This document shows positions 1-64,000 of a stretch of 64,000 nt of DNA, piece after piece. The stretch comes from Alphaproteobacteria bacterium. Its GTDB lineage: Bacteria > Pseudomonadota > Alphaproteobacteria > Bin95. The position numbers and the translations under genes were made by a program. Numbering within the stretch: position 1 is the first letter of the stretch; the number at the start of each line of letters is the position of its first letter. The DNA is taken from NCBI GenBank assembly GCA_026710105.1, contig JAPORR010000028.1, positions 13,633 to 77,632 on the forward strand, given 5' to 3'. The notes beneath the pieces were generated by a model. The model did no database searches. It was given only the letters and a program-made list of their open reading frames with translations, and had not been told where the DNA came from.

Positions 1-125
1 GCCGGAACCTTGTCCGGCCGGTTCAGCCGCGTCGTCGTCGGAGCCAGCGAACCATGCGGGCCAGACTAGCTACTTTCGGCCACACCTCGCAAGGGACTTC
101 ACAAGGGGCCCCCGGCGGTTCGTCG

Positions 126-800
126 TCACTTCAGCCAGATCGGGTCTTTCAGGGTAGCGATAAAGGCCTTATGGGCGGCGCGCTCCTCCGGCGTCGGCGC
201 ATGAGGGCGTGGCGGGCGGAACGGGGCGTTTACACGGTCTTCCCCGGTCGCCCCGACAGCGTCCGCAGCCTGGAATGCGAGACCCGGCTGGCGTCCTCCG
301 GTCAGATTCAGATAGACCTCTGCCAGCAGGCGGCAATCCACCAACGCGCTATGTTGGGTGCGGGTCGAAAGATCGATCTCAAACCGGTTGCAGAGTGCAT
401 CCAGGTTGTTCAGCGCGCCCTGGAAGCGGTTACGCGCCATTTGTAGCGTATCGATCAGCCGCTCCTCGGCGAGCGGCGGGAGGCCGAGCCGGGCGAATTC
501 AGCATTCAGGAAGCCTACATCGAACGGCGCATTGTGGATCACCAGGGGCGCATTGCCGACATAGTCGAGGAATCCTTCTGCAATCTCGGCAAAACGTGGT
601 TTGTCCTGGAGAAACTCCTCCGACAGCCCGTGGACGCGGTAGGCGGCTGCCGATATGTCACGCTCGGGATTGATGTGGCTGTGCCAATGCGACCCGGTCG
701 GAAGCCGGTGAACCAGCTCCAGGGCGGCGATCTCAACGATGCGGTCTCCTTCCTCTGCGTTAAGCCCGGTCGTTTCAGTGTCGAGGACGATCTCACGCAT
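126..800 (-). CDS. dnaQ: DNA polymerase III epsilon subunit (3'-5' exonuclease)
   Basis: N-terminus MREIVLDTETTGL and the exonuclease motifs of the DnaQ family; 224 aa; 8-nt overlap with coaE. Confidence 0.85.
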   Translation of the reverse strand: MREIVLDTETTGLNAEEGDRIVEIAALELVHRLPTGSHWHSHINPERDISAAAYRVHGLSEEFLQDKPRFAEIAEGFLDYVGNAPLVIHNAPFDVGFLNAEFARLGLPPLAEERLIDTLQMARNRFQGALNNLDALCNRFEIDLSTRTQHSALVDCRLLAEVYLNLTGGRQPGLAFQAADAVGATGEDRVNAPFRPPRPHAPTPEERAAHKAFIATLKDPIWLK

Positions 801-1422
801 TCCGCTCTCCTCTCTTGCTGAGCCGACGGCGCAGCATGATCCGCAACCGGTCGCGGGTCAGCCGTTTGCCGGCTCCTGTCGGGACCACGACATCGGCCCG
901 CTTGCGCTTCACCGCATCCGGCGTCTGCTGCGCGCGCACCTGTTCCAATCTTTCGCGGCTCGCACCGGGCCGGGCCAGCACGCGGGCTGCCTGGATATGC
1001 GCCGGTGCAGACACCACCACGGTCCAGTCGCAGCGCTTCTCGCCGCCGGTTTCGAAAAGCAGTGGCACATCGCGCACTGCCGCCGGTTTGCGCTCGCGTG
1101 CGGCACGGCGCAGGAAGGCCCGTTCGGCGCGGCCGACCAACGGATGCACGATGCCCTCCAACCGCCGGAGCGCCTGCGGGTCAGCGAAAACACGCGCGCC
1201 AAGCAGGGCCCGGTCAACCGCGCCTGCGGTTATCGTACCCGGGAAAGCTGCCTCTATCGGCGCGACGGCCGCTCCGCCTGGAGCCATCACACGGTGTACC
1301 TCGCCATCGGCGTCGAACACCGGCAACCCCGCTTCGCGCAGCATGGCAGCCGCGGTGCTCTTGCCCATGCCAATAGAACCGGTCAGGCCGATGATGCGGG
1401 GCAGGGTGCGGCGGCGGTTCAC
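793..1422 (-). CDS. coaE: dephospho-CoA kinase
   Basis: GLTGSIGMGKST P-loop at the N-terminus; ~209 aa; classic dnaQ-coaE linkage. Confidence 0.85.
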   Translation of the reverse strand: MNRRRTLPRIIGLTGSIGMGKSTAAAMLREAGLPVFDADGEVHRVMAPGGAAVAPIEAAFPGTITAGAVDRALLGARVFADPQALRRLEGIVHPLVGRAERAFLRRAARERKPAAVRDVPLLFETGGEKRCDWTVVVSAPAHIQAARVLARPGASRERLEQVRAQQTPDAVKRKRADVVVPTGAGKRLTRDRLRIMLRRRLSKRGERNA

Positions 1423-2258
1423 AGTCCGGCCAGCACATGCGCGCGAAGCGCCTCGTCCACGGCGGGGTCGGCGCCAAACCAGGCTGCGAAACCGGGTCGG
1501 GCTTGATGCAGTAGCATGCCGAGCCCGTCTACGGCGGTGAGGCCGTGCCGTCGTGCCGCAGCAAGCAGAGGCGTTTCCAGCGGCGTATAGACGATGTCGT
1601 TCACGACCGCGCCGGCAGGCAGGGCATCAAGCGCGATCTCGAGCGGCGGGCCGCCGTCCATGCCGAGGCTCGTTGCGTTGACTAGGAGGCCCGCCCCGTC
1701 GAGCGCCGCCTCCCGCTCATCCCAAGCGATGGCCGTGACGGGTCCGCCGATGTCATCCACAACCCTCTCGGCGCGCGCCGCTGTGCGGTTAGCAAGTCGC
1801 ACCTCGGAGGCGCCCGCATCGACCAGCGCCGCCACCACTGCTCGTGCCGAACCGCCGGCGCCAAGCACGACCGCCTTGCCTGGTCGCCACCCCGGCGCGG
1901 CAGCCCGCAAATGCTCCCGGAAGCCGTAAGCATCCGTATTACTGCCATGCAGAGAGCCATCCATCTCTGTAACTATCGTATTGACGGCACCGATGCGCCG
2001 GGCGAGCGGGTCGACTTGATCCACGGCGCACAACACCGTTTCCTTGTGTGGCAGAGTGATATTGGCCCCAGCCAATCCCAGCCGGGGCAACATGCGGATG
2101 ACGTCATAGACGTCTCCCGGACGCACGGGGAACGGAACATAGACACCGTCTATGCCGTAGCGCAGAAGCCAGTAACCATGGATGGCGGGCGAGCGCGAAT
2201 GCGAGACCGGCCACCCAATGACGCCGGCCACCTTCGCCGCGCCGGTCAGCATGCCCAT
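1419..2258 (-). CDS. aroE: shikimate 5-dehydrogenase
   Basis: VIGWPVSHSRSPAIHGYW motif and a GAGGSARAV Rossmann segment. Confidence 0.85.
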   Translation of the reverse strand: MGMLTGAAKVAGVIGWPVSHSRSPAIHGYWLLRYGIDGVYVPFPVRPGDVYDVIRMLPRLGLAGANITLPHKETVLCAVDQVDPLARRIGAVNTIVTEMDGSLHGSNTDAYGFREHLRAAAPGWRPGKAVVLGAGGSARAVVAALVDAGASEVRLANRTAARAERVVDDIGGPVTAIAWDEREAALDGAGLLVNATSLGMDGGPPLEIALDALPAGAVVNDIVYTPLETPLLAAARRHGLTAVDGLGMLLHQARPGFAAWFGADPAVDEALRAHVLAGL

Positions 2259-2857
2259 GCCGGCACCCCCTCGCTGCGCAGGAAGTCGAGCAACGGCAAT
2301 AGCGGCAGCCCTAACACGGTGAAAAAATCTCCCTCCACACGCTCGAACAATTGCGCCCCCAGCCCCTCAAGCTGGTAGGCTCCGACGGAGTCCAGCACCA
2401 TCTCCCCAGCTCCCGCCAGATAGGCGTCGATGGCTGCCGGCGTCAAACGGCGCATGGCAAGCCGGGCACGGTCGGTATGTTTCCACAGGACGAGCCCGTC
2501 CCTGAGCGCAAGAGCGGCCGTCACAAGCTCATGCTCCCGGCCCGAAAAGGCAGCAAGATGCGCGGCGGCCTCGCACTTGTCGCGCGGTTTATCGAAACGC
2601 CGGTCACCCATGACGAGCAATTGGTCCCCCCCAAGAACCAGACGGCCCGGATAGGTGGCCGATATGGCGGCGGCTTTCGCTTCAGCAAGCGCCAGTGCCA
2701 GAGAATCAGCGTCGAGGCCGGTGAATGCCGCTTTCACCGCGTCCTCATCCACGCCCGAGGCAATTCGTTCGACTTGAACCCCGGCCCCGGCAAGCAGCCG
2801 CGCCCGCACGGCGCTGGCAGAAGCCAGGATTGGTAATTCAGCCGGCTGCACTGTCAC
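2246..2857 (-). CDS. maf: Maf-like nucleoside triphosphate pyrophosphatase (septum formation protein Maf)
   Basis: LVLGGDQLLVMGDRRFDKP and the Maf family length (~200 aa). Confidence 0.8.
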   Translation of the reverse strand: MTVQPAELPILASASAVRARLLAGAGVQVERIASGVDEDAVKAAFTGLDADSLALALAEAKAAAISATYPGRLVLGGDQLLVMGDRRFDKPRDKCEAAAHLAAFSGREHELVTAALALRDGLVLWKHTDRARLAMRRLTPAAIDAYLAGAGEMVLDSVGAYQLEGLGAQLFERVEGDFFTVLGLPLLPLLDFLRSEGVPAWAC

Positions 2858-3722
2858 GGCTGCGCCCCTCCAGCAGGCGGATGATTCCCGCGGCGGTTTC
2901 CTCGATCGACCGGCGAGTCACATCGATAAACGGCCACCCCCTTTCGGTAAACAGCCGGCGCGCGGCGGCAACCTCGGTCCGCACCCGTTCGAGGTCCACA
3001 TAATTCGTCTGGCGCTGCTCGTACAGTGAGCGCAGGCGGTTGCGTCTGATCTGCACGAGCCGGTCGGGATCAACTGTGAGACCCATCACCAGCGGCCGTG
3101 TCAAACGGATCACCTCCTCCGGCAGCGGCACTTCGGGCACAAACGGCACATTTGCTGCCTTGTATCCGAGATTAGCGAGATAAATGCAGGTCGGTGTCTT
3201 GGAACTGCGAGAGACACCGATCAGAACGACATCCGCCTCGTCCAAATCGTCGCTCATCTGGCCATCATCATGCACCATGGTGAACTGCATAGCGTCGATG
3301 CGAGCGAAATAACGGTCGTCAAGCTTCTGGCGGCGGCCGGGTCGGTGATGCGCCCGCCGCCCGGCCCATTCGCTGATCGCGGTGACCGGCTCATCCAGTA
3401 GCGACACGAAGGGCGCACCCGCCTCACGGCAGGAAACTTCCAGCAAATGGCGGAGTTGATCGTTGACGACGGTCGCGAGCACCACCCCGGGCGCGGCACG
3501 AATCCCTTCGATCACGCCGAGAAGCTGGTCCGTATTACGGATCAGCACCCAGAAATGCTCCCGCACCGCTATGCCATCGAACTGACTGATGCAGGCCCGG
3601 CCGAGCGTGCGCACAGTCTCTCCGGTCGCATCGGAGACCAGATGCAAGTGAACGACCGGGCTATCCACGCAACCTCCGGGGAAAAGCGGTGCAAAACCGA
3701 ACCCGATTGATAACATACCCAA
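2838..3722 (-). CDS. pyruvate,phosphate dikinase / PEP synthase regulatory protein (DUF299 bifunctional kinase-pyrophosphorylase)
   Basis: VHLHLVSDATGET near the N-terminus and a GVSRSSKTPTCIYLA P-loop, typical of PPDK regulatory proteins. Confidence 0.75.
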   Translation of the reverse strand: MGMLSIGFGFAPLFPGGCVDSPVVHLHLVSDATGETVRTLGRACISQFDGIAVREHFWVLIRNTDQLLGVIEGIRAAPGVVLATVVNDQLRHLLEVSCREAGAPFVSLLDEPVTAISEWAGRRAHHRPGRRQKLDDRYFARIDAMQFTMVHDDGQMSDDLDEADVVLIGVSRSSKTPTCIYLANLGYKAANVPFVPEVPLPEEVIRLTRPLVMGLTVDPDRLVQIRRNRLRSLYEQRQTNYVDLERVRTEVAAARRLFTERGWPFIDVTRRSIEETAAGIIRLLEGRSRDSAAG

Positions 3723-3924
3723 CTATCCCGCCGCTTCCTCAAACCTTCCCCAGAGGGAAAAGGACAAGATCAATTCCGTGGATAAGGGGAGTAAAGGGAA
3801 TCTGGCATGGCTTTCTGTGCATGTGGGCAGGGGATAAGACCTGTTTCCACAGCCAGGAGCAGTTATATAAAAACAATAAATTAGACTCTCTTTATACTTT
3901 GGCAGAGAAAGCACTCCCGGCAGC

Positions 3925-4929
3925 ATGGTCAAACCCTTCTTGAAAGCCCTTGCAGGCGAAGCCGTGCGCCCAGCTCCCTTCTGGCTGATGCGGCAGGCCG
4001 GGCGATATCTGCCGGAATACCGCAAGCTGCGTGCCTCTACGGACAGTTTTCTCGACCTCTGCTTCTCGCCAGCGCTTGCTGCCGAGATCACACTGCAACC
4101 GGTGCGCCGCTTCGAACCTGATGCTGCGATCCTGTTCTCTGATATCCTGACAATTCCGCATGCCATGGGCCAGGAAGTGCGCTTCCTGGAAGGCAAGGGC
4201 CCGGTGCTGGGACCTTTTGATCCGGCGTCCTTGCAGCCCGTCGGCGGCCGGTTGGACTCCGTCTATGAAGCCGTGAGGCTGGTGCGCCGCAGCCTCACGG
4301 ATGAAGTGGCGTTGATCGGCTTCGCTGGCGCCCCCTGGACCGTAGCGGCTTACATGATCGAGGGCGGTTCCAGCCGCGACTGGCTCAAGGTCCGCCAGAT
4401 GGCACTCGGGGAGCCGGATGGCTTCGGAGCACTGATCGATAGGCTCATTGAGGCTACCATTGATTATCTCGCGGCGCAGGTGGAGGCCGGGGCCGAAGCG
4501 CTACAATTGTTCGACAGTTGGGCCGGTCTGCTGCCGCCTTCCGGCATCAGGCGCTGGTGCCTAGAGCCGGCGCGGCGAATCACGGCGGGGCTGAAGCAAC
4601 GTCATCCGTTCGTGCCCTTGATCCTGTTCCCGCGCGGGGCTGGTGCGCTCGCCGCCGAGTTCGCCGAGATCGGCGATTGTGTCGGCATCGACACGACCGC
4701 CGACCCTGCTTGGGCGGCCGGGGCGATTCAGGACAAGGCGGCGGTGCAGGGCAATCTGGACCCTATGCTTCTTGTTATCGGCGGTACCACTATGGAGCAG
4801 GCTGCAAGGGAGATCCTGTTTACGCTCCGGCAGGGTCCGCATATCTTCAATCTCGGCCACGGCGTCCTGCCGGCCACGCCGCCTGAGCATGTCGCCGCGT
4901 TGCGCCGGCTGGTACGGGAGGTGCTGTGA
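3925..4929 (+). CDS. hemE: uroporphyrinogen decarboxylase
   Basis: PFWLMRQAGRYLPEY and ILFSDILTIP HemE signatures; 334 aa. Confidence 0.9.
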   Translation: MVKPFLKALAGEAVRPAPFWLMRQAGRYLPEYRKLRASTDSFLDLCFSPALAAEITLQPVRRFEPDAAILFSDILTIPHAMGQEVRFLEGKGPVLGPFDPASLQPVGGRLDSVYEAVRLVRRSLTDEVALIGFAGAPWTVAAYMIEGGSSRDWLKVRQMALGEPDGFGALIDRLIEATIDYLAAQVEAGAEALQLFDSWAGLLPPSGIRRWCLEPARRITAGLKQRHPFVPLILFPRGAGALAAEFAEIGDCVGIDTTADPAWAAGAIQDKAAVQGNLDPMLLVIGGTTMEQAAREILFTLRQGPHIFNLGHGVLPATPPEHVAALRRLVREVL

Positions 4930-5942
4930 GCCGGCTGGCTGTTATCCTCTTCAATCTCGGCGGACCCGACAGCCCGGAGGCTGTCAAGCCGTTCCTGCGC
5001 AATCTGTTTTTCGACCCCGCCATCATTCCCGCCCCAGCACCCGTGCGCTTTCTGCTGGCGCGTTATATCGCCGGCAAGCGGACCGCGCCGGCGCGCGCCG
5101 TCTATGAACAGCTCGGCGGGTCGTCACCATTGCTGGCGCAGACCGAAGCGCAGGCCCGCGCGCTTGAGGCCGCACTGACGGCGCAGGGCCAGGAGGCACG
5201 CTGCTTTATCGCCATGCGCTACTGGCACCCGCGCGCCGCGGCGGCGCTGGCGGCAGTGCGCCTCTACGAGCCGGACGAGATCGTGGCCCTGCCGCTCTAC
5301 CCGCAATACTCGACCACGACATCCGGCTCTTCGCTTGCGGAGTGGCAGAAACTGGCTGGCGCGGATGCGAGGCTGCGGGTTCTGTGCTGCCATCCCCTGC
5401 TGGAGGGACTTGTGGAAGCCTGGGCCGGTCCACTGGCTGAAGCCGTGCGCTGCGCGCGCGCTGCTGCCCCGGTCCGCGTGTTGTTCTCGGCGCATGGCTT
5501 GCCGGAGCGGGTGGTTGCCAAGGGTGACCCCTATGCTTGGCAGGTGGCGCGCACCGCCGAGGCGTTGCAGGCGGCCGCCGAGGCGCGTCTGGATGGCCTT
5601 AGCGGAGTCGACTGGCGTGTGACTTGGCAGAGCCGGGCCACGCCCGAGAAGTGGCTCCAACCAGACACGGGAGTGGAAGTCGAGGCGGCGGCAAGGGAAG
5701 GGCTGGCGCTGGTATTGGCACCGATCGCTTTCATTTCCGAACATTCCGAGACGCTCGTGGAACTTGACCTCGAATACCGGGCCGTGGCGGAGCGCGCTGG
5801 CGCAGCGGCTTGGGAGCGTGTGGCGACGCCAGGCACGGCACCAAACTATATCGAGGCCCTGGCAGCGCTCGTGCTCGACTCGCAGCCACAGAAGCGCCTC
5901 TGTCCGGCTTCCTGCTCTGGCTGTCCAGTCAAGGCAGCATGA
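4926..5942 (+). CDS. hemH: ferrochelatase
   Basis: VILFNLGGPDS and LPLYPQYS motifs; 4-nt overlap with hemE. Confidence 0.9.
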   Translation: MSRLAVILFNLGGPDSPEAVKPFLRNLFFDPAIIPAPAPVRFLLARYIAGKRTAPARAVYEQLGGSSPLLAQTEAQARALEAALTAQGQEARCFIAMRYWHPRAAAALAAVRLYEPDEIVALPLYPQYSTTTSGSSLAEWQKLAGADARLRVLCCHPLLEGLVEAWAGPLAEAVRCARAAAPVRVLFSAHGLPERVVAKGDPYAWQVARTAEALQAAAEARLDGLSGVDWRVTWQSRATPEKWLQPDTGVEVEAAAREGLALVLAPIAFISEHSETLVELDLEYRAVAERAGAAAWERVATPGTAPNYIEALAALVLDSQPQKRLCPASCSGCPVKAA

Positions 5943-6253
5943 GCTAAGGATGGGGGACACCGTGTTTGCGGCAGACCGCCATCAACAGCCAGACCGACCA
6001 GGCGACCATGCAGACGGCCCATCTCCTCCGCTAGTGCCGGGAACAGCTCCTCTTGAAACTGATGCCAGAAATCGGATAGCTTCGCGCATAGGGTCATGGG
6101 GGTTGCCTTCTTGGTAGCTTGCAAACCCAAGATACCACAGGGTGACCTCGAAACCCGGACCGCCTCTACCCTGAAATCAGCTCATATCAGCGGAAATCAC
6201 CCTCCTTCGAACGGTTTTGCAAGAGGCCCTATCAGTCAAGAATATAGTTCCCC

Positions 6254-6700
6254 ATGAACTGGCTTTTCTCACTCTATCCTTGGGTCAAGGCGCTGCATAT
6301 TGGGGCGGTCATTTTCTGGATGGCCGCCATGCTCTATCTGCCGCGCCTGTTCGTCTATCATCTGGAGACCGAGCCGGGGGCGCCGGACAGCGAGCGCTTC
6401 AAACAGATGGAGCGCCGTCTGCTCAGGATCATCGCGAATCCGGCGATGATCGCAGCCTTCCTGTTCGGCGGTCTGCTGCTCTGGATCTCGCCGAATACGG
6501 ATTGGGCCTCGGGTTGGCTCTGGACCAAGCTCGCCGCCGTTGCCATCCTGTCCTGGCTACATCATCTCTTCGCGCGTTGGCGCAACCATCTCGCCGATGA
6601 CGGCCGGGGCCTTTCCACGCGCCGCTGCCGCCTGGCCAATGAAGGCCCGGCGCTGCTTACGCTCGCCATTGTCATCCTGGTCGTCGTCAAACCGTTCTGA
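6254..6700 (+). CDS. hemJ: protoporphyrinogen IX oxidase HemJ (CopD-like membrane protein, UPF0093)
   Basis: 148-aa four-TM protein with WVKALHIGAVIFWMAAMLYLPRLFVYH; follows hemE-hemH. Confidence 0.75.
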   Translation: MNWLFSLYPWVKALHIGAVIFWMAAMLYLPRLFVYHLETEPGAPDSERFKQMERRLLRIIANPAMIAAFLFGGLLLWISPNTDWASGWLWTKLAAVAILSWLHHLFARWRNHLADDGRGLSTRRCRLANEGPALLTLAIVILVVVKPF

Positions 6701-6717
6701 GAGGCCGGAGACCCCGC

Positions 6718-8163
6718 ATGGCCGCTGATGAACCGCGTTTCCTGATCGTGGCTATGGACGGGCTCAGGCCCGACATGATCTCCGAAGATGCCTGCCCGGC
6801 GGTAGCGCGCTTCATCGCCGAGGGCTGCCTATGGCCGCATGCGCGGACCGTTTTCCCGAGTGAGACCCGGGTGGTTACACCGACCGTTGCCACGGGCGCC
6901 TGGCCCGCCCGGCATGGTCTCGTCGCCAACACCTTCCCCATGCCCGGAGGTGGACTGCGGGTCAATACGGCGCCGGTCGAGGGCCTTCTGGCAGCAGTAG
7001 CACATTATGGCGATGCGTTGGTCGCCGCGCCGACGTTAGGCGACCGGCTTGCGGCAGCGGACAAGCGCATCGCCGTCGTCTCGGCGGGCACAGCAGGCAA
7101 CGCTTACTGCCTCAACCCCAGGGCGCGGGGGCGGGGTCAGCCGACTTTCTCCGTGCAGGGGCCGGACGTGAGCACCCCTGCCGCCGACCATGCCGGCGTC
7201 GAGGAAAGGCTAGGGCCGACACCGGCCCAGGCGCTGCCGAACACGGCGCGCTGCTGCTATGCGACCCGGGTGCTGCTGGAAGAGATGCTTCCCCGGCATG
7301 ACCCGCATGTCGCTGTCATCTGGTATTCCGAGCCTGATATCGCCATGCATTTTGCCGGCATCGGCTCGGACACCTGCCAGGATGCGCTTGCCTCTGTGGA
7401 CAGCGAGTTCGCGCGTCTGCTTTCTGCTCTCGACGCCAGGCCGGATGCGGCGCGCTGGAATGTCATCCTGCTTTCGGACCACGGGCAGGTAACGATCCGC
7501 GAGAAGCTCGACATGGCGGCGCAGATGCGCGCCGCCGGCTTCCGCGCCGGGCCCCGGATCGATGCTGACACCGATTATGCGGTGGTCTCGTCTTCCTGCG
7601 GCAATATCGTGAGCCGCGACGGCCAGATTGCCCGTCTAGCGGACTGGATGCGCGAGCAGCCCTGGGTGGGCCTGCTATTTTCGCGCGGGGCGAACGAGGT
7701 TGAAGGCCATGTGGCCGGCAGCTTCGCGCTCGGTCTCGTTGGTCTTGACCATGAGCGCACGCCGCATCTCGTCTACACGCTCGGCCAGGACGACAATCCG
7801 AACGCCTATGGGTTCGCAGGTGGTGCGGTCGCCGGGACAGATGACCCGCCGCCACCTGGTTTCGGTGGCATCCACGGGGGGGTGCATGCGAAGGAACTGG
7901 CTTGCTTGCTTGCGGCACGGGGGCCGCTCTTTCCTGCGCTGGCTTCTGCCGAGGCGGCTGTCGGCCCCATCGACATCGCGCCGACCGTGCTTGCGGCCTT
8001 CGGCATCGCGCCAGCGGAAACGGTTTCCGGTGGGCCCCTGGTGCGCCCCGGTCTGCCGCAGCGCCTGGTTTTCGAGACGGGCGCCGGCACTTATGCGGCG
8101 CGCCTCGCCATGCTGGAGATCGGCACCCGGCGCTATCTCGACTCAGGCCGCCGGGCTAGCTGA
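6718..8163 (+). CDS. alkaline-phosphatase-superfamily nucleotide pyrophosphatase/phosphodiesterase-like protein
   Basis: N-terminal FLIVAMDGLRPD metal-site motif of type I phosphodiesterase/NPP enzymes; 481 aa. Confidence 0.65.
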   Translation: MAADEPRFLIVAMDGLRPDMISEDACPAVARFIAEGCLWPHARTVFPSETRVVTPTVATGAWPARHGLVANTFPMPGGGLRVNTAPVEGLLAAVAHYGDALVAAPTLGDRLAAADKRIAVVSAGTAGNAYCLNPRARGRGQPTFSVQGPDVSTPAADHAGVEERLGPTPAQALPNTARCCYATRVLLEEMLPRHDPHVAVIWYSEPDIAMHFAGIGSDTCQDALASVDSEFARLLSALDARPDAARWNVILLSDHGQVTIREKLDMAAQMRAAGFRAGPRIDADTDYAVVSSSCGNIVSRDGQIARLADWMREQPWVGLLFSRGANEVEGHVAGSFALGLVGLDHERTPHLVYTLGQDDNPNAYGFAGGAVAGTDDPPPPGFGGIHGGVHAKELACLLAARGPLFPALASAEAAVGPIDIAPTVLAAFGIAPAETVSGGPLVRPGLPQRLVFETGAGTYAARLAMLEIGTRRYLDSGRRAS

Positions 8164-8975
8164 GCCTCGCGTTGGACGATATAGAAGGTGGATGCGAAGA
8201 TCACCGCGCCGCCGGCCAGGGCCCAGACAGAGGGCGTCTCGCCAAAGACCAGCATGGCGACCAGCACCATCATCGGTAGACGGGTAAACTCCCAGGGCAT
8301 CACCACGGTCAGGTCGGCGAGGAACAGGGCGCGGACGAAGGCCAGATGTCCGAGCGAGGCGACGCCGGCGAGAGCGACCAGCACGAACCAGATTTCCCAG
8401 CTGGGCCAGCGCCAGACGAACAGCGCGGGAGCCAGGGACAATATGGCAATGATGGCGGAGACGAGGAACACAATGCGTTCCGCCGGTTCGCGATGCGCCA
8501 AGCGCTTTAGCACGAGGGCCGATGCGGCGATCATCAGCGCATTGGTGAGGGCAAGGCCGGCGCCCGCATCGAGACCGGAAAGATCCGGGCGCAGCACGAG
8601 CATGGCGCCGAGGAAGCCGACAATGATGGCGGTCCAGCGCCGGGCGCGCACGGTTTCGCCTAGAAACAGCGCCGCGCCGACAGTGGCAAAGAGCGGCATG
8701 GTGAAAGACAGCGCGGTCACATCGGCCAGGGGCATGACGATGACGGCCCAGAAGCCGCAGATCATGCCGACCGTGCCGAAGACGCTGCGCAGGGTGTAAA
8801 GCCGCCAGGGAAAGTCTGGCCGCCGCAGCGCCGAGAGGTCCAGCCGCCGGAAGAAGGGGGCCATCAGGGCCAGCACCAGCAGGTTGCGGAAGAAGACGAT
8901 CTGGAACGGGTGCAACTCCGCCGAAGCGAAGCGGATGCACACGCTCATGCCGGTGAAGGCGGCCATCGCCGCCAT
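8133..8975 (-). CDS. EamA/DMT family transporter
   Basis: Ten hydrophobic helices and a duplicated EamA-like architecture; 280 aa. Confidence 0.7.
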   Translation of the reverse strand: MAAMAAFTGMSVCIRFASAELHPFQIVFFRNLLVLALMAPFFRRLDLSALRRPDFPWRLYTLRSVFGTVGMICGFWAVIVMPLADVTALSFTMPLFATVGAALFLGETVRARRWTAIIVGFLGAMLVLRPDLSGLDAGAGLALTNALMIAASALVLKRLAHREPAERIVFLVSAIIAILSLAPALFVWRWPSWEIWFVLVALAGVASLGHLAFVRALFLADLTVVMPWEFTRLPMMVLVAMLVFGETPSVWALAGGAVIFASTFYIVQREAQLARRPESR

Positions 8976-9025
8976 GGCGAGAATACCGGCCCTGGCTAAA
9001 GCCGGCAGGCGCCTCCAAGCCGGGA

Positions 9026-9637
9026 TCAGCCGAATAGTGGGGACTCGTCCTCGACAGGTTCGGATTCGAGCCGGGGTTGCTCTGCCGCTTCCAGCGCCTC
9101 GCGCTCCTCGGGCGTCAGCTTGGCGCGTGCCTTGGCTGTTTGCTCCGCAAGGTCGATATAGGTGCAGAGGCCGAGATCGACCGGGTGCTGCGGGCGGATA
9201 TTGCTCGTGTTCCAGTGCGTGCGCTCACGCACGGCGTTGATCGTGTTCTTGGTGGTGCCGATCAGCTTGCCGATCTGCGCGTCCGAGAGTTCAGCGCGAT
9301 TGCGGAGCAACCAGGCGATTCCGTCCGGTTTGTCCTGACGCTTGGCGACAGGCGTATAGCGCGGTCCGCTGCTGCGCGCCGTGGCACGCGGTGAATCCCG
9401 TTTCGCCATGTTGAGCCGGCTCTCCGGGAGGGCTTCGCAGCGGGCGATTTCCTCGCGGGTGAGTTCGCCATAGGTAATCGGGTCGCGGCCGTTGATGCCG
9501 GCGCCGATATCGCCGTCCGCCAGCGCCTGCACCTCCAGCATGTGCAGACCGCAAAACGCGCCGATCTGCTCGAAGCTGAGGCGTGTGTTGTCGATCAGCC
9601 AGACTGCTGTTGCCTTCGGCATAAGGGGCATATCCAT
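9026..9637 (-). CDS. DUF1013 domain protein (conserved alphaproteobacterial cytoplasmic protein)
   Basis: MPKATAVWLIDNTRLSFEQIGAFCGLH N-terminus, remembered as DUF1013. Confidence 0.55.
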   Translation of the reverse strand: MDMPLMPKATAVWLIDNTRLSFEQIGAFCGLHMLEVQALADGDIGAGINGRDPITYGELTREEIARCEALPESRLNMAKRDSPRATARSSGPRYTPVAKRQDKPDGIAWLLRNRAELSDAQIGKLIGTTKNTINAVRERTHWNTSNIRPQHPVDLGLCTYIDLAEQTAKARAKLTPEEREALEAAEQPRLESEPVEDESPLFG

Positions 9638-9824
9638 GACGGAGCGCTTCCGGTTAGGAGACTGTATAGTGCAGATTTAGAATGTTTAACTTCGATTGCA
9701 ACGGCTGGGAGATTCACGCTTGCCTGTCCGCCGTCCGTTCGCGCATGCTACGCTCCCCCGCACGGCGTCTGGCGCGGGGGTGCCTGTCCGCCGTCCCTGA
9801 CCCGTCAGTAGCAGGAGAGCCGCC

Positions 9825-11069
9825 ATGCCGACGCCGCGTCCCAATCTCTCCATCGACGCCGAACGCCTCCGGGCAGCGCTCCGCCGCTCCTCGGGCATCG
9901 GCGCGGGGCCTAGAGGCGGCTTGCGCCGGCTCGCGCTCTCGGACAGCGACAGGGAGATGCGCGACCAGTTCGTCGCGTGGTGCGAGGCCATCGGATGCCA
10001 GGTGGTGGTCGATACCGCAGGCAGCATCTTCGCCCGTCGCGCGGGCCGGGAGGATGACCTGCCGCCGGTCGTGATCGGCAGCCACCTCGACAGTCAGGCA
10101 TCGGGCGGGCGTTTCGACGGCGTGCTGGGGGTTCTGGCGGGACTGGAGATCCTGCGCACGCTTGACGACAACGGTATCATTACCAAGCGCCCTGTTGAGG
10201 TCGTGGACTGGACCAATGAGGAGGGGGCGCGCTTTGCGCCGCCCATGACGGCCTCGCGTGTGTTCGCCGGGCTCGCGACCGTCGAGTGGCTGCACGACCT
10301 CACAGATGATGACGGTCTGCGTTATGGCGATGAGCTCCGGCGGATCGGCTATCTGGGCGCGGCTCCGGTCGGTGGGCGCTCGCTTGATGCCTATTTCGAG
10401 CTGCATATCGAGCAAGATTCGCTCCTGGAGGAGCAGGGTGTGTCGGTCGGTGTGGTGACCGGCGGCTATTATAGCCATGCACTCAACTGCATCTTCCGCG
10501 GCGAGTGCGCTCATACGGGGCCGACCGAGATGAGGAAGCGCCGCAATGCGATGGTGGGGGCAGCCTATTTCCTGGCTGCCGTCAACGACATCGGCTGGGA
10601 CTACGAACCCGTCGGGCGCAGTTCAGCCTCGCGTATGCAGATCTGGCCGAACCGCTTCGGCATTCTGCCGGACTATACCGAGGTGACGGTCGACATGCGT
10701 CACACGAACCGGGCGGTCACCGACGAGATGGTGGAGAAGGCGCGCGCGGCGCTGACGCAAGCGGCGGCGCGGGCGCAGGTTGAGGCTGAGGTCACCGCCG
10801 AGTGGACCTTCGGCGATGAGGCGTTCGATCCCGAATGTAACAATTTGGTGCGCCAAGCGGCAAAGGCGCGCGGCACCTCTTGCATGGACATGCTTAGCAT
10901 CGCGGGCCATGACGCCTATTACATTTCACGCATCGCGCCGACGGCGCTGGTGTTCAGCCCTTGCATCGGCGGGATCACCCATAACGAGGCAGAGGACATT
11001 CCCTGGGAGCCGACCGTCGAGGCGGTGAATGTGCTGCTCGATGCCGTCCTCGCCCGCGCGGACAGGTAG
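9825..11069 (+). CDS. M20-family Zn-dependent hydrolase (allantoate amidohydrolase / N-carbamoyl-L-amino-acid hydrolase type)
   Basis: IGSHLDSQASGGRFDGVLGVLAGLE metal-binding block typical of AllC/AmaB amidohydrolases; 414 aa. Confidence 0.8.
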   Translation: MPTPRPNLSIDAERLRAALRRSSGIGAGPRGGLRRLALSDSDREMRDQFVAWCEAIGCQVVVDTAGSIFARRAGREDDLPPVVIGSHLDSQASGGRFDGVLGVLAGLEILRTLDDNGIITKRPVEVVDWTNEEGARFAPPMTASRVFAGLATVEWLHDLTDDDGLRYGDELRRIGYLGAAPVGGRSLDAYFELHIEQDSLLEEQGVSVGVVTGGYYSHALNCIFRGECAHTGPTEMRKRRNAMVGAAYFLAAVNDIGWDYEPVGRSSASRMQIWPNRFGILPDYTEVTVDMRHTNRAVTDEMVEKARAALTQAAARAQVEAEVTAEWTFGDEAFDPECNNLVRQAAKARGTSCMDMLSIAGHDAYYISRIAPTALVFSPCIGGITHNEAEDIPWEPTVEAVNVLLDAVLARADR

Positions 11070-11122
11070 TGAGAAAACGGCCCTTCGGGTCGCTCGATAC
11101 CGGCTTGCCCACCCATCCTGAC

Positions 11123-11752
11123 TTACTTGTTGCCATAGAGCCGGTCGCCGGCATCGCCGAGGCCCGGCACGATATAGCCGTGGTCGTCCAGACGCTCATC
11201 GACGGCGGCGGTGAAGATCGCCACATCGGGATGGGCGTTGTGGAATGCCTCGATCCCTTCCGGTGCGGCGAGCAGGCATACCATCTTGATATCGCGCGCC
11301 TGCGCCCCCTTGAGCCGGGAGATCGCCGCCGATGCCGAGTGCCCCGTCGCTAGCATGGGGTCAAGAACGATAACCGGGCGGTCGCCGAGATCCTCCGGCA
11401 CCTTGAAGTAATACTCCATAGCACGTAATGTCTCCGGGTCTCGATAGAGGCCTACATGCCCTACACGAGCCGACGGGACGAGGTCGAGCATGCCTTCCAG
11501 CAGCCCGTTGCCGGCTCTCAGGATAGAGATGAGGACAAGTTTCTTGCCGGTCAGGAACGGTGCTCGGGTCTCTGCAAGCGGCGTTTCGATGCTGCGGGGT
11601 TCTGTCGCTAGGTCGCGGGTGACTTCGTAGCCGAGCAGCAGCGCAATCTCGCGCAGCAGCAGCCGGAACTTGGCCGTGTCGGTGTCCTTGCGGCGCATGA
11701 GCGACAATTTGTGCTGCACCAGTGGGTGATCGACCACCGTGACATTGTCCAT
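11123..11752 (-). CDS. upp: uracil phosphoribosyltransferase
   Basis: [16 protein letters not shown]-terminus and a [17 protein letters not shown]-binding loop. Confidence 0.9.
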
Positions 11753-11779
11753 TGAAGAGGTCCTTTCTCGGGTCCGAAG

Positions 11780-12355
11780 TCAGAAAGTGGCGGCGCTCGG
11801 CGCGGCTAGCGGGGCGCGCAGGAAGGCGAGGGCGGTGCGGCCGTAACGGCGGCAGTCGATCAGTCCGGGCAGGTCTGGCAAGTCGTCATATGCGCTTTCG
11901 ACGACGACCAGCGCGCCCGGTTGCAGCCAGCCCTCGCGCCCGAGGGCGACCAGCGCCGGGACGGCCAAGCTCGCCCCCCAGGGCGGGTCCAGCCAGACAA
12001 TGTCATGGGCGCCTGGTGCCGGTCCTGGTGCGGCGGCGTCGCGGGCATGGATGGCGCCGGCGCGGCCAACATTGCGGCGGAGTAGGGCGAGCGCCGTCGG
12101 GTCCCGCTCAATGAAGCTGGCCCGGCCCGCGCCGCGTGAGAGCGCCTCCAGCCCGACCGCGCCCGTGCCGGCGAAGACATCGAGAAAGGCCGCCCCGGCG
12201 AGTGGCGGCCCGAGGCCGGCATGCAGAAGGCGGGCGAACCCTGCCTCGCGCACACGCCCGGTGGTTGGGCGCACGGCCCGGTCTGCCGTCGCGGCAAGCC
12301 GCCGCCCGCGCCAGCGCCCACCGACGATGCGGATCGCGGATCGGGTTCCAGCCAC
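11780..12355 (-). CDS. rsmD: 16S rRNA (guanine966-N2)-methyltransferase
   Basis: IRIVGGRWRGRRL and FLDVFAGTGAVGLEALSRGA motifs. The likely start is a GTG at 12355 preceded by GAGGAGG; the ATG at 12430 adds an atypical extension. Confidence 0.75.
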   Translation of the reverse strand: MAGTRSAIRIVGGRWRGRRLAATADRAVRPTTGRVREAGFARLLHAGLGPPLAGAAFLDVFAGTGAVGLEALSRGAGRASFIERDPTALALLRRNVGRAGAIHARDAAAPGPAPGAHDIVWLDPPWGASLAVPALVALGREGWLQPGALVVVESAYDDLPDLPGLIDCRRYGRTALAFLRAPLAAPSAATF

Positions 12356-12459
12356 CGGATAACGCCGCCTCCTCGATTGCCGGACAGCATTCGGTATTCT
12401 ACACTGAAACCGGCTCGGGGTGGCTCCCATGCGCCGCCCGCTCTCGAAGGAGTGACAAG

Positions 12460-13644
12460 ATGCGTAGGATCCTTATCGCTCTCGCTGCGGCAACGGTGAT
12501 GACCTCCGCAGCGGCTGCCGGAGATGAAATCAAGATCGGCGTGATGGTGGGTTTCACCGGGCCGATCGAGTCGCTGGCACCGAATATCGCTGCCGGCGCG
12601 GAGCTCGCCATCAAGGAGGTCAGCGACAGCAAGGCGCTGCTAAGTGGCGCCATGGTGACGCCGGTGCGCGGCGATACGACTTGCATCGACGCCGCGGCCG
12701 CAACCGCCGCGGCCGAGCGGTTGATTACCGCCGACCGCGTGAACGCCATCGTCGGTGGCGATTGCTCGGGCGTGACCACGGCCATGTTGCAAAATGTGGC
12801 TATGCCGAACGGCGTCGTCATGATTTCGCCGTCGGCCACCTCGCCGGCGCTCTCCACGCTGGATGACAACGGCCTGTTCTTCCGCACTTCGCCTTCGGAC
12901 GCGCGCCAGGGCCAGGTGATCGCCGAGGTGCTGAAGGAGCGCGGCGTGGGCACCGTCGCCATCACCTATACCAACAACGACTACGGCAAGGGACTCGCCG
13001 ACAGCATCGCCACCAATTTCAAGGCGGTGGGCGGTGCGGTGACCATCGAGGCCGCGCATGAGGACGGCAAGGGCGACTACGCGGCCGAAGTCGCCGCGCT
13101 CGCCGCCGCGGGCGGCGATGTGCTCGTTGTCGCCGGCTATCTCGACCAGGGTGGCAAAGGCATCATCCAGAGCGCGCTCGACACCGGCGCTTTCGACACT
13201 TTCCTGCTGCCGGACGGCATGATCGGCGACAGCTTGGTCGAGGCCATCGGCGCGGACCTGAACGGCTCCTTCGGGACGGTCCCGGGCACGGACAGCAAGG
13301 GCGCCGCCACCTTCGTCGACTTAGCCGCGGCCGCCGGCTTCAAGGCCGGCCCGTTCAACGGCGAGGCCTATGACGCCGCGGCGCTCATCCTGCTGGCTAT
13401 GCAGGCCGCCGGCTCCGCCGACAGCGGCAAGCTGAAGGACCATGTGATGGCGGTCGCCAATGCGCCGGGCGAGAAGATCCACCCGGGCGATCTCGGCAAG
13501 GCGCTCGAAATTATCGCCGCCGGCGGCGATGTGGACTATGTCGGCGCGTCTGCGGTCGAGCTGATCGGGGCGGGCGAGAGCGCCGGCAATTACCGCGAGA
13601 TCGCGATCGAGGACGGCAAGATCGTCACAGTTCGGTATCGCTGA
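12460..13644 (+). CDS. branched-chain amino acid ABC transporter substrate-binding protein (LivJ/LivK family)
   Basis: Signal peptide MRRILIALAAATVMTSAAAAG then KIGVMVGFTGP; the ATG at 12460 has an AGGAG SD. The track ORF start at 12136 is a spurious 5' extension over rsmD. Confidence 0.85.
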   Translation: MRRILIALAAATVMTSAAAAGDEIKIGVMVGFTGPIESLAPNIAAGAELAIKEVSDSKALLSGAMVTPVRGDTTCIDAAAATAAAERLITADRVNAIVGGDCSGVTTAMLQNVAMPNGVVMISPSATSPALSTLDDNGLFFRTSPSDARQGQVIAEVLKERGVGTVAITYTNNDYGKGLADSIATNFKAVGGAVTIEAAHEDGKGDYAAEVAALAAAGGDVLVVAGYLDQGGKGIIQSALDTGAFDTFLLPDGMIGDSLVEAIGADLNGSFGTVPGTDSKGAATFVDLAAAAGFKAGPFNGEAYDAAALILLAMQAAGSADSGKLKDHVMAVANAPGEKIHPGDLGKALEIIAAGGDVDYVGASAVELIGAGESAGNYREIAIEDGKIVTVRYR

Positions 13645-13679
13645 CGGAGAGCGGGCGGCGCAGCGCGCATGCCCGGCGG

Positions 13680-14453
13680 ATGATCCGTATCGCCGGCGTC
13701 TCGAAGCGATTCGGCGGCGTGGTGGCTGTTGACGGCGTGAACCTTGAGATCGCGGAGGGCTCGATCACGGGGTTGATCGGCCCGAACGGTGCCGGCAAGA
13801 CGACGCTTTTCAACCTGATCGCCGGCGCGCTCGCGCCGGACGCGGGACGGATATTCCTCGGCGGCGAGGAAATCACCGGCCTCCCGCCGCACGAATTATT
13901 CCATCGCGGCTTGCTCCGGACCTTCCAGATCGCGCATGAGTTCTCCTCGCTCACGCTCCGCGAGAACCTGATGACCACGCTCGCGTGCCAGACCGGGGAG
14001 AGCCTGCTGGGGGCGTGGCTCAAGCCGACCAAGGTCCGCGAGGAAGAGCGCACCAATCGGGAGAGGGCCGATGAGGTGATTGACTTTCTCGGCCTCGGCC
14101 CCGTCGCCGACGAGCGGGCGGGCAATCTTTCGGGCGGCCAGAAGAAGCTCCTGGAGCTCGGCCGGACGATGATGGTCGATGCCCGCATCGTGCTGCTGGA
14201 CGAGGTCGGCGCCGGCGTCAACCGCACGCTGCTCCGCCGGATAACCGAGTCCATCCTCCGTCTCAATCTCGAGCGCGGCTACACCTTCTGCATGATCGAG
14301 CACGACATGGAGTTCATCGCCCGGCTCTGCGACCCGGTGATCGTGATGGCGGAAGGCCGTGTGCTGACCGAAGGCCCCGCCGACCGGGTCATGGTGGACG
14401 AGGCCGTGATCGAAGCCTATCTCGGCCGCGGCGGACGGACGGCGGCCTCGTGA
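13680..14453 (+). CDS. livG: branched-chain amino acid ABC transporter ATP-binding protein
   Basis: GLIGPNGAGKTTLFN Walker A, LSGGQ signature, LivG-type C-terminus. Confidence 0.85.
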   Translation: MIRIAGVSKRFGGVVAVDGVNLEIAEGSITGLIGPNGAGKTTLFNLIAGALAPDAGRIFLGGEEITGLPPHELFHRGLLRTFQIAHEFSSLTLRENLMTTLACQTGESLLGAWLKPTKVREEERTNRERADEVIDFLGLGPVADERAGNLSGGQKKLLELGRTMMVDARIVLLDEVGAGVNRTLLRRITESILRLNLERGYTFCMIEHDMEFIARLCDPVIVMAEGRVLTEGPADRVMVDEAVIEAYLGRGGRTAAS

Positions 14454-14473
14454 GCTTCCTCGAAGGTGAGGCC

Positions 14474-15154
14474 ATGACGGGCGGCTATGGCGGCGCCGAC
14501 ATCATTCGCGGCTGCGATCTCGCCGCGGAACGGGGCGAGATCGCCGTCATCGTCGGCCCCAACGGGGCGGGCAAATCCACGGCGATGAAGGCGCTGCTCG
14601 GCGTCGCGCGGCTCCGCTCCGGCAGCGTGCGGCTCGGCGGTGAGGACATTACCGCGCTCTCACCCCAAGACCGGGTCGGGCGCGGCATGGCCTTCGTGCC
14701 GCAGACCGACAATGTGTTCGCCACCCTGACAGTGCGCGAAAACCTGGAGATGGGCGCGTTCCTGCGGCGCAGCGGCGTTGCCCGGACTATGGAGCGGGTC
14801 TTCGATCTGTTCCCGGCCGTACGTGAGAACCGGGACCGGCAGGCGGGCGCGCTTTCGGGCGGCCAGCGCCAGCAGGTGGCCATCGGCCGCGCGCTGATGA
14901 CGGAGCCCGCCGCGCTGCTGCTCGACGAGCCGACGGCCGGCGTCTCGCCGATCGTGATGGACGACTTGTTCGAACGCATGCTGGAGATCCGCAGCGCGGG
15001 CGTCGCTATACTGATGGCCGAGCAGAACGCCCGTCAGGCGCTCGCCATTGCCGACCGGGGCTATGTGCTCGTGACCGGCCAGAACCGCTTCGCTGACACC
15101 GGCGCCGCATTGCTCGCCAACCCGGAAATGCGCCGGTCCTTCCTCGGAGGCTGA
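14474..15154 (+). CDS. livF: branched-chain amino acid ABC transporter ATP-binding protein
   Basis: GPNGAGKSTAMKAL Walker A, LSGGQRQQVAIGRAL; the ATG at 14474 has an AGGTGAGG SD. Confidence 0.85.
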   Translation: MTGGYGGADIIRGCDLAAERGEIAVIVGPNGAGKSTAMKALLGVARLRSGSVRLGGEDITALSPQDRVGRGMAFVPQTDNVFATLTVRENLEMGAFLRRSGVARTMERVFDLFPAVRENRDRQAGALSGGQRQQVAIGRALMTEPAALLLDEPTAGVSPIVMDDLFERMLEIRSAGVAILMAEQNARQALAIADRGYVLVTGQNRFADTGAALLANPEMRRSFLGG

Positions 15155-15157
15155 GGG

Positions 15158-16174
15158 ATGCCGCCCGACCTCCTGAATGCGACGATCCTGCTCGGCAATT
15201 ATGTCGTCGTTCCGGGGGTCGCCTACGCTGCGCAGCTTGCGCTCGGCGCGCTCGGCATCACGCTCGTCTTCGGTGTATTACGCTTCGCCAATCTCGCCCA
15301 TGGCGACCTCATGGCCTTCGGCGCAATGGCGACCGTCCTGGCCACCTGGCAGCTCCAGGCCTGGGGCGTTGGCCTCGGGCCGCTGCCGACAGCGCTTCTG
15401 GCGCTGCCTTTGGGCATTCTCGCCGCCATCGCCGCCGCGCTCGCCGCCGACCGGCTGGTTTTCCGTTTCTACCGCCGGCGGCGCAGCGCCCCCGTCACGC
15501 TCGTCATGGCCTCGCTCGGCGTCATGTTCGTCCTGAACGGCGTCGTGCGCTTCATCATCGGCCCCGGCGATCGGCAATTCGCGGACGGCGAGCGCTTCAT
15601 CGTGAAGGCGCAGGAATTCAAGCGGGCGACGGGCCTTGCCGAGGGCCTCTCGATCAAGACGGCCCAGTGCCTGACCGTTATCATCGCCATCGTCACGGTG
15701 GTCCTGCTCTTCCGGTTTCTCCAGCGCACCCGCACGGGCAAGTCCATGCGCGCTTATTCGGACAATGAAGACCTGGCGTTGCTATCCGGCGTCAACCCCG
15801 AGCGCGTCGCGCTCATCGCCTGGACAATCGCTGCCGCGCTCGCCGCCATTGCCGGCGCGCTTTACGGGCTTGACAAGAGTTTCAAGCCGTTCACCTATTT
15901 CCAACTCCTGCTGCCCATGTTCGCCGCTGCCATACTGGGCGGCATCGGCCAGCCGGTCGGTGCCATTGTCGGTGCGGTCATCGTCGCCTTCTCCGAGGTC
16001 GCCGTCACTTACGCCTGGAAGAAGTTCCTTTACTACCTATTGCCCGAGGCCTGGCGTCCGGACGGCCTGGCCCAACTGCTTTCGACCGATTACAAATTCG
16101 CCGTCTCCTTCGTCATTCTGGTGCTGGTGCTACTCATCCGCCCGTCCGGCATTTTCCGGGGGCGGGTGCTGTGA
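15158..16174 (+). CDS. livH: branched-chain amino acid ABC transporter permease
   Basis: Polytopic membrane protein with LivH-like ANLAHGDLMAFGAM motif. Confidence 0.8.
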   Translation: MPPDLLNATILLGNYVVVPGVAYAAQLALGALGITLVFGVLRFANLAHGDLMAFGAMATVLATWQLQAWGVGLGPLPTALLALPLGILAAIAAALAADRLVFRFYRRRRSAPVTLVMASLGVMFVLNGVVRFIIGPGDRQFADGERFIVKAQEFKRATGLAEGLSIKTAQCLTVIIAIVTVVLLFRFLQRTRTGKSMRAYSDNEDLALLSGVNPERVALIAWTIAAALAAIAGALYGLDKSFKPFTYFQLLLPMFAAAILGGIGQPVGAIVGAVIVAFSEVAVTYAWKKFLYYLLPEAWRPDGLAQLLSTDYKFAVSFVILVLVLLIRPSGIFRGRVL

Positions 16175-17529
16175 CGCCGGCGCTCAGAAACGGCGCGGCC
16201 GCCGCCATCGTCGGAGCCGCGCTCATGGCGGTGGGGTTCGGCCAGTCCTGGTCTCTGGCGCTCGCGGTTCTGAATCTCTGCCTGATCTCCGCGCTCATGT
16301 CGCTCGCGGTCAATATCCAGTGGGGATATGCGGGTCTGTTCAATATCGGCGTCATGGGGTTCGCGGCGCTGGGCGGGCTTGCAGGCGTCTTGGTCTCCCG
16401 GCCGCCCGTGCCGGCCGCCTGGGCGGCGGGCGGCGTGGGACTTTTCATCGCCTTGCTCATTCTCATCGCGGCGGGGGGCCTCGCGCTGGCGCTGGCCCGC
16501 CATCTGCGGCGAAGCCGCTGGCGCATGCTGGCGATCGCGATCGTCATGCTCGCCGGCCTGCTGGGCGCGCGGGCCTTCTTCGATCCGGCGACGGACGCCA
16601 TTGAGGCGGTGGAGCCTGCCAAGACCGGCTATCTCGGCGGCCTCGGCCTGCCGATTGTCCTCTCCTGGTTCGCGGGCGGGCTGCTCGCCGCCGGGGCCGC
16701 GTTCGTCATCGGGCGAATCGCGCTCGGCCTGCGCTCGGACTATTTCGCCATCGCCACGCTCGGCATTTCCGAAATCGTCATCGCCGTGCTGAAGAACGAG
16801 GACTGGCTGACGCGGGGGGTGAAGAACGTGACCGGGCTCGACCGCCCGGTTCCCTATGAGGTGGACCTGCAGCAAGACCCTCGTTTCGTCGATCTCGTCG
16901 CCGTGCTGCACAGCCGAAGCCTGGAGGCGCTGACGGGCGCGGCGCATGAAGCCGCGCTCCGCGAGTTGACGGTCCAGTTCTCCAGCCTGTTCGTGAAGCT
17001 CTGCTATGCGGGCCTCTTCCTGGCCGCGTTGGCGGTCGTGTTCTGGCTGTCAGAGCGCGCGCTGCATTCCCCCTGGGGCCGGATGATGCGCGCCATCCGC
17101 GACAACGAGATCGCCGCGGGAGCGATAGGCAAGGACGTGACCCGCCGCCACCGGCAGGTCTTCATTCTGGGCTCGGCCGTCATCGGCGTCGCGGGCGCCA
17201 TGCTGACCACACTGGACGGCCAGTTCACCCCGGCGGGCTACCAGCCGCTCCGCTTCACCTTCCTCATCTGGGTCATGGTGGTGGTCGGCGGCTCCGGCAA
17301 CAATCTGGGCGCGGTGCTGGGCGGCTTCCTCATCTGGTTCGTCTGGATCGAGGCGGAGCCCGCGGGCCTCTGGCTGATGCAGGCGCTGACCTCCGGCCTG
17401 CCCGCGGACAGTGCCGTCCGCGCCCACCTACTCGAAAGCGCCGCGCATATGCGCCCGCTGGTCATGGGTGTCATCCTGCTGCTCGTCATGCGCTTCCGTC
17501 CGCGCGGCCTTATCCCCGCCGACAGGTAG
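16171..17529 (+). CDS. livM: branched-chain amino acid ABC transporter permease
   Basis: LivM-like permease with NIQWGYAGLFNIG; 4-nt overlap with livH. Confidence 0.8.
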   Translation: MTPALRNGAAAAIVGAALMAVGFGQSWSLALAVLNLCLISALMSLAVNIQWGYAGLFNIGVMGFAALGGLAGVLVSRPPVPAAWAAGGVGLFIALLILIAAGGLALALARHLRRSRWRMLAIAIVMLAGLLGARAFFDPATDAIEAVEPAKTGYLGGLGLPIVLSWFAGGLLAAGAAFVIGRIALGLRSDYFAIATLGISEIVIAVLKNEDWLTRGVKNVTGLDRPVPYEVDLQQDPRFVDLVAVLHSRSLEALTGAAHEAALRELTVQFSSLFVKLCYAGLFLAALAVVFWLSERALHSPWGRMMRAIRDNEIAAGAIGKDVTRRHRQVFILGSAVIGVAGAMLTTLDGQFTPAGYQPLRFTFLIWVMVVVGGSGNNLGAVLGGFLIWFVWIEAEPAGLWLMQALTSGLPADSAVRAHLLESAAHMRPLVMGVILLLVMRFRPRGLIPADR

Positions 17530-17555
17530 GGGGCCGGAGGCCCTGCCGGCCGGCA

Positions 17556-18452
17556 TCAAGCATCATAGTCGAGCCCGAGATCACGGAAGCGCGCCGGGTC
17601 CTCAGGCCAACCTTCGCGCACCCTCACCGTCAGGAACAGGTGGACCGGCCGGTGGAGCGCATCCGCCAAATCCTTCTGTGCCGCCAGGCGTATCGCCCGG
17701 ATGCGCGCACCTCCCTTGCCGAGCACGACCGCGCGCTGGCTGGGGCGGCGCACATAAACCGTCTGATCGATGCGCACGTCACCATTGTCGAATTCCTGCC
17801 AGTCGGCCGTTTCGGTCGCGATGTCGTAGGGAATCTCGTCATGCAGGCGCAAGAAGAGTTTCTCCCGCGTGATCTCGGCAGCGAGAAAGCGCAGGGGCGC
17901 GTCGGAGAGTTCGTCCTCAGGATAGAGCCAGGGGCCCTCCGGCATACGCTCCGAGAGATGCGTGAGCAGGTCGTCCACGCCACTGCCGGTCAGTGCCGAG
18001 ACCATGAAGACATCGCTGAAAGCCCCGGTCTGGTAGAGCTGGTCGGCACGCACCAGCAGGCGCTCGCGGGGCAGGAGGTCGATCTTGTTGAGCGCCAGCA
18101 CGGACTGCCCGCCACCCGCCTTGAGGCTCGCGGCGATATGCGCCTCGCGAGCACCCGCCCGGCGCGCCGCATCGACCAGCAGCACGACGATGTCCGCATC
18201 GCCCGCAGATCGCCAGGCGCGACGCACCATCGCGCGTTCCAGACGCCGGCGCGGCTCGAATATGCCGGGCGTATCAACGAACACGACTTGGGCCGCGCCG
18301 TGGATGCGGATGCCGAGCACACGCGTGCGCGTCGTCTGCGCCTTGGGTGTGACGATGGAAACCTTGGCGCCCACCAGGCGGTTGAGCAGGGTGGACTTGC
18401 CGGCATTGGGCGCGCCCAGAAGGGTGACGAAGCCTGCTCGGCGTGCCGTCAT
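17556..18452 (-). CDS. era: GTPase Era
   Basis: GFVTLLGAPNAGKSTLLN G1 motif, DTPGI G3, KH-domain C-terminus. The start is the ATG at 18452, overlapping the rnc stop in an ATGA; the track's longer ORF carries an Arg-rich junk N-terminus. Confidence 0.85.
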   Translation of the reverse strand: MTARRAGFVTLLGAPNAGKSTLLNRLVGAKVSIVTPKAQTTRTRVLGIRIHGAAQVVFVDTPGIFEPRRRLERAMVRRAWRSAGDADIVVLLVDAARRAGAREAHIAASLKAGGGQSVLALNKIDLLPRERLLVRADQLYQTGAFSDVFMVSALTGSGVDDLLTHLSERMPEGPWLYPEDELSDAPLRFLAAEITREKLFLRLHDEIPYDIATETADWQEFDNGDVRIDQTVYVRRPSQRAVVLGKGGARIRAIRLAAQKDLADALHRPVHLFLTVRVREGWPEDPARFRDLGLDYDA

Positions 18453-19105
18453 TCCAGCCGTTCGAGCAGGACGGCGGCGGCGGCGGCGGCGGCGGCGCGC
18501 TTGGAGCCGCCCGCCCCTCTCGCCCGCGTGCCGTTCGCCAGCACCGCCTCGACCTCGAACTCCGGACGATGTGCGTCGCCCCGACTGGCGCAGACGGTAT
18601 AGACCGGTTGGCCGAGACCGTGGGAGTGGCTCCATTCCTGCAGGCGGGTGCGCGGGTCGCGCTCCACATCCGCATGGCGTTCGACGAGTGCCAGCCAGTG
18701 CCGGCGGACGAATTGCTGCGCGGCGTCGAGGCCGCCGTCGAGATAGAGCGCCGCGATGACCGCCTCGCAGGCATCCGCCGCCGGTTTCGCTGTCATGCAG
18801 CTGTTGCGGTTGTTGGGGTTCTGTATGAGGGCGGTGTCGAGGCCAATTGCTGTAGCAACTTCTATCAGCGCATTGCGGCTCACCAGCATTGACATGCGCA
18901 ACCCGATCCCGCCTTCATCAAGGGTCGGGAAGCGTTCGAGCAGCATCTCGGCCACGGTGAGGCCCAGCACGCGGTCGCCGAGGAATTCCAGTCGTTGGAA
19001 CACATTATCCTCGCGTCCTGGCGCGCTCGGATGAGTCAACGCCTGCCGGAGCAGGTCGGGATCGGCGAATTCGTAATCGAGCGCAGCGCGGAAGCGGGTG
19101 GTCAC
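18449..19105 (-). CDS. rnc: ribonuclease III
   Basis: ERLEFLGDRVLGL RNase III signature and a C-terminal dsRBD. Confidence 0.9.
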   Translation of the reverse strand: MTTRFRAALDYEFADPDLLRQALTHPSAPGREDNVFQRLEFLGDRVLGLTVAEMLLERFPTLDEGGIGLRMSMLVSRNALIEVATAIGLDTALIQNPNNRNSCMTAKPAADACEAVIAALYLDGGLDAAQQFVRRHWLALVERHADVERDPRTRLQEWSHSHGLGQPVYTVCASRGDAHRPEFEVEAVLANGTRARGAGGSKRAAAAAAAAVLLERLE

Positions 19106-19872
19106 GGGCCGATCGCGTCGAATATGCGCTCCCAGCGAACCCCGCTCGGATATCGCCAGAACTCCCAGAAGCTGGTGTCATGGTCAAGGGAGAAGAACAG
19201 GATTTCCGCCTGCCCGACGAAATTCTCTGCCGGTATGAACCCCACATGGCTGGCGAAGCGGCTGTCTGTGGAATTGTCGCGGTTGTCGCCCAGGGCGAAA
19301 TAGTGACCATCCGGCACCTCGAAGACCGGAGTATTGTCCGCCGGGCCGGAATCGCTTTCCTCCAGAATCTCGTAAGACCGCCCGTTCGGCAGGGTCTCGC
19401 GGTAGCGGGTCGCGTGTTTCACGATGCCGTATTTGTCGCGGTATTCGGTGGGCGCGACACGGCTGCGCTCCACCGGCGCGCCGTTGATGAACAGGCGCCC
19501 GCTGCGCATCTGAATGGTATCGCCCGGCAGGCCAACGACGCGCTTTACGAAGTCGATCTTCGGCGCCAGGGGGTTCTTGAACACGGCTACATCACCGCGC
19601 TCGGGGCCTTCCCCGAACAGCCGGCCCGGCCCTGGGATCACTGGCAGCCCGAAGGGCAGCGAGTAACGGCTGTAACCGTAGGAGTATTTAGAGACGAAGA
19701 GGAAATCGCCGACCAGCAGTGTCTCCACCATCGAGCCGGACGGAATGGTAAAGGGCTCGAAAAGGAAACTGCGGATGCCGAGCGCGATCAGACCGGCATA
19801 GACGATGGTCTTGACGGTTTCTTTCACAGGGGCAGCAACCTGGGCGGAGAGATACCGGCTAGCCACCGGCAC
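19102..19872 (-). CDS. lepB: signal peptidase I
   Basis: IPSGSMVETLLVGDFLFV catalytic-Ser box and GDNRDNSTDSR box. Confidence 0.9.
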   Translation of the reverse strand: MPVASRYLSAQVAAPVKETVKTIVYAGLIALGIRSFLFEPFTIPSGSMVETLLVGDFLFVSKYSYGYSRYSLPFGLPVIPGPGRLFGEGPERGDVAVFKNPLAPKIDFVKRVVGLPGDTIQMRSGRLFINGAPVERSRVAPTEYRDKYGIVKHATRYRETLPNGRSYEILEESDSGPADNTPVFEVPDGHYFALGDNRDNSTDSRFASHVGFIPAENFVGQAEILFFSLDHDTSFWEFWRYPSGVRWERIFDAIGP

Positions 19873-19911
19873 ACGTCGAAGCCAGATAGAACGCCGCTTG
19901 GCGGGCAGCTG

Positions 19912-20331
19912 TCAAGCGGAGCCATTCGCCGCATCCTCCGGCACGGCCGTGATGATGACCAGGGCATGAGCCAGTGGCGGCTCGTCGGTGATGGTGAGAT
20001 CGATGCGCGGACGGGTGCCCGGCGGCAGAAGGCTTGCAAGCCGCTGGGCGGCCCCGCCGGTCAATTGCAGAGTCGGGCGTCCGCCAGGCAGGTTGACGAC
20101 GCTCATGTCGCGCCAGTAGACGCCCTGGCGCAGCCCCGTGCCGAGCGCTTTCGAGCAGGCTTCCTTGGCGGCGAAGCGCCGAGCGTAGCTGGCCGCGCGC
20201 AGCCGCCGACGGTCAGACCGCTGCCGTTCCGCTTCAGTGAACACGCGCCAGGTGAAGCGCTCGCCGAAACGCTCCAGCGTGCGCTCGATGCGGGTTATGT
20301 CGACCAAGTCGCTGCCGAGCCCGACAATCAT
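19912..20331 (-). CDS. acpS: holo-[acyl-carrier-protein] synthase
   Basis: [16 protein letters not shown] and [14 protein letters not shown] motifs; 139 aa. Confidence 0.9.
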
Positions 20332-21056
20332 TGCGCGCGGCCCATCGCCGCCCGCATCCGACGGACCGCCTCGGCCAGGCCGACGAAGATGGCTTCGCCC
20401 ACCAGGAAATGGCCGATATTGAGTTCGGCCACTGCCGGGATTGCCGCGATCGGGCCGACATTGTCACAGGTTAGCCCGTGGCCGGCATGGCATTCGAGGC
20501 CGAGTGCCGCCGCCTCCGCTGCCGCAGCGTGGAGGCGCTCTAGTTCCGCGTGCCGTGCTGTCTCGGCCAGGTCGCAATAACGCCCGGTATGTAATTCCAC
20601 CGCCGCCACGCCGAGCGCTGCTGCGGCGTGAAGCTGTTCCCGTTCGGGCTCGACGAACAGCGAGACCCGAATGCCTGCCGCTGCCAGCGCCCGCACCCGG
20701 GCACCCAGCATGGTGCCGAGTGCTGCGGCGTTGAGGCCGCCCTCGGTCGTCAGCTCCTCGCGCCGCTCCGGCACCAGACAGACGGCGTGCGGCCGGATAG
20801 CGGCGGCGATCTCCACCATGGCATCGGTCGCCGCCATCTCGAAATTGAGCGGCACAGGCAGCGCCTCCTTCAGTCGGCGCATGTCCTCGTCGCGGATATG
20901 GCGGCGGTCTTCGCGCAAATGCGCGGTGATGCCATCTGCCCCCGCCTCGCAGGCCAGCAGGGCCGCCTGTACCGGGTCCGGATAGCTTGTCCCGCGCGCA
21001 TTGCGGACGGTGGCAACATGGTCGACATTCACGCCGAGCCTAGGGCGGGCTGTCAT
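20328..21056 (-). CDS. pdxJ: pyridoxine 5'-phosphate synthase
   Basis: [16 protein letters not shown] and [12 protein letters not shown] motifs. The start is the ATG at 21056, overlapping the DUF2062 stop. Confidence 0.9.
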
Positions 21057-21634
21057 GCCCTGACATCCCTTGCTCGGGCGCGGGCGATGCGGCCCCGCCT
21101 GCGCCTCTGATAGGCACGCAGCAACGGTGCCAGCATGATGAAGAGCGCCCCCCAAGCACCGGCACCCAGCACGGCGCCGCCGACCGTCATCGCCAGCAGC
21201 AGGGGTTGGGCCGTCTCCAGGAAGGTGGCGAACCGCCCGTCTATGCCGGCCTCCAGGGCCCGCCCCCAGAGATCAGCGAAATTGACGCCCTCCGCGCCGA
21301 AGCCGAGCCATTCGCCGAATTCGTAGGTCCCGACCCAGATGAAGGGGAAGGTCCAGGGATTGCCGACTACCGTGCCGATGGCGGCCGCGAGCACATTCGA
21401 CCGGGTGGCGAACGCAAGCAGCGCCGCGATGACGAAATGCAGGCCCGGAAAAGGCAGGAAGGAGGCGAAGGCCCCCCAGGAAAAGCCGGCGGCCAGCGAG
21501 TAGGGCGTGCCTGGAATGCGGCTGAGGCGCATGGCGAGGTAGCGTGACGCTCGCCGCCAGCCCCCGGACGGCCAGACCCAGGCCCCGATCCGGGACGGCA
21601 GCCCACGCCGGCGCTTGCGCCCCAGGATTGCCAT
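21053..21634 (-). CDS. DUF2062 domain membrane protein
   Basis: [29 protein letters not shown] segment typical of DUF2062. Confidence 0.6.
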
Positions 21635-21639
21635 CGCCG

Positions 21640-23787
21640 TCAGCGCTTCGCCCGCTTCACAGAAGCGATTTCCGGCCGGGCGCTCAGAGCCGCCATGATG
21701 TCGCTCAGATGCCGCGTGTCGTTGACCTCGACATCGATCAGTATGTCGAAGAAATCTGTCTGGCGATTGACGAATTTAAGGTTCGAGATATTCGCTTGGC
21801 AGCCTGCGATAAGCGAGGCGACATGCGCGAGCGTGCCGGGCTTGTTGGCGGCTGTCAGGCGTATCCGCCCGACATGGCCCGGGCGGTCCCGGCCCGGTTC
21901 GTCGTCCCAGTCCAGCTCGATCCAGCGCTCGGGTGTATGCGAGAAGCTCTCCAGCGTCAGGCATTCATCCGTGTGAACCGTCACCCCCTTGCCCGTGGTG
22001 ATGATACCGACGATCCGGTCGCCGGGGATTGGGTGGCAACAGCGGGCAAAATGCGTGGCAAGACCGGGAATCAGGCCGCGGATCAGCAGTGGGCCCGGCC
22101 GGTCTCCTCGCCGCCGCCGGGCGCGTTCGATGGAGACCACCGTTTCCGAGTCGGCATCGAGTGGCGCTTCGGGATAGAGCGCTCGGACGACCTCCCGCGC
22201 CGTGATGCGCCCGTCGCCGATAGCGGCGAGCAGGCTTTCAGGCGAGTCCAGGGCACGGTCGGCCGCGGGGGCCACAAGCTGGCGTTCGCGCCAGGCATGG
22301 CCGGCGTCGCGCATCTCGGTATCGAGAAGCTGGCGCCCGAGCTTGATGAACTCCTCGCGCCGCTGCAGGCGTGTATGCCGGCGAATATGCGCCCGGGCCT
22401 TACCTGTGACGACGAACCGGTCCCATTCCGGGGTGACGCGCAAGCTGTTTGCCGTGGCGATCTCGACCCGGTCGCCATTGCTCAGCTCCGTGCGCAGAGG
22501 CACCTGCCGGCCATTGACCCTGCCGCCGATGCAGCGATCGCCGACCTCGGAATGGATTTCATAGGCGAAATCGACCAGCGTTGCCCCGGCGGGCAGGGCT
22601 TTCAGGTCACCTTTCGGGGTGAAGCAGAACACCTGGTCGGGGAAAAGCTGCATCTTGGTGTGAGACAGGAATTCCTCGGGGCTCGACGCGTTTTCGAGGA
22701 TGTCCAGGAATTGCTGCACCCACTTATATTGCCGCCCGTCCTTGCCGCCTCCTTCCTGCTTGTAGAGCCAGTGGGCGGCAGCGCCGTTCTCAGCGAATTC
22801 ATGCATCTCGTGGGAACGGATCTGCACTTCGATCCTGTGTCCGTCCGGACCGATCAGCACGGTGTGCAGAGACCGGTAGCCGTTCTCCTTTGGGTTCGAG
22901 ATGTAGTCCTTGAACTGCTCTGGCACAGCGCGAAAGGCGGCGTGCAGATGGCCGAGTGCCTCGTAGCACTGCATCGCCGACGCCACGACCACGCGAAACG
23001 CCATGATGTCTGAGACCTGCTCCAAGGACACATCCTTGCGCTGCATCTTGGTCCAGATGGAATGTGGGCGCTTGCGTCGGCCGGTGACCTCGGTTTCGAG
23101 GCTGGCCTGCTCAAGCGTGCGGATCAGCGTCGCGATGATTCCTCCGACCTGGCTGCCCCCCTCCCGGTCGAGCAGTTCGAGCCGTTGCACGATATTTGCC
23201 CGCGCCCCCGGCTGGAGGACGGCGAAGGCCCGATCCTCCAGGTCCTCCTTCCAGTCCTGCATGCCGATCCGCTCGGCCAGGGGCACATAGATATCAAGCG
23301 TTTCGGCCGCGATCCGCCGCTTCTTGTCCTCCCCGGAGATGAAATGCAGCGTGCGCATATTGTGCAGCCGGTCGGCGAGCTTGACCAGCAGCACCCGGAT
23401 GTCCTCTGACATCGCAAGCACCAGCTTGCGCAGATTCTCGGCTTGCCGGGTGTGCGCGGACCGGGACTCGATCCGGGAGAGCTTGGTGACGCCATCCACG
23501 AGGCGGGCCACCTCGCTGCCGAACATGCGGCGGATATCGGCGAGCGTCGCGTCGGTGTCCTCCACCGTGTCGTGCAGGAGTGCGGTGATGATCGAGGCGC
23601 TGTCCAGCCGGATATCCGCGAGCAGCCCGGCGACTTCGAGCGGATGGGAAAAATAGGGGTCGCCGGAGGCACGGACCTGGTTGCCGTGCTGGATCATCGC
23701 ATAAACATAAGCACGGTTTATCAGTGGTTCGTCGGCATTGGGGTCATAGGCCCTGATGCGTTCGATCAGCTCATACTGCCGAATCAT
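21640..23787 (-). CDS. rel: bifunctional (p)ppGpp synthetase/hydrolase (RelA/SpoT family)
   Basis: HD domain YFSHPLEVAGLLADIRLD...ALLHDTVEDT, RelA-SpoT synthetase domain, TGS and ACT regions. The start is likely MIRQYELIERI at 23787. Confidence 0.9.
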   Translation of the reverse strand: MIRQYELIERIRAYDPNADEPLINRAYVYAMIQHGNQVRASGDPYFSHPLEVAGLLADIRLDSASIITALLHDTVEDTDATLADIRRMFGSEVARLVDGVTKLSRIESRSAHTRQAENLRKLVLAMSEDIRVLLVKLADRLHNMRTLHFISGEDKKRRIAAETLDIYVPLAERIGMQDWKEDLEDRAFAVLQPGARANIVQRLELLDREGGSQVGGIIATLIRTLEQASLETEVTGRRKRPHSIWTKMQRKDVSLEQVSDIMAFRVVVASAMQCYEALGHLHAAFRAVPEQFKDYISNPKENGYRSLHTVLIGPDGHRIEVQIRSHEMHEFAENGAAAHWLYKQEGGGKDGRQYKWVQQFLDILENASSPEEFLSHTKMQLFPDQVFCFTPKGDLKALPAGATLVDFAYEIHSEVGDRCIGGRVNGRQVPLRTELSNGDRVEIATANSLRVTPEWDRFVVTGKARAHIRRHTRLQRREEFIKLGRQLLDTEMRDAGHAWRERQLVAPAADRALDSPESLLAAIGDGRITAREVVRALYPEAPLDADSETVVSIERARRRRGDRPGPLLIRGLIPGLATHFARCCHPIPGDRIVGIITTGKGVTVHTDECLTLESFSHTPERWIELDWDDEPGRDRPGHVGRIRLTAANKPGTLAHVASLIAGCQANISNLKFVNRQTDFFDILIDVEVNDTRHLSDIMAALSARPEIASVKRAKR

Positions 23788-23856
23788 CCGCCGACCCCGA
23801 ATGCGCCTACCGCGCCTGACGGCAGGAAATCCCGCCACGTCCGCGCATATGTGTTG

Positions 23857-24234
23857 CTACCCGCCGTCGCGGGGCGGTGAGTCTTTGTCTTCCAGGGCCA
23901 TCGCGCGCATCAGCGAGCCGATGTCGAGGTCCTCCTCCGCGGGGCCCCTCTGCGGGAGGTCGGGAGCCGGCAGCATGTCGAGCACGTCGCCCGTCTCTTC
24001 CTCCTCTTCGCGGTGCCGCAGCAGCCTGCGGATCTGGCCTTCCTCAAGCTCGTCGAGTGGCACGGTCTTCTCCGCGATCTCCCGGAGCGACACGACAGGG
24101 TTCTTGTCCCTGTCGCGGTCCACGGTGATCTCCGCGCCCTCGGAGAGGTCTCGCGACCGCTGTGCGGCCAGCATGACTAGATCAAAACGGTTCGGGACCC
24201 TGAGGACACAGTCCTCGACGGTGACACGGGCCAT
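23857..24234 (-). CDS. rpoZ: DNA-directed RNA polymerase subunit omega
   Basis: [30 protein letters not shown]; 125 aa with an acidic tail; rpoZ-rel linkage. Confidence 0.9.
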
Positions 24235-24267
24235 AGCCTCACTCGCTGTGAAATTGAACGACGAGCG

Positions 24268-25269
24268 TTATAAGCGGAACGGTGGGTGGCGGCAACTGCC
24301 CCGAGGCCCGGGGTACCGCCCCCGTGGACGTTCCACCTCGACAGTGGACCACCCATCACGGCGTTGCGCGCGGCGGAAGCGCAAGCCGTGGCGGCGCAGC
24401 GCCAGACGGAGTGGGTACTCCTGCCTCTGGAGAATGCCGGACAGCACGACAAGGCCACCCGGCGCGGCACGGCGGGCGATCTCCGGCGCGAGACGCATCA
24501 GGGGCCGGTAGAGGAGGTTGGCGAGGATCACATCATAGGGCGCGCGGGCGCGGAGCGCGGCATGGCCCACCCCATCCGCCAGAACAAGCCGCAGGCGCAG
24601 GCCATTGGCGCGCGCATTGCGGGCGAAGGGTGCGGCGGTGGCCGGGTCGATATCACTGGCCACGACGCAAATGCCCGGCCAGAGGCGCGCGGCGGCGACG
24701 GCGAGGACGCCGCTGCCGGCGCCGAGATCCAGCACGGCGCGCGGCCGCGGCCTGGTGCGGCGCCGGTTGAGCGCGGCGAGACAGCCTGCCGTGGTGGGGT
24801 GTGCGCCCGTGCCGAACGCGTTTGTGGCGGCAATGTAGAGGCGCGCCGGAGCCGGTGGCAGCGCTGTGCCAGGGTCGCCGACAACGATGCGCCCGATGCG
24901 GCGCACTGCCAAGCCCTTGTGGCTTCCCGCCGCCCAGTCGTGCGCGGCAAGCGGCGCCATCCCGGGTGTCGGCAGGCCTTCACCGGCGGCGCGGCAGGCC
25001 AGCTCGGCCGCATCGGGCGGCGTGGTGGCGATGCCTTCCACTACGCAGACCTCCGCCAGCCAGATTTCGCTTGCCCAGTCGGACCCCCGGCCCGCATTGC
25101 CGCTAGGCCCGCCAGACCTGCGGTCAGCCGATGCGAGCTCGAACACGGAAACGGCCTCGGCCCAGCCCTCGAACACGCGTTCGGCCGCCGCCGCCCGGGC
25201 CTCGGGGACGGTCAGCCAGGCGCGCCAGAGCGGGCTCAAAAGTCGATGCAGCGCCCGTTGACTTCCCAA
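24268..25269 (-). CDS. prmA: ribosomal protein L11 methyltransferase
   Basis: FGTGAHPTTAGCLAAL and VLDLGAGSGVLAVAAARL SAM motifs. The exact start is uncertain. Confidence 0.75.
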   Translation of the reverse strand: MGSQRALHRLLSPLWRAWLTVPEARAAAAERVFEGWAEAVSVFELASADRRSGGPSGNAGRGSDWASEIWLAEVCVVEGIATTPPDAAELACRAAGEGLPTPGMAPLAAHDWAAGSHKGLAVRRIGRIVVGDPGTALPPAPARLYIAATNAFGTGAHPTTAGCLAALNRRRTRPRPRAVLDLGAGSGVLAVAAARLWPGICVVASDIDPATAAPFARNARANGLRLRLVLADGVGHAALRARAPYDVILANLLYRPLMRLAPEIARRAAPGGLVVLSGILQRQEYPLRLALRRHGLRFRRAQRRDGWSTVEVERPRGRYPGPRGSCRHPPFRL

Positions 25270-25403
25270 TCGCCGTAGCGCGTCGGGTCAGGCCTGTCGG
25301 GCTTGTCCGCGTCGTCCGGGCGCGACTGACGCGCCCCACCAGACGCAGGTCCAGATACAGAATCATGCGTCTTAGGCTCGGGAGGGCGTGATTTGTACGA
25401 CAT
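25236..25403 (-). CDS. DUF1674 (SDHAF4-like) small protein
   Basis: C-terminus PTRYGDWEVNGRCIDF matches the DUF1674 signature. The start may be 25403 or 25421; the 3' end overlaps the prmA start. Confidence 0.6.
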   Translation of the reverse strand: MSYKSRPPEPKTHDSVSGPASGGARQSRPDDADKPDRPDPTRYGDWEVNGRCIDF

Positions 25404-25457
25404 GGCTCTTACATATGGCATGCTGGAGTCCCTTGCCAAGCGGAGCCGTGACACCCT

Positions 25458-26384
25458 ATGGCGAACTTCGCCCGCACCGCAACCCTGCTTGCCGGCCTGA
25501 CCGGCTTGTTCCTCGCCGTCGGCTATATGTTGGGCGGCCCCACCGGCATGGCGCTTGCGCTTGCCGTCGCGCTCGGCATGAATGCCTTTGCCTGGTGGAA
25601 CTCGGACCGGGTGCTGTTAAACATGTACGGGGCCAAGGAGGTCGATGAGCGGCGTGAGCCCGAGCTTTACGGGGCCGTCCGGCGCCTTTCTGACCGGGCG
25701 GGCCTGCCGATGCCGCGCGTCTATGTGATCCATAACGACCAGCCCAACGCCTTCGCCACCGGGCGCGACCCGCAGAATGCTGCCGTCGCCGCCACCACAG
25801 GCCTGCTCCAGAGCCTGTCGCCGAAGGAGGTCGACGGCGTGATGGCGCATGAGCTCGCGCATGTGAAGAACCGCGACACGCTCATCATGACGATCACCGC
25901 AACGGTTGCAGGCGCGGTGTCGATGCTGGCGAATTTCGGCCTGTTTTTCGGCGGGGGGCGCAATAGCCCGCTCGGCTTCGTCGGCGCCCTGCTCATCGCG
26001 GTTCTCGCCCCCATGGCCGCCATGCTGGTGCAGATGGCGATCAGCCGGGCGCGCGAATATGAGGCCGACAAGCTGGGCGCGGAGATCTGCGGCGACCCGC
26101 TCGCGCTCGCCTCTGCCCTCGAACGCCTGGAGCGGGGAGCGGCCGGCATCGACAACCACGCCGCTGAGCGCAACCCGGCCACGGCGCATTTGTTCATCGT
26201 CAACCCGTTGCATGCACATGCGGCCGACAAGCTGTTCTCAACCCATCCCGCGACGGCCAACCGGGTGCGGGCCCTGCAGGAGATGGCTCGCTCTCAGCGG
26301 CCCCGCCCTGTCAGCCGGTCCGCCGGCGCGCCCACGGGTGCATCCTGGATGCAAGGGCTACGCCGCAAGGGCCCTTGGGCGTGA
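25458..26384 (+). CDS. htpX: zinc metalloprotease HtpX
   Basis: Two N-terminal TM helices, [10 protein letters not shown] HExxH motif, later [10 protein letters not shown]. Confidence 0.9.
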
Positions 26385-27631
26385 GCGGCAGCGCGGCGCG
26401 CGCGCTCGCCCTCGACCTGCTCACCTGCGTCCTGCTGGAAGGACGCCCGCTCGAAGATCTCCCGCCGGACCGGGGCAGCCCGGAGAAACGAGCCTTCGCG
26501 CGTCGCCTCGCCGCGACGACGCTCCGGCGGGCGGGCCAGATCGATGCGCTGCTGACCCGTTTCTTGGTCCGGCCTCTGCCGCGCGGGGCGGAGCGGACCC
26601 GGCTGCTGCTGATGCTCGGCATGGCGCAGATCCTGTTCGGCGCGGCGCCGGCCCATGCTGCCGTCGATACAGCCGTCAGCTTGGCGCCACCGCGCATGAA
26701 AGGGCTGGTCAATGCCGTGCTGCGTCGCTCGGCCCGTGAGGGGCCGGCCCTAACGGCGGACCAGGACGCGGCCCGGCTGAACACGCCGCCGCGTCTGTGG
26801 GCCGGCTGGCGGGCGGCCTATGGTGAGCCAGCTACCCGCGCTATCGCCAAGGCACATCTGCGCGAGGCGCCGCTGGACCTCACGCTGCGTGGCCTGGAGG
26901 CCCCGGGGCCGCTGCCGATGGGCGAGACCCTGCCGACCGGCTCGTTGCGCCTCGCGAGGCCGGGCGCGGTCGGGCGGCTGCCCGGCTACGAGGAGGGCAG
27001 CTGGTGGGTCCAAGACATGGCAGCCGCCCTGCCAGCGCAGCTGCTAGGCCCGATCGCCGGCCTGCGCGTGCTGGACCTGTGTGCAGCGCCCGGCGGCAAG
27101 ACGGCCCAGCTCGCCGCAGCCGGGAGCCGGGTGACGGCGGTGGATCGCGCGCCGGGCCGGCTGGCGGCGGCGCGGGCTAATTTCGCCCGCCTCGGCCTCG
27201 AAGCCGCGTGGGTCGAGGCGGATGCCGCCGAATGGCGTCCGGAGCGGCCTTTCCCCGCCGTACTGCTGGATGCCCCTTGCAGCGCGACCGGGACCATCCG
27301 CCGCCATCCCGACATTCCGCATCGGCGGGCCGAGCGGCAGCTCGACCGGCTGACGGCGCTCCAGGACCGCCTGCTCGCCAGCGCGGCCCGCGCCACGGCG
27401 CCGGGCGGGCGGCTGGTCTATGCCTGCTGCTCGCTGGAGCCGGAGGAGGGGCCGGAGCGCATTGCCGCCTTTCTTGCTGGGTGGCCGGATTTCGCGCTGA
27501 AGCGGGTCGCCCTGCCGGCACTGCCGGAGGCAATGGCACCCGATGGTGGGCTGCGAACCTTGCCCTCCATGCTGTCCGAGCGCGGCGGGATGGACGGCTT
27601 CTACGCTGCTTGCCTCGTCCGGGCGGGGTAA
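26375..27631 (+). CDS. rsmB: 16S rRNA (cytosine967-C5)-methyltransferase RsmB/Sun-family
   Basis: [19 protein letters not shown] motif and [18 protein letters not shown] catalytic block. Confidence 0.8.
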
Positions 27632-27655
27632 GGCGGCGCCGTTATACGAAACCTG

Positions 27656-28666
27656 TCACACGCGGTAAAGATAGGCGGCATTGTCGTGGTAGAGCGCTGC
27701 CTTTTCGGCCGCCGAGAAACTGGCCGTCAGGCGCTTGAAGGCGTTCCAGAGTACGGTGTAGCTGCAGCTCACCTTCTCGACCGGGAAGTTCGACTCGAAC
27801 AGGCAGCGGTCCGTACCGAACAACTCGAGGGCCGTATCGTAATAGCGCCGCGAGGCGGCCATCAACTCTTGGCTGGTCGGCGGGCGCGGACGTTCATGCC
27901 ACCCAAAGCCGTTGACCTCCATGGCAAGCCCGCCGAGCTTGGCCATGACATTCGGGCAGGCGGCGACGGGCGCCACCGCCCGGCACCAGTCGGCGAACAC
28001 CTCGTCGGCGCGCCCGGCATAGGGGCCGATGCCGAGGGGTCCGCCGAAATGGTCGAGAATGAAGGTTTGGTCGGGGAAATCACGGACCAGTCGCTCCGCC
28101 TCGTCGAGCTGGGTGTGGTAGCACCAAAGCTCGAAGGTGAGCCCCCTCGGTGCCAGATGGGCGAGGCCGGCTCGGAAACCAGCGCTGTCATAGAGCCCTG
28201 GCGGCGGCGCAGTGCGGTGGTTGGGCACCTGCGCGCTCTCATGCCAGGTAACGCCCTGCCGGATGCCGCGGAACCGCCCCTGCCCGGCCTCGATCTGTGC
28301 GTCCAGCACGGCCGCCGCACTGTCGCCCCGGTCGAGATATGCCGTGCCGACAATCCCGGCGGCGACTCGCGCCGTGCCGCCGGCCGCCGACATGGCAGCA
28401 ATGTCGGCCACAAACTCGGTCTCGCCGACCGGACGCATGTCCTCCGGTCCTTGCGTCCGGAACATGGCGCCGCATTCGATGAAGACGGTGCTGACGACAT
28501 TGTGGCCGCCCGTTAGGTCCTCTAGGACATCATCCAGCAGGTAGCGCGGCTGGACATAGCCCGTGCGGGCTTCCCAGAGATGGTGATGTGGGTCGCAGAT
28601 CGGCAGGTCGGGCTCCAGCGCCTCTTCCTGCGTCAGGGCGAGCCAGTCGGCATTGTCGCTTGCCAT
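27656..28666 (-). CDS. amidohydrolase-2 (TIM-barrel metal-dependent hydrolase) family protein
   Basis: ICDPHHHLWE metal-binding start motif of the Amidohydro_2/LigI-like family. The likely start is MASDNADW at 28666. Confidence 0.65.
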   Translation of the reverse strand: MASDNADWLALTQEEALEPDLPICDPHHHLWEARTGYVQPRYLLDDVLEDLTGGHNVVSTVFIECGAMFRTQGPEDMRPVGETEFVADIAAMSAAGGTARVAAGIVGTAYLDRGDSAAAVLDAQIEAGQGRFRGIRQGVTWHESAQVPNHRTAPPPGLYDSAGFRAGLAHLAPRGLTFELWCYHTQLDEAERLVRDFPDQTFILDHFGGPLGIGPYAGRADEVFADWCRAVAPVAACPNVMAKLGGLAMEVNGFGWHERPRPPTSQELMAASRRYYDTALELFGTDRCLFESNFPVEKVSCSYTVLWNAFKRLTASFSAAEKAALYHDNAAYLYRV

Positions 28667-28670
28667 CCCG

Positions 28671-30415
<1,745 letters not shown>

Positions 30416-30416
30416 T

Positions 30417-31475
30417 TCAGAGCGCCAGCTGCAACTGCGCGCCGGGTGGGCAGAAGCGGGTTTCGTCGAGGGCCCCGTAACCGCGTTCGAGGCCGAGCCG
30501 GCGGCAGGCGAGCGCAAACCGTTTCGCGATCGTCTCGGCATAGGGCCCCTCGCCCTTCATGCGCGTATGGAAGCCGCTCTTGTAGAGCAGGCCACCGCGC
30601 ATGTCGCGGACCCGCGAGAGCACCCGAGCCGCCCGGTCCGGCGCATGGACCTCGAGCCATTCGCGGAAGAGGTCCGCAATCTCCAGCGGTAGGCGCAGCA
30701 TGGTGTAGCCGGCGCTCACGGCTCCAACCTGGCGGGCCGCCTTCAGCACCGCCTCCAGCTCGTGGTCGTTCAGCGCCGGGATGATGGGCGCGAAATTGAC
30801 GGCAACCGGAATGCCGGCCTCCCGCAGTTCCGCCACCGCCTCCAACCGCCGCGCTGGCGTGGCGGCGCGTGGCTCCATGTGGCGCGCCAGCCGCCGGTCG
30901 AGGGTTGTCACCGACATAGTGACATGGGCGAGCCGGTCGCGGGCCATGTCCGCCAGCAGGTCCCGGTCGCGCAGCACGAGTGCGGACTTTGTGGTGATTG
31001 TGACCGGATGCCGACAGCGGGCGAGCACTTCGAGGATGCCGCGCATCACCTCATAGCGCGCCTCGATGGGCTGATAGGCGTCCGTATTGGTGCCGATGGC
31101 GAGCACGCGGCAGCGATAGCCAGGCCGCGCCAGCTCCTGTTCCAGGAGCGAGGGCGCGTTCGGCTTGGCGAACAGCCGGCTCTCGAAATCGAGCCCCGGC
31201 GAGAGCCCGAGCCAGGCATGGGACGGCCGCGCATAGCAATAGATGCAGCCATGCTCGCATCCTCTATAGGGGTTGATCGAGCGGTCGAAGCCGATGTCGG
31301 GCGAGTCGTTGCGGGTTATGGCATGGCGCGGTGCCTCTTCGGTGACGGTCGTGCGCAGCGGCGGCGGGTCGTCCTCCACCGTGCCCCAGCCGTCGTCGAA
31401 TGCCTCCGGCCGCGCACGCTCATAGCGCCCCGCCCGGTTGCTCGCCGCCCCGCGCCCTTTGCGGATCGTCTGCAT
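30417..31475 (-). CDS. radical SAM protein (PA0069-family)
   Basis: KGRGAASNRAGRYE N-terminus and a CEHGCIYCYA cysteine box. The start is the ATG at 31475 or 31505. Confidence 0.7.
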   Translation of the reverse strand: MQTIRKGRGAASNRAGRYERARPEAFDDGWGTVEDDPPPLRTTVTEEAPRHAITRNDSPDIGFDRSINPYRGCEHGCIYCYARPSHAWLGLSPGLDFESRLFAKPNAPSLLEQELARPGYRCRVLAIGTNTDAYQPIEARYEVMRGILEVLARCRHPVTITTKSALVLRDRDLLADMARDRLAHVTMSVTTLDRRLARHMEPRAATPARRLEAVAELREAGIPVAVNFAPIIPALNDHELEAVLKAARQVGAVSAGYTMLRLPLEIADLFREWLEVHAPDRAARVLSRVRDMRGGLLYKSGFHTRMKGEGPYAETIAKRFALACRRLGLERGYGALDETRFCPPGAQLQLAL

Positions 31476-31879
31476 GCGGTACTGATAACCCGGGAACAGG
31501 AACAAAGCAAGAATTTTATTCAGGGCAGCAGACCCAGGCCGGGTTTTGGTGGGGCAGTGGCGTCAGTGCAGCTGAAGCTGGCGGGCGGTCTCTTTTCGCG
31601 CGGCGCGGCAGCTGGCTCTTGACAGGGCCTGTTCGCCTTGTCAGCGGCGGTGCTGGCCGGGCCCTCTTTCGACGCCGAGGGGGTGCGGTAGGACTGCGCC
31701 GCCGCGAGCAGCAGAGCGGCCAGGGTCTTGGAGTCGATGTGTCTCAGGATGAGCATGGCGAAACCTTTGTATCGGAGCCGTCATCCCCAGCCGCGCCCAG
31801 GGTGTTTGTAGGGTGAGTCTTTCTTCCTTCCTCCGGGCCTTCCCACGCCGGGCACTGCCCCCGGACATCTACTGCGAGG

Positions 31880-33271
31880 CTAGAACTCAGCGGAGAGCAG
31901 CAGGGAGACGGTGCTGCCGCTCTTGCCGGTGCCGCAGATTGCGGACCAGGTATCTGCGTCTCCATTCTCCCCGCCTATTTTCTCATCTTCGCCGAGGTCG
32001 ACTTCCCAGCCGGCGCAACTGCCGGTGCCGTAGTCGTTGCGGCGAGCGTATTCGAGCGCGATGCCGATGCCCTCGACGAGCTCGGTGGAGAGGCCGAACA
32101 GCACTCGGCTCTCCGGCATCTCAAGGGCGAGGGCCTCGTGCGTCCGCTGATAGCCGAGGGCGACGCCGATTTCGCGCCCGCCCGCCTCGAAGGCATAGCC
32201 CATCTCGACGCCCCAGGCCGACGGCTCGGCCACACCAACGGATCCAAGATCGTCGTCTATGGGGTCCCCCAATAATGATCTATCCAAAATCGGATCTGTG
32301 AGGACAGGCTGTGTTTCGTAGGTGACTGAGCTCTCATTCGCAGTAAGATCCGCAACTGTCCAATCGACCCCATCCACCTTGTCGCGTGTGGTCATGTAGT
32401 GGCCGAGGAACGACAGGGGGCCGAAACTCAGGCCGCCGGAGACCGCCAAGCCGTCGATCTTCTTGGCGGTTTCGGGGGGCTCGCCCTCCACGAATCCTTC
32501 CGCCTCGCGAATGTCGCTGATCCAGCCAACGCCGAGCTCAACGCCCATGCCGCCGATCTCGGTGCCGAAACCGGCCTGCGCGCCGACCTTGTCGATGCGG
32601 TCCCGACCGTTGTAATCGGCATCGCCGTTGAAGGTGTAAGCCGAAGCGGAGAAGCCGGCTTCCGACTCGAAAGAAAGCATGAGCGCGTTCTTGACCGCCT
32701 CGCCGATCTCCAAAGCCATCGGGTCGGAGACGAGGTTGGTTTCGAAATCGGCGAAGGGCAGGCCCATCTTGCCGGCGCTGAACGATACGCCGGCGCCGGA
32801 ATCGATGGTGAAGAACGCATCGGCGACCTCCACCTTGTCTTCGTCGTCCTTTTCCAGCACCAGTTCGGCGCTGGCGTAATCGCCGATTCCGGCCGCGAGC
32901 GCGACCTCCACCGTGTCCGTCTCGTTGTTGCTGGTGGAGTTGCCCTCATACGGGCTGTCATGTGAGACCAGCACCTCCACGGCGCCGCCGATCTCCAGCC
33001 CGTCGGTCCAGCCGCCGGCGCCGGATTCCGCCACTTCTGCGCGGATGTCGGCGGCAGTCTGCTCTTGCACGGCCACCTTCGCCTGCAGCTTCGCGAGCGC
33101 CTGCTCCTTCTCTGCCATGGCGGCGTCGCGCTCGGCGAGGCGCTCCTCGAGCTGCTGGATGCGCCGCTCCAGCGCCTCGAACCGGGCGTCTGCGCCGCTC
33201 TGCGCCCAGGCGCTGCCTGGTAGCAAACAAGCAATCAGCGCGGCCGTCGCCAATAATCCGGGGAGTCTCAT
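31880..33271 (-). CDS. outer-membrane porin with N-terminal coiled-coil
   Basis: Signal peptide MRLPGLLATAALIACLLPGSAWA, ~70 aa of QQLEERLAERDAAMAEKEQALAKLQ coiled-coil, Gly/Asp-rich beta-strands, C-terminal ...LLSAEF aromatic terminus. Confidence 0.6.
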   Translation of the reverse strand: MRLPGLLATAALIACLLPGSAWAQSGADARFEALERRIQQLEERLAERDAAMAEKEQALAKLQAKVAVQEQTAADIRAEVAESGAGGWTDGLEIGGAVEVLVSHDSPYEGNSTSNNETDTVEVALAAGIGDYASAELVLEKDDEDKVEVADAFFTIDSGAGVSFSAGKMGLPFADFETNLVSDPMALEIGEAVKNALMLSFESEAGFSASAYTFNGDADYNGRDRIDKVGAQAGFGTEIGGMGVELGVGWISDIREAEGFVEGEPPETAKKIDGLAVSGGLSFGPLSFLGHYMTTRDKVDGVDWTVADLTANESSVTYETQPVLTDPILDRSLLGDPIDDDLGSVGVAEPSAWGVEMGYAFEAGGREIGVALGYQRTHEALALEMPESRVLFGLSTELVEGIGIALEYARRNDYGTGSCAGWEVDLGEDEKIGGENGDADTWSAICGTGKSGSTVSLLLSAEF

Positions 33272-33364
33272 GCGTGTCGTTCCTTTCGGTCGTATTTCCG
33301 TTCCGGCCTGCCCCGAATACGGTATGTCCGCGCAGCGACAGGTGACGGGCGTGCCGCGATACTA

Positions 33365-33400
33365 CTAGAGTGATGCACGGGCGGCGCTGCGCGGTGCACC
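33365..33400. repeat. GC-rich stem-loop (11-bp perfect stem TGCACGGGCGG / CCGCCCGTGCA, 14-nt loop) between the imelysin and porin genes
   Basis: Inverted repeat read directly from the sequence. Confidence 0.5.
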
Positions 33401-33460
33401 GCCCGTGCAGCGGCAGGGGAGGCTGGAGGAGCGTCTTCCCTGCCGTTTTCCGTTACCGGA

Positions 33461-34758
33461 TCACTGGAAGACCGCCTCGGGGTCGTCGAGGCTGTCCGAA
33501 CCCTCGAACTCGATGTTCACCAGCCCGAGCGCTCCAGCGGCCGCGGTGATCGCCCCGGTCTGGGTGGTGAGCCCGTCGATGGCGGCCTGCACAAGCGCAT
33601 TGCCGGCTGTATTGCCCTCGCCGATCATCTGGTCGTAGGCCTCACCGGCCTCCGCCGCCTTCACCATCTTAGTCATCGCCGCCATAGTGGCGTCGAGGCC
33701 CGCGCGCAGCGTCCTGTCCGCTTCCGGCGAGACCGCGGCGACGAGCGAGGACAGACTCGGGCCCGACAGCGTGCTGCCGTCGACCCGCCTGTATTCGCCG
33801 AGATAGATGTTCCTTATGCCGAGCGCATCATAGTAATGCGAGTTATGCGTGTTGTCGCTGAAGCAGTCATGCTCCTCTTCCGGATCGTGCAGCAGCAGGC
33901 CGAGCTTCATGCGCTCGCCGGCGAGTTCGCCGTAGGAGAGGCTGCCCATACCGGTGATGATGGTTGCCAAGCCTTCCGCAGCATCGCCACCCACCAGCGC
34001 CGTCGTGGCGGGGCCATGCGGCGTCCATTGCGCTGTCATCCAGGCGAGGTCATCCACCAGCAGGCCGGCGGCAACCTTGAGATAGACAGCGCGCCGGTCG
34101 CAATTGCCGCCGGTGCAGTTGGTCATGTCGAAATCCGTCGCCGCCCGCGCGCCCGCGCCCGGCCCGGTGCCGTTCAGGTCCTGGCCCCAGAGCAGGAATT
34201 CGATGGCGTGGTAGCCGGTGGCGACATTCGCCTCGACACCACCGAGTTCGTGCAGTCGGTCCGCTAGGAGCGCTGCGTCGATCATGCGGGCGTCGATCTG
34301 CTCGCCCGAGACGGTGAACATGGCGTTGGCGATGACATTGGCGGTATAGCCGGGGTTTGACCCGGACGAGTCGCCATAGCCGGCATCGACATAGTCGATC
34401 AGCCCCTCATCAAGTGGCCAAGCGTTGACCTTGCCTTCCCAATCGTCCACTAGGGCATTACCAAACCGATAGACCTCGCTCTGCTGGTAGGGTACGCGCG
34501 CGTCCAGCCAAGCCCCCTGGGCTGCCGCGAGCGTCTCCTCCGACGGGGCGGCGACCAGCCGGTTTATTGACGCCTGCAGGGCCTGGGCGGTGATGAGTGA
34601 GTCCTCATAGACAGCGTGAGCCAACGCTGCATAGTGCGAGAGCACCCGGCCTTCGGGTGCGCCGCGGGCCGTCGCAGCCTTCGTTGCGCCGCCGACCGCT
34701 AGGCCTGATCCCAGCAGACAGGCGCCGAAGGCCGCGGCCAGCATTCTGTGCTTCTTCA
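33461..34758 (-). CDS. imelysin-family protein (peptidase_M75 / IrpA-like periplasmic protein)
   Basis: Signal peptide MKKHRMLAAAFGACLL then a GYHAIEFLLWGQD imelysin block. Only the 3' 432 codons of the 846-aa track ORF are genuine. Confidence 0.75.
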
Positions 34759-34788
34759 TGGATGCGCTCCATTCGTCCAGATTGCGAA

Positions 34789-34807
34789 CGATAACGATTC
34801 GCATTAT
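34789..34807. promoter_or_regulatory. Fur-box-like 19-mer in the divergent promoter between the imelysin and DUF1111 genes
   Basis: GATAACGATTCGCATTATC matches the GATAATGATAATCATTATC Fur consensus at 15 of 19 positions and sits inside a GCGAA-N9-TTCGC inverted repeat. Confidence 0.4.
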
Positions 34808-34843
34808 CATCATAGCTGTCAACCCCGGAGGGGAGATTTTTCG

Positions 34844-36301
34844 ATGGCCGGGTTCAGGCATGGCGTCGTCGCGGCAGCGCTTGCCGCGCTCTGCGCCCCC
34901 GACATCGCGTTGGCTTCCGGCGATAGCGTAGACCGTGCAAGAATCGAGGCCGTGACACGGCCTGCGACCGATTTCACTGCCCCCGAGCGCTATGAAAGGC
35001 GGCCTGGCGGTGCGGCGACTTCCTTCGCCACGCCGAACCGCGACGCTTTTTCGCATCCCTCGGCAAACATGCCCTTCGAGCGCAAGCTCGATTTCGAGGT
35101 CGGCGACGGCGTCTTCGTCAAGATCTGGGTCTCCTCCCCGAGCTCGACCCGCTCGTCGGACGGGCTGGGGCCGCTGTTCAACGCGCGCTCCTGCCAGAGT
35201 TGCCATGTCAAGGACGGACGCGGGCGCCCGCCCGTGCCTGGCGACCCGGCGGTGTCGATGGTGTTCCGCCTGTCCGCCGGAACCGACGGCAGGGACCCGG
35301 ACCCCGTCTATGGAGGCCAGTTGCAGAACCGCTCCGTGCAGGGCGTGTCCGCCGAAGGCCGGATAACCGCCGCCTGGGAGGAGATTCCGGTAAGGCTGGC
35401 CGATGGCGGCTCGGCCTCCCTGCGCTGGCCCCGCTATGGCCTCGCCGACCTGCGCTACGGCCTGCCCGCCCCGGATGTGCGGCTGTCGCCGCGCACTGCC
35501 CCGCCGATGATCGGCGTCGGCCTGCTGGAGGCGGTGCCGGAAGCCGACATCCTCGCCCGCGCGGACCCGGACGACCGCGACAGCGACGGCATCTCGGGGC
35601 GCCCGAACCTCGTGTGGAGCGACGAGCATGGCAGGGTCATGCTGGGCCGCTTCGGCTGGAAGGCCGGGCAACCGACGCTCGTCCAGCAGGCGGCGGCGGC
35701 GTTTCGCGGCGATATCGGCATTTCGACGCCGCTCTATCCAACGCCCTGGGGCGACTGCACCGAAAGGCAGGCGGCCTGCCGCAACGCCCCTCACGGCGAT
35801 GACAATGCCGAGGGCGCCGAGGCGAGGCAGGTGCTGTTCGACCTGCTGGCCTTCTATACCCGTAACCTCGCCGTGCCGGCCCGGCGCGGCCCGGGCGACC
35901 CGCAGGTGCTGCGCGGCAAGCGCCTGTTCTACGAGTCCGGCTGCACGGCCTGCCACACGCCCAAATTCGTGACGGGTCGCGACTCCATCGGGCCGGAGCA
36001 ATCCTTCCAGCTAATCTGGCCCTATACCGACCTGCTGCTGCACGATATGGGCCCCGGACTGGCGGACAACCGGCCCGAAGGCGGCGCCACGGGCCGCGAA
36101 TGGCGTACCGCGCCGCTCTGGGGCATCGGGCTTACCGAAGCCGTGAACGGCCACAGCTTCTTCCTGCATGACGGCCGCGCGCGGGGCCTGCTGGAGGCCG
36201 TGCTCTGGCACGGCGGTGAGGCGGAGGCCGCGAAACAGGCGGTGGTAGGGATGACCGGGGACGAGCGGGACGCGTTGCTGGCGTTCCTGCGCTCGCTTTG
36301 A
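34844..36301 (+). CDS. DUF1111 di-haem cytochrome-c-peroxidase-like putative thiol oxidoreductase
   Basis: Two CxxCH motifs (CQSCHVKDG, CTACHTP) and signal peptide MAGFRHGVVAAALAALCAP. The ATG at 34844 has a GGAGGGGAG SD. Confidence 0.75.
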   Translation: MAGFRHGVVAAALAALCAPDIALASGDSVDRARIEAVTRPATDFTAPERYERRPGGAATSFATPNRDAFSHPSANMPFERKLDFEVGDGVFVKIWVSSPSSTRSSDGLGPLFNARSCQSCHVKDGRGRPPVPGDPAVSMVFRLSAGTDGRDPDPVYGGQLQNRSVQGVSAEGRITAAWEEIPVRLADGGSASLRWPRYGLADLRYGLPAPDVRLSPRTAPPMIGVGLLEAVPEADILARADPDDRDSDGISGRPNLVWSDEHGRVMLGRFGWKAGQPTLVQQAAAAFRGDIGISTPLYPTPWGDCTERQAACRNAPHGDDNAEGAEARQVLFDLLAFYTRNLAVPARRGPGDPQVLRGKRLFYESGCTACHTPKFVTGRDSIGPEQSFQLIWPYTDLLLHDMGPGLADNRPEGGATGREWRTAPLWGIGLTEAVNGHSFFLHDGRARGLLEAVLWHGGEAEAAKQAVVGMTGDERDALLAFLRSL

Positions 36302-36317
36302 GGAAAGGAAGCAGCCG

Positions 36318-37412
36318 ATGAGGCACGCCATCGCCTTGTTGACGCCGCTGGCCGCATTGCTCGCGCTGGCTGCGCCGGCCGCCGCTGGGCCGTCGGCGGA
36401 GGCTTTTGCAAGCGTCAACGCGGCACTCGCGGAAAACCATATACGCCCCCGTTACGAACGGCTGTCCGCTGCGGCGGAGGAGTTCGAGGCCGCCGTCGAA
36501 CCGCTTTGCGCCCGCCCGGACTCCTCGACGCTGAGCGGGGCCGAGGCCGGGTTCCAGTCCCTCATGGACGCCTGGATGAGCGCCGAGCACCTGCGTTTCG
36601 GGCCAGCCGAGTCGTTCATGCGCATGCACCGGTTCCATTTCTGGCCCGAGGCGCAAGGGAAGGTAGGCAAGGCGATTGCAAAGCGGCTGGCCGCAGAGGG
36701 TGCGGCTTCCACCGCACCCTTCCGCGACGCCAGCGCGGCGGTGCAGGGCCTGCTCGCCGCCGAGTTCCTGCTTTACGACCAGAACGCATTGGTCCCGGCG
36801 CCCGCCCCGGCGCCTGCCCAATGCTCACTGCTTTCCACGATCGCCGGGAATATGCGCGGGATGGCGACCGGGATGGCGTCCGACTGGTGGAGCGGGGCGG
36901 ACCCGTTCATCGCGCGCCTTGCCAGCCCCGGCCCGGAGAACCCGTATTTCGAGAGCCATGGCGAGGCGGCGCTGGCCTTCCTCAAGAGCCTCCATGACGG
37001 GCTGCAACGGATCGTGGATCTGAAAATAGCGCCGGTCATCGGCAAGGACGCCGGCAAAGTCCGCCCAAATCTGGCGGAATCGCGCCTAACCGGCCGGTCG
37101 CTCTGGAACATCGTCCTGAATCTGGAGGCGCTGCAGGAGCTCTATACGGGTGGGGCCGGGCCGGGCCTTGCGGCCTTGCTGCCGAAATCCGAGCACAAGC
37201 TGGAGAGGCTGCTTCGCAAAGGCTTCCGCGCGACGCTCGCGACGGCGGAGTCGATAGAAGGGCCGCTAGAATCCGCCGCCGCCGATCCTGCGCAACGCAA
37301 AACCGTCGAGAAGCTGCGGGTCCAGGCGCAGGCGCTCCGGCAGATCGTGCGGGACCGGCTGGCCAAGGCCCTCGACCTGCCACTTGGCTTCAATGCGCTC
37401 GATGGCGATTGA
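36318..37412 (+). CDS. imelysin-family protein (second copy)
   Basis: Signal peptide MRHAIALLTPLAALLALAAPAAAG, imelysin-like HxxE region, 364 aa. Confidence 0.7.
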   Translation: MRHAIALLTPLAALLALAAPAAAGPSAEAFASVNAALAENHIRPRYERLSAAAEEFEAAVEPLCARPDSSTLSGAEAGFQSLMDAWMSAEHLRFGPAESFMRMHRFHFWPEAQGKVGKAIAKRLAAEGAASTAPFRDASAAVQGLLAAEFLLYDQNALVPAPAPAPAQCSLLSTIAGNMRGMATGMASDWWSGADPFIARLASPGPENPYFESHGEAALAFLKSLHDGLQRIVDLKIAPVIGKDAGKVRPNLAESRLTGRSLWNIVLNLEALQELYTGGAGPGLAALLPKSEHKLERLLRKGFRATLATAESIEGPLESAAADPAQRKTVEKLRVQAQALRQIVRDRLAKALDLPLGFNALDGD

Positions 37413-38556
37413 CCGCCGGCAGGCGCTCCGGCTTCTCGCCAGCGGCCTCGGGGCATCGTTCTGGTCGAGGGGCGCGGGAGCGGGGCGGAGGAAGCACCGC
37501 TACCTTTCCGCCGGCGAGGCCGCCACGCCCGGCCGGTTTCGGGTCGCTGCGTTCTCGGAATCCGGCGAGGCGTTGTTCGATTGCGCGCTGCCGGCGCGTG
37601 GGCACGCCTTTGCCATAAGCCCGAACGGCCGCCTTGCTGTGCATTTTGCACGGCGCCCGGGTGAATTCGCGCTGGCGCTGGATATCGACCGGGGCACCGT
37701 CTCGCACAGCATCGAGCCCCCGCAGGACCGGCGTTTCCAGGGCCACGGCGTCTTCGATCGGTCCGGGCGGCTGCTTTACGCTACGGAGAATGACTTCGAG
37801 GCGGGCTGCGGCATCATCGGCATATATGACGCTCGGGACGGTTTCCGGCGGCTGGGCGAGCTCTCCTCCGGCGGCGTCGGCCCCCACGACATTCGGTTGC
37901 TGCCCGATGGACGGACGCTGGCCGTCGCCAATGGCGGCATCCACACCCATCCGGACTATCCGAGGGTGAAGCTCAACCTGCCGGCAATGCAGCCGTCGCT
38001 CTGCTTCATCGACCGCAAGATGGGCGCGTTGCGGCGGGAGCTCGGTCTCGGGGCTGGCCTGCGCCAGTTGAGTATTCGTCATCTCGCTGTTGGCGGGGAG
38101 GGCTGGATTGCGGTCGCCATGCAATATGAGGGACCGCGCGGAGACCGCGTGCCGCTTGTCGCGCTTTGCGGGGCCGATGGGCCGCTCCGCCCGCTGGAGG
38201 CACCGCCGTCGATCCTGCGCGCCATGAAGCAATATTGTGGTGATGTCTGTTTCGATCCGGCAGGCCGCTCCTTCGCCGTCTCCGCCCCTCGCGGCAATAT
38301 CGTCACCGTTTGGGACGGCGCAAACGGCAGGTTTCTTCATTCAGCCCGGCTGGCCGATTGCTGCGGCTTGGCGCCGGGAAGACGGCCCGGGGAGTTTCTG
38401 GTAAGCAGCGGACAGGATGGGATATTCCTGCTGGACGGGCACGCGCGCACGCTGCGGCGGCTTGCTGCTGGATTCCCGGATTCCCGCCGCTGGGATAACC
38501 ATCTGGCGACCACCGGATCGGAGACCTGCATGCCACAGCCGGGCTGCTGGATGTGA
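37402..38556 (+). CDS. DUF1513 domain protein (Tat-signal beta-propeller-like)
   Basis: Twin-arginine N-terminus MAIDRRQALRLLASGLGA; partner of the imelysin/DUF1111 genes in the conserved four-gene cluster. Confidence 0.65.
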   Translation: MAIDRRQALRLLASGLGASFWSRGAGAGRRKHRYLSAGEAATPGRFRVAAFSESGEALFDCALPARGHAFAISPNGRLAVHFARRPGEFALALDIDRGTVSHSIEPPQDRRFQGHGVFDRSGRLLYATENDFEAGCGIIGIYDARDGFRRLGELSSGGVGPHDIRLLPDGRTLAVANGGIHTHPDYPRVKLNLPAMQPSLCFIDRKMGALRRELGLGAGLRQLSIRHLAVGGEGWIAVAMQYEGPRGDRVPLVALCGADGPLRPLEAPPSILRAMKQYCGDVCFDPAGRSFAVSAPRGNIVTVWDGANGRFLHSARLADCCGLAPGRRPGEFLVSSGQDGIFLLDGHARTLRRLAAGFPDSRRWDNHLATTGSETCMPQPGCWM

Positions 38557-39326
38557 TCTTCCAGGGGCCAGGCCCCCGCATCCTGATCTTGGGCGGGACG
38601 GGAGAAGGGGCGTCGCTCGCGCGGGCGCTCGCGGGCCGCGCACAGGTCACGAGTTCGCTCGCAGGCCGCACCCGGCACCCGGCGGCGCTGGCGGGCGCGG
38701 TCAGGACCGGTGGCTTTGGCGGCCCCGGAGGGTTGGCGCGCTATCTCCGCGAACACCGCATCGAGAGGCTGGTCGATGCGACGCATCCCTTCGCCGCGCG
38801 TATCTCCGCCCATGCGCGCGAGGCAGCGGAACGGGTTGGCGTGCCTCGGCTCGCGGTCCTACGGCCGATGTGGCGGCACGAGCCGGCGGATCGCTGGATC
38901 TGGGTGGCTGATGCGGCGGACGCTGCCCGGGCGCTGCCCGGGCTGCCGGATGCGGTGTTCCTGGCGCTCGGCCCCGGCGGTCTCGAGGCCTTTATGGGCG
39001 TGCGCGGCCGGCGCTTCGTGCTGCGGCGCATCGAGCCCGGCCCCTTGCCGCTTGAGGGCGCGGCGGTGGTGCTGGCACGCGGGCCCTTCAAGCTCGCAGA
39101 CGAGCGACGGCTGTTCGAGGATTACGGCGTCGGCACGTTGGTGACGCGGGCTTCCGGTGGCGCGGCGACGGAAGCGAAGATTGTTGCGGCGCGTGAACGC
39201 GGGCTTCCGGTGGTGATGATCCGTCGCCCACCGCCGGAGCCAGGGCCGTGCGTGTCGAGCGTCGAAGCGGCGGCCGCGTGGGCGCTGTCAGGGGCGCTCA
39301 GCAGCGCCGACAGCGGATCTTCTTGA
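38553..39326 (+). CDS. cobK: precorrin-6A / cobalt-precorrin-6A reductase
   Basis: RILILGGTGEGASLARAL N-terminus and a CobK/CbiJ-like fold; 257 aa. Confidence 0.7.
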   Translation: MIFQGPGPRILILGGTGEGASLARALAGRAQVTSSLAGRTRHPAALAGAVRTGGFGGPGGLARYLREHRIERLVDATHPFAARISAHAREAAERVGVPRLAVLRPMWRHEPADRWIWVADAADAARALPGLPDAVFLALGPGGLEAFMGVRGRRFVLRRIEPGPLPLEGAAVVLARGPFKLADERRLFEDYGVGTLVTRASGGAATEAKIVAARERGLPVVMIRRPPPEPGPCVSSVEAAAAWALSGALSSADSGSS

Positions 39327-39483
39327 AGACAGTGTCACGGTCGCCGTCCGCGGCCAGCCAGTCCAGCAGACAGCGCAGCGCCTTGCTGCGGTCCGCCAAG
39401 CGATAGTCCTTCACCGCATCGTCGAGCAGTGTGAGCATGTCAGGGTTCAACTCCACCTCGACCTTTACCTTGTCGCCGGCCAT
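39298..39483 (-). CDS. small ribbon-helix-helix-like protein (hypothetical)
   Basis: MAGDKVKVEVELNPDMLTLLDDAVKDYRLADRSKALRCLLDWL has a beta-alpha-alpha pattern and a C-terminal CRRC. The ATG at 39483 has a GGAAAGAAGGAAAGG SD. Confidence 0.45.
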   Translation of the reverse strand: MAGDKVKVEVELNPDMLTLLDDAVKDYRLADRSKALRCLLDWLAADGDRDTVFKKIRCRRC

Positions 39484-39505
39484 CGCCTTTCCTTCTTTCC
39501 CCGCG

Positions 39506-39637
39506 CTAGAGCAGCGTTGCAGCCAGAATGACCAACAGGGCCACGACCCCACCGGTGGACCAGCCGAGGAACCGGCAGAAACCGGCCCAGATATTCTGGT
39601 GCCGCGCGTTTTCCGCCGCTGTCTTATAATCCGCCAT
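39506..39637 (-). CDS. aa3-type cytochrome c oxidase subunit IV-like small membrane protein (43 aa)
   Basis: MADYKTAAENARHQNIWAGFCRFLGWSTGGVVALLVILAATLL fits the bacterial CoxIV pattern (RHQ..WAGF..F..W followed by a TM helix). It is too short for the ORF track. Confidence 0.55.
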   Translation of the reverse strand: MADYKTAAENARHQNIWAGFCRFLGWSTGGVVALLVILAATLL

Positions 39638-39694
39638 CACGCACGTCTCCCCGCCGGAAGAAACGCTGCCACTATAAGCCGGAGCTTTTCTCCC

Positions 39695-40318
39695 TCACTG
39701 CGACGGATTGACCGTCATATCTTCCGGATCGGCCGCCACAACCCGCTCATTCTCTACCCTGATGCGCCCGTCGGCAATCCAGCCGATCGCCTGCGGCAGC
39801 ACATGATGCTCGCGGGCGAGCACGCGGGCCGCCAGCGCCTCCTCCGTGTCGTCCGGGCGCACCGGCACTGCCGCCTGGAGGATAATAGGCCCGGCGTCGA
39901 GCGCCGCGCGCACGAAATGCACTGTGCAGCCGTGCCAGCCGACACCCGCCGCCAGGGCACGCCTGTGCGTGTCGAGGCCCCGGAAGGCCGGCAGCAGCGA
40001 GGGGTGGATATTGACCAGGCGGTCATACCAGCGCACCACGAACTCCGGGCCCAGCACGCGCATGAAGCCTGCCAACACGACGAGGTCCGCCCCCGCCGTG
40101 CGCAGTGCCGCATCGAACGCGTCCTCGAATGCCGCCCGGTCGGCAAAGTCCCGGCGCGGGATAGCCAGCGCCGGCACGCCCGCCGCCTCGGCCCGGGCGA
40201 GGCCCGGCGCGTCCTCGACATCGGCAACCGCAATCGCGACTTCCCAGGAGGCGGCCCGCGCATCCAACAGCGCCTGGAGGTTGCTGCCCCGGCCGGACAG
40301 CAGCACGCCCACCCTCAC
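39695..40318 (-). CDS. purN: phosphoribosylglycinamide formyltransferase
   Basis: [16 protein letters not shown] and [12 protein letters not shown] PurN motifs. The GTG start at 40318 overlaps the purM TGA in a GTGA. Confidence 0.85.
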
Positions 40319-41361
40319 CGCTGCCACCCCTGCAGGCCGTCCAGGACGAGGTCTTCGCCCTCCAAGACCTCGCCGATGCGGAAGACCGACTCGCCCGCCG
40401 CCTCGAAGCCCGCTGCCAGCGCGTCCACGCGCTCGGGCGCCGCCGCGACGGTCATGCCGATGCCGCAATTGAAGGTCCGCGCAAGCTCTTCCGGTGCGAC
40501 ATGGCTCGCAAGCCATGCGAAGACTGGCGGCAGCGGCCATGCACCAGCGTCGATCCGCAAGGTGAGGCCTGATGGCAGGCCGCGCGGCGGGTTCTCGACG
40601 AGGCCGCCGCCGGTGATGTGCGCCAGCGCCCGCACCCCGCCCGCCGCGCGCGCCGCCAGCACGGGGTGGACATAGATACGAGTTGGCCGGAGCAGCGCCT
40701 CGCCGAGCAGCTCGTCCGAGAACGGCGACGGGCCCGCAAGGTTGAGGCCCTCGCCGTCGACGATCCGGCGGACCAGAGAGAAGCCATTGGCATGCAGGCC
40801 GTCGGAGGCGAGGCCCAGCAGGATGTCGCCGGGGTGGGCGCTCGGCTGCTCCAACTGCTCGCGCTCGACCGCGCCCACGGCGAAGCCCGCAAGATCGTAG
40901 CGCCCCGGCGGGTAGAAACCCGGCATTTCCGCTGTCTCCCCGCCGATAAGCGCGCAGCCGGCGGCGATGCAGCCCGCCGCAATGCCTTCCACCACGGCCG
41001 CTGCTGCCGCCGGATCCAGCGCCCCGGTCGCGAAATAGTCGAGGAAGAACAGTGGCGCTGCGCCCTGCGCGGCTAGGTCGTTCACGCACATCGCCACGAG
41101 GTCGATGCCGATGTCGCGATGGCGGCCGAGCGCCTGGGCTATGGCCAGCTTGGTGCCGACCCCGTCAGTTGCGGCCACCAGGACCGGGTCGCGGAAGCCG
41201 GCCGCGCGCAAGTCGAAATAGCCGCCGAAGCCGCCGAGCCGGGCGTCGGCACCCGGCCGTGCCGTCCGCGCTGCCACCGGCGCAATCCGGCGCACCAGCG
41301 CGTCTCCCGCGTCGATATCGACGCCGGCCGCCTTGTAGGTCGCGCCGTCCGCGCTCGCCAT
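40315..41361 (-). CDS. purM: phosphoribosylformylglycinamidine cyclo-ligase
   Basis: [14 protein letters not shown] and [11 protein letters not shown] PurM motifs. The start is the ATG at 41361; the track ORF has a 100-aa basic junk extension. Confidence 0.9.
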
Positions 41362-41418
41362 GCTGCCTCCGGGGCGGTATAATCCCGCACGACAATATCC
41401 ATCGGGCGAAGAGGCGCA

Positions 41419-42552
41419 ATGCGAGCGTTGTTCCGTCGAGCGTTGTTCCGGCTGGCGGCGTGTCTTGCGGCGCTTGTGGTGCTTGCGGCTCTGGCGCCGG
41501 GCGGGCCGGCGGCTGCCAAGGTCGATCTCTACCGGGTGCAGAACCTTGCCGTAGACGAGTCGGCACCGTCTGCGGCCGAGGCGAAACAGGCCGCGATGGC
41601 GGCGGCACGCCTGGAAGCTTTTGACAGGGTGCTCCGCCGCCTGACACTGCGTGAGGATCACGAGCGCTTGCCGGCCCCCGACCCCGCGGTCGCGGCGGCG
41701 GCGATGCGCAGCGTGCAGGTGCTGGAAGAGCGCCAGTCACCGGTACGCTACATCGCGCGCGTTTCGGTCGGGTTCCATCCGGAGCCGGTGCGCACGCTGC
41801 TGCAGAAGGCCGGGATCCCGTTCTCGGAATCGGTGAGCGGCCCCGTGGGTGTCTTCCCGGTCTATGAGTGGGGCTCGCTGCGGCTGTTGCTGGAAGACGT
41901 CAATCCCTGGCGCGCGGCCTGGGCGCTGCGGCCGGCGGTGAACGAGCCGGTGCCGCTTTTGCTGCCGCTGGCCGACGACCCCGCTATGCTGACGCCTCCC
42001 ATGCTCACAGCCGACAGCGCGGCCGATGGTGATAGTGCCCGCCTGTTGCAGGCGGCGGCGCGCATCGGCGCCCGGCGCGCCCTGGTCGCCCATGCCGTCT
42101 ATCGTCTGGTGGGGCCGCGCCCGGTGCTGGAGGTGGCGCTGAGGCGTTTCGGCGCCGGTGCTGCCGCCGGGGCAATCCAGACTCTGCGCATCGAAGGCCG
42201 GCCCGGGGAGACGGTCGAAAGCCTCTGTGCTCGTGCTGCTGCCGCGGCGGCTGACGAGATCCAGGAAAGCTGGAAGCGCGCCAATCTAGTCGCGGCCGGC
42301 ACTGTGGCTGAGACCTTCGAGGCGACGGCGGCGCTCCGCGACCTCGCAGACCTCATCGCGGTGAAGGAGGTGCTCGCGGCTGCCGGCGGCGTCCAGCAGG
42401 TTCAGCTCGCGGAGCTGGCGCGCGATCGGGCGCTGTTCCGCTTCCGCTTCGCTGGCGGTGCCACGCGTCTCCAGGGCGTTCTGGAGCGCCACGGCCTGGC
42501 GCTTGAACCAGCCGGTGCTAATGCCTGGACGCTCCGTTCGCTGGACCGCTGA
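41419..42552 (+). CDS. DUF2066 domain protein (secreted)
   Basis: Signal peptide; conserved alphaproteobacterial partner divergent from purM. Confidence 0.5.
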
Positions 42553-42570
42553 GCGCGTGGTGGGCGGGCG

Positions 42571-43128
42571 ATGACGCTGCCGAACGCGATCACGCTCGCG
42601 CGTCTCTTGGCCGTACCGGCCGCGGTATGGCTTATCGTGCGCGGCTGGCATGAGGCGGCGCTCTGGGTATTCCTGCTCGCGGGCCTTTCCGATGCTATCG
42701 ATGGCTGGCTGGCCCGGCGGCTCGGCCAGGTGTCGCGGCTCGGCAGCCTGCTCGATCCGGTGGCCGACAAGGCGCTTCTGGTCTCTGTGTTCCTCTCGCT
42801 CGGGGCCCGGGGCTTGTTACCAGCCTGGCTGGTGATCCTGGTGGTGTTCCGCGATGCGCTGATCGTCTGCGGCTGGCTGCTCGGCCAGATTCTCATGCCG
42901 TCTGCGCAGCCGGTCCGCCCGCATTGGACGAGCAAGCTCAATACCTGCGCCCAGCTCGCGTTTGCAGCCGGTGTACTCGCCATGCTGGCTTGGAGGTTCG
43001 ACATGCCGCTGGTGGAGGTGGGCGCCTATGCTGTCGTCACTGTGACGACGGCCGTGTCCGGCGGGGTCTATGTTATCACCTGGATGCGCGGCATGATGCG
43101 GCTGGAACGGGGAGGCGGCACGGCGTGA
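42571..43128 (+). CDS. CDP-alcohol phosphatidyltransferase family protein
   Basis: DAIDGWLARR...LLDPVADK CDP-OH transferase motif. Confidence 0.8.
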   Translation: MTLPNAITLARLLAVPAAVWLIVRGWHEAALWVFLLAGLSDAIDGWLARRLGQVSRLGSLLDPVADKALLVSVFLSLGARGLLPAWLVILVVFRDALIVCGWLLGQILMPSAQPVRPHWTSKLNTCAQLAFAAGVLAMLAWRFDMPLVEVGAYAVVTVTTAVSGGVYVITWMRGMMRLERGGGTA

Positions 43129-44201
43129 GTCCTGCAAGACAGGCCGGCATCTGGCTCGTCATCGCGCTGGCGGCAATCCTCTTCCTTGCGCTCTTCCAGG
43201 ACATCCTGTTGCCCTTTGTTGCCGGCATCGCTATCGCCTATTTCCTCGATCCGCTGGTCGACCGGCTGGAGCGCCAGGGCGTCGGGCGGACAGCCGGGGC
43301 CCTGCTCGCGCTCATCGGCTTCGCGGTGGCGAGCGTCGGGGTGTTGCTGCTGCTCCTGCCGGTCGTCAACGCCCAGTTCGGCCGCCTTGTCGCCGCCCTA
43401 CCCGGCTATATCGAAATGCTGGAGCAGGCCGCCTTGCAGATCGTGGCGCGCGTGCAGTCTGAGCTCCCGCCGGAGCACCTCGAGACTCTACGCCAGACGC
43501 TAACCGGCCATATCGCCACGGCCGCTGGTTGGGCGGGCGGCTGGGCGGGTGAAATCGCCGGGCGCGTGCTCGGCAGCGGGCTCGCGCTCGTCAACCTGCT
43601 CGGTCTCGCGGTTGTCACGCCCGTCGTCGCCTTCTACCTCCTGCGCGATTGGGACAGGATCACCGCTGCCGTCAACGACCTGCTACCGCGCCGCAGCGCT
43701 CCCGTCATCCGCAGGCAGGCGGCGCTGATCGATGTCACGCTCGCCGGCTTCGTGCGCGGCCAGGCCACGGTCTGCCTCCTGCTTGGCCTCGGCTATGGAT
43801 GCCTGCTGATGGCCGTCGGGCTTGAGTTCGGCTTCATCGTCGGCCTCTTCTCCGGCCTGGTCTCCTTCATCCCCTATGTCGGCAGCGTGCTGGGCGGGCT
43901 GATCTCGGTCGGGCTCGCGCTGGACCAGTTCGAGACGCTCTGGCGGGTGGCGCTGGTCGCGGCGATCTTCTTCGCCGGGCAGGCCGTTGAGGGCAATTAT
44001 CTCACCCCGAAACTGGTCGGCGACCGGGTTGGCCTGCATCCGGTTTGGGTGATTTTCGCGCTCTTCGCCGGTGGCTCTCTTCTGGGCTTCCTCGGCATGC
44101 TGGTCGCTCTGCCGGCGGCAGCAGCGCTCGGCGTGCTGGCGCGTTTCGCCATCGAGCAATATCGGGAGAGCCGCCTCTATGCGCCCGACGACGGCTCATA
44201 G
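43124..44201 (+). CDS. AI-2E family transporter (PerM/UPF0118)
   Basis: Eight-TM protein with FVAGIAIAYFLDPLVDRLE and VALPAAAALGV motifs. The likely GTG start at 43124 overlaps the upstream stop. Confidence 0.7.
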
Positions 44202-44934
44202 CCGGCAATTCGTCCTCCATCTTGGCCACCGCACGGCCATGGGCGCGGAGGACTTTCTGGTCGCCGACAGCAATGCCGAGGCGGTAGCGTGGATCGACCG
44301 CTGGCCCGACTGGCCGGCCCCGGTGCTGACCGTCTGGGGGCTGGCGGGGGCCGGGAAAACCCATCTCGCCCATGTCTGGCAGGCCCGCAGCGCCGCGGCC
44401 ATGCTGGCACCGGCAGCGCTGGCGCAGGCCAGTGCGGTCAACCTGCTGGGCGGGCGCCGGCATCTGGTCATTGATGGTGCCGACAGCGCCGTGGACGAGC
44501 TGGCCCTGCTGCACCTCTACAACCTGTTGGCGAGCCAAGGCGGCTCGCTGCTGCTGACCGCGGCCCTGCCGCCCGCGCGCTGGCGCATCCAAACGGCCGA
44601 TCTCGCCTCGCGCCTCGCCGCCGGCCCGGCTGTTGCCATTCGTGCGCCCGACGACCGCCTGCTCGAAGCCGTGCTCGCCAAGCAATTCGCCGACAGGCAG
44701 ATCGAGATCAGCCAGGAGGTGCTCGATCTGCTGCTACGACGCATCGAGCGCAGTTTCGCTGCTGCGCGCCGTGCGGTAGATAGTCTGGACCGCGCCGGGC
44801 TTGCTGGGCGGCGCCGCATCACCGCGGCCCTTGTGCGGGACCTGCTCGCCGAGGGCGCATTCGAAGAGAGCGCCTCCGAAAAGGGCGCATTCCAACCGGG
44901 GGAGGACAGTGATGGATCTGGGAATCGCGGGTAA
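44179..44934 (+). CDS. hdaA: DnaA regulatory inactivator HdaA
   Basis: RQFVLHLGHRTAMGAEDFLVADSN and VWGLAGAGKTHLAHV Walker A; ~250 aa DnaA-paralog architecture. Confidence 0.75.
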   Translation: MRPTTAHSRQFVLHLGHRTAMGAEDFLVADSNAEAVAWIDRWPDWPAPVLTVWGLAGAGKTHLAHVWQARSAAAMLAPAALAQASAVNLLGGRRHLVIDGADSAVDELALLHLYNLLASQGGSLLLTAALPPARWRIQTADLASRLAAGPAVAIRAPDDRLLEAVLAKQFADRQIEISQEVLDLLLRRIERSFAAARRAVDSLDRAGLAGRRRITAALVRDLLAEGAFEESASEKGAFQPGEDSDGSGNRG

Positions 44935-45691
44935 GCGGGCCATTGTCGGCGCGGCTAGCAAAGGGCTCGGCAAGGGCTGTGCGATGGCGCTCGCCGAGGA
45001 AGGGGTGCACCTGACCATCAATGCCCGCACGGCCGCCGAACTGGAGGCGACGGCCGCCGAAATCCGCGCCGCCACCGGCGTTGAGGTGGCAGCCGTTGCC
45101 GGCGACATCACCCGGGCCGAGACTCGCCAGGCGATTCTCGCCGCCTGCCCCGAGCCGGACATTCTAGTCACCAATGCTGGCGGCCCGCCGCCTGGCAATT
45201 TCCGCACCGACACGCGCGAGCGCTGGCTCGCGGCGCTGGAGGCCCAGCTGCTCGGCCATGCCGAGATGATCACCGCCGTGGTGGACGGCATGGCCGCGCG
45301 CTGCTTCGGGCGGATCGTCAACATCACCTCGCAATCGACCAAGATGCCGGTGCCCAATCTCGGCCTCTCGACCTCGGCGCGCCTAGCCCTTCAGGGCTTC
45401 TGCAACACCATCTGCCGCGAGGTCATGGACCGCAATGTGGTCATCAATAACCTGCTGCCGGGGCCGTTCGACACCGACCGGCTGAAGAGCGGCATCACCC
45501 ATGCGGCGCAGCAGGCGGGCATCGAGGTCGAGGCGGCGCGCGCCGCGCGCATGGCCGCCACGCCCGCCGGGCGTTTCGGCACCGCGGAGGAGTTTGGCAA
45601 GGTCTGCGCCTTCCTGTGCAGCCAGCATGTCGGCTTCATGACCGCCAACAGTGTTCTGATGGATGGCGGTCTCTATCCGGGGACCTTCTGA
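44912..45691 (+). CDS. SDR family oxidoreductase
   Basis: GAASKGLGKGCAMALAEEG Rossmann motif, NAGGPPPG, YxxxK region; start MDLGIAGKRAIV. Confidence 0.8.
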   Translation: MDLGIAGKRAIVGAASKGLGKGCAMALAEEGVHLTINARTAAELEATAAEIRAATGVEVAAVAGDITRAETRQAILAACPEPDILVTNAGGPPPGNFRTDTRERWLAALEAQLLGHAEMITAVVDGMAARCFGRIVNITSQSTKMPVPNLGLSTSARLALQGFCNTICREVMDRNVVINNLLPGPFDTDRLKSGITHAAQQAGIEVEAARAARMAATPAGRFGTAEEFGKVCAFLCSQHVGFMTANSVLMDGGLYPGTF

Positions 45692-45694
45692 ACC

Positions 45695-46324
45695 ATGCCC
45701 GTCATGCCGCGACCCAGAGGCCTTGATCAATTTGTATGGGTGCTCGGGCACGCGATGCGCGCGGCCACATCGCCGGACGGGCCGGAAGCCTCGCTCGCAG
45801 CCCGCCTGTTCGCCGCGCTAGAGATGCCAGGAGACCGGCCCCCTGTTGCCCCTAAGCCGCGCCGCCCGGCCCCGGCTCTGGAGGGGGCACTGGAAGACGC
45901 CTTCGCGCACGCCGCTCGCGGCCCGGCGCCAGTGCAGCAGGTGGCGCGCGCGCTTCGGGCCCTCGACGCTCTGCTCTCCTGGGCACCGCGCCTCGGTGGC
46001 GAGGGCGACGATCCGGCCTTCCGCAAGGCGCATGCCAATGCCGTGTTGGTGGGCGCGGACGGGCTCGAGCGGCGTGCGGATGTGCGCATCGGGGTGAGCC
46101 TGGTGGCGCCGTGGACCGATTATGTGACGCATAATCACCCGCCGGAGGAACTCTATTTCGTGCTTGCGCCCGGCGACTGGTGGCGCGAGGATCTGGGCTG
46201 GCGCGCCCGCTCGGCGGGCAGCCTCCAGCACAACCCGCCCCATGCTTGGCACACTATGCGCGCCGGCGAAACCCCGCTCCTTGCCGTCTGGTGCCTCTGG
46301 ACGGCCCCTGATGCCAGTGCCTGA
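45695..46324 (+). CDS. cupin-fold protein of the DMSP-lyase (DddW/DddQ)-like family
   Basis: HNHPPEELYFVL plus a downstream HAWH block resembles the HxHxxxxE...H metal motif of DddW/DddQ cupins. Confidence 0.45.
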   Translation: MPVMPRPRGLDQFVWVLGHAMRAATSPDGPEASLAARLFAALEMPGDRPPVAPKPRRPAPALEGALEDAFAHAARGPAPVQQVARALRALDALLSWAPRLGGEGDDPAFRKAHANAVLVGADGLERRADVRIGVSLVAPWTDYVTHNHPPEELYFVLAPGDWWREDLGWRARSAGSLQHNPPHAWHTMRAGETPLLAVWCLWTAPDASA

Positions 46325-46472
46325 CTCGACCGAAGTAGACATCGTCGACGACCACTGACAAGAGGCATGCCTGCATTTAGTCCTGCTTATCCTCTTCGGC
46401 AGCGGCTTGGGCACGTATTCATTTAATTGATGCCGATTGGGTTCTCGCCTGTGGCCGTCATAGGCCGGTCGG

Positions 46473-47075
46473 TCACGGTTGCAGGCGTTGCCTCGTCCAG
46501 CCGCCTGGCTCCGCGCGGCAGACAAGGCGGTCGTGCAGACGATGGTCTCCGCGCCGCCAGAATTCGATGCGCGCGGGCCGCAGACGGAACCCGCCCCAGA
46601 AGATCGGCCTCGGGATAGCGGCCGTGCCGAACCGGGCCTCCATCTTGGCCACACGCGCCGCGAGCGCCACCCGGTCGGCCACAGGCTCCGATTGGCGCGA
46701 TGCCCAGGCGCCGATCCGGCTGCCGCGCCCACGGCTTGCGAAATAGGCGTCCGAAACCGTCTCCTCGACCCGCGCGACCTGCCCCTCGACCCGCAATTGC
46801 CGGTCGAGCACGCGCCAATGGAAGGTCAGCGCTGCCTGCGGGCGGGTGGCGAGCTCTCGGCCCTTGCGGCTCTCGTAATTGGTGTAGAAGACGAGCCCCT
46901 CCGGCTCGACGGCTTTCACCAGAACAATGCGGCAGGAGGGCATGCCGTCGGCACCCACAGTGGCCAGCGCCGCCGCATTGGCGTCCATTGGCTCGCAGGC
47001 CTCCGCCTCCTCGATCCAGCGCCGGACCGCGCCCAGCGGATCGCGCCCGATTTCCGCCTCTTCCGTGTTATGCAT
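46473..47075 (-). CDS. pdxH: pyridoxamine 5'-phosphate oxidase
   Basis: CRIVLVKAVEPEGLVFYTNYESRKGREL and RIEFWRRGDHRLHDR PNPOx motifs. Confidence 0.9.
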   Translation of the reverse strand: MHNTEEAEIGRDPLGAVRRWIEEAEACEPMDANAAALATVGADGMPSCRIVLVKAVEPEGLVFYTNYESRKGRELATRPQAALTFHWRVLDRQLRVEGQVARVEETVSDAYFASRGRGSRIGAWASRQSEPVADRVALAARVAKMEARFGTAAIPRPIFWGGFRLRPARIEFWRRGDHRLHDRLVCRAEPGGWTRQRLQP

Positions 47076-47201
47076 CCCTTGACGAACGCTCCTGGGGCGC
47101 CTTTATTGGGCAGTGGAAACCCACCATAGGCTGGGCCGCCGTCGAGGCAAGAGTGTGCTTCCGAATAGGGCGTGCTGGCTGAAGCAAGGGGCGAACTTCC
47201 C

Positions 47202-47678
47202 ATGAAACAGATTGTTGTCGCTGCGACGATTGCCCTGCTACTGGCCGCCTGCGGTCCGAACCAGGGCCCTAAACAGACTCTAGGCACCATTATCGGCGGC
47301 GTCGGCGGCGCCATGATCGGCAATGAGGTCGGCAAGGGCCGGGGACGCAAGGTGGCGATCGCCGCCGGCACGCTGCTCGGTGCCATGCTCGGCAGCCGCT
47401 TGGGCCGCGATTTGGATGAGGCTGATCGCATCACCGCCGCGCGCACGACGCAGGGCGCGCTGGAGCGTGGGCGCACCGGCGACCGCGTGGCATGGAAAAA
47501 CCCGGACAGTGGCAATTCCGGCTGGGTGGAGCCAACCCGGACCTGGCAGGAAAGCTCCGGCCGGTATTGCCGCGAATTCCAGACCGGCATCATCGTCGGC
47601 GGCGAGGAGCAGACCGGTTATGGCACCGCCTGCCGCCAGCCGGACGGCAGCTGGAAGATCGTCCAGCCCGCGGCCTGA
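47202..47678 (+). CDS. 17-kDa surface antigen / glycine-zipper outer-membrane lipoprotein (RT0821/Lpp0805 family)
   Basis: Lipobox LLAAC, glycine-zipper GGVGGAMIGNEVG, C-terminal YCREFQ...CRQPDGSWKIV. Confidence 0.7.
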   Translation: MKQIVVAATIALLLAACGPNQGPKQTLGTIIGGVGGAMIGNEVGKGRGRKVAIAAGTLLGAMLGSRLGRDLDEADRITAARTTQGALERGRTGDRVAWKNPDSGNSGWVEPTRTWQESSGRYCREFQTGIIVGGEEQTGYGTACRQPDGSWKIVQPAA

Positions 47679-48535
47679 TGCACGATCCCTATGCGGCACT
47701 CGGCTGCCCACGTGACGCCGATGGCGACACGCTGAAGCGCGCTTACCGGCGCCTCGTCAAGGAGAATCATCCGGACCGCAATCCGGGCGATGCCGCGGCC
47801 GAGGCGCGCTTCAAGCAGGCCGCTGCCGCATGGGATCTGCTGGGTGACCCGGAAAAACGCGCCCGCTTCGACCGGGGCGAAATCGACGCCCAGGGCCGCG
47901 AACGGCCTCCGGTCGGTGGATTCGGCAATTTCGGTTCCCATGCCGGATTCGATCCGGGGGACCTGTTCGGCGACATCTTCTCCGGCTTCCGCAACCGTTC
48001 GCGGCGCGGTGCCGATATGCGTTATCGGGTGTCGGTACCCTTCATCGATGCAGCAAAGGGCGGCACGGTGCGGCTGCGGCTGAAATCAGGGCGAACCGTA
48101 GCGGTTAGCCTACCGCCAGCGACCGAGGATGGTGCCCGGCTCCGGCTTGCTGGGCGCGGTGAGCTTAGCCCGTCCGGTGGCCCGCCGGGCGATGCTGAGG
48201 TCGAGGTTTCGGTCGCGCCACATCCCTGGTTCCGGCGCGAAGGCCGCACGATCCTGGTCGATTTGCCGGTCTCGCTCGCCGAAGCGGTCCGGGGTGGCAA
48301 GGTGCGCGCGCCGACGCTGGACGGCCCGGTGACGGTGCAGGTCGCACCGATGACGAGCTCCGGCGCACGGCTGCGGCTGAAGGGTAGGGGCGTGCCGGAC
48401 CCTGCCGGCGGCCCGCGCGGCGACCAGATTCTGCGGGTGATGATCCAGCTTCCTCGCGATCCCGACCCGGGGCTCGCGGACGCCGCCAAAGACCGCGCTG
48501 GCGCCGACCCCCGTGTCGAAGCCGGCATGGCCTGA
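47678..48535 (+). CDS. J-domain protein with DnaJ C-terminal substrate-binding domains (CbpA/DjlA-like co-chaperone)
   Basis: DPYAALGCPRDADGDTLKRAYRRLVKENHPDRN J-domain with HPD; no Zn-finger. The ATG at 47678 overlaps the lipoprotein TGA in an ATGA. Confidence 0.8.
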   Translation: MHDPYAALGCPRDADGDTLKRAYRRLVKENHPDRNPGDAAAEARFKQAAAAWDLLGDPEKRARFDRGEIDAQGRERPPVGGFGNFGSHAGFDPGDLFGDIFSGFRNRSRRGADMRYRVSVPFIDAAKGGTVRLRLKSGRTVAVSLPPATEDGARLRLAGRGELSPSGGPPGDAEVEVSVAPHPWFRREGRTILVDLPVSLAEAVRGGKVRAPTLDGPVTVQVAPMTSSGARLRLKGRGVPDPAGGPRGDQILRVMIQLPRDPDPGLADAAKDRAGADPRVEAGMA

Positions 48536-48583
48536 CGCGAATCAGTGCCTGCCTCTGTTCCGATTCCCCGGTTCAACCCCCGC

Positions 48584-49948
48584 TCAGTCGTCATCCACCT
48601 CCGGCATCAGCACGAATTCCGGATAGGCCTCAATGCCGAGTTCAGCGGCGTCCTGGCCGAGTTCCTCGACCGTATGGGAGACACGCGCACCTATTGTGTA
48701 TTTAATGCCGAGCCAGACGAGCAGCGACGTAGCGAAGACGAAGGCGCCAACGGCGAGCACCCCGGTAAGCTGAACCAACACATCGCCGCCGGCGGCGATG
48801 CACACCGCCATCGTGCCCCAGACACCGGCGAACAGATGCGCCGGGATCGCGCCCACGACATCGTCGATCTTCAGGGCCTCCAACACCTTCAGGCCCGCCG
48901 TGGTGACCGAGCCGCCGATCAGGCCGATCACGACTGCCCAGTAATGCTCGACGAGGTCCGGCCCGGCGGTAATGGCGACCAGACCCCCTATGGCGCCATT
49001 GAGGCCCGCCAGCAGGTCGGTGCGTCCGAATAACGGCCGCGCGAGCGCCAGCGCCGCCAGCACGCCGCCAGCGGCGGCAAGATTGGTGTTGGCGAGGATA
49101 TTGGCGAGCGCCACGACATCGGCTGCGCCGCCAAGCGCCAGTTGCGAGCCGCCATTGAAGCCGAACCAACCCATCCAGAGGATGAACACACCAAGCGTCA
49201 CGGCCGGCACATTGGAGGGCGGCGTGGCCTTGGCGGAGCCGTTCGCACGGAACTTGTTGCGGCGCGGCCCGACGATCAACGCGCCGGCGAGCGCCGCCCA
49301 GCCGCCGGTCGAGTGGACGATGGTGGAGCCGGCGAAATCCTGAAAGCCCATGGCGTCGAGCCAGCCGCCGCCCCAGGTCCAGGCGCCGACGACGGGATAG
49401 ATGAGGGCGGTCAATATGGCGATGAAGAGGAAGAACGAGACCAGCTTGACCCGCTCCGCCAGCGCTCCAGAGACGATCGAGGCGGTGGTGGCCACGAAGA
49501 CCATTTGGAAGAACCAGTCGGACATGGTGGCATAGCCATTGCTGACCACGGCCTCGACCTGTTCGGGCGCGGCGTCCGCGGCCGTCAGCAGGGCGATTTC
49601 CTCGGCCGTTGTGCCGTAGAGGAAGGAGAAAGTCCCGATCCAGCCGCCATCCTCGACACCGACATACATGAGGTTGTAGCCGATGAAATAGAAGGTGAGC
49701 CCGGCAATGGCATAGAGGCCGATATTCTTCAGACAGATGACCGAGGCGTTCTTGGTGCGCACCGAGCCTGCCTCGAGCATGGTGAAGCCGGCGCACATCC
49801 ACATCACCAGCACGCCCCAGACGAGGAAGGCGAAGCTGTCGAGGACGAATTTCATCTCCGCTCCGGGCGCGGCGGCCGCGGCGGCATCCGGATATAGCAT
49901 GACGAAGGCCCCGCCCAGAAGGGCGAGTGCTGCCATTGTCCGCGCCAT
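48584..49948 (-). CDS. amtB: ammonium transporter
   Basis: Signal-like N-terminus MARTMAALALLGGA, Amt signature FAGSTIVHSTGGWAALAGALIVGPR, eleven TM helices; start at 49948. Confidence 0.85.
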   Translation of the reverse strand: MARTMAALALLGGAFVMLYPDAAAAAAPGAEMKFVLDSFAFLVWGVLVMWMCAGFTMLEAGSVRTKNASVICLKNIGLYAIAGLTFYFIGYNLMYVGVEDGGWIGTFSFLYGTTAEEIALLTAADAAPEQVEAVVSNGYATMSDWFFQMVFVATTASIVSGALAERVKLVSFFLFIAILTALIYPVVGAWTWGGGWLDAMGFQDFAGSTIVHSTGGWAALAGALIVGPRRNKFRANGSAKATPPSNVPAVTLGVFILWMGWFGFNGGSQLALGGAADVVALANILANTNLAAAGGVLAALALARPLFGRTDLLAGLNGAIGGLVAITAGPDLVEHYWAVVIGLIGGSVTTAGLKVLEALKIDDVVGAIPAHLFAGVWGTMAVCIAAGGDVLVQLTGVLAVGAFVFATSLLVWLGIKYTIGARVSHTVEELGQDAAELGIEAYPEFVLMPEVDDD

Positions 49949-50089
49949 TGAGACAGACAGGCCTGGGGCGCGTCCGTGCTCTTTTGGAAGATGAAATTGT
50001 CCTGCTGCCTGCATTACGCGTGTTCCTCGCTCGACGAGCCCTTTAGACCCCTGTATCGCTGCTTTGACGGATTGTCCTGCCAAATATAT

Positions 50090-50400
50090 AGACCTATATC
50101 CGTGACTAGCATCCGGTTTCGGGCTTGCTCTTGTTCGTGCTTTATCCCAATATGCGTGGTGAGGGTGCCCGTGACCGCCCTCGCCCGACCGCTTATGCTC
50201 TGGAGCGGCCACCTATGCCTTTGATAGAGACCCACCGCCAGCTTGTCTACCTGCTGGTGCAGCGCCAACTGGCGGCGTCTGGAAGGGCTGCTTGAAGCAG
50301 AGCGCCAGCTCTACAATGCGGCGCTTGAGGAGCGCATCGACTGCTCTCGCAAGACAGGGAAGGGCCACCGGAAGCAGCGGCCGCCCCCATCCCGTATTCG
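50090..50400 (+). mobile_element. left arm of a ~300-bp imperfect inverted repeat containing a frameshifted 5' fragment of an IS200/IS605-family tnpB (orfB)-like gene
   Basis: The reverse complement of 57420-57713 aligns with this arm at high identity, e.g. ctatatccgtgact..catccggtttcgg and gatagagacccaccgccagcttgtctacc...ggaagggctgcttgaagcagagcgccagctctacaatgc. The encoded ..YLLVQRQLAA / LEGLLEAERQLYNAALEERIDCSRKTGKG resembles the TnpB N-terminus (RLYP..Q..L....G..RFVYN..L..R...Y...GKG). Confidence 0.5.
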
Positions 50401-50481
50401 TCAAGTCGCTCTATAGTTTCTACACAAGCTAAGTCCCATACTGATATAAGCTGGAGCCCCGAAGTGGGAGGGGGCTGTGCT

Positions 50482-52560
50482 ATGGGCTGGCGGATCGGTG
50501 TGGATATCGGCGGCACCTTCACTGATGTTGCGGTGCTGGACGAGGAGAGTGGGCGTGCCGGCATCGCCAAGGTGCCGACCACGCCCCGTGATTTCGGCGC
50601 CGCTGTGGTCGATGGCATAGGGGCGGCGATGCGCGACCACGGCATCGGGCCTGAGTCGGTCTCCCTCGTCTCCCACGCCACCACCGTTGTCACCAATGCG
50701 CTGCTGGAGGAGAAGGGCGCCGATATCGCGCTCATCGCGACCGAGGGGTTCCGCGATGTGCTGGAGCTCCGGCGCTCGGCCCGCGCGGACCTCTACGACC
50801 TCTTCCAGAACGCGCCGGCTGTGTTAGTGCCGCGCCGCCGGCGCTTCGAGCTGCGGGAACGGATCGACGCCCAGGGCGAAGTCGTGACGCCTCTCGACGA
50901 AGCCGGGCTCGACGCGGTGGTCGCGCGTATTCACGAGCTCGGTGTGGAGGCGGTGGCCGTCTGCCTCATGTTTTCCTTCCTGAACGACGCGCATGAGCGC
51001 CGTGTGGGCGACCGGCTCCGCGCCGCCCTTCCCGGCCTGCCGGTCTTCCTCTCCAGTGAGGTGCTGCCCGAAATCCGCGAGTTCGAGCGCACCAGCACCA
51101 CCGCGGTCTGTGCCTATGTCGGGCCGGTTCTGGCTTCCTATCTGGACCGGCTGGAGGGGGCGCTTGCCGGGCTCGGCCTGCCCTCGCTCTACGTAATGGG
51201 TTCGAATGGCGGCGTATTCGATGTGCCCGAGGCGCTGAAGATGCCGGCGGCAGTGGTCGAATCAGGACCTGCTGCCGGGGTCATCGCCGCACAGCGCATG
51301 GGCCGGCAGCTCGGCCGGCCCAACCTCATCTCCTTCGACATGGGTGGCACCACGGCCAAGGCAAGCTTGATCGAGAACGGCCGCATCGAGACCACCTCCG
51401 ATTACGAGGTCGGCGGCGAAGGCAATGTCGGGCGCTGGCTTCACGGCACCGGCCATCCCATCAGGGTGCCGGTGATTGACCTCGCGGAAGTGAGCGCAGG
51501 TGGCGGCAGCATCGCCTGGCTCGATCCGGGCGGCGCGCTCCGGGTTGGACCGCAAAGCGCGGGCGCAGAACCTGGTCCCGCTTGCTACCGACAGGGCGGC
51601 GCGCGGCCCACCGTGACGGACGCCAATGTCGTGCTGGGCTATCTCAGCCGCAAGCACTTGCTGGGTGGGCGGCTGCCCATCGACGCGGCGGCCTCGGAGA
51701 TGGCGATCCGCAAGCATATCGCGGATCCGCTCGGCCAGGATGTGGCGCAAGCTGCTGCCGGCATCCTGCGGGTCGTCAACAACAGCATGGCGGAGGCGCT
51801 GCGCATCGTCTCGGTGGAGCGCGGGCACGACGCACGCGAATTCTCGCTCGCCGCCTTTGGGGGCGCTGGCCCCGTCCATGCCGCAGCGCTGGCGGAGGAG
51901 CTCGGCATTGCGGAGGTGATCGTACCGCCGATCCCGGGCGGGTTTTCTGCCCTCGGCCTGGTCGCGACGGATCTTCGCCGCGACTATGCTCGCACCTTCT
52001 ACGCGCGGATCGACGAGGCCGATCCGCGCGTGCTCGACCAGCGCCTTGGGGAGCTGGAAGCAGCAGCACGTGCCATGCTGCGGAATGCCGGCCTGCCGGA
52101 GGCCGACTGTGCCATCGAACGGTCCGCCGACTGCCGCTATGCCAGACAGGCCTATGAGCTGACCGCGCCACTCGGCCTCGGCCCCGTGACCCACGCCCTT
52201 CTGGAGGCACTCGCCGACGCGTTCCATGAGCGGCATCTGCGCACTTACGGCCACAAGAACCCCGATGAGCCGGTGCAGATGGTGAATATCCGCGTGACCG
52301 CGACGGGCCGGTTGCCGGGCGTGGCGTTCCATGCGGATGCCGAGGCGCCGCCCGCCGCCGGGGAACCACAACGCGAGGTGTGGTGGTTCGGTGAGCCGGT
52401 GCGCTGCCCCGTTATCGCCCGGGGCGCTTTGCCCGCGGGCGCTGAGGGCCACCCGGGCCCGATCATCGTGGAGGAGATGGACTGCACAACCGTCGTGCCG
52501 CCCGGCTGGCGGGCTCGGCGCGACGAGCACGGATTCATCCTGGTGACGAGGAGTGCGTGA
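50482..52560 (+). CDS. hyuA: hydantoinase/oxoprolinase family protein, A subunit (HyuA-like)
   Basis: RIGVDIGGTFTDVAVLD N-terminus and a second sugar-kinase-like ISFDMGGTTAKASLI motif. The ATG at 50482 has a GGGAGGGGG SD. Confidence 0.85.
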   Translation: MGWRIGVDIGGTFTDVAVLDEESGRAGIAKVPTTPRDFGAAVVDGIGAAMRDHGIGPESVSLVSHATTVVTNALLEEKGADIALIATEGFRDVLELRRSARADLYDLFQNAPAVLVPRRRRFELRERIDAQGEVVTPLDEAGLDAVVARIHELGVEAVAVCLMFSFLNDAHERRVGDRLRAALPGLPVFLSSEVLPEIREFERTSTTAVCAYVGPVLASYLDRLEGALAGLGLPSLYVMGSNGGVFDVPEALKMPAAVVESGPAAGVIAAQRMGRQLGRPNLISFDMGGTTAKASLIENGRIETTSDYEVGGEGNVGRWLHGTGHPIRVPVIDLAEVSAGGGSIAWLDPGGALRVGPQSAGAEPGPACYRQGGARPTVTDANVVLGYLSRKHLLGGRLPIDAAASEMAIRKHIADPLGQDVAQAAAGILRVVNNSMAEALRIVSVERGHDAREFSLAAFGGAGPVHAAALAEELGIAEVIVPPIPGGFSALGLVATDLRRDYARTFYARIDEADPRVLDQRLGELEAAARAMLRNAGLPEADCAIERSADCRYARQAYELTAPLGLGPVTHALLEALADAFHERHLRTYGHKNPDEPVQMVNIRVTATGRLPGVAFHADAEAPPAAGEPQREVWWFGEPVRCPVIARGALPAGAEGHPGPIIVEEMDCTTVVPPGWRARRDEHGFILVTRSA

Positions 52561-52561
52561 T

Positions 52562-54352
52562 ATGGCTGCTGCCACGAAGACCGATGCCGCCACCTTCGAG
52601 GTCGTCAAGAACAGCCTGTATGCGGTCGCCGCGGAAATGAAGGTGGTACTCGCCAAGACGGCCTATTCCCCCATCCTGAAGGCGGCGGGGGACTATTCTT
52701 GCGGCGTGTTCGACGACCGGGGCGAGATGGTGGCTCAGGGCCCAGATCTGCCGATCCATCTGGGTTCCATGCCGGATGCCGTGCGTGCGGTGGTGCGCGC
52801 CTGGGAGGAGATCGAGCCGGGCGATGTGTTCGTCCACAACGACCCCTATTTCGGTGGCTCGCATCTGCCGGACGTGAATGTTGTCTCGCCCGCTTTCGTG
52901 GACGGCGCGCTGCTCGGCTTCTGCTGCGTGCGCGCCCACTGGCCGGATATCGGCAGCGCCACTCCTGGTAGCTATGGCGCGGTGACGGACATCTATGGCG
53001 AGGGACTGCGCCTGCCGCCGGTGCGCATTCACCGAGGCGGGGTCGTCAACCGCGATGTGGAGGACATGATCTTCGCCAATGTCCGCACCCCGGACGAGCG
53101 CCGGGGCGACCTGCGCGCCCAGATTGCGGCCAACCGCCGAGCCTCCGAGCGCCTGGCCGCGCTTGCCGGCAAATATGGTGCCGGCACCCTCAGGCGCATC
53201 ATGCAGGAGGTGATGGACTACTCCGAGGCGATGATGCGTACGCTGCTGCGCGACATCCCGGATGGGGAAGGTGCGTTCGAGGATTTTTGCGACGGGGATG
53301 GCATCGCCGGCTCGCATCAGGACGAAACCTTCGACATCAGGCTGCGCATCATCAAGCAGGGCGATGGGGTGAGAGTGGATTTCGAGGGTTCTGACCCGCA
53401 GGTCGCCGGGCCGATGAACGCGCCGCTCTCGGTCACCGCCTCGGGCGTGTTCGCGGCGCTGAAGATGGTGATAGACTCGGCGGGCGTCGTGCCGCCCAAT
53501 TCCGGCGCCTGGCGCCCCGTCAAGGTGCTTGCGCCCGAAGGCTCGGTGGTGAACGCGCAATATCCGGCCCCGGTCGTCTATGCCAATCACGAGATGTCGC
53601 ACCGGATCTGCGACATGGTGTTCGGCGCGCTGGCGGTGCTCGTTCCGGACCGGGTGATGGCCTGCTCCCAGGGCACCTCGGCTGTGCTGACGCTTGGCGG
53701 TACCGACTACCGCACAGGAGAGCGCTATGTCAGCTACGAGACGATCAAGGGCGGTTTCGGCGCTCGCCCAGACCGCGACGGCATCAGCGCGGTGGCGAGC
53801 GGCATTTCCAATACGATGAACACGCCGGTGGAGCTCATCGAAATGAGCTTTCCGGTGCGGGTCGAGTCCTACGAGCTGCGGCCTGATTCCGGCGGCGCGG
53901 GCCGTTGGCGGGGCGGGCTCGGCACGCGCCGGACCTGGCGGATCCTGGAGCGCGACGCGCACGCCGCCGTGTGTTGCGAGCGCACCAAGTCCCCGCCCTT
54001 CGGCATAGAAGGCGGGGCGGCGGGCGCACCTGCCCGCATCTCGGTCGTCGATCCAGACGGGACGGAGCGCCTGCTGAACAGCAAGGGCTCCTTCGAGGCG
54101 CCGGCTGGCGCGCTGGTGGTGTTCGACGTGCCGGGCTCGGGCGGCTACGGCCCGCCGGCGGAACGCGACCCGGCCCGGCTCCGGGAAGATCTGGCGGACG
54201 GCTATGTCACGCCCGAAGGCGCTCGCCGCGATTACGACGCGGCCGCCCTTGATGCCCTCTCCGGCACCCGCCCTGGCGCCCGGCTCTCTGTCAGAGCGCC
54301 AGAGCTTTCTGCAGCGCCGGCCGTTCCTTCAGCCGATCCACATAGGCCTTAA
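52562..54352 (+). CDS. hyuB: hydantoinase B / oxoprolinase family protein (HyuB-like)
   Basis: DPATFEVVKNSLYAVAAEM, AKTAYSPILKAAGDYSCGVFD and NDPYFGGSHLPD HyuB motifs; begins 2 nt after the hyuA stop. Confidence 0.85.
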   Translation: MAAATKTDAATFEVVKNSLYAVAAEMKVVLAKTAYSPILKAAGDYSCGVFDDRGEMVAQGPDLPIHLGSMPDAVRAVVRAWEEIEPGDVFVHNDPYFGGSHLPDVNVVSPAFVDGALLGFCCVRAHWPDIGSATPGSYGAVTDIYGEGLRLPPVRIHRGGVVNRDVEDMIFANVRTPDERRGDLRAQIAANRRASERLAALAGKYGAGTLRRIMQEVMDYSEAMMRTLLRDIPDGEGAFEDFCDGDGIAGSHQDETFDIRLRIIKQGDGVRVDFEGSDPQVAGPMNAPLSVTASGVFAALKMVIDSAGVVPPNSGAWRPVKVLAPEGSVVNAQYPAPVVYANHEMSHRICDMVFGALAVLVPDRVMACSQGTSAVLTLGGTDYRTGERYVSYETIKGGFGARPDRDGISAVASGISNTMNTPVELIEMSFPVRVESYELRPDSGGAGRWRGGLGTRRTWRILERDAHAAVCCERTKSPPFGIEGGAAGAPARISVVDPDGTERLLNSKGSFEAPAGALVVFDVPGSGGYGPPAERDPARLREDLADGYVTPEGARRDYDAAALDALSGTRPGARLSVRAPELSAAPAVPSADPHRP

Positions 54353-54899
54353 GGTGCGGCATGTCCGAGTAATCGACGCCGAAACGTTCGCACATCAGGC
54401 AGGCATGGCCGGTGATCGTGTCGGCGGCCGTGAACGCGCCCGCGAGATAGGCGCGGCCTTCCATATGGGTGTCGACCGCTTGGACTGTGCGCGTCATCAG
54501 CCTAAGAGCGCGCGTGGCGTGCTCTTCCGACCGGCGCTCCGGCTTGAGAAGGATGGTCTCGACCACATAATTGTTCATGGGCCCCATGATCATGCCTTCG
54601 CCGTAATGCAGCCACTGCAAGTAGTCCGGGAAGACGGGTGACGAGGCGGCGGGCACTAGCCGTCCACCGCCGTGGCGCGCGACCAGATATTCGGCGATGG
54701 CCGCGCTTTCGAAAATTCGCACCTCGCCGTCCTCAAGAACCGGCACGCGGCCGTTCGGACTGATCGCCAGGAACTCGGGCGCGCGCATGGCGGGGTCGCC
54801 GAGCTTGTCGAACCGCGCCAGCTCGAAGTCGAGCCCCAACTCGAACATCAGCCAGGCCGAACGGACGGCACGGGTATTGGGCGCAAAATAGAGCTTCAT
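54291..54899 (-). CDS. glutathione S-transferase
   Basis: MKLYFAPNTRAVRSAWLMFELGLDFE thioredoxin-fold N-terminus, SPNGRVPVLEDG, GST C-domain. Confidence 0.8.
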   Translation of the reverse strand: MKLYFAPNTRAVRSAWLMFELGLDFELARFDKLGDPAMRAPEFLAISPNGRVPVLEDGEVRIFESAAIAEYLVARHGGGRLVPAASSPVFPDYLQWLHYGEGMIMGPMNNYVVETILLKPERRSEEHATRALRLMTRTVQAVDTHMEGRAYLAGAFTAADTITGHACLMCERFGVDYSDMPHLKAYVDRLKERPALQKALAL

Positions 54900-54936
54900 T
54901 TTGGCTCCCGTTATTCCCTGTTGTGCTGTCTGCGGT

Positions 54937-56175
54937 CTATGCCGTGGTTCGGGCGGCACGGGGCGGCCAGTCTACCTGGCGGCGCATCTCCAGCCGCGCG
55001 ATCTGCTGGCGGTGAACCTCGTCCGGCCCGTCGGCGAAGCGCAGTGCGCGCATTCTCGACCACATGAATGACAGCTTGAAGGCCTGGCTCATTGCTCCGC
55101 CGCCATGAGCCTGCATAGCGTCATCAATCACCTGCAGCGCCATGTTCGGTGCCGCTACCTTTATCATGGCGATTTCCTGCCGTGCCGCCTTGTTGCCGAC
55201 CGTGTCCATCATATGGGCGGCCTTGAGCGTCAGCAGGCGGCACATCTCGATATTGATGCGCGCATCGGCCACCCGCTCGCGGAAATTGTCCCGATCGCCG
55301 ACAGCCGTGCCCCAAGTCACCCGCTCGGTACCGCGCCGGCACATCATCTCCAACGCGCGCTCGGCCACGCCGATGATACGCATGCAATGGTGGATGCGGC
55401 CGGGGCCGAGGCGACCCTGCGCGATCTCGAAGCCGCGGCCTTCGCCGAGCAGCATGTTCGAGGCCGGCACGCGCACATCCCTGAAGTCCACCTCGCCATG
55501 ACCGTGCGGCGCATCGTCGAACCCCATCACATTCAGCATCCGCACGACGTCTATGCCGGGCGCATCGGTTGGCACCAGGATCATCGATTGCTGGTTGTAG
55601 CGCGGGCCGTCTGGGGCGGTCTTGCCCATGAAGATCAGGACCTTGCAACGTGGGTCGCCAATGCCCGAAGTCCACCATTTACGCCCGTTGATGACATAGT
55701 CGTTGCCGTCGCGCTCGATCCGGCTCTCGATATTGGTGGCATCGGAGGAGGCGACGCGTGGCTCTGTCATGGCAAAGGCAGAGCGGATCTCGCCTGCCAA
55801 CAGCGGCTCCAGCCATTGTTTCTTCTGCTCCGGCGTGCCATAGCGTTCCAGTACCTCCATATTTCCGGTGTCCGGTGCCGAGCAATTGAACACTTCTGGG
55901 GCCCAGTTGATCCGGCCCATGACTTCGCAGACCGGGGCGTATTCGAGGTTGGTCAGGCCGCCGCCGAGCTCGCTTTCGGGCAGGAACAGGTTCCAGAGGC
56001 CCTCCCCGCGCGCCTTTTCCTTCAGCTCCTCCAGGACAGGGATGACCTTCCAGCGGTTGCCGCCTTCCTCGAGCTGCTCGTAATAGACATCCTCATTGGG
56101 ATAAACGTAGCGGTCCATGAAGTCCTGGACGCGGCCGACCAGTTCCTTGGTCCGATCGTTGAAATCAAAGTCCAT
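54937..56175 (-). CDS. acyl-CoA dehydrogenase family protein
   Basis: [21 protein letters not shown] signature and a C-terminal ACAD helical domain; start [12 protein letters not shown] at 56175. Confidence 0.85.
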
Positions 56176-56251
56176 ACGGGCGGTTCCCTCTCCGGCGAGC
56201 GCAATCGGTCGGGGCGACACTAGCGCAAGACGGCTCTAGCCGGAAGCCGGT

Positions 56252-57262
56252 TCAAACCCTGCCGGCAAGACCCTGCAGGGTGGTGTAGAGCGCGTCCTCG
56301 ACCGTTATGCCCTCTTCGGCTGTCCGGGCGCGGGCAGCGAGGCGCCGGTCACCCGGCAGCCGGGCCTCGCCATTGGCAAGCAGTCGCTCGAACAGCGCCT
56401 CGACATGGGCGAAGAATTCCGGTCCCGCCAGTCGCCCGGGGTCGATGGCGATGAAGGACTGGGCCCCGTTGGAGGGGCCGCCGTCGCGCTTGTGGTCGGC
56501 GGCGCTCTCATAGCCGAAGAACCCGCCGGAGAGACCCCCGGTCATCAGTTCCACCATGAGCGCGATCGAAGAGCCCTTGTAGCCCCCGAAGGGCAGTTGC
56601 ACGCCTGCCAGTATGGCTGCCGGGTCCGTCGTCGGCTGTCCGTCCGAGCCGAGGCCGGTGCCGGCGGGCACCGTATGGCCGTCCCGCGCCGCAATCTGGA
56701 TCTCACCCCGCGCCATCGCCGCCGACGCCTGGTCGAAGACCATCGGCGCCCTACCACCACCGCGCGGACAGGCAAAGGCCATCGGATTGGTGCCGAACAG
56801 CGCTTCCGTGCCGCCGGCGGGCGCCATGAAGCTCTGCGAGTTGACGAAGGTGAACGCGACCAGACCCGCCTCCGCCAAAGGCTCGATGTCAGGCCAGAGT
56901 GCGGCGAAATTGAATGAGTTTCGGATCGTCATGCAGGCGATGCCCTGCTCGTGCGCCTTGTCGGCCAGCGCGCCACGGCCGCGCGCAATGGCAAGCGGCG
57001 CAAAGCCCCGGCGCGCATCCACGGCGACCAACCCCGGCGCGGCATCGACGATCTCCGGTTCGGCCTGCGGGTCGGCGGCCCCGCTGTTCACCGATGCAAC
57101 ATAACCCGGTAGCCGGAACAGCCCGTGGCTCTTGCAGCCATCGGCCTCGGCGCGGGTGATATGGTCGGCGACCGCCTCCGCATTGGCGTGCGAGACACCG
57201 GCGTGGGACAGGGCGTCAAACGCGAGAGCGCGGCATTCCTTGAGCGAGATCGCAGCGGGCAT
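56252..57262 (-). CDS. Ldh_2 family (malate/L-lactate/Pyr2C-reductase type) dehydrogenase
   Basis: GCKSHGLFRLPGYV and GFAPLAIARG blocks typical of the Ldh_2 (MDH2/AllD/DpkA) family. Confidence 0.75.
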   Translation of the reverse strand: MPAAISLKECRALAFDALSHAGVSHANAEAVADHITRAEADGCKSHGLFRLPGYVASVNSGAADPQAEPEIVDAAPGLVAVDARRGFAPLAIARGRGALADKAHEQGIACMTIRNSFNFAALWPDIEPLAEAGLVAFTFVNSQSFMAPAGGTEALFGTNPMAFACPRGGGRAPMVFDQASAAMARGEIQIAARDGHTVPAGTGLGSDGQPTTDPAAILAGVQLPFGGYKGSSIALMVELMTGGLSGGFFGYESAADHKRDGGPSNGAQSFIAIDPGRLAGPEFFAHVEALFERLLANGEARLPGDRRLAARARTAEEGITVEDALYTTLQGLAGRV

Positions 57263-57329
57263 GGCCGGTCTCCTCCGAGGTAGTTGTGGAGCCTAGTCTG
57301 CAGCATAGACCCAGCCCCGGGCGATGAGG

Positions 57330-57713
57330 AAGCTAGCTGTGGGGGCACATCCTGTTTTGCTCGGGACTCAGAAGCTCCGGGCAGGGGGCAGGTTCCTGTC
57401 CCATGCCGGCATCGCTATTCAGGCCATGTAGGAGTGGAACGAAAGCAAATCGATAGCAGTCGATCCGCTCTTCGATCGCTGCATTGTAGAGCTGGCGCTC
57501 TGCTTCAAGCAGCCCTTCCAGGTGCAGCCAGTTGGCGCGGCGGCAGCAGACGGTAGACAAGCTGGCGGTGGGTCTCTATCAGGGCCATGAAGGGTGTCCC
57601 AGAGCCTGAGCGTTTGGGTAAGGCTGCTTACAGGCCCTTGCCACGCAAGTTGGGGCAAAACGGGAACGAAGGCAAGGCCGAAACCGGATGCCAGTCACGG
57701 ATATAAGTCCCTA
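57330..57713 (-). mobile_element. right arm of the inverted repeat with a second frameshifted tnpB-like 5' fragment, oriented inward
   Basis: Reverse complement of the left arm. It encodes MALIETHRQLVYRLLPPRQLAA / LEGLLEAERQLYNAAIEERIDCYRF; both arms share the same in-frame TGA and frameshift position and differ by a 3-nt indel. The arm ends exactly at the fbiC ATG. Confidence 0.5.
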
Positions 57714-60134
57714 ATGGATCCTCTGCACTATATTGATCGTCGCCCGGAGCCCGACGAGGCGCTAGCGCTAGCCGATTACGATGCGCTTGAGGCCCTAATG
57801 GGCGCGGCGGCCCGGCTGCGCGACTGGTTGCACGGGCCGCGCGTCAGCTATTCGCGTAAGGTGTTTATTCCGCTGACGCATCTCTGCCGAGATGTCTGTC
57901 ATTACTGCACCTTCGCGAAGCCGCCGCGCCGGGGCGAACCGGCCTATATGACGCCAGAGCGGGTGCTCGAAGTGGCGCGGGCAGGGGCGGCGGCCGGCTG
58001 CAAGGAGGCGCTGTTCACACTCGGCGACAAGCCGGAGCGGCGCTACCGCGCGGCGCGCGCGGTCTTGGCTGGGTTCGGTTACAGGACGACGCTCGATTAC
58101 CTCAAGGCGATGGCGCAGCTTGTCTTCGATGAGACCGGCCTGCTGCCGCATCTCAATCCTGGCCTGGCGACGGTGGAGGAGCTAGCCGGCCTGCGCCGCG
58201 TCTCGGCCTCGATGGGCATCATGCTGGAAAGCGCCTCGGACCGGCTGTGCGCAAAGGGCATGCCGCATTACGGCTCGCCGGACAAGCAGCCGGCGCGTCG
58301 GCTTGAGACCATCCGGCTTGCGGCCGCAGCGAAGGTGCCGTTCACCTCCGGCATCCTGATCGGCATCGGCGAGACGCGGCGCGAGCGCATCGAAGCTCTG
58401 CTGGCGCTGCGCGAGATCGACGATGCCACGGGCGCGGTGCAGGAGATCATCGTCCAAAATTTCCGTGCCAAGCCCGGCACCAAAATGGCCGCCGCGCCGG
58501 AGCCGGAGCTGGAGGAACTGCTCTGGACCATTGCCGTGGCCCGCCTGGTTTTCGGCCCGGCCGCCTCGATTCAGGCGCCGCCCAACCTCTCACCGGGCGC
58601 GCTTGGACCCATCCTGGCCGCTGGCATCAACGATTGGGGTGGTGTCTCGCCGGTGACACCGGATTTCGTCAACCCCGAAGCCCCCTGGCCACATCTGGAG
58701 ACGTTAGCGCACGAGACGGCCGCGGCAGGCAAGCAACTGGTCGAGCGGCTGACAGCCTATCCGCGCTATCTGGACGAGGAGTGGTTGGCGCCGGCCATGC
58801 TGACGCGGGCCCTGCAGCTCTGTGATGCGGACGGCCTGGCGCGGCCGGACGACTGGTCGCCGGGTGCACTAACACCACCGGCACCGATTCCGCGGCGCGG
58901 CGGGACGGGCGCCGATGTCTCGGCGCTGCTCACGGAAGCCGAAGCGGGTGCCGCCCTCGGCGAAGCTGACATCATACGATTGTTCCAGGCCCGCGACGAG
59001 GAGTTCCACGCCGTTGCCGAAGCCGCCGACAGGATGCGGGCGCGGCTCGTAGGCGACGAAGTCACCTATGTGGTGAACCGCAATATCAACTACACCAATG
59101 TCTGCTATTTCAAATGCCAGTTCTGTGCCTTCTCGAAGGGTCGGCTTTCCGAGAACCTGCGCGGCCGCCCCTATGACCTCCACCTCGGCGAAATCCGTCG
59201 CCGCGTTGCCGAGGCTTGGGAACGCGGCGCGACCGAGGTCTGCATGCAGGGGGGTATTCACCCCGATTATACGGGCCGCACCTATCTCGATATCCTGGAC
59301 GCGGTGAAGGCGGCGGCGCCCGATATCCATGTCCATGCCTTCACACCGCTTGAGGTGTTCCAGGGGGCGCATACGCTGGGCGTCTCCGTCGAAGCCTTCC
59401 TGCGGGACCTGAAAGCCGCCGGCCTCGGCACGCTGCCCGGCACGGCGGCGGAGGTGCTGGACGACGAGGTGCGCCGTATCATCTGCCCGGACAAGATCGA
59501 TACGCAGCAATGGCTGGATGTCATGGAAACGGCGCACGGGCTCGGTATCCGGTCTACGGCGACGATCATGTACGGCCATGTCGAGCGCCCGGTCCACTGG
59601 GCACGCCATCTCCTCCGGCTGCGCGCCTTGCAGCAGCGCACTGGCGGGTTTACCGAGTTCGTGCCGTTACCCTTTGTCCACATGGAAGCCCCGATCTATC
59701 TCAAGGGGCGCGCACGCCGGGGGCCGACCTTCCGCGAGGCGGTGTTGATGCACGCTGTCGCGCGCCTTGTGCTGGCGCCGCACTTCGTCAATATCCAGAC
59801 TTCCTGGGTCAAGATGGGGCCGGAGGGCGTTGCGGCGGCCCTGGGAGCCGGCGCCAACGATCTCGGTGGCACACTGATGAACGAAAGCATCACCCGGGCC
59901 GCTGGCACGGTCCACGGCCAGGAGATGGAGCCGCATCGCATGGAGGAGACAATCCACGCCGCGGGCCGCCAGCCGGCCCAGCGCATGACAGATTACAGCC
60001 GCCCACCCGAGCGGCAGGTGCTGCGGTCCCGACAGGCCGCGCCGCTCGCCGAAATCGTGGAAACACCCACCCGCAAATACGAACACGCCGCCCCCAGATC
60101 TCTCTACCGCCCAGGCTTGTCCGCCGCCGGGTGA
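57714..60134 (+). CDS. fbiC: bifunctional FO synthase (7,8-didemethyl-8-hydroxy-5-deazariboflavin synthase, CofG+CofH fused)
   Basis: Two radical-SAM halves with cysteine boxes CRDVCHYCTF and CYFKCQFCAF; 806 aa; start MDPLHYIDRR at 57714. Confidence 0.85.
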   Translation: MDPLHYIDRRPEPDEALALADYDALEALMGAAARLRDWLHGPRVSYSRKVFIPLTHLCRDVCHYCTFAKPPRRGEPAYMTPERVLEVARAGAAAGCKEALFTLGDKPERRYRAARAVLAGFGYRTTLDYLKAMAQLVFDETGLLPHLNPGLATVEELAGLRRVSASMGIMLESASDRLCAKGMPHYGSPDKQPARRLETIRLAAAAKVPFTSGILIGIGETRRERIEALLALREIDDATGAVQEIIVQNFRAKPGTKMAAAPEPELEELLWTIAVARLVFGPAASIQAPPNLSPGALGPILAAGINDWGGVSPVTPDFVNPEAPWPHLETLAHETAAAGKQLVERLTAYPRYLDEEWLAPAMLTRALQLCDADGLARPDDWSPGALTPPAPIPRRGGTGADVSALLTEAEAGAALGEADIIRLFQARDEEFHAVAEAADRMRARLVGDEVTYVVNRNINYTNVCYFKCQFCAFSKGRLSENLRGRPYDLHLGEIRRRVAEAWERGATEVCMQGGIHPDYTGRTYLDILDAVKAAAPDIHVHAFTPLEVFQGAHTLGVSVEAFLRDLKAAGLGTLPGTAAEVLDDEVRRIICPDKIDTQQWLDVMETAHGLGIRSTATIMYGHVERPVHWARHLLRLRALQQRTGGFTEFVPLPFVHMEAPIYLKGRARRGPTFREAVLMHAVARLVLAPHFVNIQTSWVKMGPEGVAAALGAGANDLGGTLMNESITRAAGTVHGQEMEPHRMEETIHAAGRQPAQRMTDYSRPPERQVLRSRQAAPLAEIVETPTRKYEHAAPRSLYRPGLSAAG

Positions 60135-60269
60135 CCCCGAAGCGCGCCACGCCCGTCCCGCGGGCATTGATGATAAACCTGCTTAGACTCGAGAGCCCTC
60201 ACCCCCGCGCGGCGCGTGCCCTGTCCCTAATTTGGGGGTGTCATCGTCCTCTCCCGCAGGAAGGTGGCG

Positions 60270-60606
60270 AGGCAGGTCCATCGAATCGTGCAACAGGCGC
60301 AGAATATCAATTGTCGGTGGGATATCCGACGATCCAGCCCGGTCAATACCAGATGCCGCCCCGTCGTCCCTTGCGCGCGACCTGAAGAACCATCAGGCCT
60401 TCGGCAATGTCATTTCGTTCCCTCACGCCGGCAACATGGGGACCGGTTGCAAGCGCGTCGATGGTCTCGGTCAGTATCTCAGCGTAGACGCGCGCCTGGA
60501 CCTCTCCGAACCGCTCCGCCGTCCACCGGACGATGTTCCGGAAATCGGGGCTTCGGCCGCAGATGTCAAACGGATCCGCCATTGGCGGCCGGTCATCGAT
60601 CGCCAT
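60270..60606 (-). pseudogene. parE: ParE/RelE-family toxin gene, apparently frameshifted
   Basis: The ATG at 60606 overlaps the parD 3' end by 14 nt including its stop. Frame 0 gives ..FRNIVRWTAERFGEVQARVYAEILTETIDALATGPHVAGVRERNDIAEGL.. (ParE helical half) and stops at 60343. The ParE-like C-terminus ..IDILRLLHDSMDL continues in the +1 frame. Confidence 0.5.
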
Positions 60607-60898
60607 CTGCACGCGATCTTGGATCACCAAGAGCTTCATCGGCCAGAGCCGACAGGCGGTCATGCAACAATTCCGTAGTGTCGAAGGCCTGGAAACGGCC
60701 CGCCGCGATATCTGTGATCCCCGTATCGACTGCCTCGCGCATACCCTTCAGGCGAAGATCGTCCAGGGTCTCCCGCCGCTCGACCAGTCTGAGGCCTTCG
60801 CGGATAACTTCGCTGGCATTCTGGTAGCGGCCGGAATCGACCAGCCTGGTAACGAAATCCGCCTGACGGTCCGTCAAGACGACATTGCGCGTCGGCAT
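60593..60898 (-). CDS. parD: ParD-family (COG3609, RHH) antitoxin
   Basis: VVLTDRQADFVTRLVDSGRYQNASEVIREGLRLVERRE matches ParD antitoxins. The start is 60898 or 60928. Confidence 0.7.
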   Translation of the reverse strand: MPTRNVVLTDRQADFVTRLVDSGRYQNASEVIREGLRLVERRETLDDLRLKGMREAVDTGITDIAAGRFQAFDTTELLHDRLSALADEALGDPRSRADGDR

Positions 60899-60922
60899 GT
60901 CCAGAGTCCCTAAACTTGGCAT

Positions 60923-60937
60923 TGGCATATTATGCCA
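60923..60937. promoter_or_regulatory. perfect 7-1-7 palindrome TGGCATA-T-TATGCCA immediately upstream of parD (candidate autoregulatory operator)
   Basis: The inverted repeat was read directly; it overlaps or abuts the alternative parD start. Confidence 0.5.
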
Positions 60938-61348
60938 CAATCCGTTGCAAGGCAAGGCATTCGGGCTTGTCCAACTGGAGGCGCGGCAAGGTTTGCGATA
61001 GACTGCGATCCCGTGCCGGACCGGTGCGAATTGACGGCAATCGGCCAGCGGGGAGACGCCGCCCATGTCCGACAATGAAGGCCCCGATTCAGTCGCCGCT
61101 GGCACGGCTGACATCATGGACAACCTGATGCCCGGCGCGGCCCCGGGTTCCCGTGAATCCACCTGCCCGGCCAACGCGCGCCACCGCCAGCAAGGTCTCG
61201 ATCTGCGCCTCGTCGAAGCGCGCCAGGTATTCGCCAAGACGCCGGCTCGAGGGCACGCGGCCAAGACCCAGCAGACGGCGACCGACCCGGTCCTCGCACA
61301 GCGTGTCAAGAGCGTTCCGTTGCCCGCCGCCCTGTAGGCACACTGTCC

Positions 61349-61696
61349 TTACGACAATATCTCCACCGGCTCGTCGAGTGGGTGGCGGCCCTCGCGGTCT
61401 TCTATTTCCAGCACCCAGAGGTCAGGGTCACGGGCGGCTTCGCGGGCGATCTCCGCATCTGTTTCGGCCTCGGGGCCCGGCGGGCGGGCGAGCCAGCGGC
61501 GGCGGTCGTCGTCGGTCCAGGCCGGGCGCAACAATTGCGCCGTGCCGTCGAGGCGGTTGAGCTTCAGCAGCACCGCACCGGCGCCATCGAAACCGCGCCG
61601 TGCCACCTGCGCCGCACAGCCCCGCACCGAGGCTGCACGAATGCAAGCCTGGATGTAAAGGCGAGGCTTGAGCGCCAAGGCGGCGTCGGGCCTCAA
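61349..61696 (-). CDS. DUF1491 domain protein
   Basis: LKPRLYIQACIRAASVRGCAAQVARRGFDGAGAVLLKLNRLDGTAQL matches the DUF1491 N-terminal pattern. Confidence 0.5.
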   Translation of the reverse strand: MRPDAALALKPRLYIQACIRAASVRGCAAQVARRGFDGAGAVLLKLNRLDGTAQLLRPAWTDDDRRRWLARPPGPEAETDAEIAREAARDPDLWVLEIEDREGRHPLDEPVEILS

Positions 61697-62559
61697 GCGT
61701 GTCCGGGCACGATGTGCCGGTCAGGCGAGGGCCGAAAGGTCACGCGCTTCAGCCAGCGGTTCTGCGCCGGATCGAAATCATCGCGCCGGTGGAGCAGGAA
61801 TCCGTTGTCCCACAGCACCGCATCGCCGACCTGCCAGTCATGCCGGTAAACGAAGCACGGCTTGGTCGCATGCGCGACCAGTTGATCGAGCAGGGCGCGG
61901 CCTTCGCCGGCCCCCATGCCCTTGATGCCGGCCATCGTGCCAGGGTCAAGATAGAGCGCCTTGCGGCCCGTCATGGGATGCGCATGCACGAGCGGGTGGA
62001 CGACGTCAGGGGTGCGCCGGCGGATGTCCTCCGCCGCCAGCTTGTCGATATTCCCGTAACCGGCGACCCGCACGGCATAACTGAAGATGGCGTGGCGGCC
62101 GTCGAGTTCGGCCTTCATGGCATCATCGAGCGCCTCATAGGCGGCCTCCAGATTGGCCCAGCTCGTCGCCGCCTGGTCGGTCGGCGCCTCGACGCAATAG
62201 AGCAGTGAGCCGGTCGCTGGATTGGCCATGTAGGACTGGTCGGTGTGCCAGGCGAGTTCACCCTGGCCAATGCCGCCGATAGGGGCGCCATCCGGGCTGC
62301 GCATATTGGAGATATAGGTGATCTCGGGCCGGTATTTTGACGCCCAGTCCTGGCGGACGATCGTCTCCGGGGCACCGAACCAAGAGGCGGCTTCCACGAG
62401 TTCCACCTCCGATAGCGCCTGCCGGCGGAACACTAAAACGCCATGCTCGGCAAGCGCGGCATCCAGCGCCTCGCGTGTTTCCTCGTCCGGCCGTTCATGC
62501 AACGCGACGCCTTCGACGATCTTGGCGAAACCGTTGTTAGCGGGCGTGAAGGTCAGCAT
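61693..62559 (-). CDS. TauD/TfdA family Fe(II)/2-oxoglutarate-dependent dioxygenase
   Basis: WHTDQSY iron-binding HxD motif and C-terminal LWDNGFLLHRR. Confidence 0.8.
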   Translation of the reverse strand: MLTFTPANNGFAKIVEGVALHERPDEETREALDAALAEHGVLVFRRQALSEVELVEAASWFGAPETIVRQDWASKYRPEITYISNMRSPDGAPIGGIGQGELAWHTDQSYMANPATGSLLYCVEAPTDQAATSWANLEAAYEALDDAMKAELDGRHAIFSYAVRVAGYGNIDKLAAEDIRRRTPDVVHPLVHAHPMTGRKALYLDPGTMAGIKGMGAGEGRALLDQLVAHATKPCFVYRHDWQVGDAVLWDNGFLLHRRDDFDPAQNRWLKRVTFRPSPDRHIVPGHA

Positions 62560-62563
62560 GCCG

Positions 62564-63538
62564 TTAAAGTTCCTTCAAAAGCGCGTCGATATCCTCTGGC
62601 CCTTCGACCGCGATGCCCGACATCTCCCGGTCGATGCGCCGCGCTAAGCCGGAAAGCACCTTGCCCGCGCCGAGCTCAACCACGCGGTCGATATCATTGT
62701 CGCGCATGAACATCATGCTTTCCCGCCAGCGGACGGTCGCCGTCACCTGACGCACGAGCAGGTCCGGCAGGTCAGCGGCGTGTGCCACAGGGCGCGCCGT
62801 GACATTCGCGACCAGCGGTGTCGCGGGGTCTTCCATGGTGACGGCGCCCAACGCCTCGGCCATCGCGTCGGCGGCGGGCTGCAGCAGCGCGCAATGGAAA
62901 GGAGCGCTCACATCCAGCAGAATCGCCCGGCGCGCGCCCCGTTCCTTTGCGAGCGCCACCGCCCGTTCGACGGCCGCGCGATCGCCGCTCACCACCACCT
63001 GCCCGGGTGCGTTGTCATTGGCTGTGTCGCAGACCTCGCTCCCGGCGGCGTCACGCGCCACCGCCGCGGCCTGCTCGAAGTCGAGGCCGAGCAACGCCGC
63101 CATCGCCCCGGCACCGACCGGCACCGCGCCCTGCATCGCCTGGCCACGCAATTTGAGCAGCCGGGCGGCGTCGGCCAGCCGAAAGCTGCCGGCCGCGGTC
63201 AGCGCCGAATACTCGCCGAGCGAATGTCCTGCCAGATAGAGGCAGGCTCCGGGCAGCGAAACCCCGCCTTCGCGCTCCAGGACACGCATCACGGCCAAGC
63301 TGTGCGCCATCAGCGCGGGCTGGGCGTTCTCGGTCAGCGTGAGTTCGTCGCCAGGGCCCTCAAACATCAGCCGTGACAGGCTCTGCCCGAGCGCGTCGTC
63401 GACCTCTTCGAACACCTCGCGCGCGGCTGCCGACATCTCGGCCAGCGCATGGCCCATGCCGACTGCTTGCGACCCCTGCCCAGGAAAGACGAATGCTGTT
63501 GCCACAACCCCTCCAAATGTCCTGTCGACGGGCTGCAA
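62564..63538 (-). CDS. fabD: [acyl-carrier-protein] S-malonyltransferase
   Basis: AFVFPGQGSQAVGMG and LAGHSLGEYSALTAAG active-site motifs. The start may be an internal GTG near 63500. Confidence 0.85.
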   Translation of the reverse strand: MQPVDRTFGGVVATAFVFPGQGSQAVGMGHALAEMSAAAREVFEEVDDALGQSLSRLMFEGPGDELTLTENAQPALMAHSLAVMRVLEREGGVSLPGACLYLAGHSLGEYSALTAAGSFRLADAARLLKLRGQAMQGAVPVGAGAMAALLGLDFEQAAAVARDAAGSEVCDTANDNAPGQVVVSGDRAAVERAVALAKERGARRAILLDVSAPFHCALLQPAADAMAEALGAVTMEDPATPLVANVTARPVAHAADLPDLLVRQVTATVRWRESMMFMRDNDIDRVVELGAGKVLSGLARRIDREMSGIAVEGPEDIDALLKEL

Positions 63539-64000
63539 TCAAGGCGCGGCAGTGGGGGCTGTCAAGGACGCAACTACGGCAATCGCTTGAAGTGATCGAG
63601 CGGTAGTGCGTTTGATAGCGAAGAAGAGGTATTCATCATCCCATGCTGCTGATTGTCTTCTGACTTTGAGACTTGCCTTTGGTCGTCTTGAAGACATTGA
63701 TTGCGACATGGGGCATAGTGGCCATGTTTGGGGGTCCGTGTGCGGTTCTGAGGCTTGTGCGGAAACTATGGAGCGGCCCCAGTCCCCATCGTGGCTTACC
63801 CAGGCGCGTCTTGAGGCGACTATGGTTGGCATTGGTGGTCTCGTGCGTGTGGTCTCACGGGAGACCAATGCAACCTCGGCAGGGACTTCTGGTTGCCCTT
63901 GAGCGCCAGCAGATCATCTGCCACCCAGTCTCTGGCGCGCGGCCGAGACGAGAGGCAAGGGACGGCCATTGCCGCCCGGTTGGCCATGCACGCGAGGTCT

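Follow-up and report, generated by a model that had tools for sequence, protein, structure and literature searches.

An imelysin, di-haem cytochrome and DUF1513 gene set split into two divergent operons and linked to an LbtU-family porin

Gene content and protein families of the locus

The window analysed is the whole stretch of 64,000 nucleotides of alphaproteobacterial DNA. Its host is represented only by an uncultured alphaproteobacterial metagenome-assembled genome. Positions 31880-38556 contain exactly five genes in two divergent operons, as an earlier note on this DNA had proposed; all five ORFs were found, and the same gene boundaries were obtained in independent calls on two public contigs carrying an identical porin (Table 1). 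The locus carries the imelysin/di-haem cytochrome/DUF1513 genes known as an iron-starvation set in Gram-negative bacteria, here divided between two back-to-back operons. The module of four genes has precedents (PA4370-73, VC1264-67), and the novelty here is its link to a porin. Its description in the earlier note as recognised, iron-linked and functionally unresolved agrees with the literature (PMC3143127; bioRxiv 10.1101/072470). The plus-strand junctions had been put at 8-17 nt, which holds for the 16-nt spacer between DHOR and imelysin 2 and fails for imelysin 2 and DUF1513, which overlap by 11 nt (ATG at 37402; TGA at 37410-37412). The gap from imelysin 1 to the porin gene is 189 nt.

Table 1. 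Features of the locus (positions counted from the first nucleotide of the window).
Feature	Position	Strand	Remarks
LbtU-family outer-membrane porin	31880-33271	-	463 aa; NCBIfam NF033652
Porin N-terminal periplasmic coiled coil (aa 27-83)	33023-33193	-	heptads, AlphaFold helix
Two-hairpin element	33374-33445	-	within the 189 nt between imelysin 1 and the porin, just 3' of the stop codon of imelysin 1
Imelysin 1, IcmP-type (Peptidase_M75)	33461-34759	-	432 aa; Pfam PF09375
Divergent promoter region, 84 bp	34760-34843		Fur-box-like site and sigma-70-like promoter
DUF1111/DHOR di-haem c-type cytochrome	34844-36301	+	485 aa; Pfam PF06537
Imelysin 2, IPPA/PA4372-type	36318-37412	+	364 aa; Pfam PF09375
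DUF1513, Tat-exported	37402-38556	+	384 aa; Pfam PF07433

The placements in Peptidase_M75, DUF1111 and DUF1513 were confirmed by profile searches, all far above the curated cutoffs. Both imelysins matched PF09375 (cutoff 23.5), imelysin 1 with an E value of 1.6e-84 and 284.3 bits and imelysin 2 with 2.5e-45 and 155.7 bits. The start of imelysin 1 is MKKHRML; the mechanical ORF extends to 36001. The protein carries the GxHxxE motif as GYHAIE (34199-34216) and aligns over aa 38-422 to residues 9-395 of IcmP (PDB 7XRX; E 4e-121), the motif block GYHAIEFLLWGQDLNGTGPGAG being identical in the two chains. In its N-terminus, MKKHRMLAAAFGAC, Cys 14 follows F-G-A and has a charged residue nearby, a context that, on reading of the sequence, does not fit the PROSITE-type lipobox rule; the signal looks like a signal-peptidase I (Sec) type. 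Imelysin 2 also has a signal peptide, resembles an imelysin-like protein of known structure (PDB 3PF0; E 7e-9) and retains a degenerate GxxxxE motif, GLLAAE (36747-36764), from which the His has been lost. Since GxHxxE marks the ICMP/IrpA subfamilies and GxxxxE the IPPA subfamily (PMC3143127), imelysin 2 was placed in the IPPA/PA4372 subfamily.

The DHOR protein matched PF06537 (E 2.9e-94; 316.7 bits, cutoff 22). It has a signal peptide, and the two CxxCH motifs reported earlier were located as CQSCH at aa 117 (35192-35206) and CTACH at aa 367 (35942-35956). No related solved structure was detectable by sequence, and the peroxidase or oxidoreductase activity of DHOR/DUF1111 proteins is only inferred in the literature. 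The DUF1513 protein (PF07433: E 7.5e-105, 350.8 bits, cutoff 27) bears the previously noted Tat signal MAIDRRQALRLL, with the twin arginines (37414-37419) at least 90% conserved among 41 homologues, together with invariant His, Asp, Asn and Arg residues. Its AlphaFold model is a soluble seven-bladed beta-propeller (pLDDT 85, pTM 0.85), and its Foldseek matches are seven-bladed propellers, including YbhE (1RI6), 5C2V_B and 1JJU_B, the last two of which we take to be propeller subunits of multi-haem enzymes. [quoted passage not shown] This role was rejected on account of the conserved Tat signal, the confident soluble propeller model and the absence of a membrane barrel; in this lineage, the outer-membrane role is filled by the separate porin.

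The porin, left unspecified in the earlier note, is a member of the named LbtU family: it scored 197.7 bits against NF033652 (LbtU_sider_porin; cutoff 90) over aa 91-463 and model positions 2-327 of 327, and the public NCBI record of the identical protein bears the same family name. It consists of a signal peptide (aa 1-23), a coiled coil (about aa 27-83) and an acidic beta-barrel (aa 91-463), and ends in SAEF, in accordance with the C-terminal AEF read before. The coil is present as reported, with a length of about 55 aa in place of about 70 aa. A continuous 3-4 heptad pattern runs through aa 31-80 (core F-I-L-M-L-V-A-V and L-L-R-K-L-Q-I). The AlphaFold model, of medium confidence only (pLDDT 65, pTM 0.58), shows aa 27-83 as one helix and then a barrel of about 16-18 strands that has no plug; in the PDB, Foldseek matched it best to general porins of 16 strands. 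Homologues with only about 55% overall identity have a near-identical coil segment, and its motif was found throughout the porin subfamily, also in members away from the module; the coil is thus a trait of the whole subfamily and not of this locus. The barrel contains 69 D/E against 20 K/R residues (net charge -49; median -44 among 95 LbtU-family barrels), which fits an attraction of cations. Other members of the family adjoin ZnuA, CobW, P-type ATPase and CDF genes. Because of these metal-related neighbours and the extremely acidic barrels, we read the LbtU-like porins as metal-cation porins.

Each of the five products has an export signal, and the set includes no inner-membrane protein. Among the ORFs of the window for which several membrane helices were predicted, the transporters identified were Amt, EamA, AI-2E and, named by context only, a pair of probable amino-acid ABC permeases; no iron-type inner-membrane transporter was found among these ORFs or in the cluster, a negative that also counts against iron capture as the function. 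The cluster is accordingly not the "complete envelope-spanning set" that had been suggested.

Divergent promoter region and the spacer before the porin

A Fur-box-like site, GATAACGATTCGCATTATC, matching 16 of 19 consensus positions, lies at 34790-34808. No other site in the 64 kb reaches 14/19 matches, and 20 shuffles gave none. The promoter scan placed a sigma-70-like promoter facing the DHOR operon (TTGCGA-17-TATCAT, 34782-34810), which overlaps this site. Sites of at least 14/19 occupy the equivalent position in 14 of 20 related loci (best 18/19, in L007), and in the co-directional Chromatiales-type operons (L028, L046 and L063) the box lies upstream of the porin as the first gene. The remaining six of the 20 module loci have no site at this threshold, which counts against a reading of the locus as an iron-capture system. 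As judged from sequence motifs, the iron link of the module gains strength from this conserved Fur-box-like site between the two operons. Among 80 other DUF1513 loci, 29 had a bacterioferritin gene inside the module or next to it, and PA4370-73 and VC1264-67 are Fur-regulated (PMC3143127).

The two-hairpin element that follows imelysin 1 has about 90% nucleotide identity over four loci, the remaining spacer being unconserved. RNAalifold gave -45 kcal/mol with one compensatory change (C-G to U-A). The stem of hairpin 2 consists of 14 GC-rich pairs with no U-tract after it. The core occurs once per locus and in the clade of the window only, and no Rfam family matched the element. As the 189-nt spacer holds this strong hairpin and no Fur box, co-regulation of the porin with the module in this lineage is presumed.

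Porin-module linkage and comparison with known systems

Two samples were compared, 80 loci of porin homologues and 80 diverse DUF1513 loci. The module was present in 20 of the porin-homologue loci, which span three porin clades and two proteobacterial classes. This co-occurrence bears out the porin as a partner, as the earlier note had it. Several gene orders were seen (imel1>porin; porin>imel1 divergent from DHOR; porin>imel1>...>DUF1513), and the porin directly adjoins the IcmP-type imelysin in 18/20 module loci. A reduced set of porin, imelysin 1 and DHOR alone occurs in five loci, and in the Chromatiales-type operons a true CCP_MauG peroxidase gene is added. The linkage marks the porin as a genuine partner rather than a chance neighbour, and the recurrence of the pairing in several lineages suggests a route of metal across the outer membrane. 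No LbtU-type porin was found within 10 kb of any of the 80 diverse DUF1513 loci, and the four genes were co-directional in all 53 with enough flank. The divergent layout with a porin, formerly taken as defining the set, is a lineage-specific variant.

The closest counterparts, PA4370-PA4373 of Pseudomonas aeruginosa (the icmP operon) and VC1264-VC1267 of Vibrio cholerae, contain the same four families in the same subtypes, and the Fur-box-like site is present here too. In contrast to them, the IcmP-type imelysin is here transcribed away from the DHOR, imelysin 2 and DUF1513 genes, with the LbtU-family porin after it; moreover, imelysin 1 appears to lack a canonical lipobox. LbtU and its paralogue LbtP of Legionella pneumophila share with the porin the NCBIfam barrel family, the lack of a plug domain and a Fur-type regulatory context. 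LbtU is an experimentally defined, Fur-regulated and TonB-independent ferric-siderophore (legiobactin/rhizoferrin) receptor (PMC11705809). Unlike LbtU, the window porin has the extra coiled coil outside the family model, is linked to imelysin/DHOR genes rather than to siderophore synthesis or MFS transport, and has relatives adjoining Zn/Mn-type systems; no siderophore synthetase or MFS gene (LbtA/B/C-type) was found within +/-10 kb. The LbtU substrate, however, is an anionic ferric-polycarboxylate siderophore and not free cations, which counts against the cation-porin reading.

EfeUOB (and EfeUOB/M) is likewise an iron-regulated unit in which a protein of the M75/imelysin fold and a haem enzyme, both periplasmic, are paired (PMC3143127, PMC9174327). 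The present cluster lacks an EfeU/Ftr1 permease and a cupredoxin domain and has an outer-membrane porin and a DUF1513 propeller instead. EfeB is a DyP-type haem enzyme, whereas the haem enzyme here is the di-haem c-type DHOR. The cluster, the 10 kb on either side of it and the scanned ORFs of the window yielded neither an EfeU/Ftr1 permease nor a DyP-type EfeB. The Foldseek matches of the porin also included Veillonella OmpM1 (PDB 8BYM/8BYS), a porin-fold barrel of 16 strands with a helical stalk ahead of it that faces the periplasm. In OmpM, peptidoglycan-linked polyamines are bound by an SLH domain, whereas no domain lies ahead of the coil in the window porin; a tethering role is therefore not implied.

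Putative iron capture and alternative explanations

The locus probably encodes a Fur-type, metal-repressed system for the capture of iron, both across the outer membrane and within the periplasm. Both transcription units would answer to the single repressor site of the divergent region, so that three kinds of component would be made under iron scarcity. The first would be the TonB-independent, strongly acidic porin, probably a trimer like related porins and with a stalk reaching about 8 nm into the periplasm, which would admit cationic iron or a small iron chelate. The metal would then probably be received at the conserved acidic GxHxxE site of the IcmP-type imelysin, the gene kept beside the porin in nearly every arrangement. 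The third component, the periplasmic di-haem DHOR, would change the redox state of the iron; by analogy with EfeB/EfeO, the favoured direction would be Fe2+ to Fe3+ using H2O2 or O2, with the metal trapped on the imelysin. The His-less imelysin 2 and the Tat-exported propeller may act as accessory partners, and the iron may be handed over to an inner-membrane transporter encoded elsewhere. The sequence analysis itself shows the gene content, the families, the export signals, the repressor-type site with its conservation and the conserved linkage of porin and imelysin, and we infer the substrate, the redox direction, the protein-protein contacts and this hand-over.

An unlikely alternative is a siderophore route, in which the porin is an LbtU-like receptor for a ferric polycarboxylate chelate (rhizoferrin/citrate type), DHOR reduces the ferric chelate, and the Fe2+ set free is handled by the imelysins and DUF1513. 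It is favoured by the NF033652 score and the defined function of LbtU, and a di-haem cytochrome could carry electrons either way. However, no synthetase, MFS exporter or importer lies within +/-10 kb, nor was one noted next to the porin at the other module loci. The ZnuA, CobW and CDF neighbours argue against a siderophore-specific family, and a barrel with a net charge of about -49 is an improbable conduit for an anionic chelate.

Peroxide defence is rather improbable as the main function. DHOR would then resemble a cytochrome c peroxidase and the module would clear periplasmic H2O2, with its iron regulation reflecting no more than Fenton control and the porin acting as a general channel. In Leptospira, LruB, LIMLP_14180 and the ORF between them with a cytochrome-c domain (annotated as a thiol peroxidase) are induced by H2O2 and by low iron (PMC7567364), and a Dinoroseobacter DUF1111 protein is induced by peroxide in a RirA-dependent manner (PMC8007024); the CCP_MauG gene of the Chromatiales-type operons points the same way. 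Iron oxidation of the EfeB type also uses peroxide, so peroxide induction does not separate this explanation from iron capture, and peroxide defence leaves unexplained the two imelysins with a conserved acidic metal-type site, the bacterioferritin, the Fur box and the linkage to a metal-type porin.

It is very unlikely that the system serves another metal (manganese under Mur control, zinc, copper or molybdate) or that the imelysin docks a secreted metal-binding protein, as with IcmP and ModA. Some alphaproteobacteria use Fur-like boxes for the manganese regulator Mur, so the metal could be manganese, and ZnuA and CobW genes stand beside relatives of the porin. For IcmP of P. aeruginosa, the molybdate-binding protein ModA, which is secreted by the T6SS, is a reported partner (review PMC8602904). 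Against this, T6SS, ModA and ZnuABC genes were not found within +/-10 kb, the apparent lack of a canonical lipobox makes an IcmP-like outer-membrane anchoring of imelysin 1 doubtful, and the bacterioferritin association and Fur regulation of the module in gammaproteobacteria (PMC3143127) point to iron.

That the porin is an unrelated housekeeping porin beside the module is strongly disfavoured and highly improbable: the spacer with its hairpin and no Fur box and two close porin relatives away from any module (L010, and L011, whose gene looks interrupted) would allow it, whereas the adjacency recurs across clades, classes and gene orders, and in the Chromatiales-type loci the porin leads a co-directional operon behind a Fur box.

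Gene content and promoter region of the cluster

The region 31880-38556 contains five genes in two divergent units, and their boundaries are identical in the gene calls on two public contigs encoding an identical porin. One unit encodes an imelysin (imelysin 1) and a porin, and the other a DUF1111 di-haem cytochrome (DHOR), a second imelysin (imelysin 2), and a DUF1513 protein. In Pfam, both imelysins were assigned to Peptidase_M75 (E 1.6e-84 for imelysin 1 and 2.5e-45 for imelysin 2), while DHOR and DUF1513 were matched at E 2.9e-94 and 7.5e-105, respectively. The porin matched no Pfam family; its residues 91-463 scored 197.7 bits (cutoff 90) against the NCBIfam model 'LbtU family siderophore porin', and an identical protein carries the same LbtU name in a public NCBI record from an alphaproteobacterial MAG. 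The motifs found were two CxxCH sites in DHOR, GYHAIE in imelysin 1, a degenerate GLLAAE in imelysin 2, and a twin-arginine signal in DUF1513. The coordinates, Pfam and NCBIfam matches, and motifs bear out the five-gene divergent cluster described in the earlier note, apart from small errors in its junction and coiled-coil lengths: a 16-nt spacer separates DHOR from imelysin 2, the last 11 nt of imelysin 2 are shared with DUF1513, from the ATG of the latter, and the helix of the porin covers residues 27-83.

In the PDB sequence search, imelysin 1 was close to the solved Pseudomonas IcmP chain 7XRX (E 4e-121, with nearly the whole mature length aligned), and imelysin 2 matched the imelysin-like protein 3PF0 (E 7e-9). 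The GxxxxE motif of imelysin 2 places it in the PA4372/IPPA subfamily of Xu et al. (PMC3143127). The search returned nothing for DHOR, noise for DUF1513, and coiled-coil noise only for the porin. A close relationship of DHOR to MbnH/MauG with a protein substrate was rejected, as it had no sequence support. The gene content of the imelysin/DHOR/DUF1513 module is the same as that of PA4370-PA4373 and VC1264-VC1267, both of which are Fur-regulated operons (PMC3143127).

Features of the cluster and its immediate surroundings in the window
Feature	Position	Strand	Details
ORF downstream of the porin	31520-31756	-	78 aa; no Pfam match
Porin	31880-33271	-	463 aa
Porin barrel	31883-33001	-	69 D/E vs 20 K/R; net charge -49
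Imelysin 1-porin spacer	33272-33460		189 nt
Two-hairpin element	33374-33445	-	Directly after the imelysin 1 stop codon
Imelysin 1	33461-34759	-	432 aa; true start MKKHRML, mechanical ORF longer
Fur-box-like site	34790-34808		GATAACGATTCGCATTATC
DUF1111/DHOR	34844-36301	+	485 aa
Imelysin 2	36318-37412	+	
DUF1513	37402-38556	+	

Within the 84 bp that separate the two divergent start codons lies a site matching the classical Fur box at 16 of 19 positions, which is the sole match of at least 14/19 in the 64-kb window; no such match occurred in 20 shuffles. According to the promoter scan, it overlaps a sigma-70-like promoter directed at the DHOR operon. Of the 20 related loci, 14 had a site of at least 14/19 at the corresponding place in the promoter, the best (18/19) being found in L007, which shares the gene order of the window. 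In the co-directional Chromatiales-type operons, the Fur-box-like site lies upstream of the porin, the first gene. The candidate site and its conservation provide footprint-type evidence, at the sequence level, for repression by a Fur-family regulator. In some alphaproteobacteria, boxes of this kind act as sites for the manganese regulator Mur.

The spacer between imelysin 1 and the porin contains no Fur-like site (at least 11/19). Its two-hairpin element was ~90% identical in four loci, the rest of their spacer being unconserved. The second stem comprises 14 GC-rich pairs with one compensatory C-G to U-A change and is not followed by a U-tract. An Rfam search of 31000-39600 (E up to 1) gave two chance-level matches only; thus, the conserved element fits no known family. 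A dispersed repeat (REP-type) origin was rejected because the hairpin core is unique in the window and confined to orthologous positions. The element may set the imelysin-to-porin ratio by acting between the two cistrons as a terminator, attenuator, or stabiliser.

Linkage of the porin to the module

The porin alignment was scanned against one genome per GTDB species, which yielded 80 loci, and imelysin or DHOR genes adjoin the porin homologue in 20 of them. The porin lies directly beside the IcmP-type imelysin (imelysin 1) in 18 of these 20 module-carrying loci, whose gene orders vary widely, and the linked porins form three separate clades in a neighbour-joining tree of the barrels. An adjacency kept through so many rearrangements is not a matter of chance, and the porin is a true partner of the module. 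The reduced loci were without imelysin 2 or DUF1513 within 10 kb, a hint that DHOR, the porin, and the IcmP-type imelysin form a working core.

Gene orders in the module-carrying porin loci (arrowheads, direction of transcription; //, divergent promoter region)
Arrangement	Loci
DUF1513<imelysin 2<DHOR< // imelysin 1>porin> (as in the window)	L007, L008, L009
Swapped order, // porin>imelysin 1>	L012, L016, L019, L069
Reduced, DHOR< // porin>imelysin 1> only	L013, L014, L017, L024, L026
Co-directional porin>imelysin 1>(CCP_MauG)>DHOR>imelysin 2>DUF1513, Chromatiales-type MAGs	L028, L037, L043, L046, L063, L066
with CCP_MauG between imelysin 1 and DHOR	L037, L043, L046, L063, L066
with CCP_MauG divergent, upstream of the porin	L028
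Partial cases (two)	L032, L083

As the reverse sample, 80 diverse DUF1513 loci (37-55% identity) were taken from metagenomes. The canonical co-directional order was observed in all 53 loci with enough flank, and a porin HMM built from 101 sequences gave no match, even at E up to 10, among the 2928 ORFs of the 80 loci. Hence, the module does not generally include the porin, and the porin linkage and the divergent layout represent lineage-specific variants. So far, the linkage has been found in uncultured genomes only. Two metagenome loci (L106 and L113) contained imelysin 2 and DUF1513 with no detectable imelysin 1 or DHOR in ~9 kb upstream and may represent the module in truncated or rearranged form. 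In another porin-homologue locus, L011, with no module adjoining, the porin match falls into two pieces ~3 kb apart (10001-10981 and 14061-14336), as if the gene had been interrupted by an insertion.

A bacterioferritin gene was located in or beside the module, mostly between imelysin 1 and DHOR, in 29 of the 80 DUF1513 loci (L098, L099, L101, L104, and 25 more metagenome loci). The identification of the extra gene at this position in many canonical loci as a peroxidase was rejected, since it encodes bacterioferritin. The window has no bacterioferritin gene; in L008, one (12160-12636) is found just downstream of the porin. A true di-haem cytochrome c peroxidase gene (CCP_MauG, E 2.2e-42) is an additional component of the Chromatiales-type operons only.

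Properties of the porin family and DUF1513

The AlphaFold model of the porin, built on a shallow alignment, was of medium confidence (pLDDT 65) and consisted of the long helix followed by about 16-18 strands. Its best structural matches in PDB were 16-strand general porins (such as OmpF, Omp32, and OprP) and the stalked porin OmpM1. A 3-4 heptad pattern runs unbroken through seven heptads of the helix, which is better conserved than the barrel. The motif ERL..LE.RI..LE.R occurs throughout the porin subfamily, including members without a link to the module; hence, the coiled coil is a family feature and not special to the window locus. The strongly negative charge of the barrel is close to the family median of -44 (95 sequences). 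An acidic loop, DLGEDEKIGGENGDAD, is bracketed in the window porin by Cys419 and Cys446, which are common to the closest homologues only.

The porin family comprised 1355 cluster representatives at E up to 0.001. Its module-free members adjoin genes for ZnuA-type binding proteins (a cluster of 10 loci), CobW GTPases, P-type ATPases, CDF efflux proteins, and DUF4198. From these neighbourhoods and the barrel charge, the family looks metal-related and cation-attracting rather than strictly siderophore-specific, and the annotation 'LbtU siderophore porin' is suggested to be too narrow because relatives adjoin zinc- or manganese-type systems. Metal-related genes, as well as NrdD, neighbour coiled-coil LbtU-type porins in Chromatiaceae and other genomes (L018, L022, L023, L030, L034, L035, L036, L060, L061, L072, and others).

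The confident AlphaFold model of DUF1513 (41 homologues; pLDDT 85, pTM 0.85) was a soluble seven-bladed propeller. Foldseek matches were generic propellers, among them YbhE and the propeller subunits of two multi-haem enzymes, hydrazine synthase and quinohemoprotein amine dehydrogenase. Among the conserved residues are the twin-arginine pair and a number of His, Asp, Asn, and Arg. The model and the conserved pair argue against DUF1513 being an outer-membrane component, as proposed previously (bioRxiv 10.1101/072470); the protein looks like a periplasmic, possibly cofactor-bearing, partner. Price et al. reported cofitness of DUF1513 with its operon partners (bioRxiv 10.1101/072470).

Proposed function and genomic surroundings

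The best-supported interpretation is a metal-repressed capture system spanning the outer membrane and periplasm, with Fur and iron as the probable regulator and metal. The acidic porin would let the metal in, the neighbouring IcmP-type imelysin would take it up, DHOR would alter its redox state, imelysin 2 and DUF1513 would act as helpers, and an unlinked inner-membrane transporter would finish the uptake. Iron is favoured as the metal by the bacterioferritin genes in or beside 29/80 canonical modules, together with the Fur regulation reported in the literature, and analogy with EfeUOB suggests oxidation and trapping as the redox direction. The five products are all exported, with no inner-membrane protein among them. 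No inner-membrane iron permease was found in the +/-10 kb flanks or in those window ORFs with several predicted membrane helices; the membrane transporters identified among the latter were Amt, EamA, AI-2E, and, judged by its context only, a probable ABC permease pair for amino acids. The 'complete envelope-spanning set' of the earlier note is therefore unsupported.

A siderophore entry route with reductive release would agree with Legionella LbtU, the sole characterised member of the family and a Fur-regulated, TonB-independent ferric-rhizoferrin receptor (PMC11705809); given the zinc- or manganese-type neighbours of other members, we consider it unlikely. A mainly peroxide-detoxifying role, to which the response of the Leptospira and Dinoroseobacter genes to H2O2 would point (PMC7567364, PMC8007024), seems rather improbable. 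That the system handles a different metal, such as manganese via Mur or molybdate via the reported IcmP-ModA link (PMC8602904), is very doubtful beside the support for iron. Chance adjacency of the porin and module is largely excluded by the synteny data and hardly credible.

The metal-capture interpretation can be extended, speculatively and with little expectation that it holds, to a minimal TonB-independent 'oxidative trap' in which the porin, DHOR, and the IcmP-type imelysin would come together where the outer membrane faces the periplasm, with the LbtU family as metal-starvation cation porins. A trimeric stalk would dock the imelysin and cytochrome beneath the strongly acidic pore, and Fe2+ diffusing in would be oxidised at once and held as Fe3+. 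If true, this would be one-way outer-membrane uptake without energy coupling, and such porins would pair with different periplasmic metal binders, taking imelysin as the partner for iron and ZnuA as that for zinc or manganese.

The module is not new, nor are the porin family and Fur control. The imelysin-porin pairing was not found in titles or abstracts of the searchable literature, and at that level the following appear undescribed: the recurrent coupling of a coiled-coil LbtU-type porin with an IcmP-type imelysin, the divergent two-unit layout centred on one Fur-box-like site, the reduced porin, imelysin, and DHOR triad, and the wider metal context of the porin family. The module is widespread, iron-regulated, and matters for fitness in several bacteria. 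Its recurrent link to an acidic TonB-independent porin offers a testable entry route for the metal, a testable minimal core (porin, IcmP-type imelysin, and DHOR), and a testable correction of the earlier placement of DUF1513 in the outer membrane. These are incremental leads for an orphan iron system, useful and testable but no surprise to a specialist, and the general picture of bacterial iron uptake is unchanged.

The cluster is flanked by housekeeping genes (radical SAM, RNase HII, CcrM-like methylase, CobK, PurN, and PurM). When window positions 28671-29927 (minus strand) are taken together with the flanks of the loci L001, L002, and L005, the housekeeping genes around it are those for a CcrM-like N6-adenine methyltransferase, RNase HII, radical SAM, RpoZ, RelA/SpoT, PurM, and PurN. 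RpoZ and RelA/SpoT genes flank the module in the distant relative L005 as well, which points to a long-standing chromosomal location rather than a mobile island. For the small ORF that follows the porin downstream, the first ~45 residues showed weak conservation at the corresponding position in L003/L007, L008, and L011 (tblastn E 4e-12 to 6e-5); this ORF could encode a small protein or be conserved non-coding DNA.

Follow-up and report, generated by a model that had tools for sequence, protein, structure and literature searches.

Between the genes for an ammonium transporter (amtB) and FO synthase (fbiC) in an alphaproteobacterial genome, five genes are enclosed by a pair of inverted repeats, and the locus raises the question of whether these repeats delimit a mobile catabolic cassette or are the remains of elements that settled independently of the genes they enclose. 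The whole 64,000-nucleotide stretch of DNA analysed is referred to as the window; the features concerned, with window coordinates, are the following.

48584..50014, minus strand: amtB (Ammonium_transp), 476 aa as called, with an alternative ATG at 49948; reads away from the left element
50089..50437, plus strand: left MITE-like element, 349 nt; its right-end motif can be aligned to those of L027, L028 and L045
50091..50349, plus strand: alignable arm of the left copy, 259 nt, 79.8% identity to 57709-57451, E 1.6e-61
50482-52560, plus strand: hyuA, hydantoinase/oxoprolinase A (Pfam)
52562-54352, plus strand: hyuB, hydantoinase/oxoprolinase B (Pfam)
54291-54899, minus strand: GST (Pfam), co-directional with ACAD and Ldh_2
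54937-56175, minus strand: acyl-CoA dehydrogenase, ACAD (Pfam)
56252-57262, minus strand: Ldh_2 (Pfam)
57334..57362, no strand: unassigned 29 nt separating the right element from the conserved region upstream of Ldh_2, no homologue found
57363..57711, minus strand: right MITE-like element, 349 nt; same sequence in the independent assemblies L001/L028, L004 and L029 (99.7%)
57451..57709, minus strand: alignable arm of the right copy, 259 nt, partner of 50091-50349
57714..60134, plus strand: fbiC, FO synthase, 806 aa, two radical-SAM/CofH_C units

A preliminary description of the locus had placed an inverted repeat at 50090 and 57713, with arms of about 300 bp. Comparison of the window with itself by BLAST bore this out, pairing 50091-50349 with 57709-57451 in inverted orientation at 79.8% identity over 262 columns with 6 gaps (E = 1.6e-61 to 2.3e-59, far above chance), and no other sizeable repeat was found in the 64-kb window. 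The identity lies clear of the 70% below which the proposal was to be abandoned; the arms exist as inverted copies, with an alignable length of about 260 nt, slightly under the length first given. Both arms contain all three shared segments originally quoted, for which 100 shuffles gave no match, and the longest perfect runs between the arms measure 41 nt (50279-50319) and 29 nt (from 50222). Pfam matches (Ammonium_transp, Hydantoinase_A/B, GST, acyl-CoA dehydrogenase, Ldh_2 and FbiC) agree with the gene content and flanks first described. The left arm, said to begin about 140 bp upstream of the amtB start, lies 141 nt from the ATG at 49948 (75 nt from the called start at 50014), and the fbiC ATG (57714) follows the terminus of the right element by 2 nt. 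The GC content of the interior (63-69%) equals that of the flanks and no tRNA is present; the 6.9 kb that separates the copies appears to be ordinary chromosomal DNA of mixed ancestry.

Both arms carry 5' fragments of tnpB pointing inward, and the TnpB homology seen in each agrees with their early identification as mobile-element remnants. They match annotated TnpB genes of Bosea plasmids (82.6% nucleotide identity, E 6e-9, from codon 17 of a 407-aa TnpB), with tblastn coverage restricted to TnpB residues 13-50 (E 1e-5 and 8e-5), and tblastn detected no further TnpB-like sequence in the window. A peptide with the reading frame repaired matched the Pfam model HTH_OrfB_IS605 with an E value of 0.007, under the gathering score, and retrieved seven proteins of 65-89 aa from the database. 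At least four of these (P0242-P0245) are N-terminal TnpB fragments running into unrelated sequence, while P0247 looks like a contig-limited piece of a real TnpB, as possibly does P0246. Three of the four fragments could be located, all in other genomes and at unrelated intergenic sites; they share with the arms both the non-coding left end and the 5' part of tnpB, and are cut short at different places, L025 following LYNAA, L026 following IDCYQ and L027 at 65 aa.

These relatives belong to one family of elements. In L027, the final 53 nt of the miniature copy match, at 98% identity, the 3' end of a full-length tnpB carried by the same contig, and end in ATATAAGTCCC; L068 encodes a full-length TnpB of 397 aa (NCBIfam guided_TnpB, 237 bits, with the IS200_TnpB model next best) within a perfect 25-bp terminal inverted repeat (TIR); and L045 is a 1316-nt element which interrupts an amt gene and is flanked by the target-site duplication (TSD) AAATAGTA. 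The L025 miniature copy has the TSD AAACCTAA, and a sister clade, carried on Bosea plasmids and a JGI contig, displays 25-bp TIRs and five perfect 8-bp TSDs, with at least seven copies on one 775-kb contig. The family TIRs read GGGA[C/A]TTATATAC ... GTATATAA[G/T]TCCC, and TIRs of 13-25 bp together with 8-bp duplications were seen in eight elements; in the full-length relatives (L068, L045 and the Bosea/JGI copies), tnpB is the sole gene between the ends. At least two more copies exist in the lineage of the window: one upstream of yebC (L002) and one between rplI and CMAS on the window's own scaffold (L028 19032-19300), the latter with the TSD ATGCTGTT. With the two in the window, four copies have been seen in the lineage, a count made at contig level, and a pattern scan of the genome's contigs for more returned nothing. 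Neither an autonomous partner nor a DDE transposase was found in the loci examined, a scan for extra TIR pairs gave tnpB elements only, the gene tables list no serine recombinase near the located family copies, and no full-length element with exactly the left end seen in the window was found.

In each arm, about 125 nt of non-coding left end precede a frameshifted tnpB of which the first 43-52 codons are left. Both window elements measure exactly 349 nt, begin with GGGACTTATATCC (mutated in the left copy) and end in ..TAAGTCCC (left) or, more weakly, ..TGAGTCCC (right); the same termini occur in the full-length tnpB elements L045 and L068 and at the 3' end of the L027 tnpB. In the left element, the left end TAGACCTATATCC is a mutated GGGACTTATATCC, with three of the first six bases of the outer terminus altered, the terminal GG among them. 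The non-coding left end (50089-50215) is followed by the tnpB remnant, which runs frameshifted from the ATG at 50216 to about 50374 and corresponds to TnpB residues ~1-52 (Bosea TnpB residues 14-50 against 50264-50374 in tblastn, E 1e-5), and by a right-end remnant, ..CGTCAAGTCGCTC..CTAAGTCCC, with its last nucleotide at 50437. The right element has the left end GGGACTTATATCC at 57711-57699 (minus strand) and a tnpB remnant with its ATG at 57588, homology ending at 57451 (TnpB residue ~44). Its inner 88 nt (57450-57363) gave no alignment to the left element and no detectable homologue; the terminal CTGAGTCCC, a 7/8 match at the same 349-nt offset as in the left element, might tentatively be taken as its right end, and the right element may instead be a truncated copy. 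A 5-nt frameshifting deletion relative to L025, L026 and L027 is common to both window elements and to the L002 hybrid. An 8-bp target duplication was found neither at the left element (CAAATATA/ATACTGAT) nor at the right (ATCCATTA/GAGCAAAA), whereas the family members L025, L028 and L045 do have one, and it is from relatives that we infer transposition into these exact sites.

A point against the explanation favoured below is that the tnpB part of the arms (50216-50349) is better kept, at 87% identity, than the outer non-coding part (50089-50215, 72%; Fisher p = 0.0025) despite the shared frameshift, for which neutral decay alone is no explanation.

The repeats are absent from related loci, in which the same order and the same repeats would have pointed to an ancient fixed arrangement. 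These relatives are 85-89% identical at the protein level, and some of the differences may be unrelated to the elements. In L012 (FbiC 88% identical in amino acids), ACAD and Ldh_2 are divergent from ECH and fbiC, and in L008, L009 and L010 (FbiC 85%) Ldh_2 likewise faces away from ECH and fbiC, in all cases without a repeat. Positions 1-1380 of L012 match the window at 55950-57333, and its position 2220 matches 57714, so that window 57334-57713, comprising the right element and 29 nt, replaces L012 1381-2219, that is, the ECH gene; the ancestral divergent promoter region between Ldh_2 and ECH still lies upstream of the right element. Since repeat-free relatives already have ACAD and Ldh_2 beside (ECH and) fbiC, the right-hand part of the supposed cargo is the ancestral neighbour of the right flank. 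On the left-hand side, relatives of hyuAB (87-88% amino-acid identity) are flanked by a Rieske oxygenase and an FMO-like gene, and GST, ACAD, Ldh_2, amtB and the repeat are all missing there, while the closest relative of amtB (L030, 89%) stands in a different, repeat-free context, with nucleotide homology stopping at window position 49934. HyuAB is found beside amtB in the window's lineage only. As hyuAB and amtB occupy other contexts in the relatives, loci lacking the cassette do not have amtB next to fbiC, and the junction that the preliminary description had suggested looking for was not seen in these relatives.

Taken together, the arms are most probably two decayed copies of a dispersed TnpB-derived MITE family, accompanied by local rearrangement, beside chromosomal genes. 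At least some of the flanked genes were already resident before the elements, and the repeats are ordinary debris of mobile elements; they do not delimit a mobile catabolic cassette. Each copy would have arisen from a tnpB-only transposon that lost nearly all of tnpB, keeping the left end, the start of an already frameshifted gene (43-52 codons) and a short right end, the latter clear in the left copy. The terminal inverted repeats and 8-bp target duplications of the family suggest that it was moved in trans by a transposase cutting with a stagger, probably of the DDE type. The copies would have come to sit in two different intergenic regions, one upstream of amtB and the other between Ldh_2 and fbiC, facing opposite ways, with local rearrangement occurring with or after their arrival, in an order of insertions and deletions that we infer; ECH, which separates Ldh_2 and fbiC in relatives, would have been lost at the right copy. 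The pair is likely to have no role as a unit and to be at most a weak substrate for homologous recombination, while the right copy would form the present 5' leader of fbiC, with a possible effect on its expression.

A related account, improbable but still credible, holds that two full-length tnpB elements were inserted and that each shrank on site by its own internal deletion, so that miniatures never transposed; the order of events is the sole difference from the explanation above. The tnpB homology of the two copies ends at unlike codons (~52 and ~44) with unrelated inner parts, other members are truncated elsewhere (L025, L026 and L027), and TnpB elements are documented to lose their core by repeat-mediated deletion (PMC3119063). 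On the other hand, the frameshifting deletion shared by both copies and the L002 hybrid and the equal length of 349 nt fit the spread of an already defective progenitor.

It is rather doubtful that the left end has been kept as a promoter or leader for the outward genes fbiC, amtB and yebC. In three copies, the start codon of a divergent gene lies 2-141 nt from the left end, and the right end of the rplI-CMAS copy is flush with the CMAS ATG; moreover, the native 5' region of fbiC (ECH and the intergenic spacer) is gone, so that fbiC expression must go through or from the element. However, neither region showed a sigma-70-like promoter or an excess of terminators, there is no Rfam match, and the left end shows no convincing conserved hairpin or other structure (-3.3 kcal/mol, covariation term positive). 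In other genomes, copies adjoin stop codons or occupy unrelated spacers, selection against disruptive insertions would equally lead to placement in short spacers, and the ancestral Ldh_2/ECH divergent promoter region persists upstream.

Inversion of the 7-kb piece by homologous recombination between the arms, as a switch or a past event, is unlikely to a greater degree. The perfect runs of 41 and 29 nt are close to the minimum length for RecA-dependent exchange, and in the MAG contig L002 a hybrid element connects the Ldh_2 side with yebC, which is what recombination between copies would produce, although an assembly chimera at the repeat could also account for L002. Against an invertible segment, one of the readings first offered, five independent assemblies (L001/L028, L003, L004, L005 and L029) show a single orientation and no inverted isoform, Ldh_2 and fbiC still have their ancestral orientation, the flanks have no exchanged duplication pattern and overall arm identity is only 80%.

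Hardest to sustain, and very unlikely indeed, is the initial proposal of a composite-transposon-like unit or a cargo inserted between amtB and fbiC, with the inverted copies terminating a 7.6-kb unit that brought, or could now move, hyuAB-GST-ACAD-Ldh_2: the family does possess TIRs and 8-bp duplications, the interior genes have an accessory-metabolism flavour and, as the outward ends of Tn5 and Tn10 do, the outward-facing left ends would in principle form a valid pair for a TIR-recognizing transposase, but ACAD-Ldh_2 already adjoins ECH-fbiC in repeat-free relatives, no direct repeat surrounds the unit at 50090 and 57713 (CAAATATA versus TAATGGAT), mutations affect the left outer terminus, base composition does not set the interior apart, the arms contain tnpB fragments and no functional transposase and are members of a dispersed family represented by at least two more copies in the lineage, and the protein look-up placed all copies of the block at one locus, except for the recombinant or chimeric L002 junction, with neither another context nor an empty site in relatives. 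As a past event, it is largely refuted.

Among known systems, the locus resembles Tn5 and Tn10 in having two inverted copies of one element around several kilobases of metabolic genes, and differs from them in the absence of a flanking duplication, of a transposase and of a second location, in an interior syntenic with the flank in relatives, and in one mutated outer terminus. As in the IS1341 group of IS200/IS605, the protein is TnpB and tnpB is the only gene; that group, however, has asymmetric ends with subterminal hairpins, no TIRs and no target duplication (PMC3119063, PMC10691335), while eight elements of the present family have both. The GG termini recall IS607, which has a serine-recombinase TnpA and neither TIRs nor target duplications (PMC6188088); membership was rejected on the TIRs, the 8-bp duplications and the lack of a nearby serine recombinase. 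The TIRs and perfect 8-bp duplications of the relatives are thus not the behaviour of IS605 (Y1) or IS607 (serine) elements, both of which lack them (PMC6188088, PMC3119063). PATEs, the core-deleted IS605-type/IS1341-type TnpB elements of haloarchaea, similarly consist of terminal sequences fused by internal deletion with short coding remnants, and far outnumber intact copies; in contrast to the family described here, with its 13-25-bp TIRs and 8-bp duplications, they and the IS605-type elements have no TIRs and no target duplication (PMC3119063).

TnpB lineages associated with DDE transposases, including solo TnpBs mobilized in trans, are flanked by inverted terminal repeats, and IS630 is the sole DDE partner in the main text describing them (PMC10691335). 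The present family shares the solo tnpB enclosed by inverted terminal repeats, the symmetrical inverted ends, a tnpB 3' end at most ~30 nt from the right end (L027, L045 and L068) and the presence of several copies per genome, and differs in that no DDE gene was found beside any member. IS630 duplicates TA and does not fit the 8-bp duplication found here; IS1595, with its 8-bp TSD, and ISL3 are mobilizing families at candidate level only. TIRs beginning with 5'-GG have been described for the Merlin relatives of IS1595 (PMC8101967). A bolder, and distinctly improbable, reading would make the inverted pair a nascent composite transposon able to move hyuAB-GST-ACAD-Ldh_2, and the family a tnpB-only cut-and-paste TIR lineage (13-25-bp ends, 8-bp duplications) distributed, together with its miniatures, among sponge-associated bacteria of several phyla and moved by a DDE family not yet tied to TnpB, such as an IS1595/Merlin-like or ISL3-like one.

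The window copies differ from MITEs in having lost their TSDs and in that their parent carries tnpB and not a transposase, so that even the "full-length" form is non-autonomous. They are like MITEs, which measure less than about 600 bp, in being short (349 nt), with nothing coding except a frameshifted tnpB fragment of 43-52 codons, in bearing terminal inverted repeats that match a longer parent (more weakly at the right end of the right copy) from which the core was lost, and in belonging to a family of which several dispersed copies are visible in intergenic spacers and members are flanked by target-site duplications.

The only large repeat in the window found by repeat search and self-BLAST pairs 50091-50349 with the reverse complement of 57451-57709; in the window self-BLAST the two arms align at 79.8% identity over 262 columns with 6 gaps (E 1.6e-61), and the longest perfect runs between them span 41 nt (50279-50319) and 29 nt. 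The inverted arms around a gene block, as first described, are real, and the three strings quoted as common to them each occur once per arm and never in shuffles. Pfam also bears out the gene content reported, which comprises, from left to right, amtB; hyuA, hyuB, GST, ACAD (acyl-CoA dehydrogenase) and Ldh_2 between the arms; and the two-domain radical-SAM FbiC (FO synthase). A direct repeat was also returned by self-BLAST (14114-14219 and 14839-14944; 108 columns, 73% identity), which probably represents two ATPase domains or paralogues, since an ABC-transporter ATPase query matched there twice.

From the outside inwards, each arm consists of about 125 nt without an ORF, an ATG (50216 on the left; 57588 on the minus strand on the right) and a coding remnant which, after one frameshift, reads M[AP]LIETHRQLVY..LEGLLEAERQLYNAA[LI]EERIDC[SY]R and is a few codons longer in the left arm (..RKTGKG) than in the right. 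The inward-facing tnpB-like character proposed for these remnants was confirmed: the arm DNA is 82.6% identical (E 6e-9) to the 'RNA-guided endonuclease TnpB' genes of two Bosea plasmids, the match starting at codon 17 of the 407-aa protein, and of three full-length TnpBs tblastn placed no more than residues 13-50 in the window (50264-50374 on the left, E 1e-5; 57539-57444 on the right, E 8e-5), with nothing similar to the RuvC or zinc-finger parts. The Pfam model HTH_OrfB_IS605 matches the repaired arm peptide weakly (E 0.007, under the gathering score). The arms are remnants of TnpB elements. Their tnpB part is 87% conserved, versus 72% for the non-coding part (Fisher p = 0.0025), a contrast that gene conversion among copies or constraint at the DNA level could have caused; despite this higher conservation, the frameshift common to both arms implies that the ancestor was already non-coding. 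The arms belong to two copies of equal length, exactly 349 nt each:

50089-50437, plus strand: left copy, upstream of amtB; starts TAGACCTATATCC and ends ..CGTCAAGTCGCTC..CTAAGTCCC at 50437, its right end aligning with those of elements on contigs L027, L028 and L045
57711-57363, minus strand: right copy, between Ldh_2 and fbiC; starts GGGACTTATATCC at 57711, with CTGAGTCCC ending at 57363

The start of the left copy differs from that of the right by three substitutions. Over their inner 88 nt the copies align neither to one another nor to the other sequences compared, so that the right copy has only a tentative right end; blastn-short and tblastx against all loci, with 88-117 nt of inner sequence from both copies (57334-57450 on the right), gave chance-level matches only.

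The preliminary description offered, among its readings, a composite-transposon-like unit or a cargo inserted between two decayed IS copies, and asked whether amtB adjoins fbiC where the cassette is absent. The relatives speak against such a unit and against that adjacency. In the closest FbiC relative (L012, 88% aa) the gene order is ACAD<-Ldh_2 followed by ECH->fbiC, where ECH is an enoyl-CoA hydratase gene. In DNA alignments, window 55950-57333 corresponds to L012 1-1380, and the window from 57714 onward to L012 from 2220 onward; in place of the intervening 839 nt of L012 (ECH and spacers) the window has 57334-57713, consisting of 29 nt without assignment, the right element and TA. In three further FbiC relatives (L008, L009 and L010; 85% aa, on contigs as long as 1.8 Mb), Ldh_2 stands beside ECH->fbiC and the downstream genes are those of the window, and the arm repeat was found in none of L008, L009, L010 and L012. 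The gene order of these repeat-free relatives indicates that Ldh_2, and in L012 also ACAD, adjoined fbiC before the right element arrived; ECH was lost in the window lineage at the right-element site. Among amtB relatives the closest is L030 (89% aa), the 3.9-Mb chromosome of an alphaproteobacterial MAG; it has amtB and the genes beyond it in common with the window, and upstream of amtB it carries not fbiC but a cupin gene and mipZ, without the repeat, homology to the window ending at 49934. In relatives of hyuAB (87-88% aa; contigs up to 2.7 Mb) these genes lie between a Rieske oxygenase gene and an FMO-like gene, with no GST, ACAD, Ldh_2 or amtB nearby. Given these differing contexts, the interior is pieced together from blocks that differ in history. 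At 63-69%, the GC content of the interior is no different from that of the flanks, and the window holds no tRNA gene. The target duplication envisaged at the ends of the unit was not found: no 8-bp duplication surrounds either window copy or the whole unit, and the exchanged-duplication pattern expected after inversion between the copies is absent from the flanks.

Several features of the genes themselves were recorded. The 3' ends of hyuB and GST overlap by 62 nt (window 54291-54352), a stretch without any repeat that is a possible junction of two blocks differing in origin; HyuB measures 596-599 aa in the window versus 582 aa in relatives. Beyond one alphaproteobacterial relative (89% aa), the closest homologues of AmtB (window 48584-50014) among loci L030-L109 are 63-77% identical in amino acids and come from MAGs of many phyla, including Dehalococcoidia, Nitrospirales, Acidobacteriota, Gammaproteobacteria, Binatia and Poriferihabitaceae, a spread that suggests horizontal sharing of the transporter within one habitat. 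Between fbiC and the DUF1491 gene (window ~60340-60940; L028 12630-13185) lie a ParD-type antitoxin gene and a partner ORF; at this site L008 and L009 have two small ORFs, unrelated.

Exact look-ups of the Ldh_2 and FbiC proteins led to contigs from at least five samples. The Ldh_2-element-fbiC arrangement of the window occurs independently in the scaffold containing it (L001/L028) and in contigs L004 and L029; contig L003 spans arm to arm and is broken within both, as assemblers break at repeats. In contig L002 (NCBI MAG GCA_026708705.1, JAPOUJ010000016.1), yebC-ruvCAB stands in place of fbiC: positions 2206-7382 are 99.85% identical over 5177 nt to window 57622-52446, and the element at 2128-2465 is a hybrid, its outer 78 nt being a third sequence variant and the remainder the right copy. 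L002 represents either a strain with recombination between two copies or a contig that is chimeric at the repeat; on both readings a third element copy exists upstream of yebC. In the ENA scaffold, L001 16906-17005 is a run of N with a duplicated 55-nt stretch on either side; it coincides precisely with the inner end of the left element and is an artefact that the repeat produced during assembly or scaffolding.

When the repaired peptide was searched against 5.8 billion proteins, seven matched, with lengths of 65-89 aa throughout. Of these, at least four (P0242-P0245) are N-terminal TnpB fragments continuing into unrelated sequence, and P0247, possibly also P0246, looks like a contig-limited piece of a real TnpB. 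Three of the TnpB fragments were placed on contigs of other metagenomes, at unrelated intergenic sites, for example between mfd and dsbA, and their DNA has the tnpB piece and the upstream non-coding part in common with the window arms. The short element on contig L027 runs from GGGACTTAGTATAC to ..TATAAGTCCC. A full-length tnpB on that contig likewise terminates in ATATAAGTCCC, about 30 nt past its stop codon, and its 3' end is 98% identical to the final 53 nt of the short element. Built of a left end, a 5' fragment of tnpB and a right end, the short elements are internal-deletion derivatives. A 5-nt frameshifting deletion relative to the copies on L025, L026 and L027 is common to both window copies and the L002 hybrid, as would fit a progenitor already defective when it spread. 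A degenerate 38-nt pattern for the tnpB part had no match in genome contigs, which does not equal absence, because its last base excludes L025-type copies and assemblies tend to break in the repeat; in metagenome contigs it recovered a sister clade of full-length elements only, and not the window's own family. A fourth family copy of 269 nt was observed on the window's own scaffold (L028 19032-19300), about 2.7 kb past window position 64000. It sits between rplI and a CMAS methyltransferase gene, where the spacer of relatives is only 44 nt, with left end GGGACTTATATAC, right end CATATAAGCCCC and a perfect 8-bp duplication, ATGCTGTT, within which the start codon of CMAS falls.

Unexpectedly, the family proved to have inverted ends, of the form GGGA[AC]TTATATAC...GTATATAA[GT]TCCC, together with target duplications of 8 bp. 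A 1257-nt element in a Thermodesulfobacteriota MAG (L068) has a perfect 25-bp terminal inverted repeat (TIR), GGGAATTATATACATAAATCAAAAT, and encodes a 397-aa TnpB (N-terminus ..LYNACLEERIDCYRKTGKG..; 237 bits on NCBIfam guided_TnpB). At its right end (L068 14594-14610), the element overlaps the called ATG of the outer-membrane (TolC-like) gene that lies downstream (ATGTATATAATTCCC), so that this gene is annotated as starting within the transposon end. In a Rhodobacterales MAG (L045 3501-4816, CBDCUM010000012.1), a 1316-nt full-length tnpB element belonging to the window's family, with L068-like ends, has AAATAGTA on either side and splits an ammonium-transporter (amt) gene by its insertion; the miniature copy on L025 is flanked by the duplication AAACCTAA. 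The sister clade, which gave the first match to the arms, comprises loci L006, L007 and L016-L024 on Bosea plasmids pBSY19_1 and pANAM02 and JGI contig Ga0209930_1000042. Its elements are tnpB-only and about 1372 nt long, with at least seven copies on the one 775-kb JGI contig, 25-bp inverted ends (GGCTCTCCGGCATCTGAGGTTGATC) and five perfect 8-bp duplications (ATCTTTCG, TGGATCGA, CTTTGTTA, TTAATTAC and CTTACAGC).

TnpB lineages flanked by inverted repeats have been tied to DDE transposases; among them are solo TnpBs for which mobilisation in trans has been proposed (PMC10691335). We infer that the window's family is likewise moved in trans, by a transposase making 8-bp staggered cuts. An ISL3-type enzyme is presumably one candidate mobiliser, on its end consensus and the 8-bp duplication. 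An IS1595-type enzyme is a further candidate on the same two grounds, its end consensus and a duplication of 8 bp, the latter being the length reported for that type (PMC8101967). Further TIR pairs in 110 sequences (109 loci and the window) included no autonomous element. The L068 TnpB matched only generic TnpBs of ~35% identity among plasmids (tblastn), so that no annotated close relative or partner transposase turned up there.

For both window copies we infer steps of insertion, duplication and deletion, in which two copies of an already defective element would have inserted separately into short spacers beside gene starts. The right copy probably duplicated TAATGGAT, containing the fbiC ATG, as the copy between rplI and CMAS did with the ATG of CMAS. 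ECH and the inner duplication copy would then have gone in a later deletion bordering directly on the inner end of the right copy, whose inner part may have been replaced in that deletion or in an earlier event. The left copy lies about 155 nt from the point where L030 homology stops. The native leader of fbiC is gone in the window and the old divergent region between Ldh_2 and ECH is still upstream; with the leader lost, fbiC must be transcribed through or from the right element. No promoter consensus was found within the element, promoter and terminator scans gave nothing above shuffles, Rfam matched neither the arms (searched in E-value mode) nor related elements (searched in gathering mode), and the left-end consensus fold showed no convincing structure.

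Of the preliminary reading, the TnpB-element remnants therefore stand, and the role of the arms as ends of a cargo unit falls with the synteny of relatives and the missing duplication: the arms are what a dispersed family of miniature transposons ordinarily leaves behind. A false lead is thereby removed for the window: no mobile island underlies the 'catabolic cassette'; since its gene order reflects chromosomal history and rearrangement around small repeats, the interior should neither be annotated as a transposon nor cited for horizontal transfer. The copies mark a deletion (ECH) and a possible recombination (the yebC junction), and illustrate how repeats reshape and fragment symbiont genomes and their assemblies.

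A modest further interest lies in the lineage itself, the arms having led, in uncultured sponge-type bacteria, to tnpB-only elements that have TIRs and duplicate 8 bp of target, together with miniature forms derived from them. Well defined ends and empty and filled sites help in finding the transposase and the right-end guide-RNA boundary of this lineage. TnpB has mostly been discussed in the setting of IS605-type and IS607-type elements, its usual homes, which are without inverted ends and without duplications (PMC3119063; PMC6188088). An origin from either type is rejected for the family: whereas IS605 and IS607 elements have neither feature, the tnpB family of the window has both, and so belongs to a TnpB lineage of the TIR and target-duplication type.

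Follow-up and report, generated by a model that had tools for sequence, protein, structure and literature searches.

Two copies of one sequence face each other in inverted orientation within the window (the whole 64-kb stretch analyzed here), at positions 50089–50366 of the forward strand and 57711–57450 of the reverse strand, and the question they raise is whether these arms are a working gene, a switch for the operons that they point toward, or the debris of a mobile element. Between the arms lie hyuA (50482–52560, +), hyuB (52562–54352, +), a GST gene (54291–54899, −), an acyl-CoA dehydrogenase gene (54937–56175, −) and Ldh_2 (56252–57262, −), with gene calls and Pfam families taken from the identical scaffold L085. 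The outer neighbors are an ammonium transporter gene on the left (48584–50014, −), whose start codon is 74 nt from the left arm, and the FO synthase gene (fbiC, a CofGH fusion; 57714–60134, +) on the right. The inverted repeat, which a first-pass annotation of this DNA had described, is real: a repeat search recovers three collinear arm pairs (50251–50349/57451–57549, of 99 nt at 88% identity, together with 50091–50165/57635–57709 and 50215–50263/57540–57588), and a 41-mer is the same in both arms (50279–50319 and 57521–57481), where the chance expectation is 0. When both arms are aligned end to end with MAFFT, global identity is 78% over the leader (the first ~125 nt), 87% over the tnpB part and 83% over the entire arm. 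The differences between the arms (17%) fall on third codon positions in 6/12 cases, a slight, nonsignificant excess in a sample too small for coding constraint to be deduced.

Each arm is built from a transposon terminus, a leader of ~100 nt and the first codons of a tnpB gene. In the left arm, the terminal inverted repeat of the left end, TAGACCTATATCCGTGACTAGCATCC (50089–50114, +), matches the family terminus GGGRMTTATAT, and is followed by the tnpB leader (50115–50214, +), which is conserved with the loci L082–L084 and partly with intact copies of the element, and by a tnpB remnant comprising codons 1–53 (50215–50366, +), with a frame-breaking 8-nt gap (5+3) near 50260/50261. A 41-nt filler (50367–50407) without similarity to any part of an intact element then connects the tnpB stump to the native DNA upstream of hyuA (50408–50481, +), which carries a −10-like box, TATAAGCT, and a ribosome-binding site, GGGAGGGG, and is identical in strain L102. 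In the right arm, the terminal inverted repeat GGGACTTATATCCGTGACTGGCATCC (57686–57711, −) ends 2 nt before the fbiC ATG (57714), the leader occupies 57589–57685 (−), as defined by alignments with the left arm and relatives, and the tnpB remnant comprises codons 1–48 (57450–57588, −), with a frame-breaking 5-nt gap near 57540/57539. Beyond this stump lie a 113-nt filler (57337–57449), at the place where relatives have the 5′ part of an enoyl-CoA hydratase gene, and the native divergent intergenic region between Ldh_2 and that hydratase (57263–57336), which has been kept and shares conserved blocks with L095 and L096. The distance from the outer start of the arm, which in both cases is the transposon terminus, to the ATG is 126 nt on the left and 123 nt on the right.

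The coding part of both arms is the N-terminus of TnpB, the RNA-guided nuclease of OMEGA systems, as had been proposed from the letters alone. With the two arms combined into a frame-corrected composite, Pfam HTH_OrfB_IS605 (PF12323; cut-off of 21 bits) gives 26.1 bits, compared with 19.2 bits when only the right arm is used and 12.5 when only the left is, and NCBIfam TnpB models are the top weak matches. In tblastn searches of the window with intact relatives, residues 1–16 and 19–48 align to the right arm in two different frames and residues 20–53 to the left arm, the E values of the arm matches reaching down to ~1e-12. Earlier translations of the arms agree with ours except that the frame-0 ORFs are both four codons longer than had been stated: the frame-0 peptides are MPLIETHRQLVYLLVQRQLAASGRAA and MALIETHRQLVYRLLPPRQLAAPGRAA, each followed by a stop (ending in AASGRAA on the left and AAPGRAA on the right), and the +1-frame peptides contain ANWRRLEGLLEAERQLYNAALEERIDCSRKTGKG and ANWLHLEGLLEAERQLYNAAIEERIDCYR, respectively. 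Compared with nine in-frame relatives, 5 nt are missing from the right arm and 8 nt (5+3) from the left, both gaps lying at the same GC-rich spot (CCGC/CGCGCC) and producing an equal frame shift, such that the corrected reading is RLLPP(R)RANW(L/R)(H/R)LEGLL. The first-pass annotation was thus right that the frame break is shared, and its position is codon 16–18, a few codons upstream of the site given there, between 'QLAA' and 'LEGLL'. It is plausible that both arms descend from a single, already broken tnpB; on the simplest reading of this alignment, the gaps would comprise a shared 5-nt deletion and a 3-nt indel, and they could also be nested, independent deletions in a GC-rich repeat, or a product of gene conversion.

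Both copies are truncated, as had also been claimed, the homology to tnpB stopping at codon 53 on the left (50366) and at codon 48 on the right (57450) and not at ~60 codons, and past these points the DNA resembles neither the other arm nor any stretch of the element. The window copies thus keep ~12% of the gene, and neither holds an uninterrupted tnpB frame, given the gaps at codon 16–18 and the truncation; with residues 1–53 only, the RuvC-like nuclease core (PF01385) and the TNB zinc ribbon (PF07282) are absent. In agreement with the earlier statement that the window contains neither an intact tnpB nor a tnpA, tblastn with the intact relatives finds no tnpB pieces in the 64-kb window besides the arms, and a rough probe with an IS608 TnpA sequence finds no Y1 tnpA match there. 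Omega-RNA motifs are found nowhere in the window, no second terminus lies near the arms, and the right-end motif does not occur in the window. The arms can therefore neither act as TnpB nor move alone, as they have no nuclease domain, omega-RNA or right end. Rfam gives no match in the arms, between them or in an intact element, and a JGI metagenome scan with the 41-mer gives none; plasmid searches return only distant TnpBs (≤36% identity) plus two Bosea tnpB genes.

We also considered whether the DNA following each truncation could be a right end or omega-RNA, making each arm a complete miniature, and rejected this reading, with local alignments no better than shuffles; the shared CTRAGTCCC motif and the GATATAAGC box are accounted for by chance and by the native hyuA −10 region. 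A family of short proteins was likewise discarded. The initial protein search gave only proteins of 41–91 aa, many of them fragments on short contigs or real stumps, and these matches are not evidence for such a family because full-length relatives were later found at the DNA level.

These relatives, the intact homologues that we sought outside the window, are present in many copies. A back-translated scan of one genome per species gave 228 confirmed relatives, and of the 80 loci retained, the majority have full-length protein products whose homology to a Bosea TnpB extends over its entire length. The closest are ORFs of 404–411 aa in Paracoccaceae, Silicimonas, Boseongicola and other alphaproteobacterial MAGs, with N-termini 73–79% identical to the stumps (for example MALVATHRQVVYRLLPQTRSSWRRLERVLEDQRQLYNAALEERIDCYRKTGKG), and the intact relatives carry OrfB_IS605 and Cas12f1-like TNB domains. 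The intact elements are ~1.4 kb long (1.33–1.5 kb), with tnpB as their sole ORF. Ten copies in the MAG CBDBPW01 share a block of ~1385 nt that starts ~124 nt 5′ of the start codon and ends ~25 nt past the stop, and since the corresponding distances in the arms are 126 and 123 nt, the outer ends of the arms correspond to the left end of the element. The element ends are inverted repeats over ~26 nt, GGGGATTATATACGTAAGTGACCATC and GATGGTCACTTACGTATATAATTCCC. Among the 27 full-length elements in which both termini are recognizable, 16 have perfect (8/8) target-site duplications abutting the termini, comprising 14 different, mostly AT-rich 8-mers (loci L003, L006, L007, L010, L012, L017, L018, L020, L021, L024, L025, L028, L029, L032, L033 and L036, with the element at ~3765–5267 in locus coordinates). 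Terminal inverted repeats and 8-bp duplications together indicate a cut-and-paste anatomy, and not that of IS200/IS605. The 3′ ends of the intact copies were also inspected: the last 200 nt are strongly conserved through and past the stop codon, and the structured 3′ region shows compensatory changes in 12/48 predicted pairs, distributed over several stems, so that this conserved, covarying region is of the kind expected for a putative omega-RNA. Some copies have themselves been interrupted, with an IS110-type transposase insertion in the tnpB of L030 (4963–6999), and a common insert of ~1.25 kb, encoding a maturase-like motif, in the tnpB of both L009 (4450–5705) and L008 (from 5016).

Relatives that lack the arms were compared with the window at each junction. 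In relatives with an 85%-identical FO synthase, the gene order is Ldh_2 (−), enoyl-CoA hydratase (+), fbiC (+), while in the window it is Ldh_2, native intergenic DNA, filler, right arm and fbiC, with Ldh_2 and fbiC orthologous to those of the relatives and the hydratase absent (L095 9167–10003 compared with window 57711–57716). The 74 nt upstream of Ldh_2 match the 77-nt divergent intergenic region of the relatives. The fbiC start codon is the same as in the relatives, and the terminus of the right arm displaces the native ribosome-binding site. The right arm is probably now part of the fbiC leader, and transcription of fbiC probably starts at the kept hydratase promoter and crosses the arm in antisense. 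The junction between the right arm and fbiC is also spanned by an independent assembly, L091. We note that fbiC has a second in-frame ATG with a GAGG ribosome-binding site ~28 codons downstream of the first, and that a ParD-antitoxin-family gene pair lies just downstream of fbiC (window 60343–60950; L085 6365–6920), at a place where the relatives L095 and L096 have two unrelated small ORFs.

On the left, the hyuA-hyuB pair of relatives (87% identical) lies beside a Rieske gene, without GST, acyl-CoA dehydrogenase or Ldh_2 neighbors. The homology of these relatives to the window begins at 50466, and the TATAAGCT box, ~45 nt upstream of the hyuA ATG, is conserved in relatives, with both the box and the ribosome-binding site found in L099 and L100. 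Strain L102 shares 97.6% identity with the window over 6.6 kb; its match begins at 50407 and extends only to the right, with 54 nt of unrelated sequence to the left of this point, such that the left arm sits at a junction that differs between close strains. Genes located 5 kb downstream of hyuB in the relative L100 (18628–22079) correspond to window 11795–15083, 35 kb upstream of hyuA, and this displacement is further evidence of large rearrangements in this genome.

The arms also coincide with breaks in assembly. Contigs of several independent assemblies end inside the arms or at the inner edge of the left arm: scaffold L085 has a gap at window 50358–50412 (L085 16905–17006), and the L087 and L102 contigs end there too. 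In L086 (GCA_026708705.1, JAPOUJ010000016.1), the inner right arm and the Ldh_2 block are attached, at window 57622, to a third left-end copy (2100–2210), which is diverged and neighbors yebC-ruvCAB; this junction is either a real recombinant or an assembly chimera. At the arms, the metagenome assembly behind the window is ambiguous, as the L085 gap and the L086 hybrid junction illustrate; an inverted orientation of the 7.1-kb block is supported by no contig.

Taking these observations together, we consider it very probable that the arms are the scars of two insertions by an already frameshifted lineage of the family, later truncated by local deletions or rearrangements. Each arm would then be the solo left-end remnant of a non-autonomous, tnpB-only transposon with 26-nt terminal inverted repeats and 8-bp duplications. 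A lineage of the family with the codon 16–18 deletion would have inserted at two AT-rich intergenic sites, tnpB not being needed for transposition. Of these insertions, one would have been placed 2 nt before the start codon of fbiC, its tnpB directed away from that gene, and the other next to the ammonium transporter gene. Subsequent deletions or rearrangements would have taken everything past codon 48 on the right or codon 53 on the left, and on the right side the deletion would also have taken the right end and the neighboring enoyl-CoA hydratase gene. The arms are ordinary debris at rearrangement junctions, neither a working gene nor a switch, and their present effects appear to be structural, in that a 260-bp inverted repeat can serve as a substrate for recombination and breaks metagenome assemblies. 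The appropriate annotation for the arms is a pair of tnpB pseudogene fragments, with a transposon end, and not regulators. The arms explain the inconsistent breaks and joins in assemblies of this organism around the hyuAB-Ldh_2 block, and they date the deletion that removed the enoyl-CoA hydratase gene and rebuilt the fbiC leader.

The most obvious competing idea, raised by the first-pass annotation, is that the arms were co-opted as promoter modules, with the tnpB promoter of each left end driving hyuA-hyuB and the Ldh_2 operon. Both stumps are indeed directed inward, toward these operons, no terminator lies between the right stump and Ldh_2, and by eye, members of the family repeatedly show a conserved GCGTGG block preceded by a TTGC-N17 spacing, which in the left-arm leader takes the form of a weak, promoter-like TTGCTC-N17-CAATAT that was seen by eye only and that the promoter scan did not report. 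The conservation of this weak spacing in the family makes read-through from the arms possible. However, hyuA and Ldh_2 each keep 74 nt of native upstream DNA, with boxes that are conserved in arm-less relatives, and the whole Ldh_2 promoter region of the relatives fits into a 77-nt intergenic space that is retained here, while a consensus scan finds no promoter in either arm. As both inward operons keep their native proximal upstream DNA, co-option is unnecessary, and the positions of the arms are explained without selection by the preference of the family for AT-rich 8-mers, which in a genome of 67% GC are concentrated in intergenic DNA. We therefore regard promoter co-option as unlikely. Less probable still is that 50089–57711 is a mobile insertion cassette, a 7.6-kb cargo transposon moved in trans by the transposase of the family. 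Since the repeats at the left and right ends of family members hardly differ, two inverted left ends would amount to a normal pair of ends, a 270-nt miniature with a perfect 8-bp duplication on the same scaffold indicates that the machinery acted in this genome, and in contig L086 the Ldh_2 side adjoins yebC-ruvCAB, a different flank. Against this, no target duplication surrounds the unit (CAAATATA on one side compared with TAATGGAT on the other), and Ldh_2 is already a near neighbor of fbiC in element-free relatives, such that the right junction arose in situ. Furthermore, hyuAB and Ldh_2 come from different ancestral contexts, the cargo (in the case of Ldh_2) is not foreign to the site, and the switch in L086, which occurs inside the arm at 57622, fits a recombinant or a chimeric assembly and not transposition of the unit.

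The label that was attached to the arms from their peptide, IS200/IS605 or IS1341-like, also implies a mechanism, namely mobilization as single strands by a Y1 TnpA, and of the readings considered here we find this the hardest to credit. In its favor, the parent family shares with the IS1341 group (IS200/IS605) elements of ~1.4 kb with a single tnpB as the sole gene and many copies per genome, and the domain is named after IS605 by both Pfam and NCBIfam. However, IS200/IS605 and IS607 elements have neither inverted repeats nor target duplications (PMC4810608, PMC13565253), and IS200/IS605 has subterminal hairpins and inserts 3′ of a fixed 4–5-nt target. The parent family has true inverted-repeat ends with perfect 8-bp duplications abutting them, and the variety among the duplicated 8-mers argues against a conserved target motif; the rough probe for Y1 TnpA in the window was likewise negative. 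The label therefore does not hold as a mechanism.

The arms themselves are an ordinary pair of transposon remnants of a known type. With TnpB they share their N-terminal 48–53 residues, as do the intact relatives, which in addition have the RuvC-type OrfB_IS605 domain, the zinc ribbon and the omega-RNA-like 3′ region; the window copies differ in being frameshifted and devoid of nuclease, zinc ribbon, omega-RNA and right end. Like solo IS ends produced by IS-associated deletions, they keep one terminus and sit at synteny breakpoints, and like families that give rise to MITEs, their parent family yields two-ended miniatures; they differ from these only in that three derivatives end within 45 nt in tnpB.

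The cut-and-paste anatomy of the parent family is a more notable by-product of this analysis than the stumps. Rare tnpB genes inside inverted-end transposons with DDE transposases have been described, as have solo tnpB copies bounded in the same way (Altae-Tran et al. 2023, PMC10691335), and the DDE partners reported are IS630, ISL2 and IS1031 (PMC13565253). The parent family resembles such transposons in its symmetrical ends and target duplication, in the distance of ~25–50 nt between the 3′ end of tnpB and the end of the element, and in having solo copies that are presumably moved in trans. It differs from them in the length of the duplication, which is 8 bp here and 2–3 bp for IS630, ISL2 and IS1031. 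The ends and duplications of this multi-copy family point to mobilization by something that is neither an IS605 nor an IS607 transposase; a transposase with matching ends was found in none of the 80 loci. Tentatively, the parent family may represent an undescribed class of TnpB/omega-RNA carriers, comprising tnpB-only elements with GGGRMTTATAT termini and 8-bp duplications that are moved in trans by a staggered-cut (DDE-type) transposase and give rise to miniatures in sponge-associated and marine Alphaproteobacteria. In that case, TnpB would be carrying out RNA-guided 'homing' in a cut-and-paste context, unlike in IS605 and IS607. The family also offers a convenient natural system in which to ask about the role of TnpB in a cut-and-paste element.

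Miniatures of the family were also found. Those at L082 5890–6270, L083 4070–4450 and L084 5444–5824 are orthologous internal-deletion derivatives located before a DSBA-family gene (in L082 and L084, downstream of mfd), in which an 'NAA' microhomology marks the point where the left end with codons 1–39 is fused to the final ~50 codons with the right end. The duplication AAACCTAA flanks the miniatures of L082 and L084, and in L083 a different left flank replaces the outer ~25 nt of the terminus. A further one is the 270-nt miniature at L085 250–520, which lies on the window's own scaffold, ~2.7 kb past window position 64000, with a cyclopropane-fatty-acid-synthase-like methyltransferase gene on one side and rplI on the other. 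This copy has the same termini, the perfect 8-bp duplication ATGCTGTT and a remnant of the omega-RNA 3′ motif. Three independent derivatives stop within ~45 nt of each other, at codon 53 (left arm), 48 (right arm) and 39 (L082–L084), and as such clustering is not predicted by random deletion, the cause may be a hotspot for deletions, or the left-end segment may be under selection.

A further remnant, of a different element, lies in the hemH/hemJ-like interval at window 5846–6252 (−), and comprises the left end and N-terminal stump of a DUF772-type (IS5/IS1182-like) transposase, with its own terminus, GGCCTCTTGCAAAACCG. We considered this transposase stump (5846–6130) as a partner of the tnpB family on account of the 13-mer GGGAACTATATTC beside it, and rejected it: 12 related loci put the end of the IS at GAGCCTCTTGCAGAACCG, and the GGGAACTATATTC motif therefore lies outside the DUF772-type IS. 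Just outside the same stump, the 24-mer GGGAACTATATTCTTGACTGATAG resembles the terminus of the tnpB family, and is either a solo terminus or a chance match.
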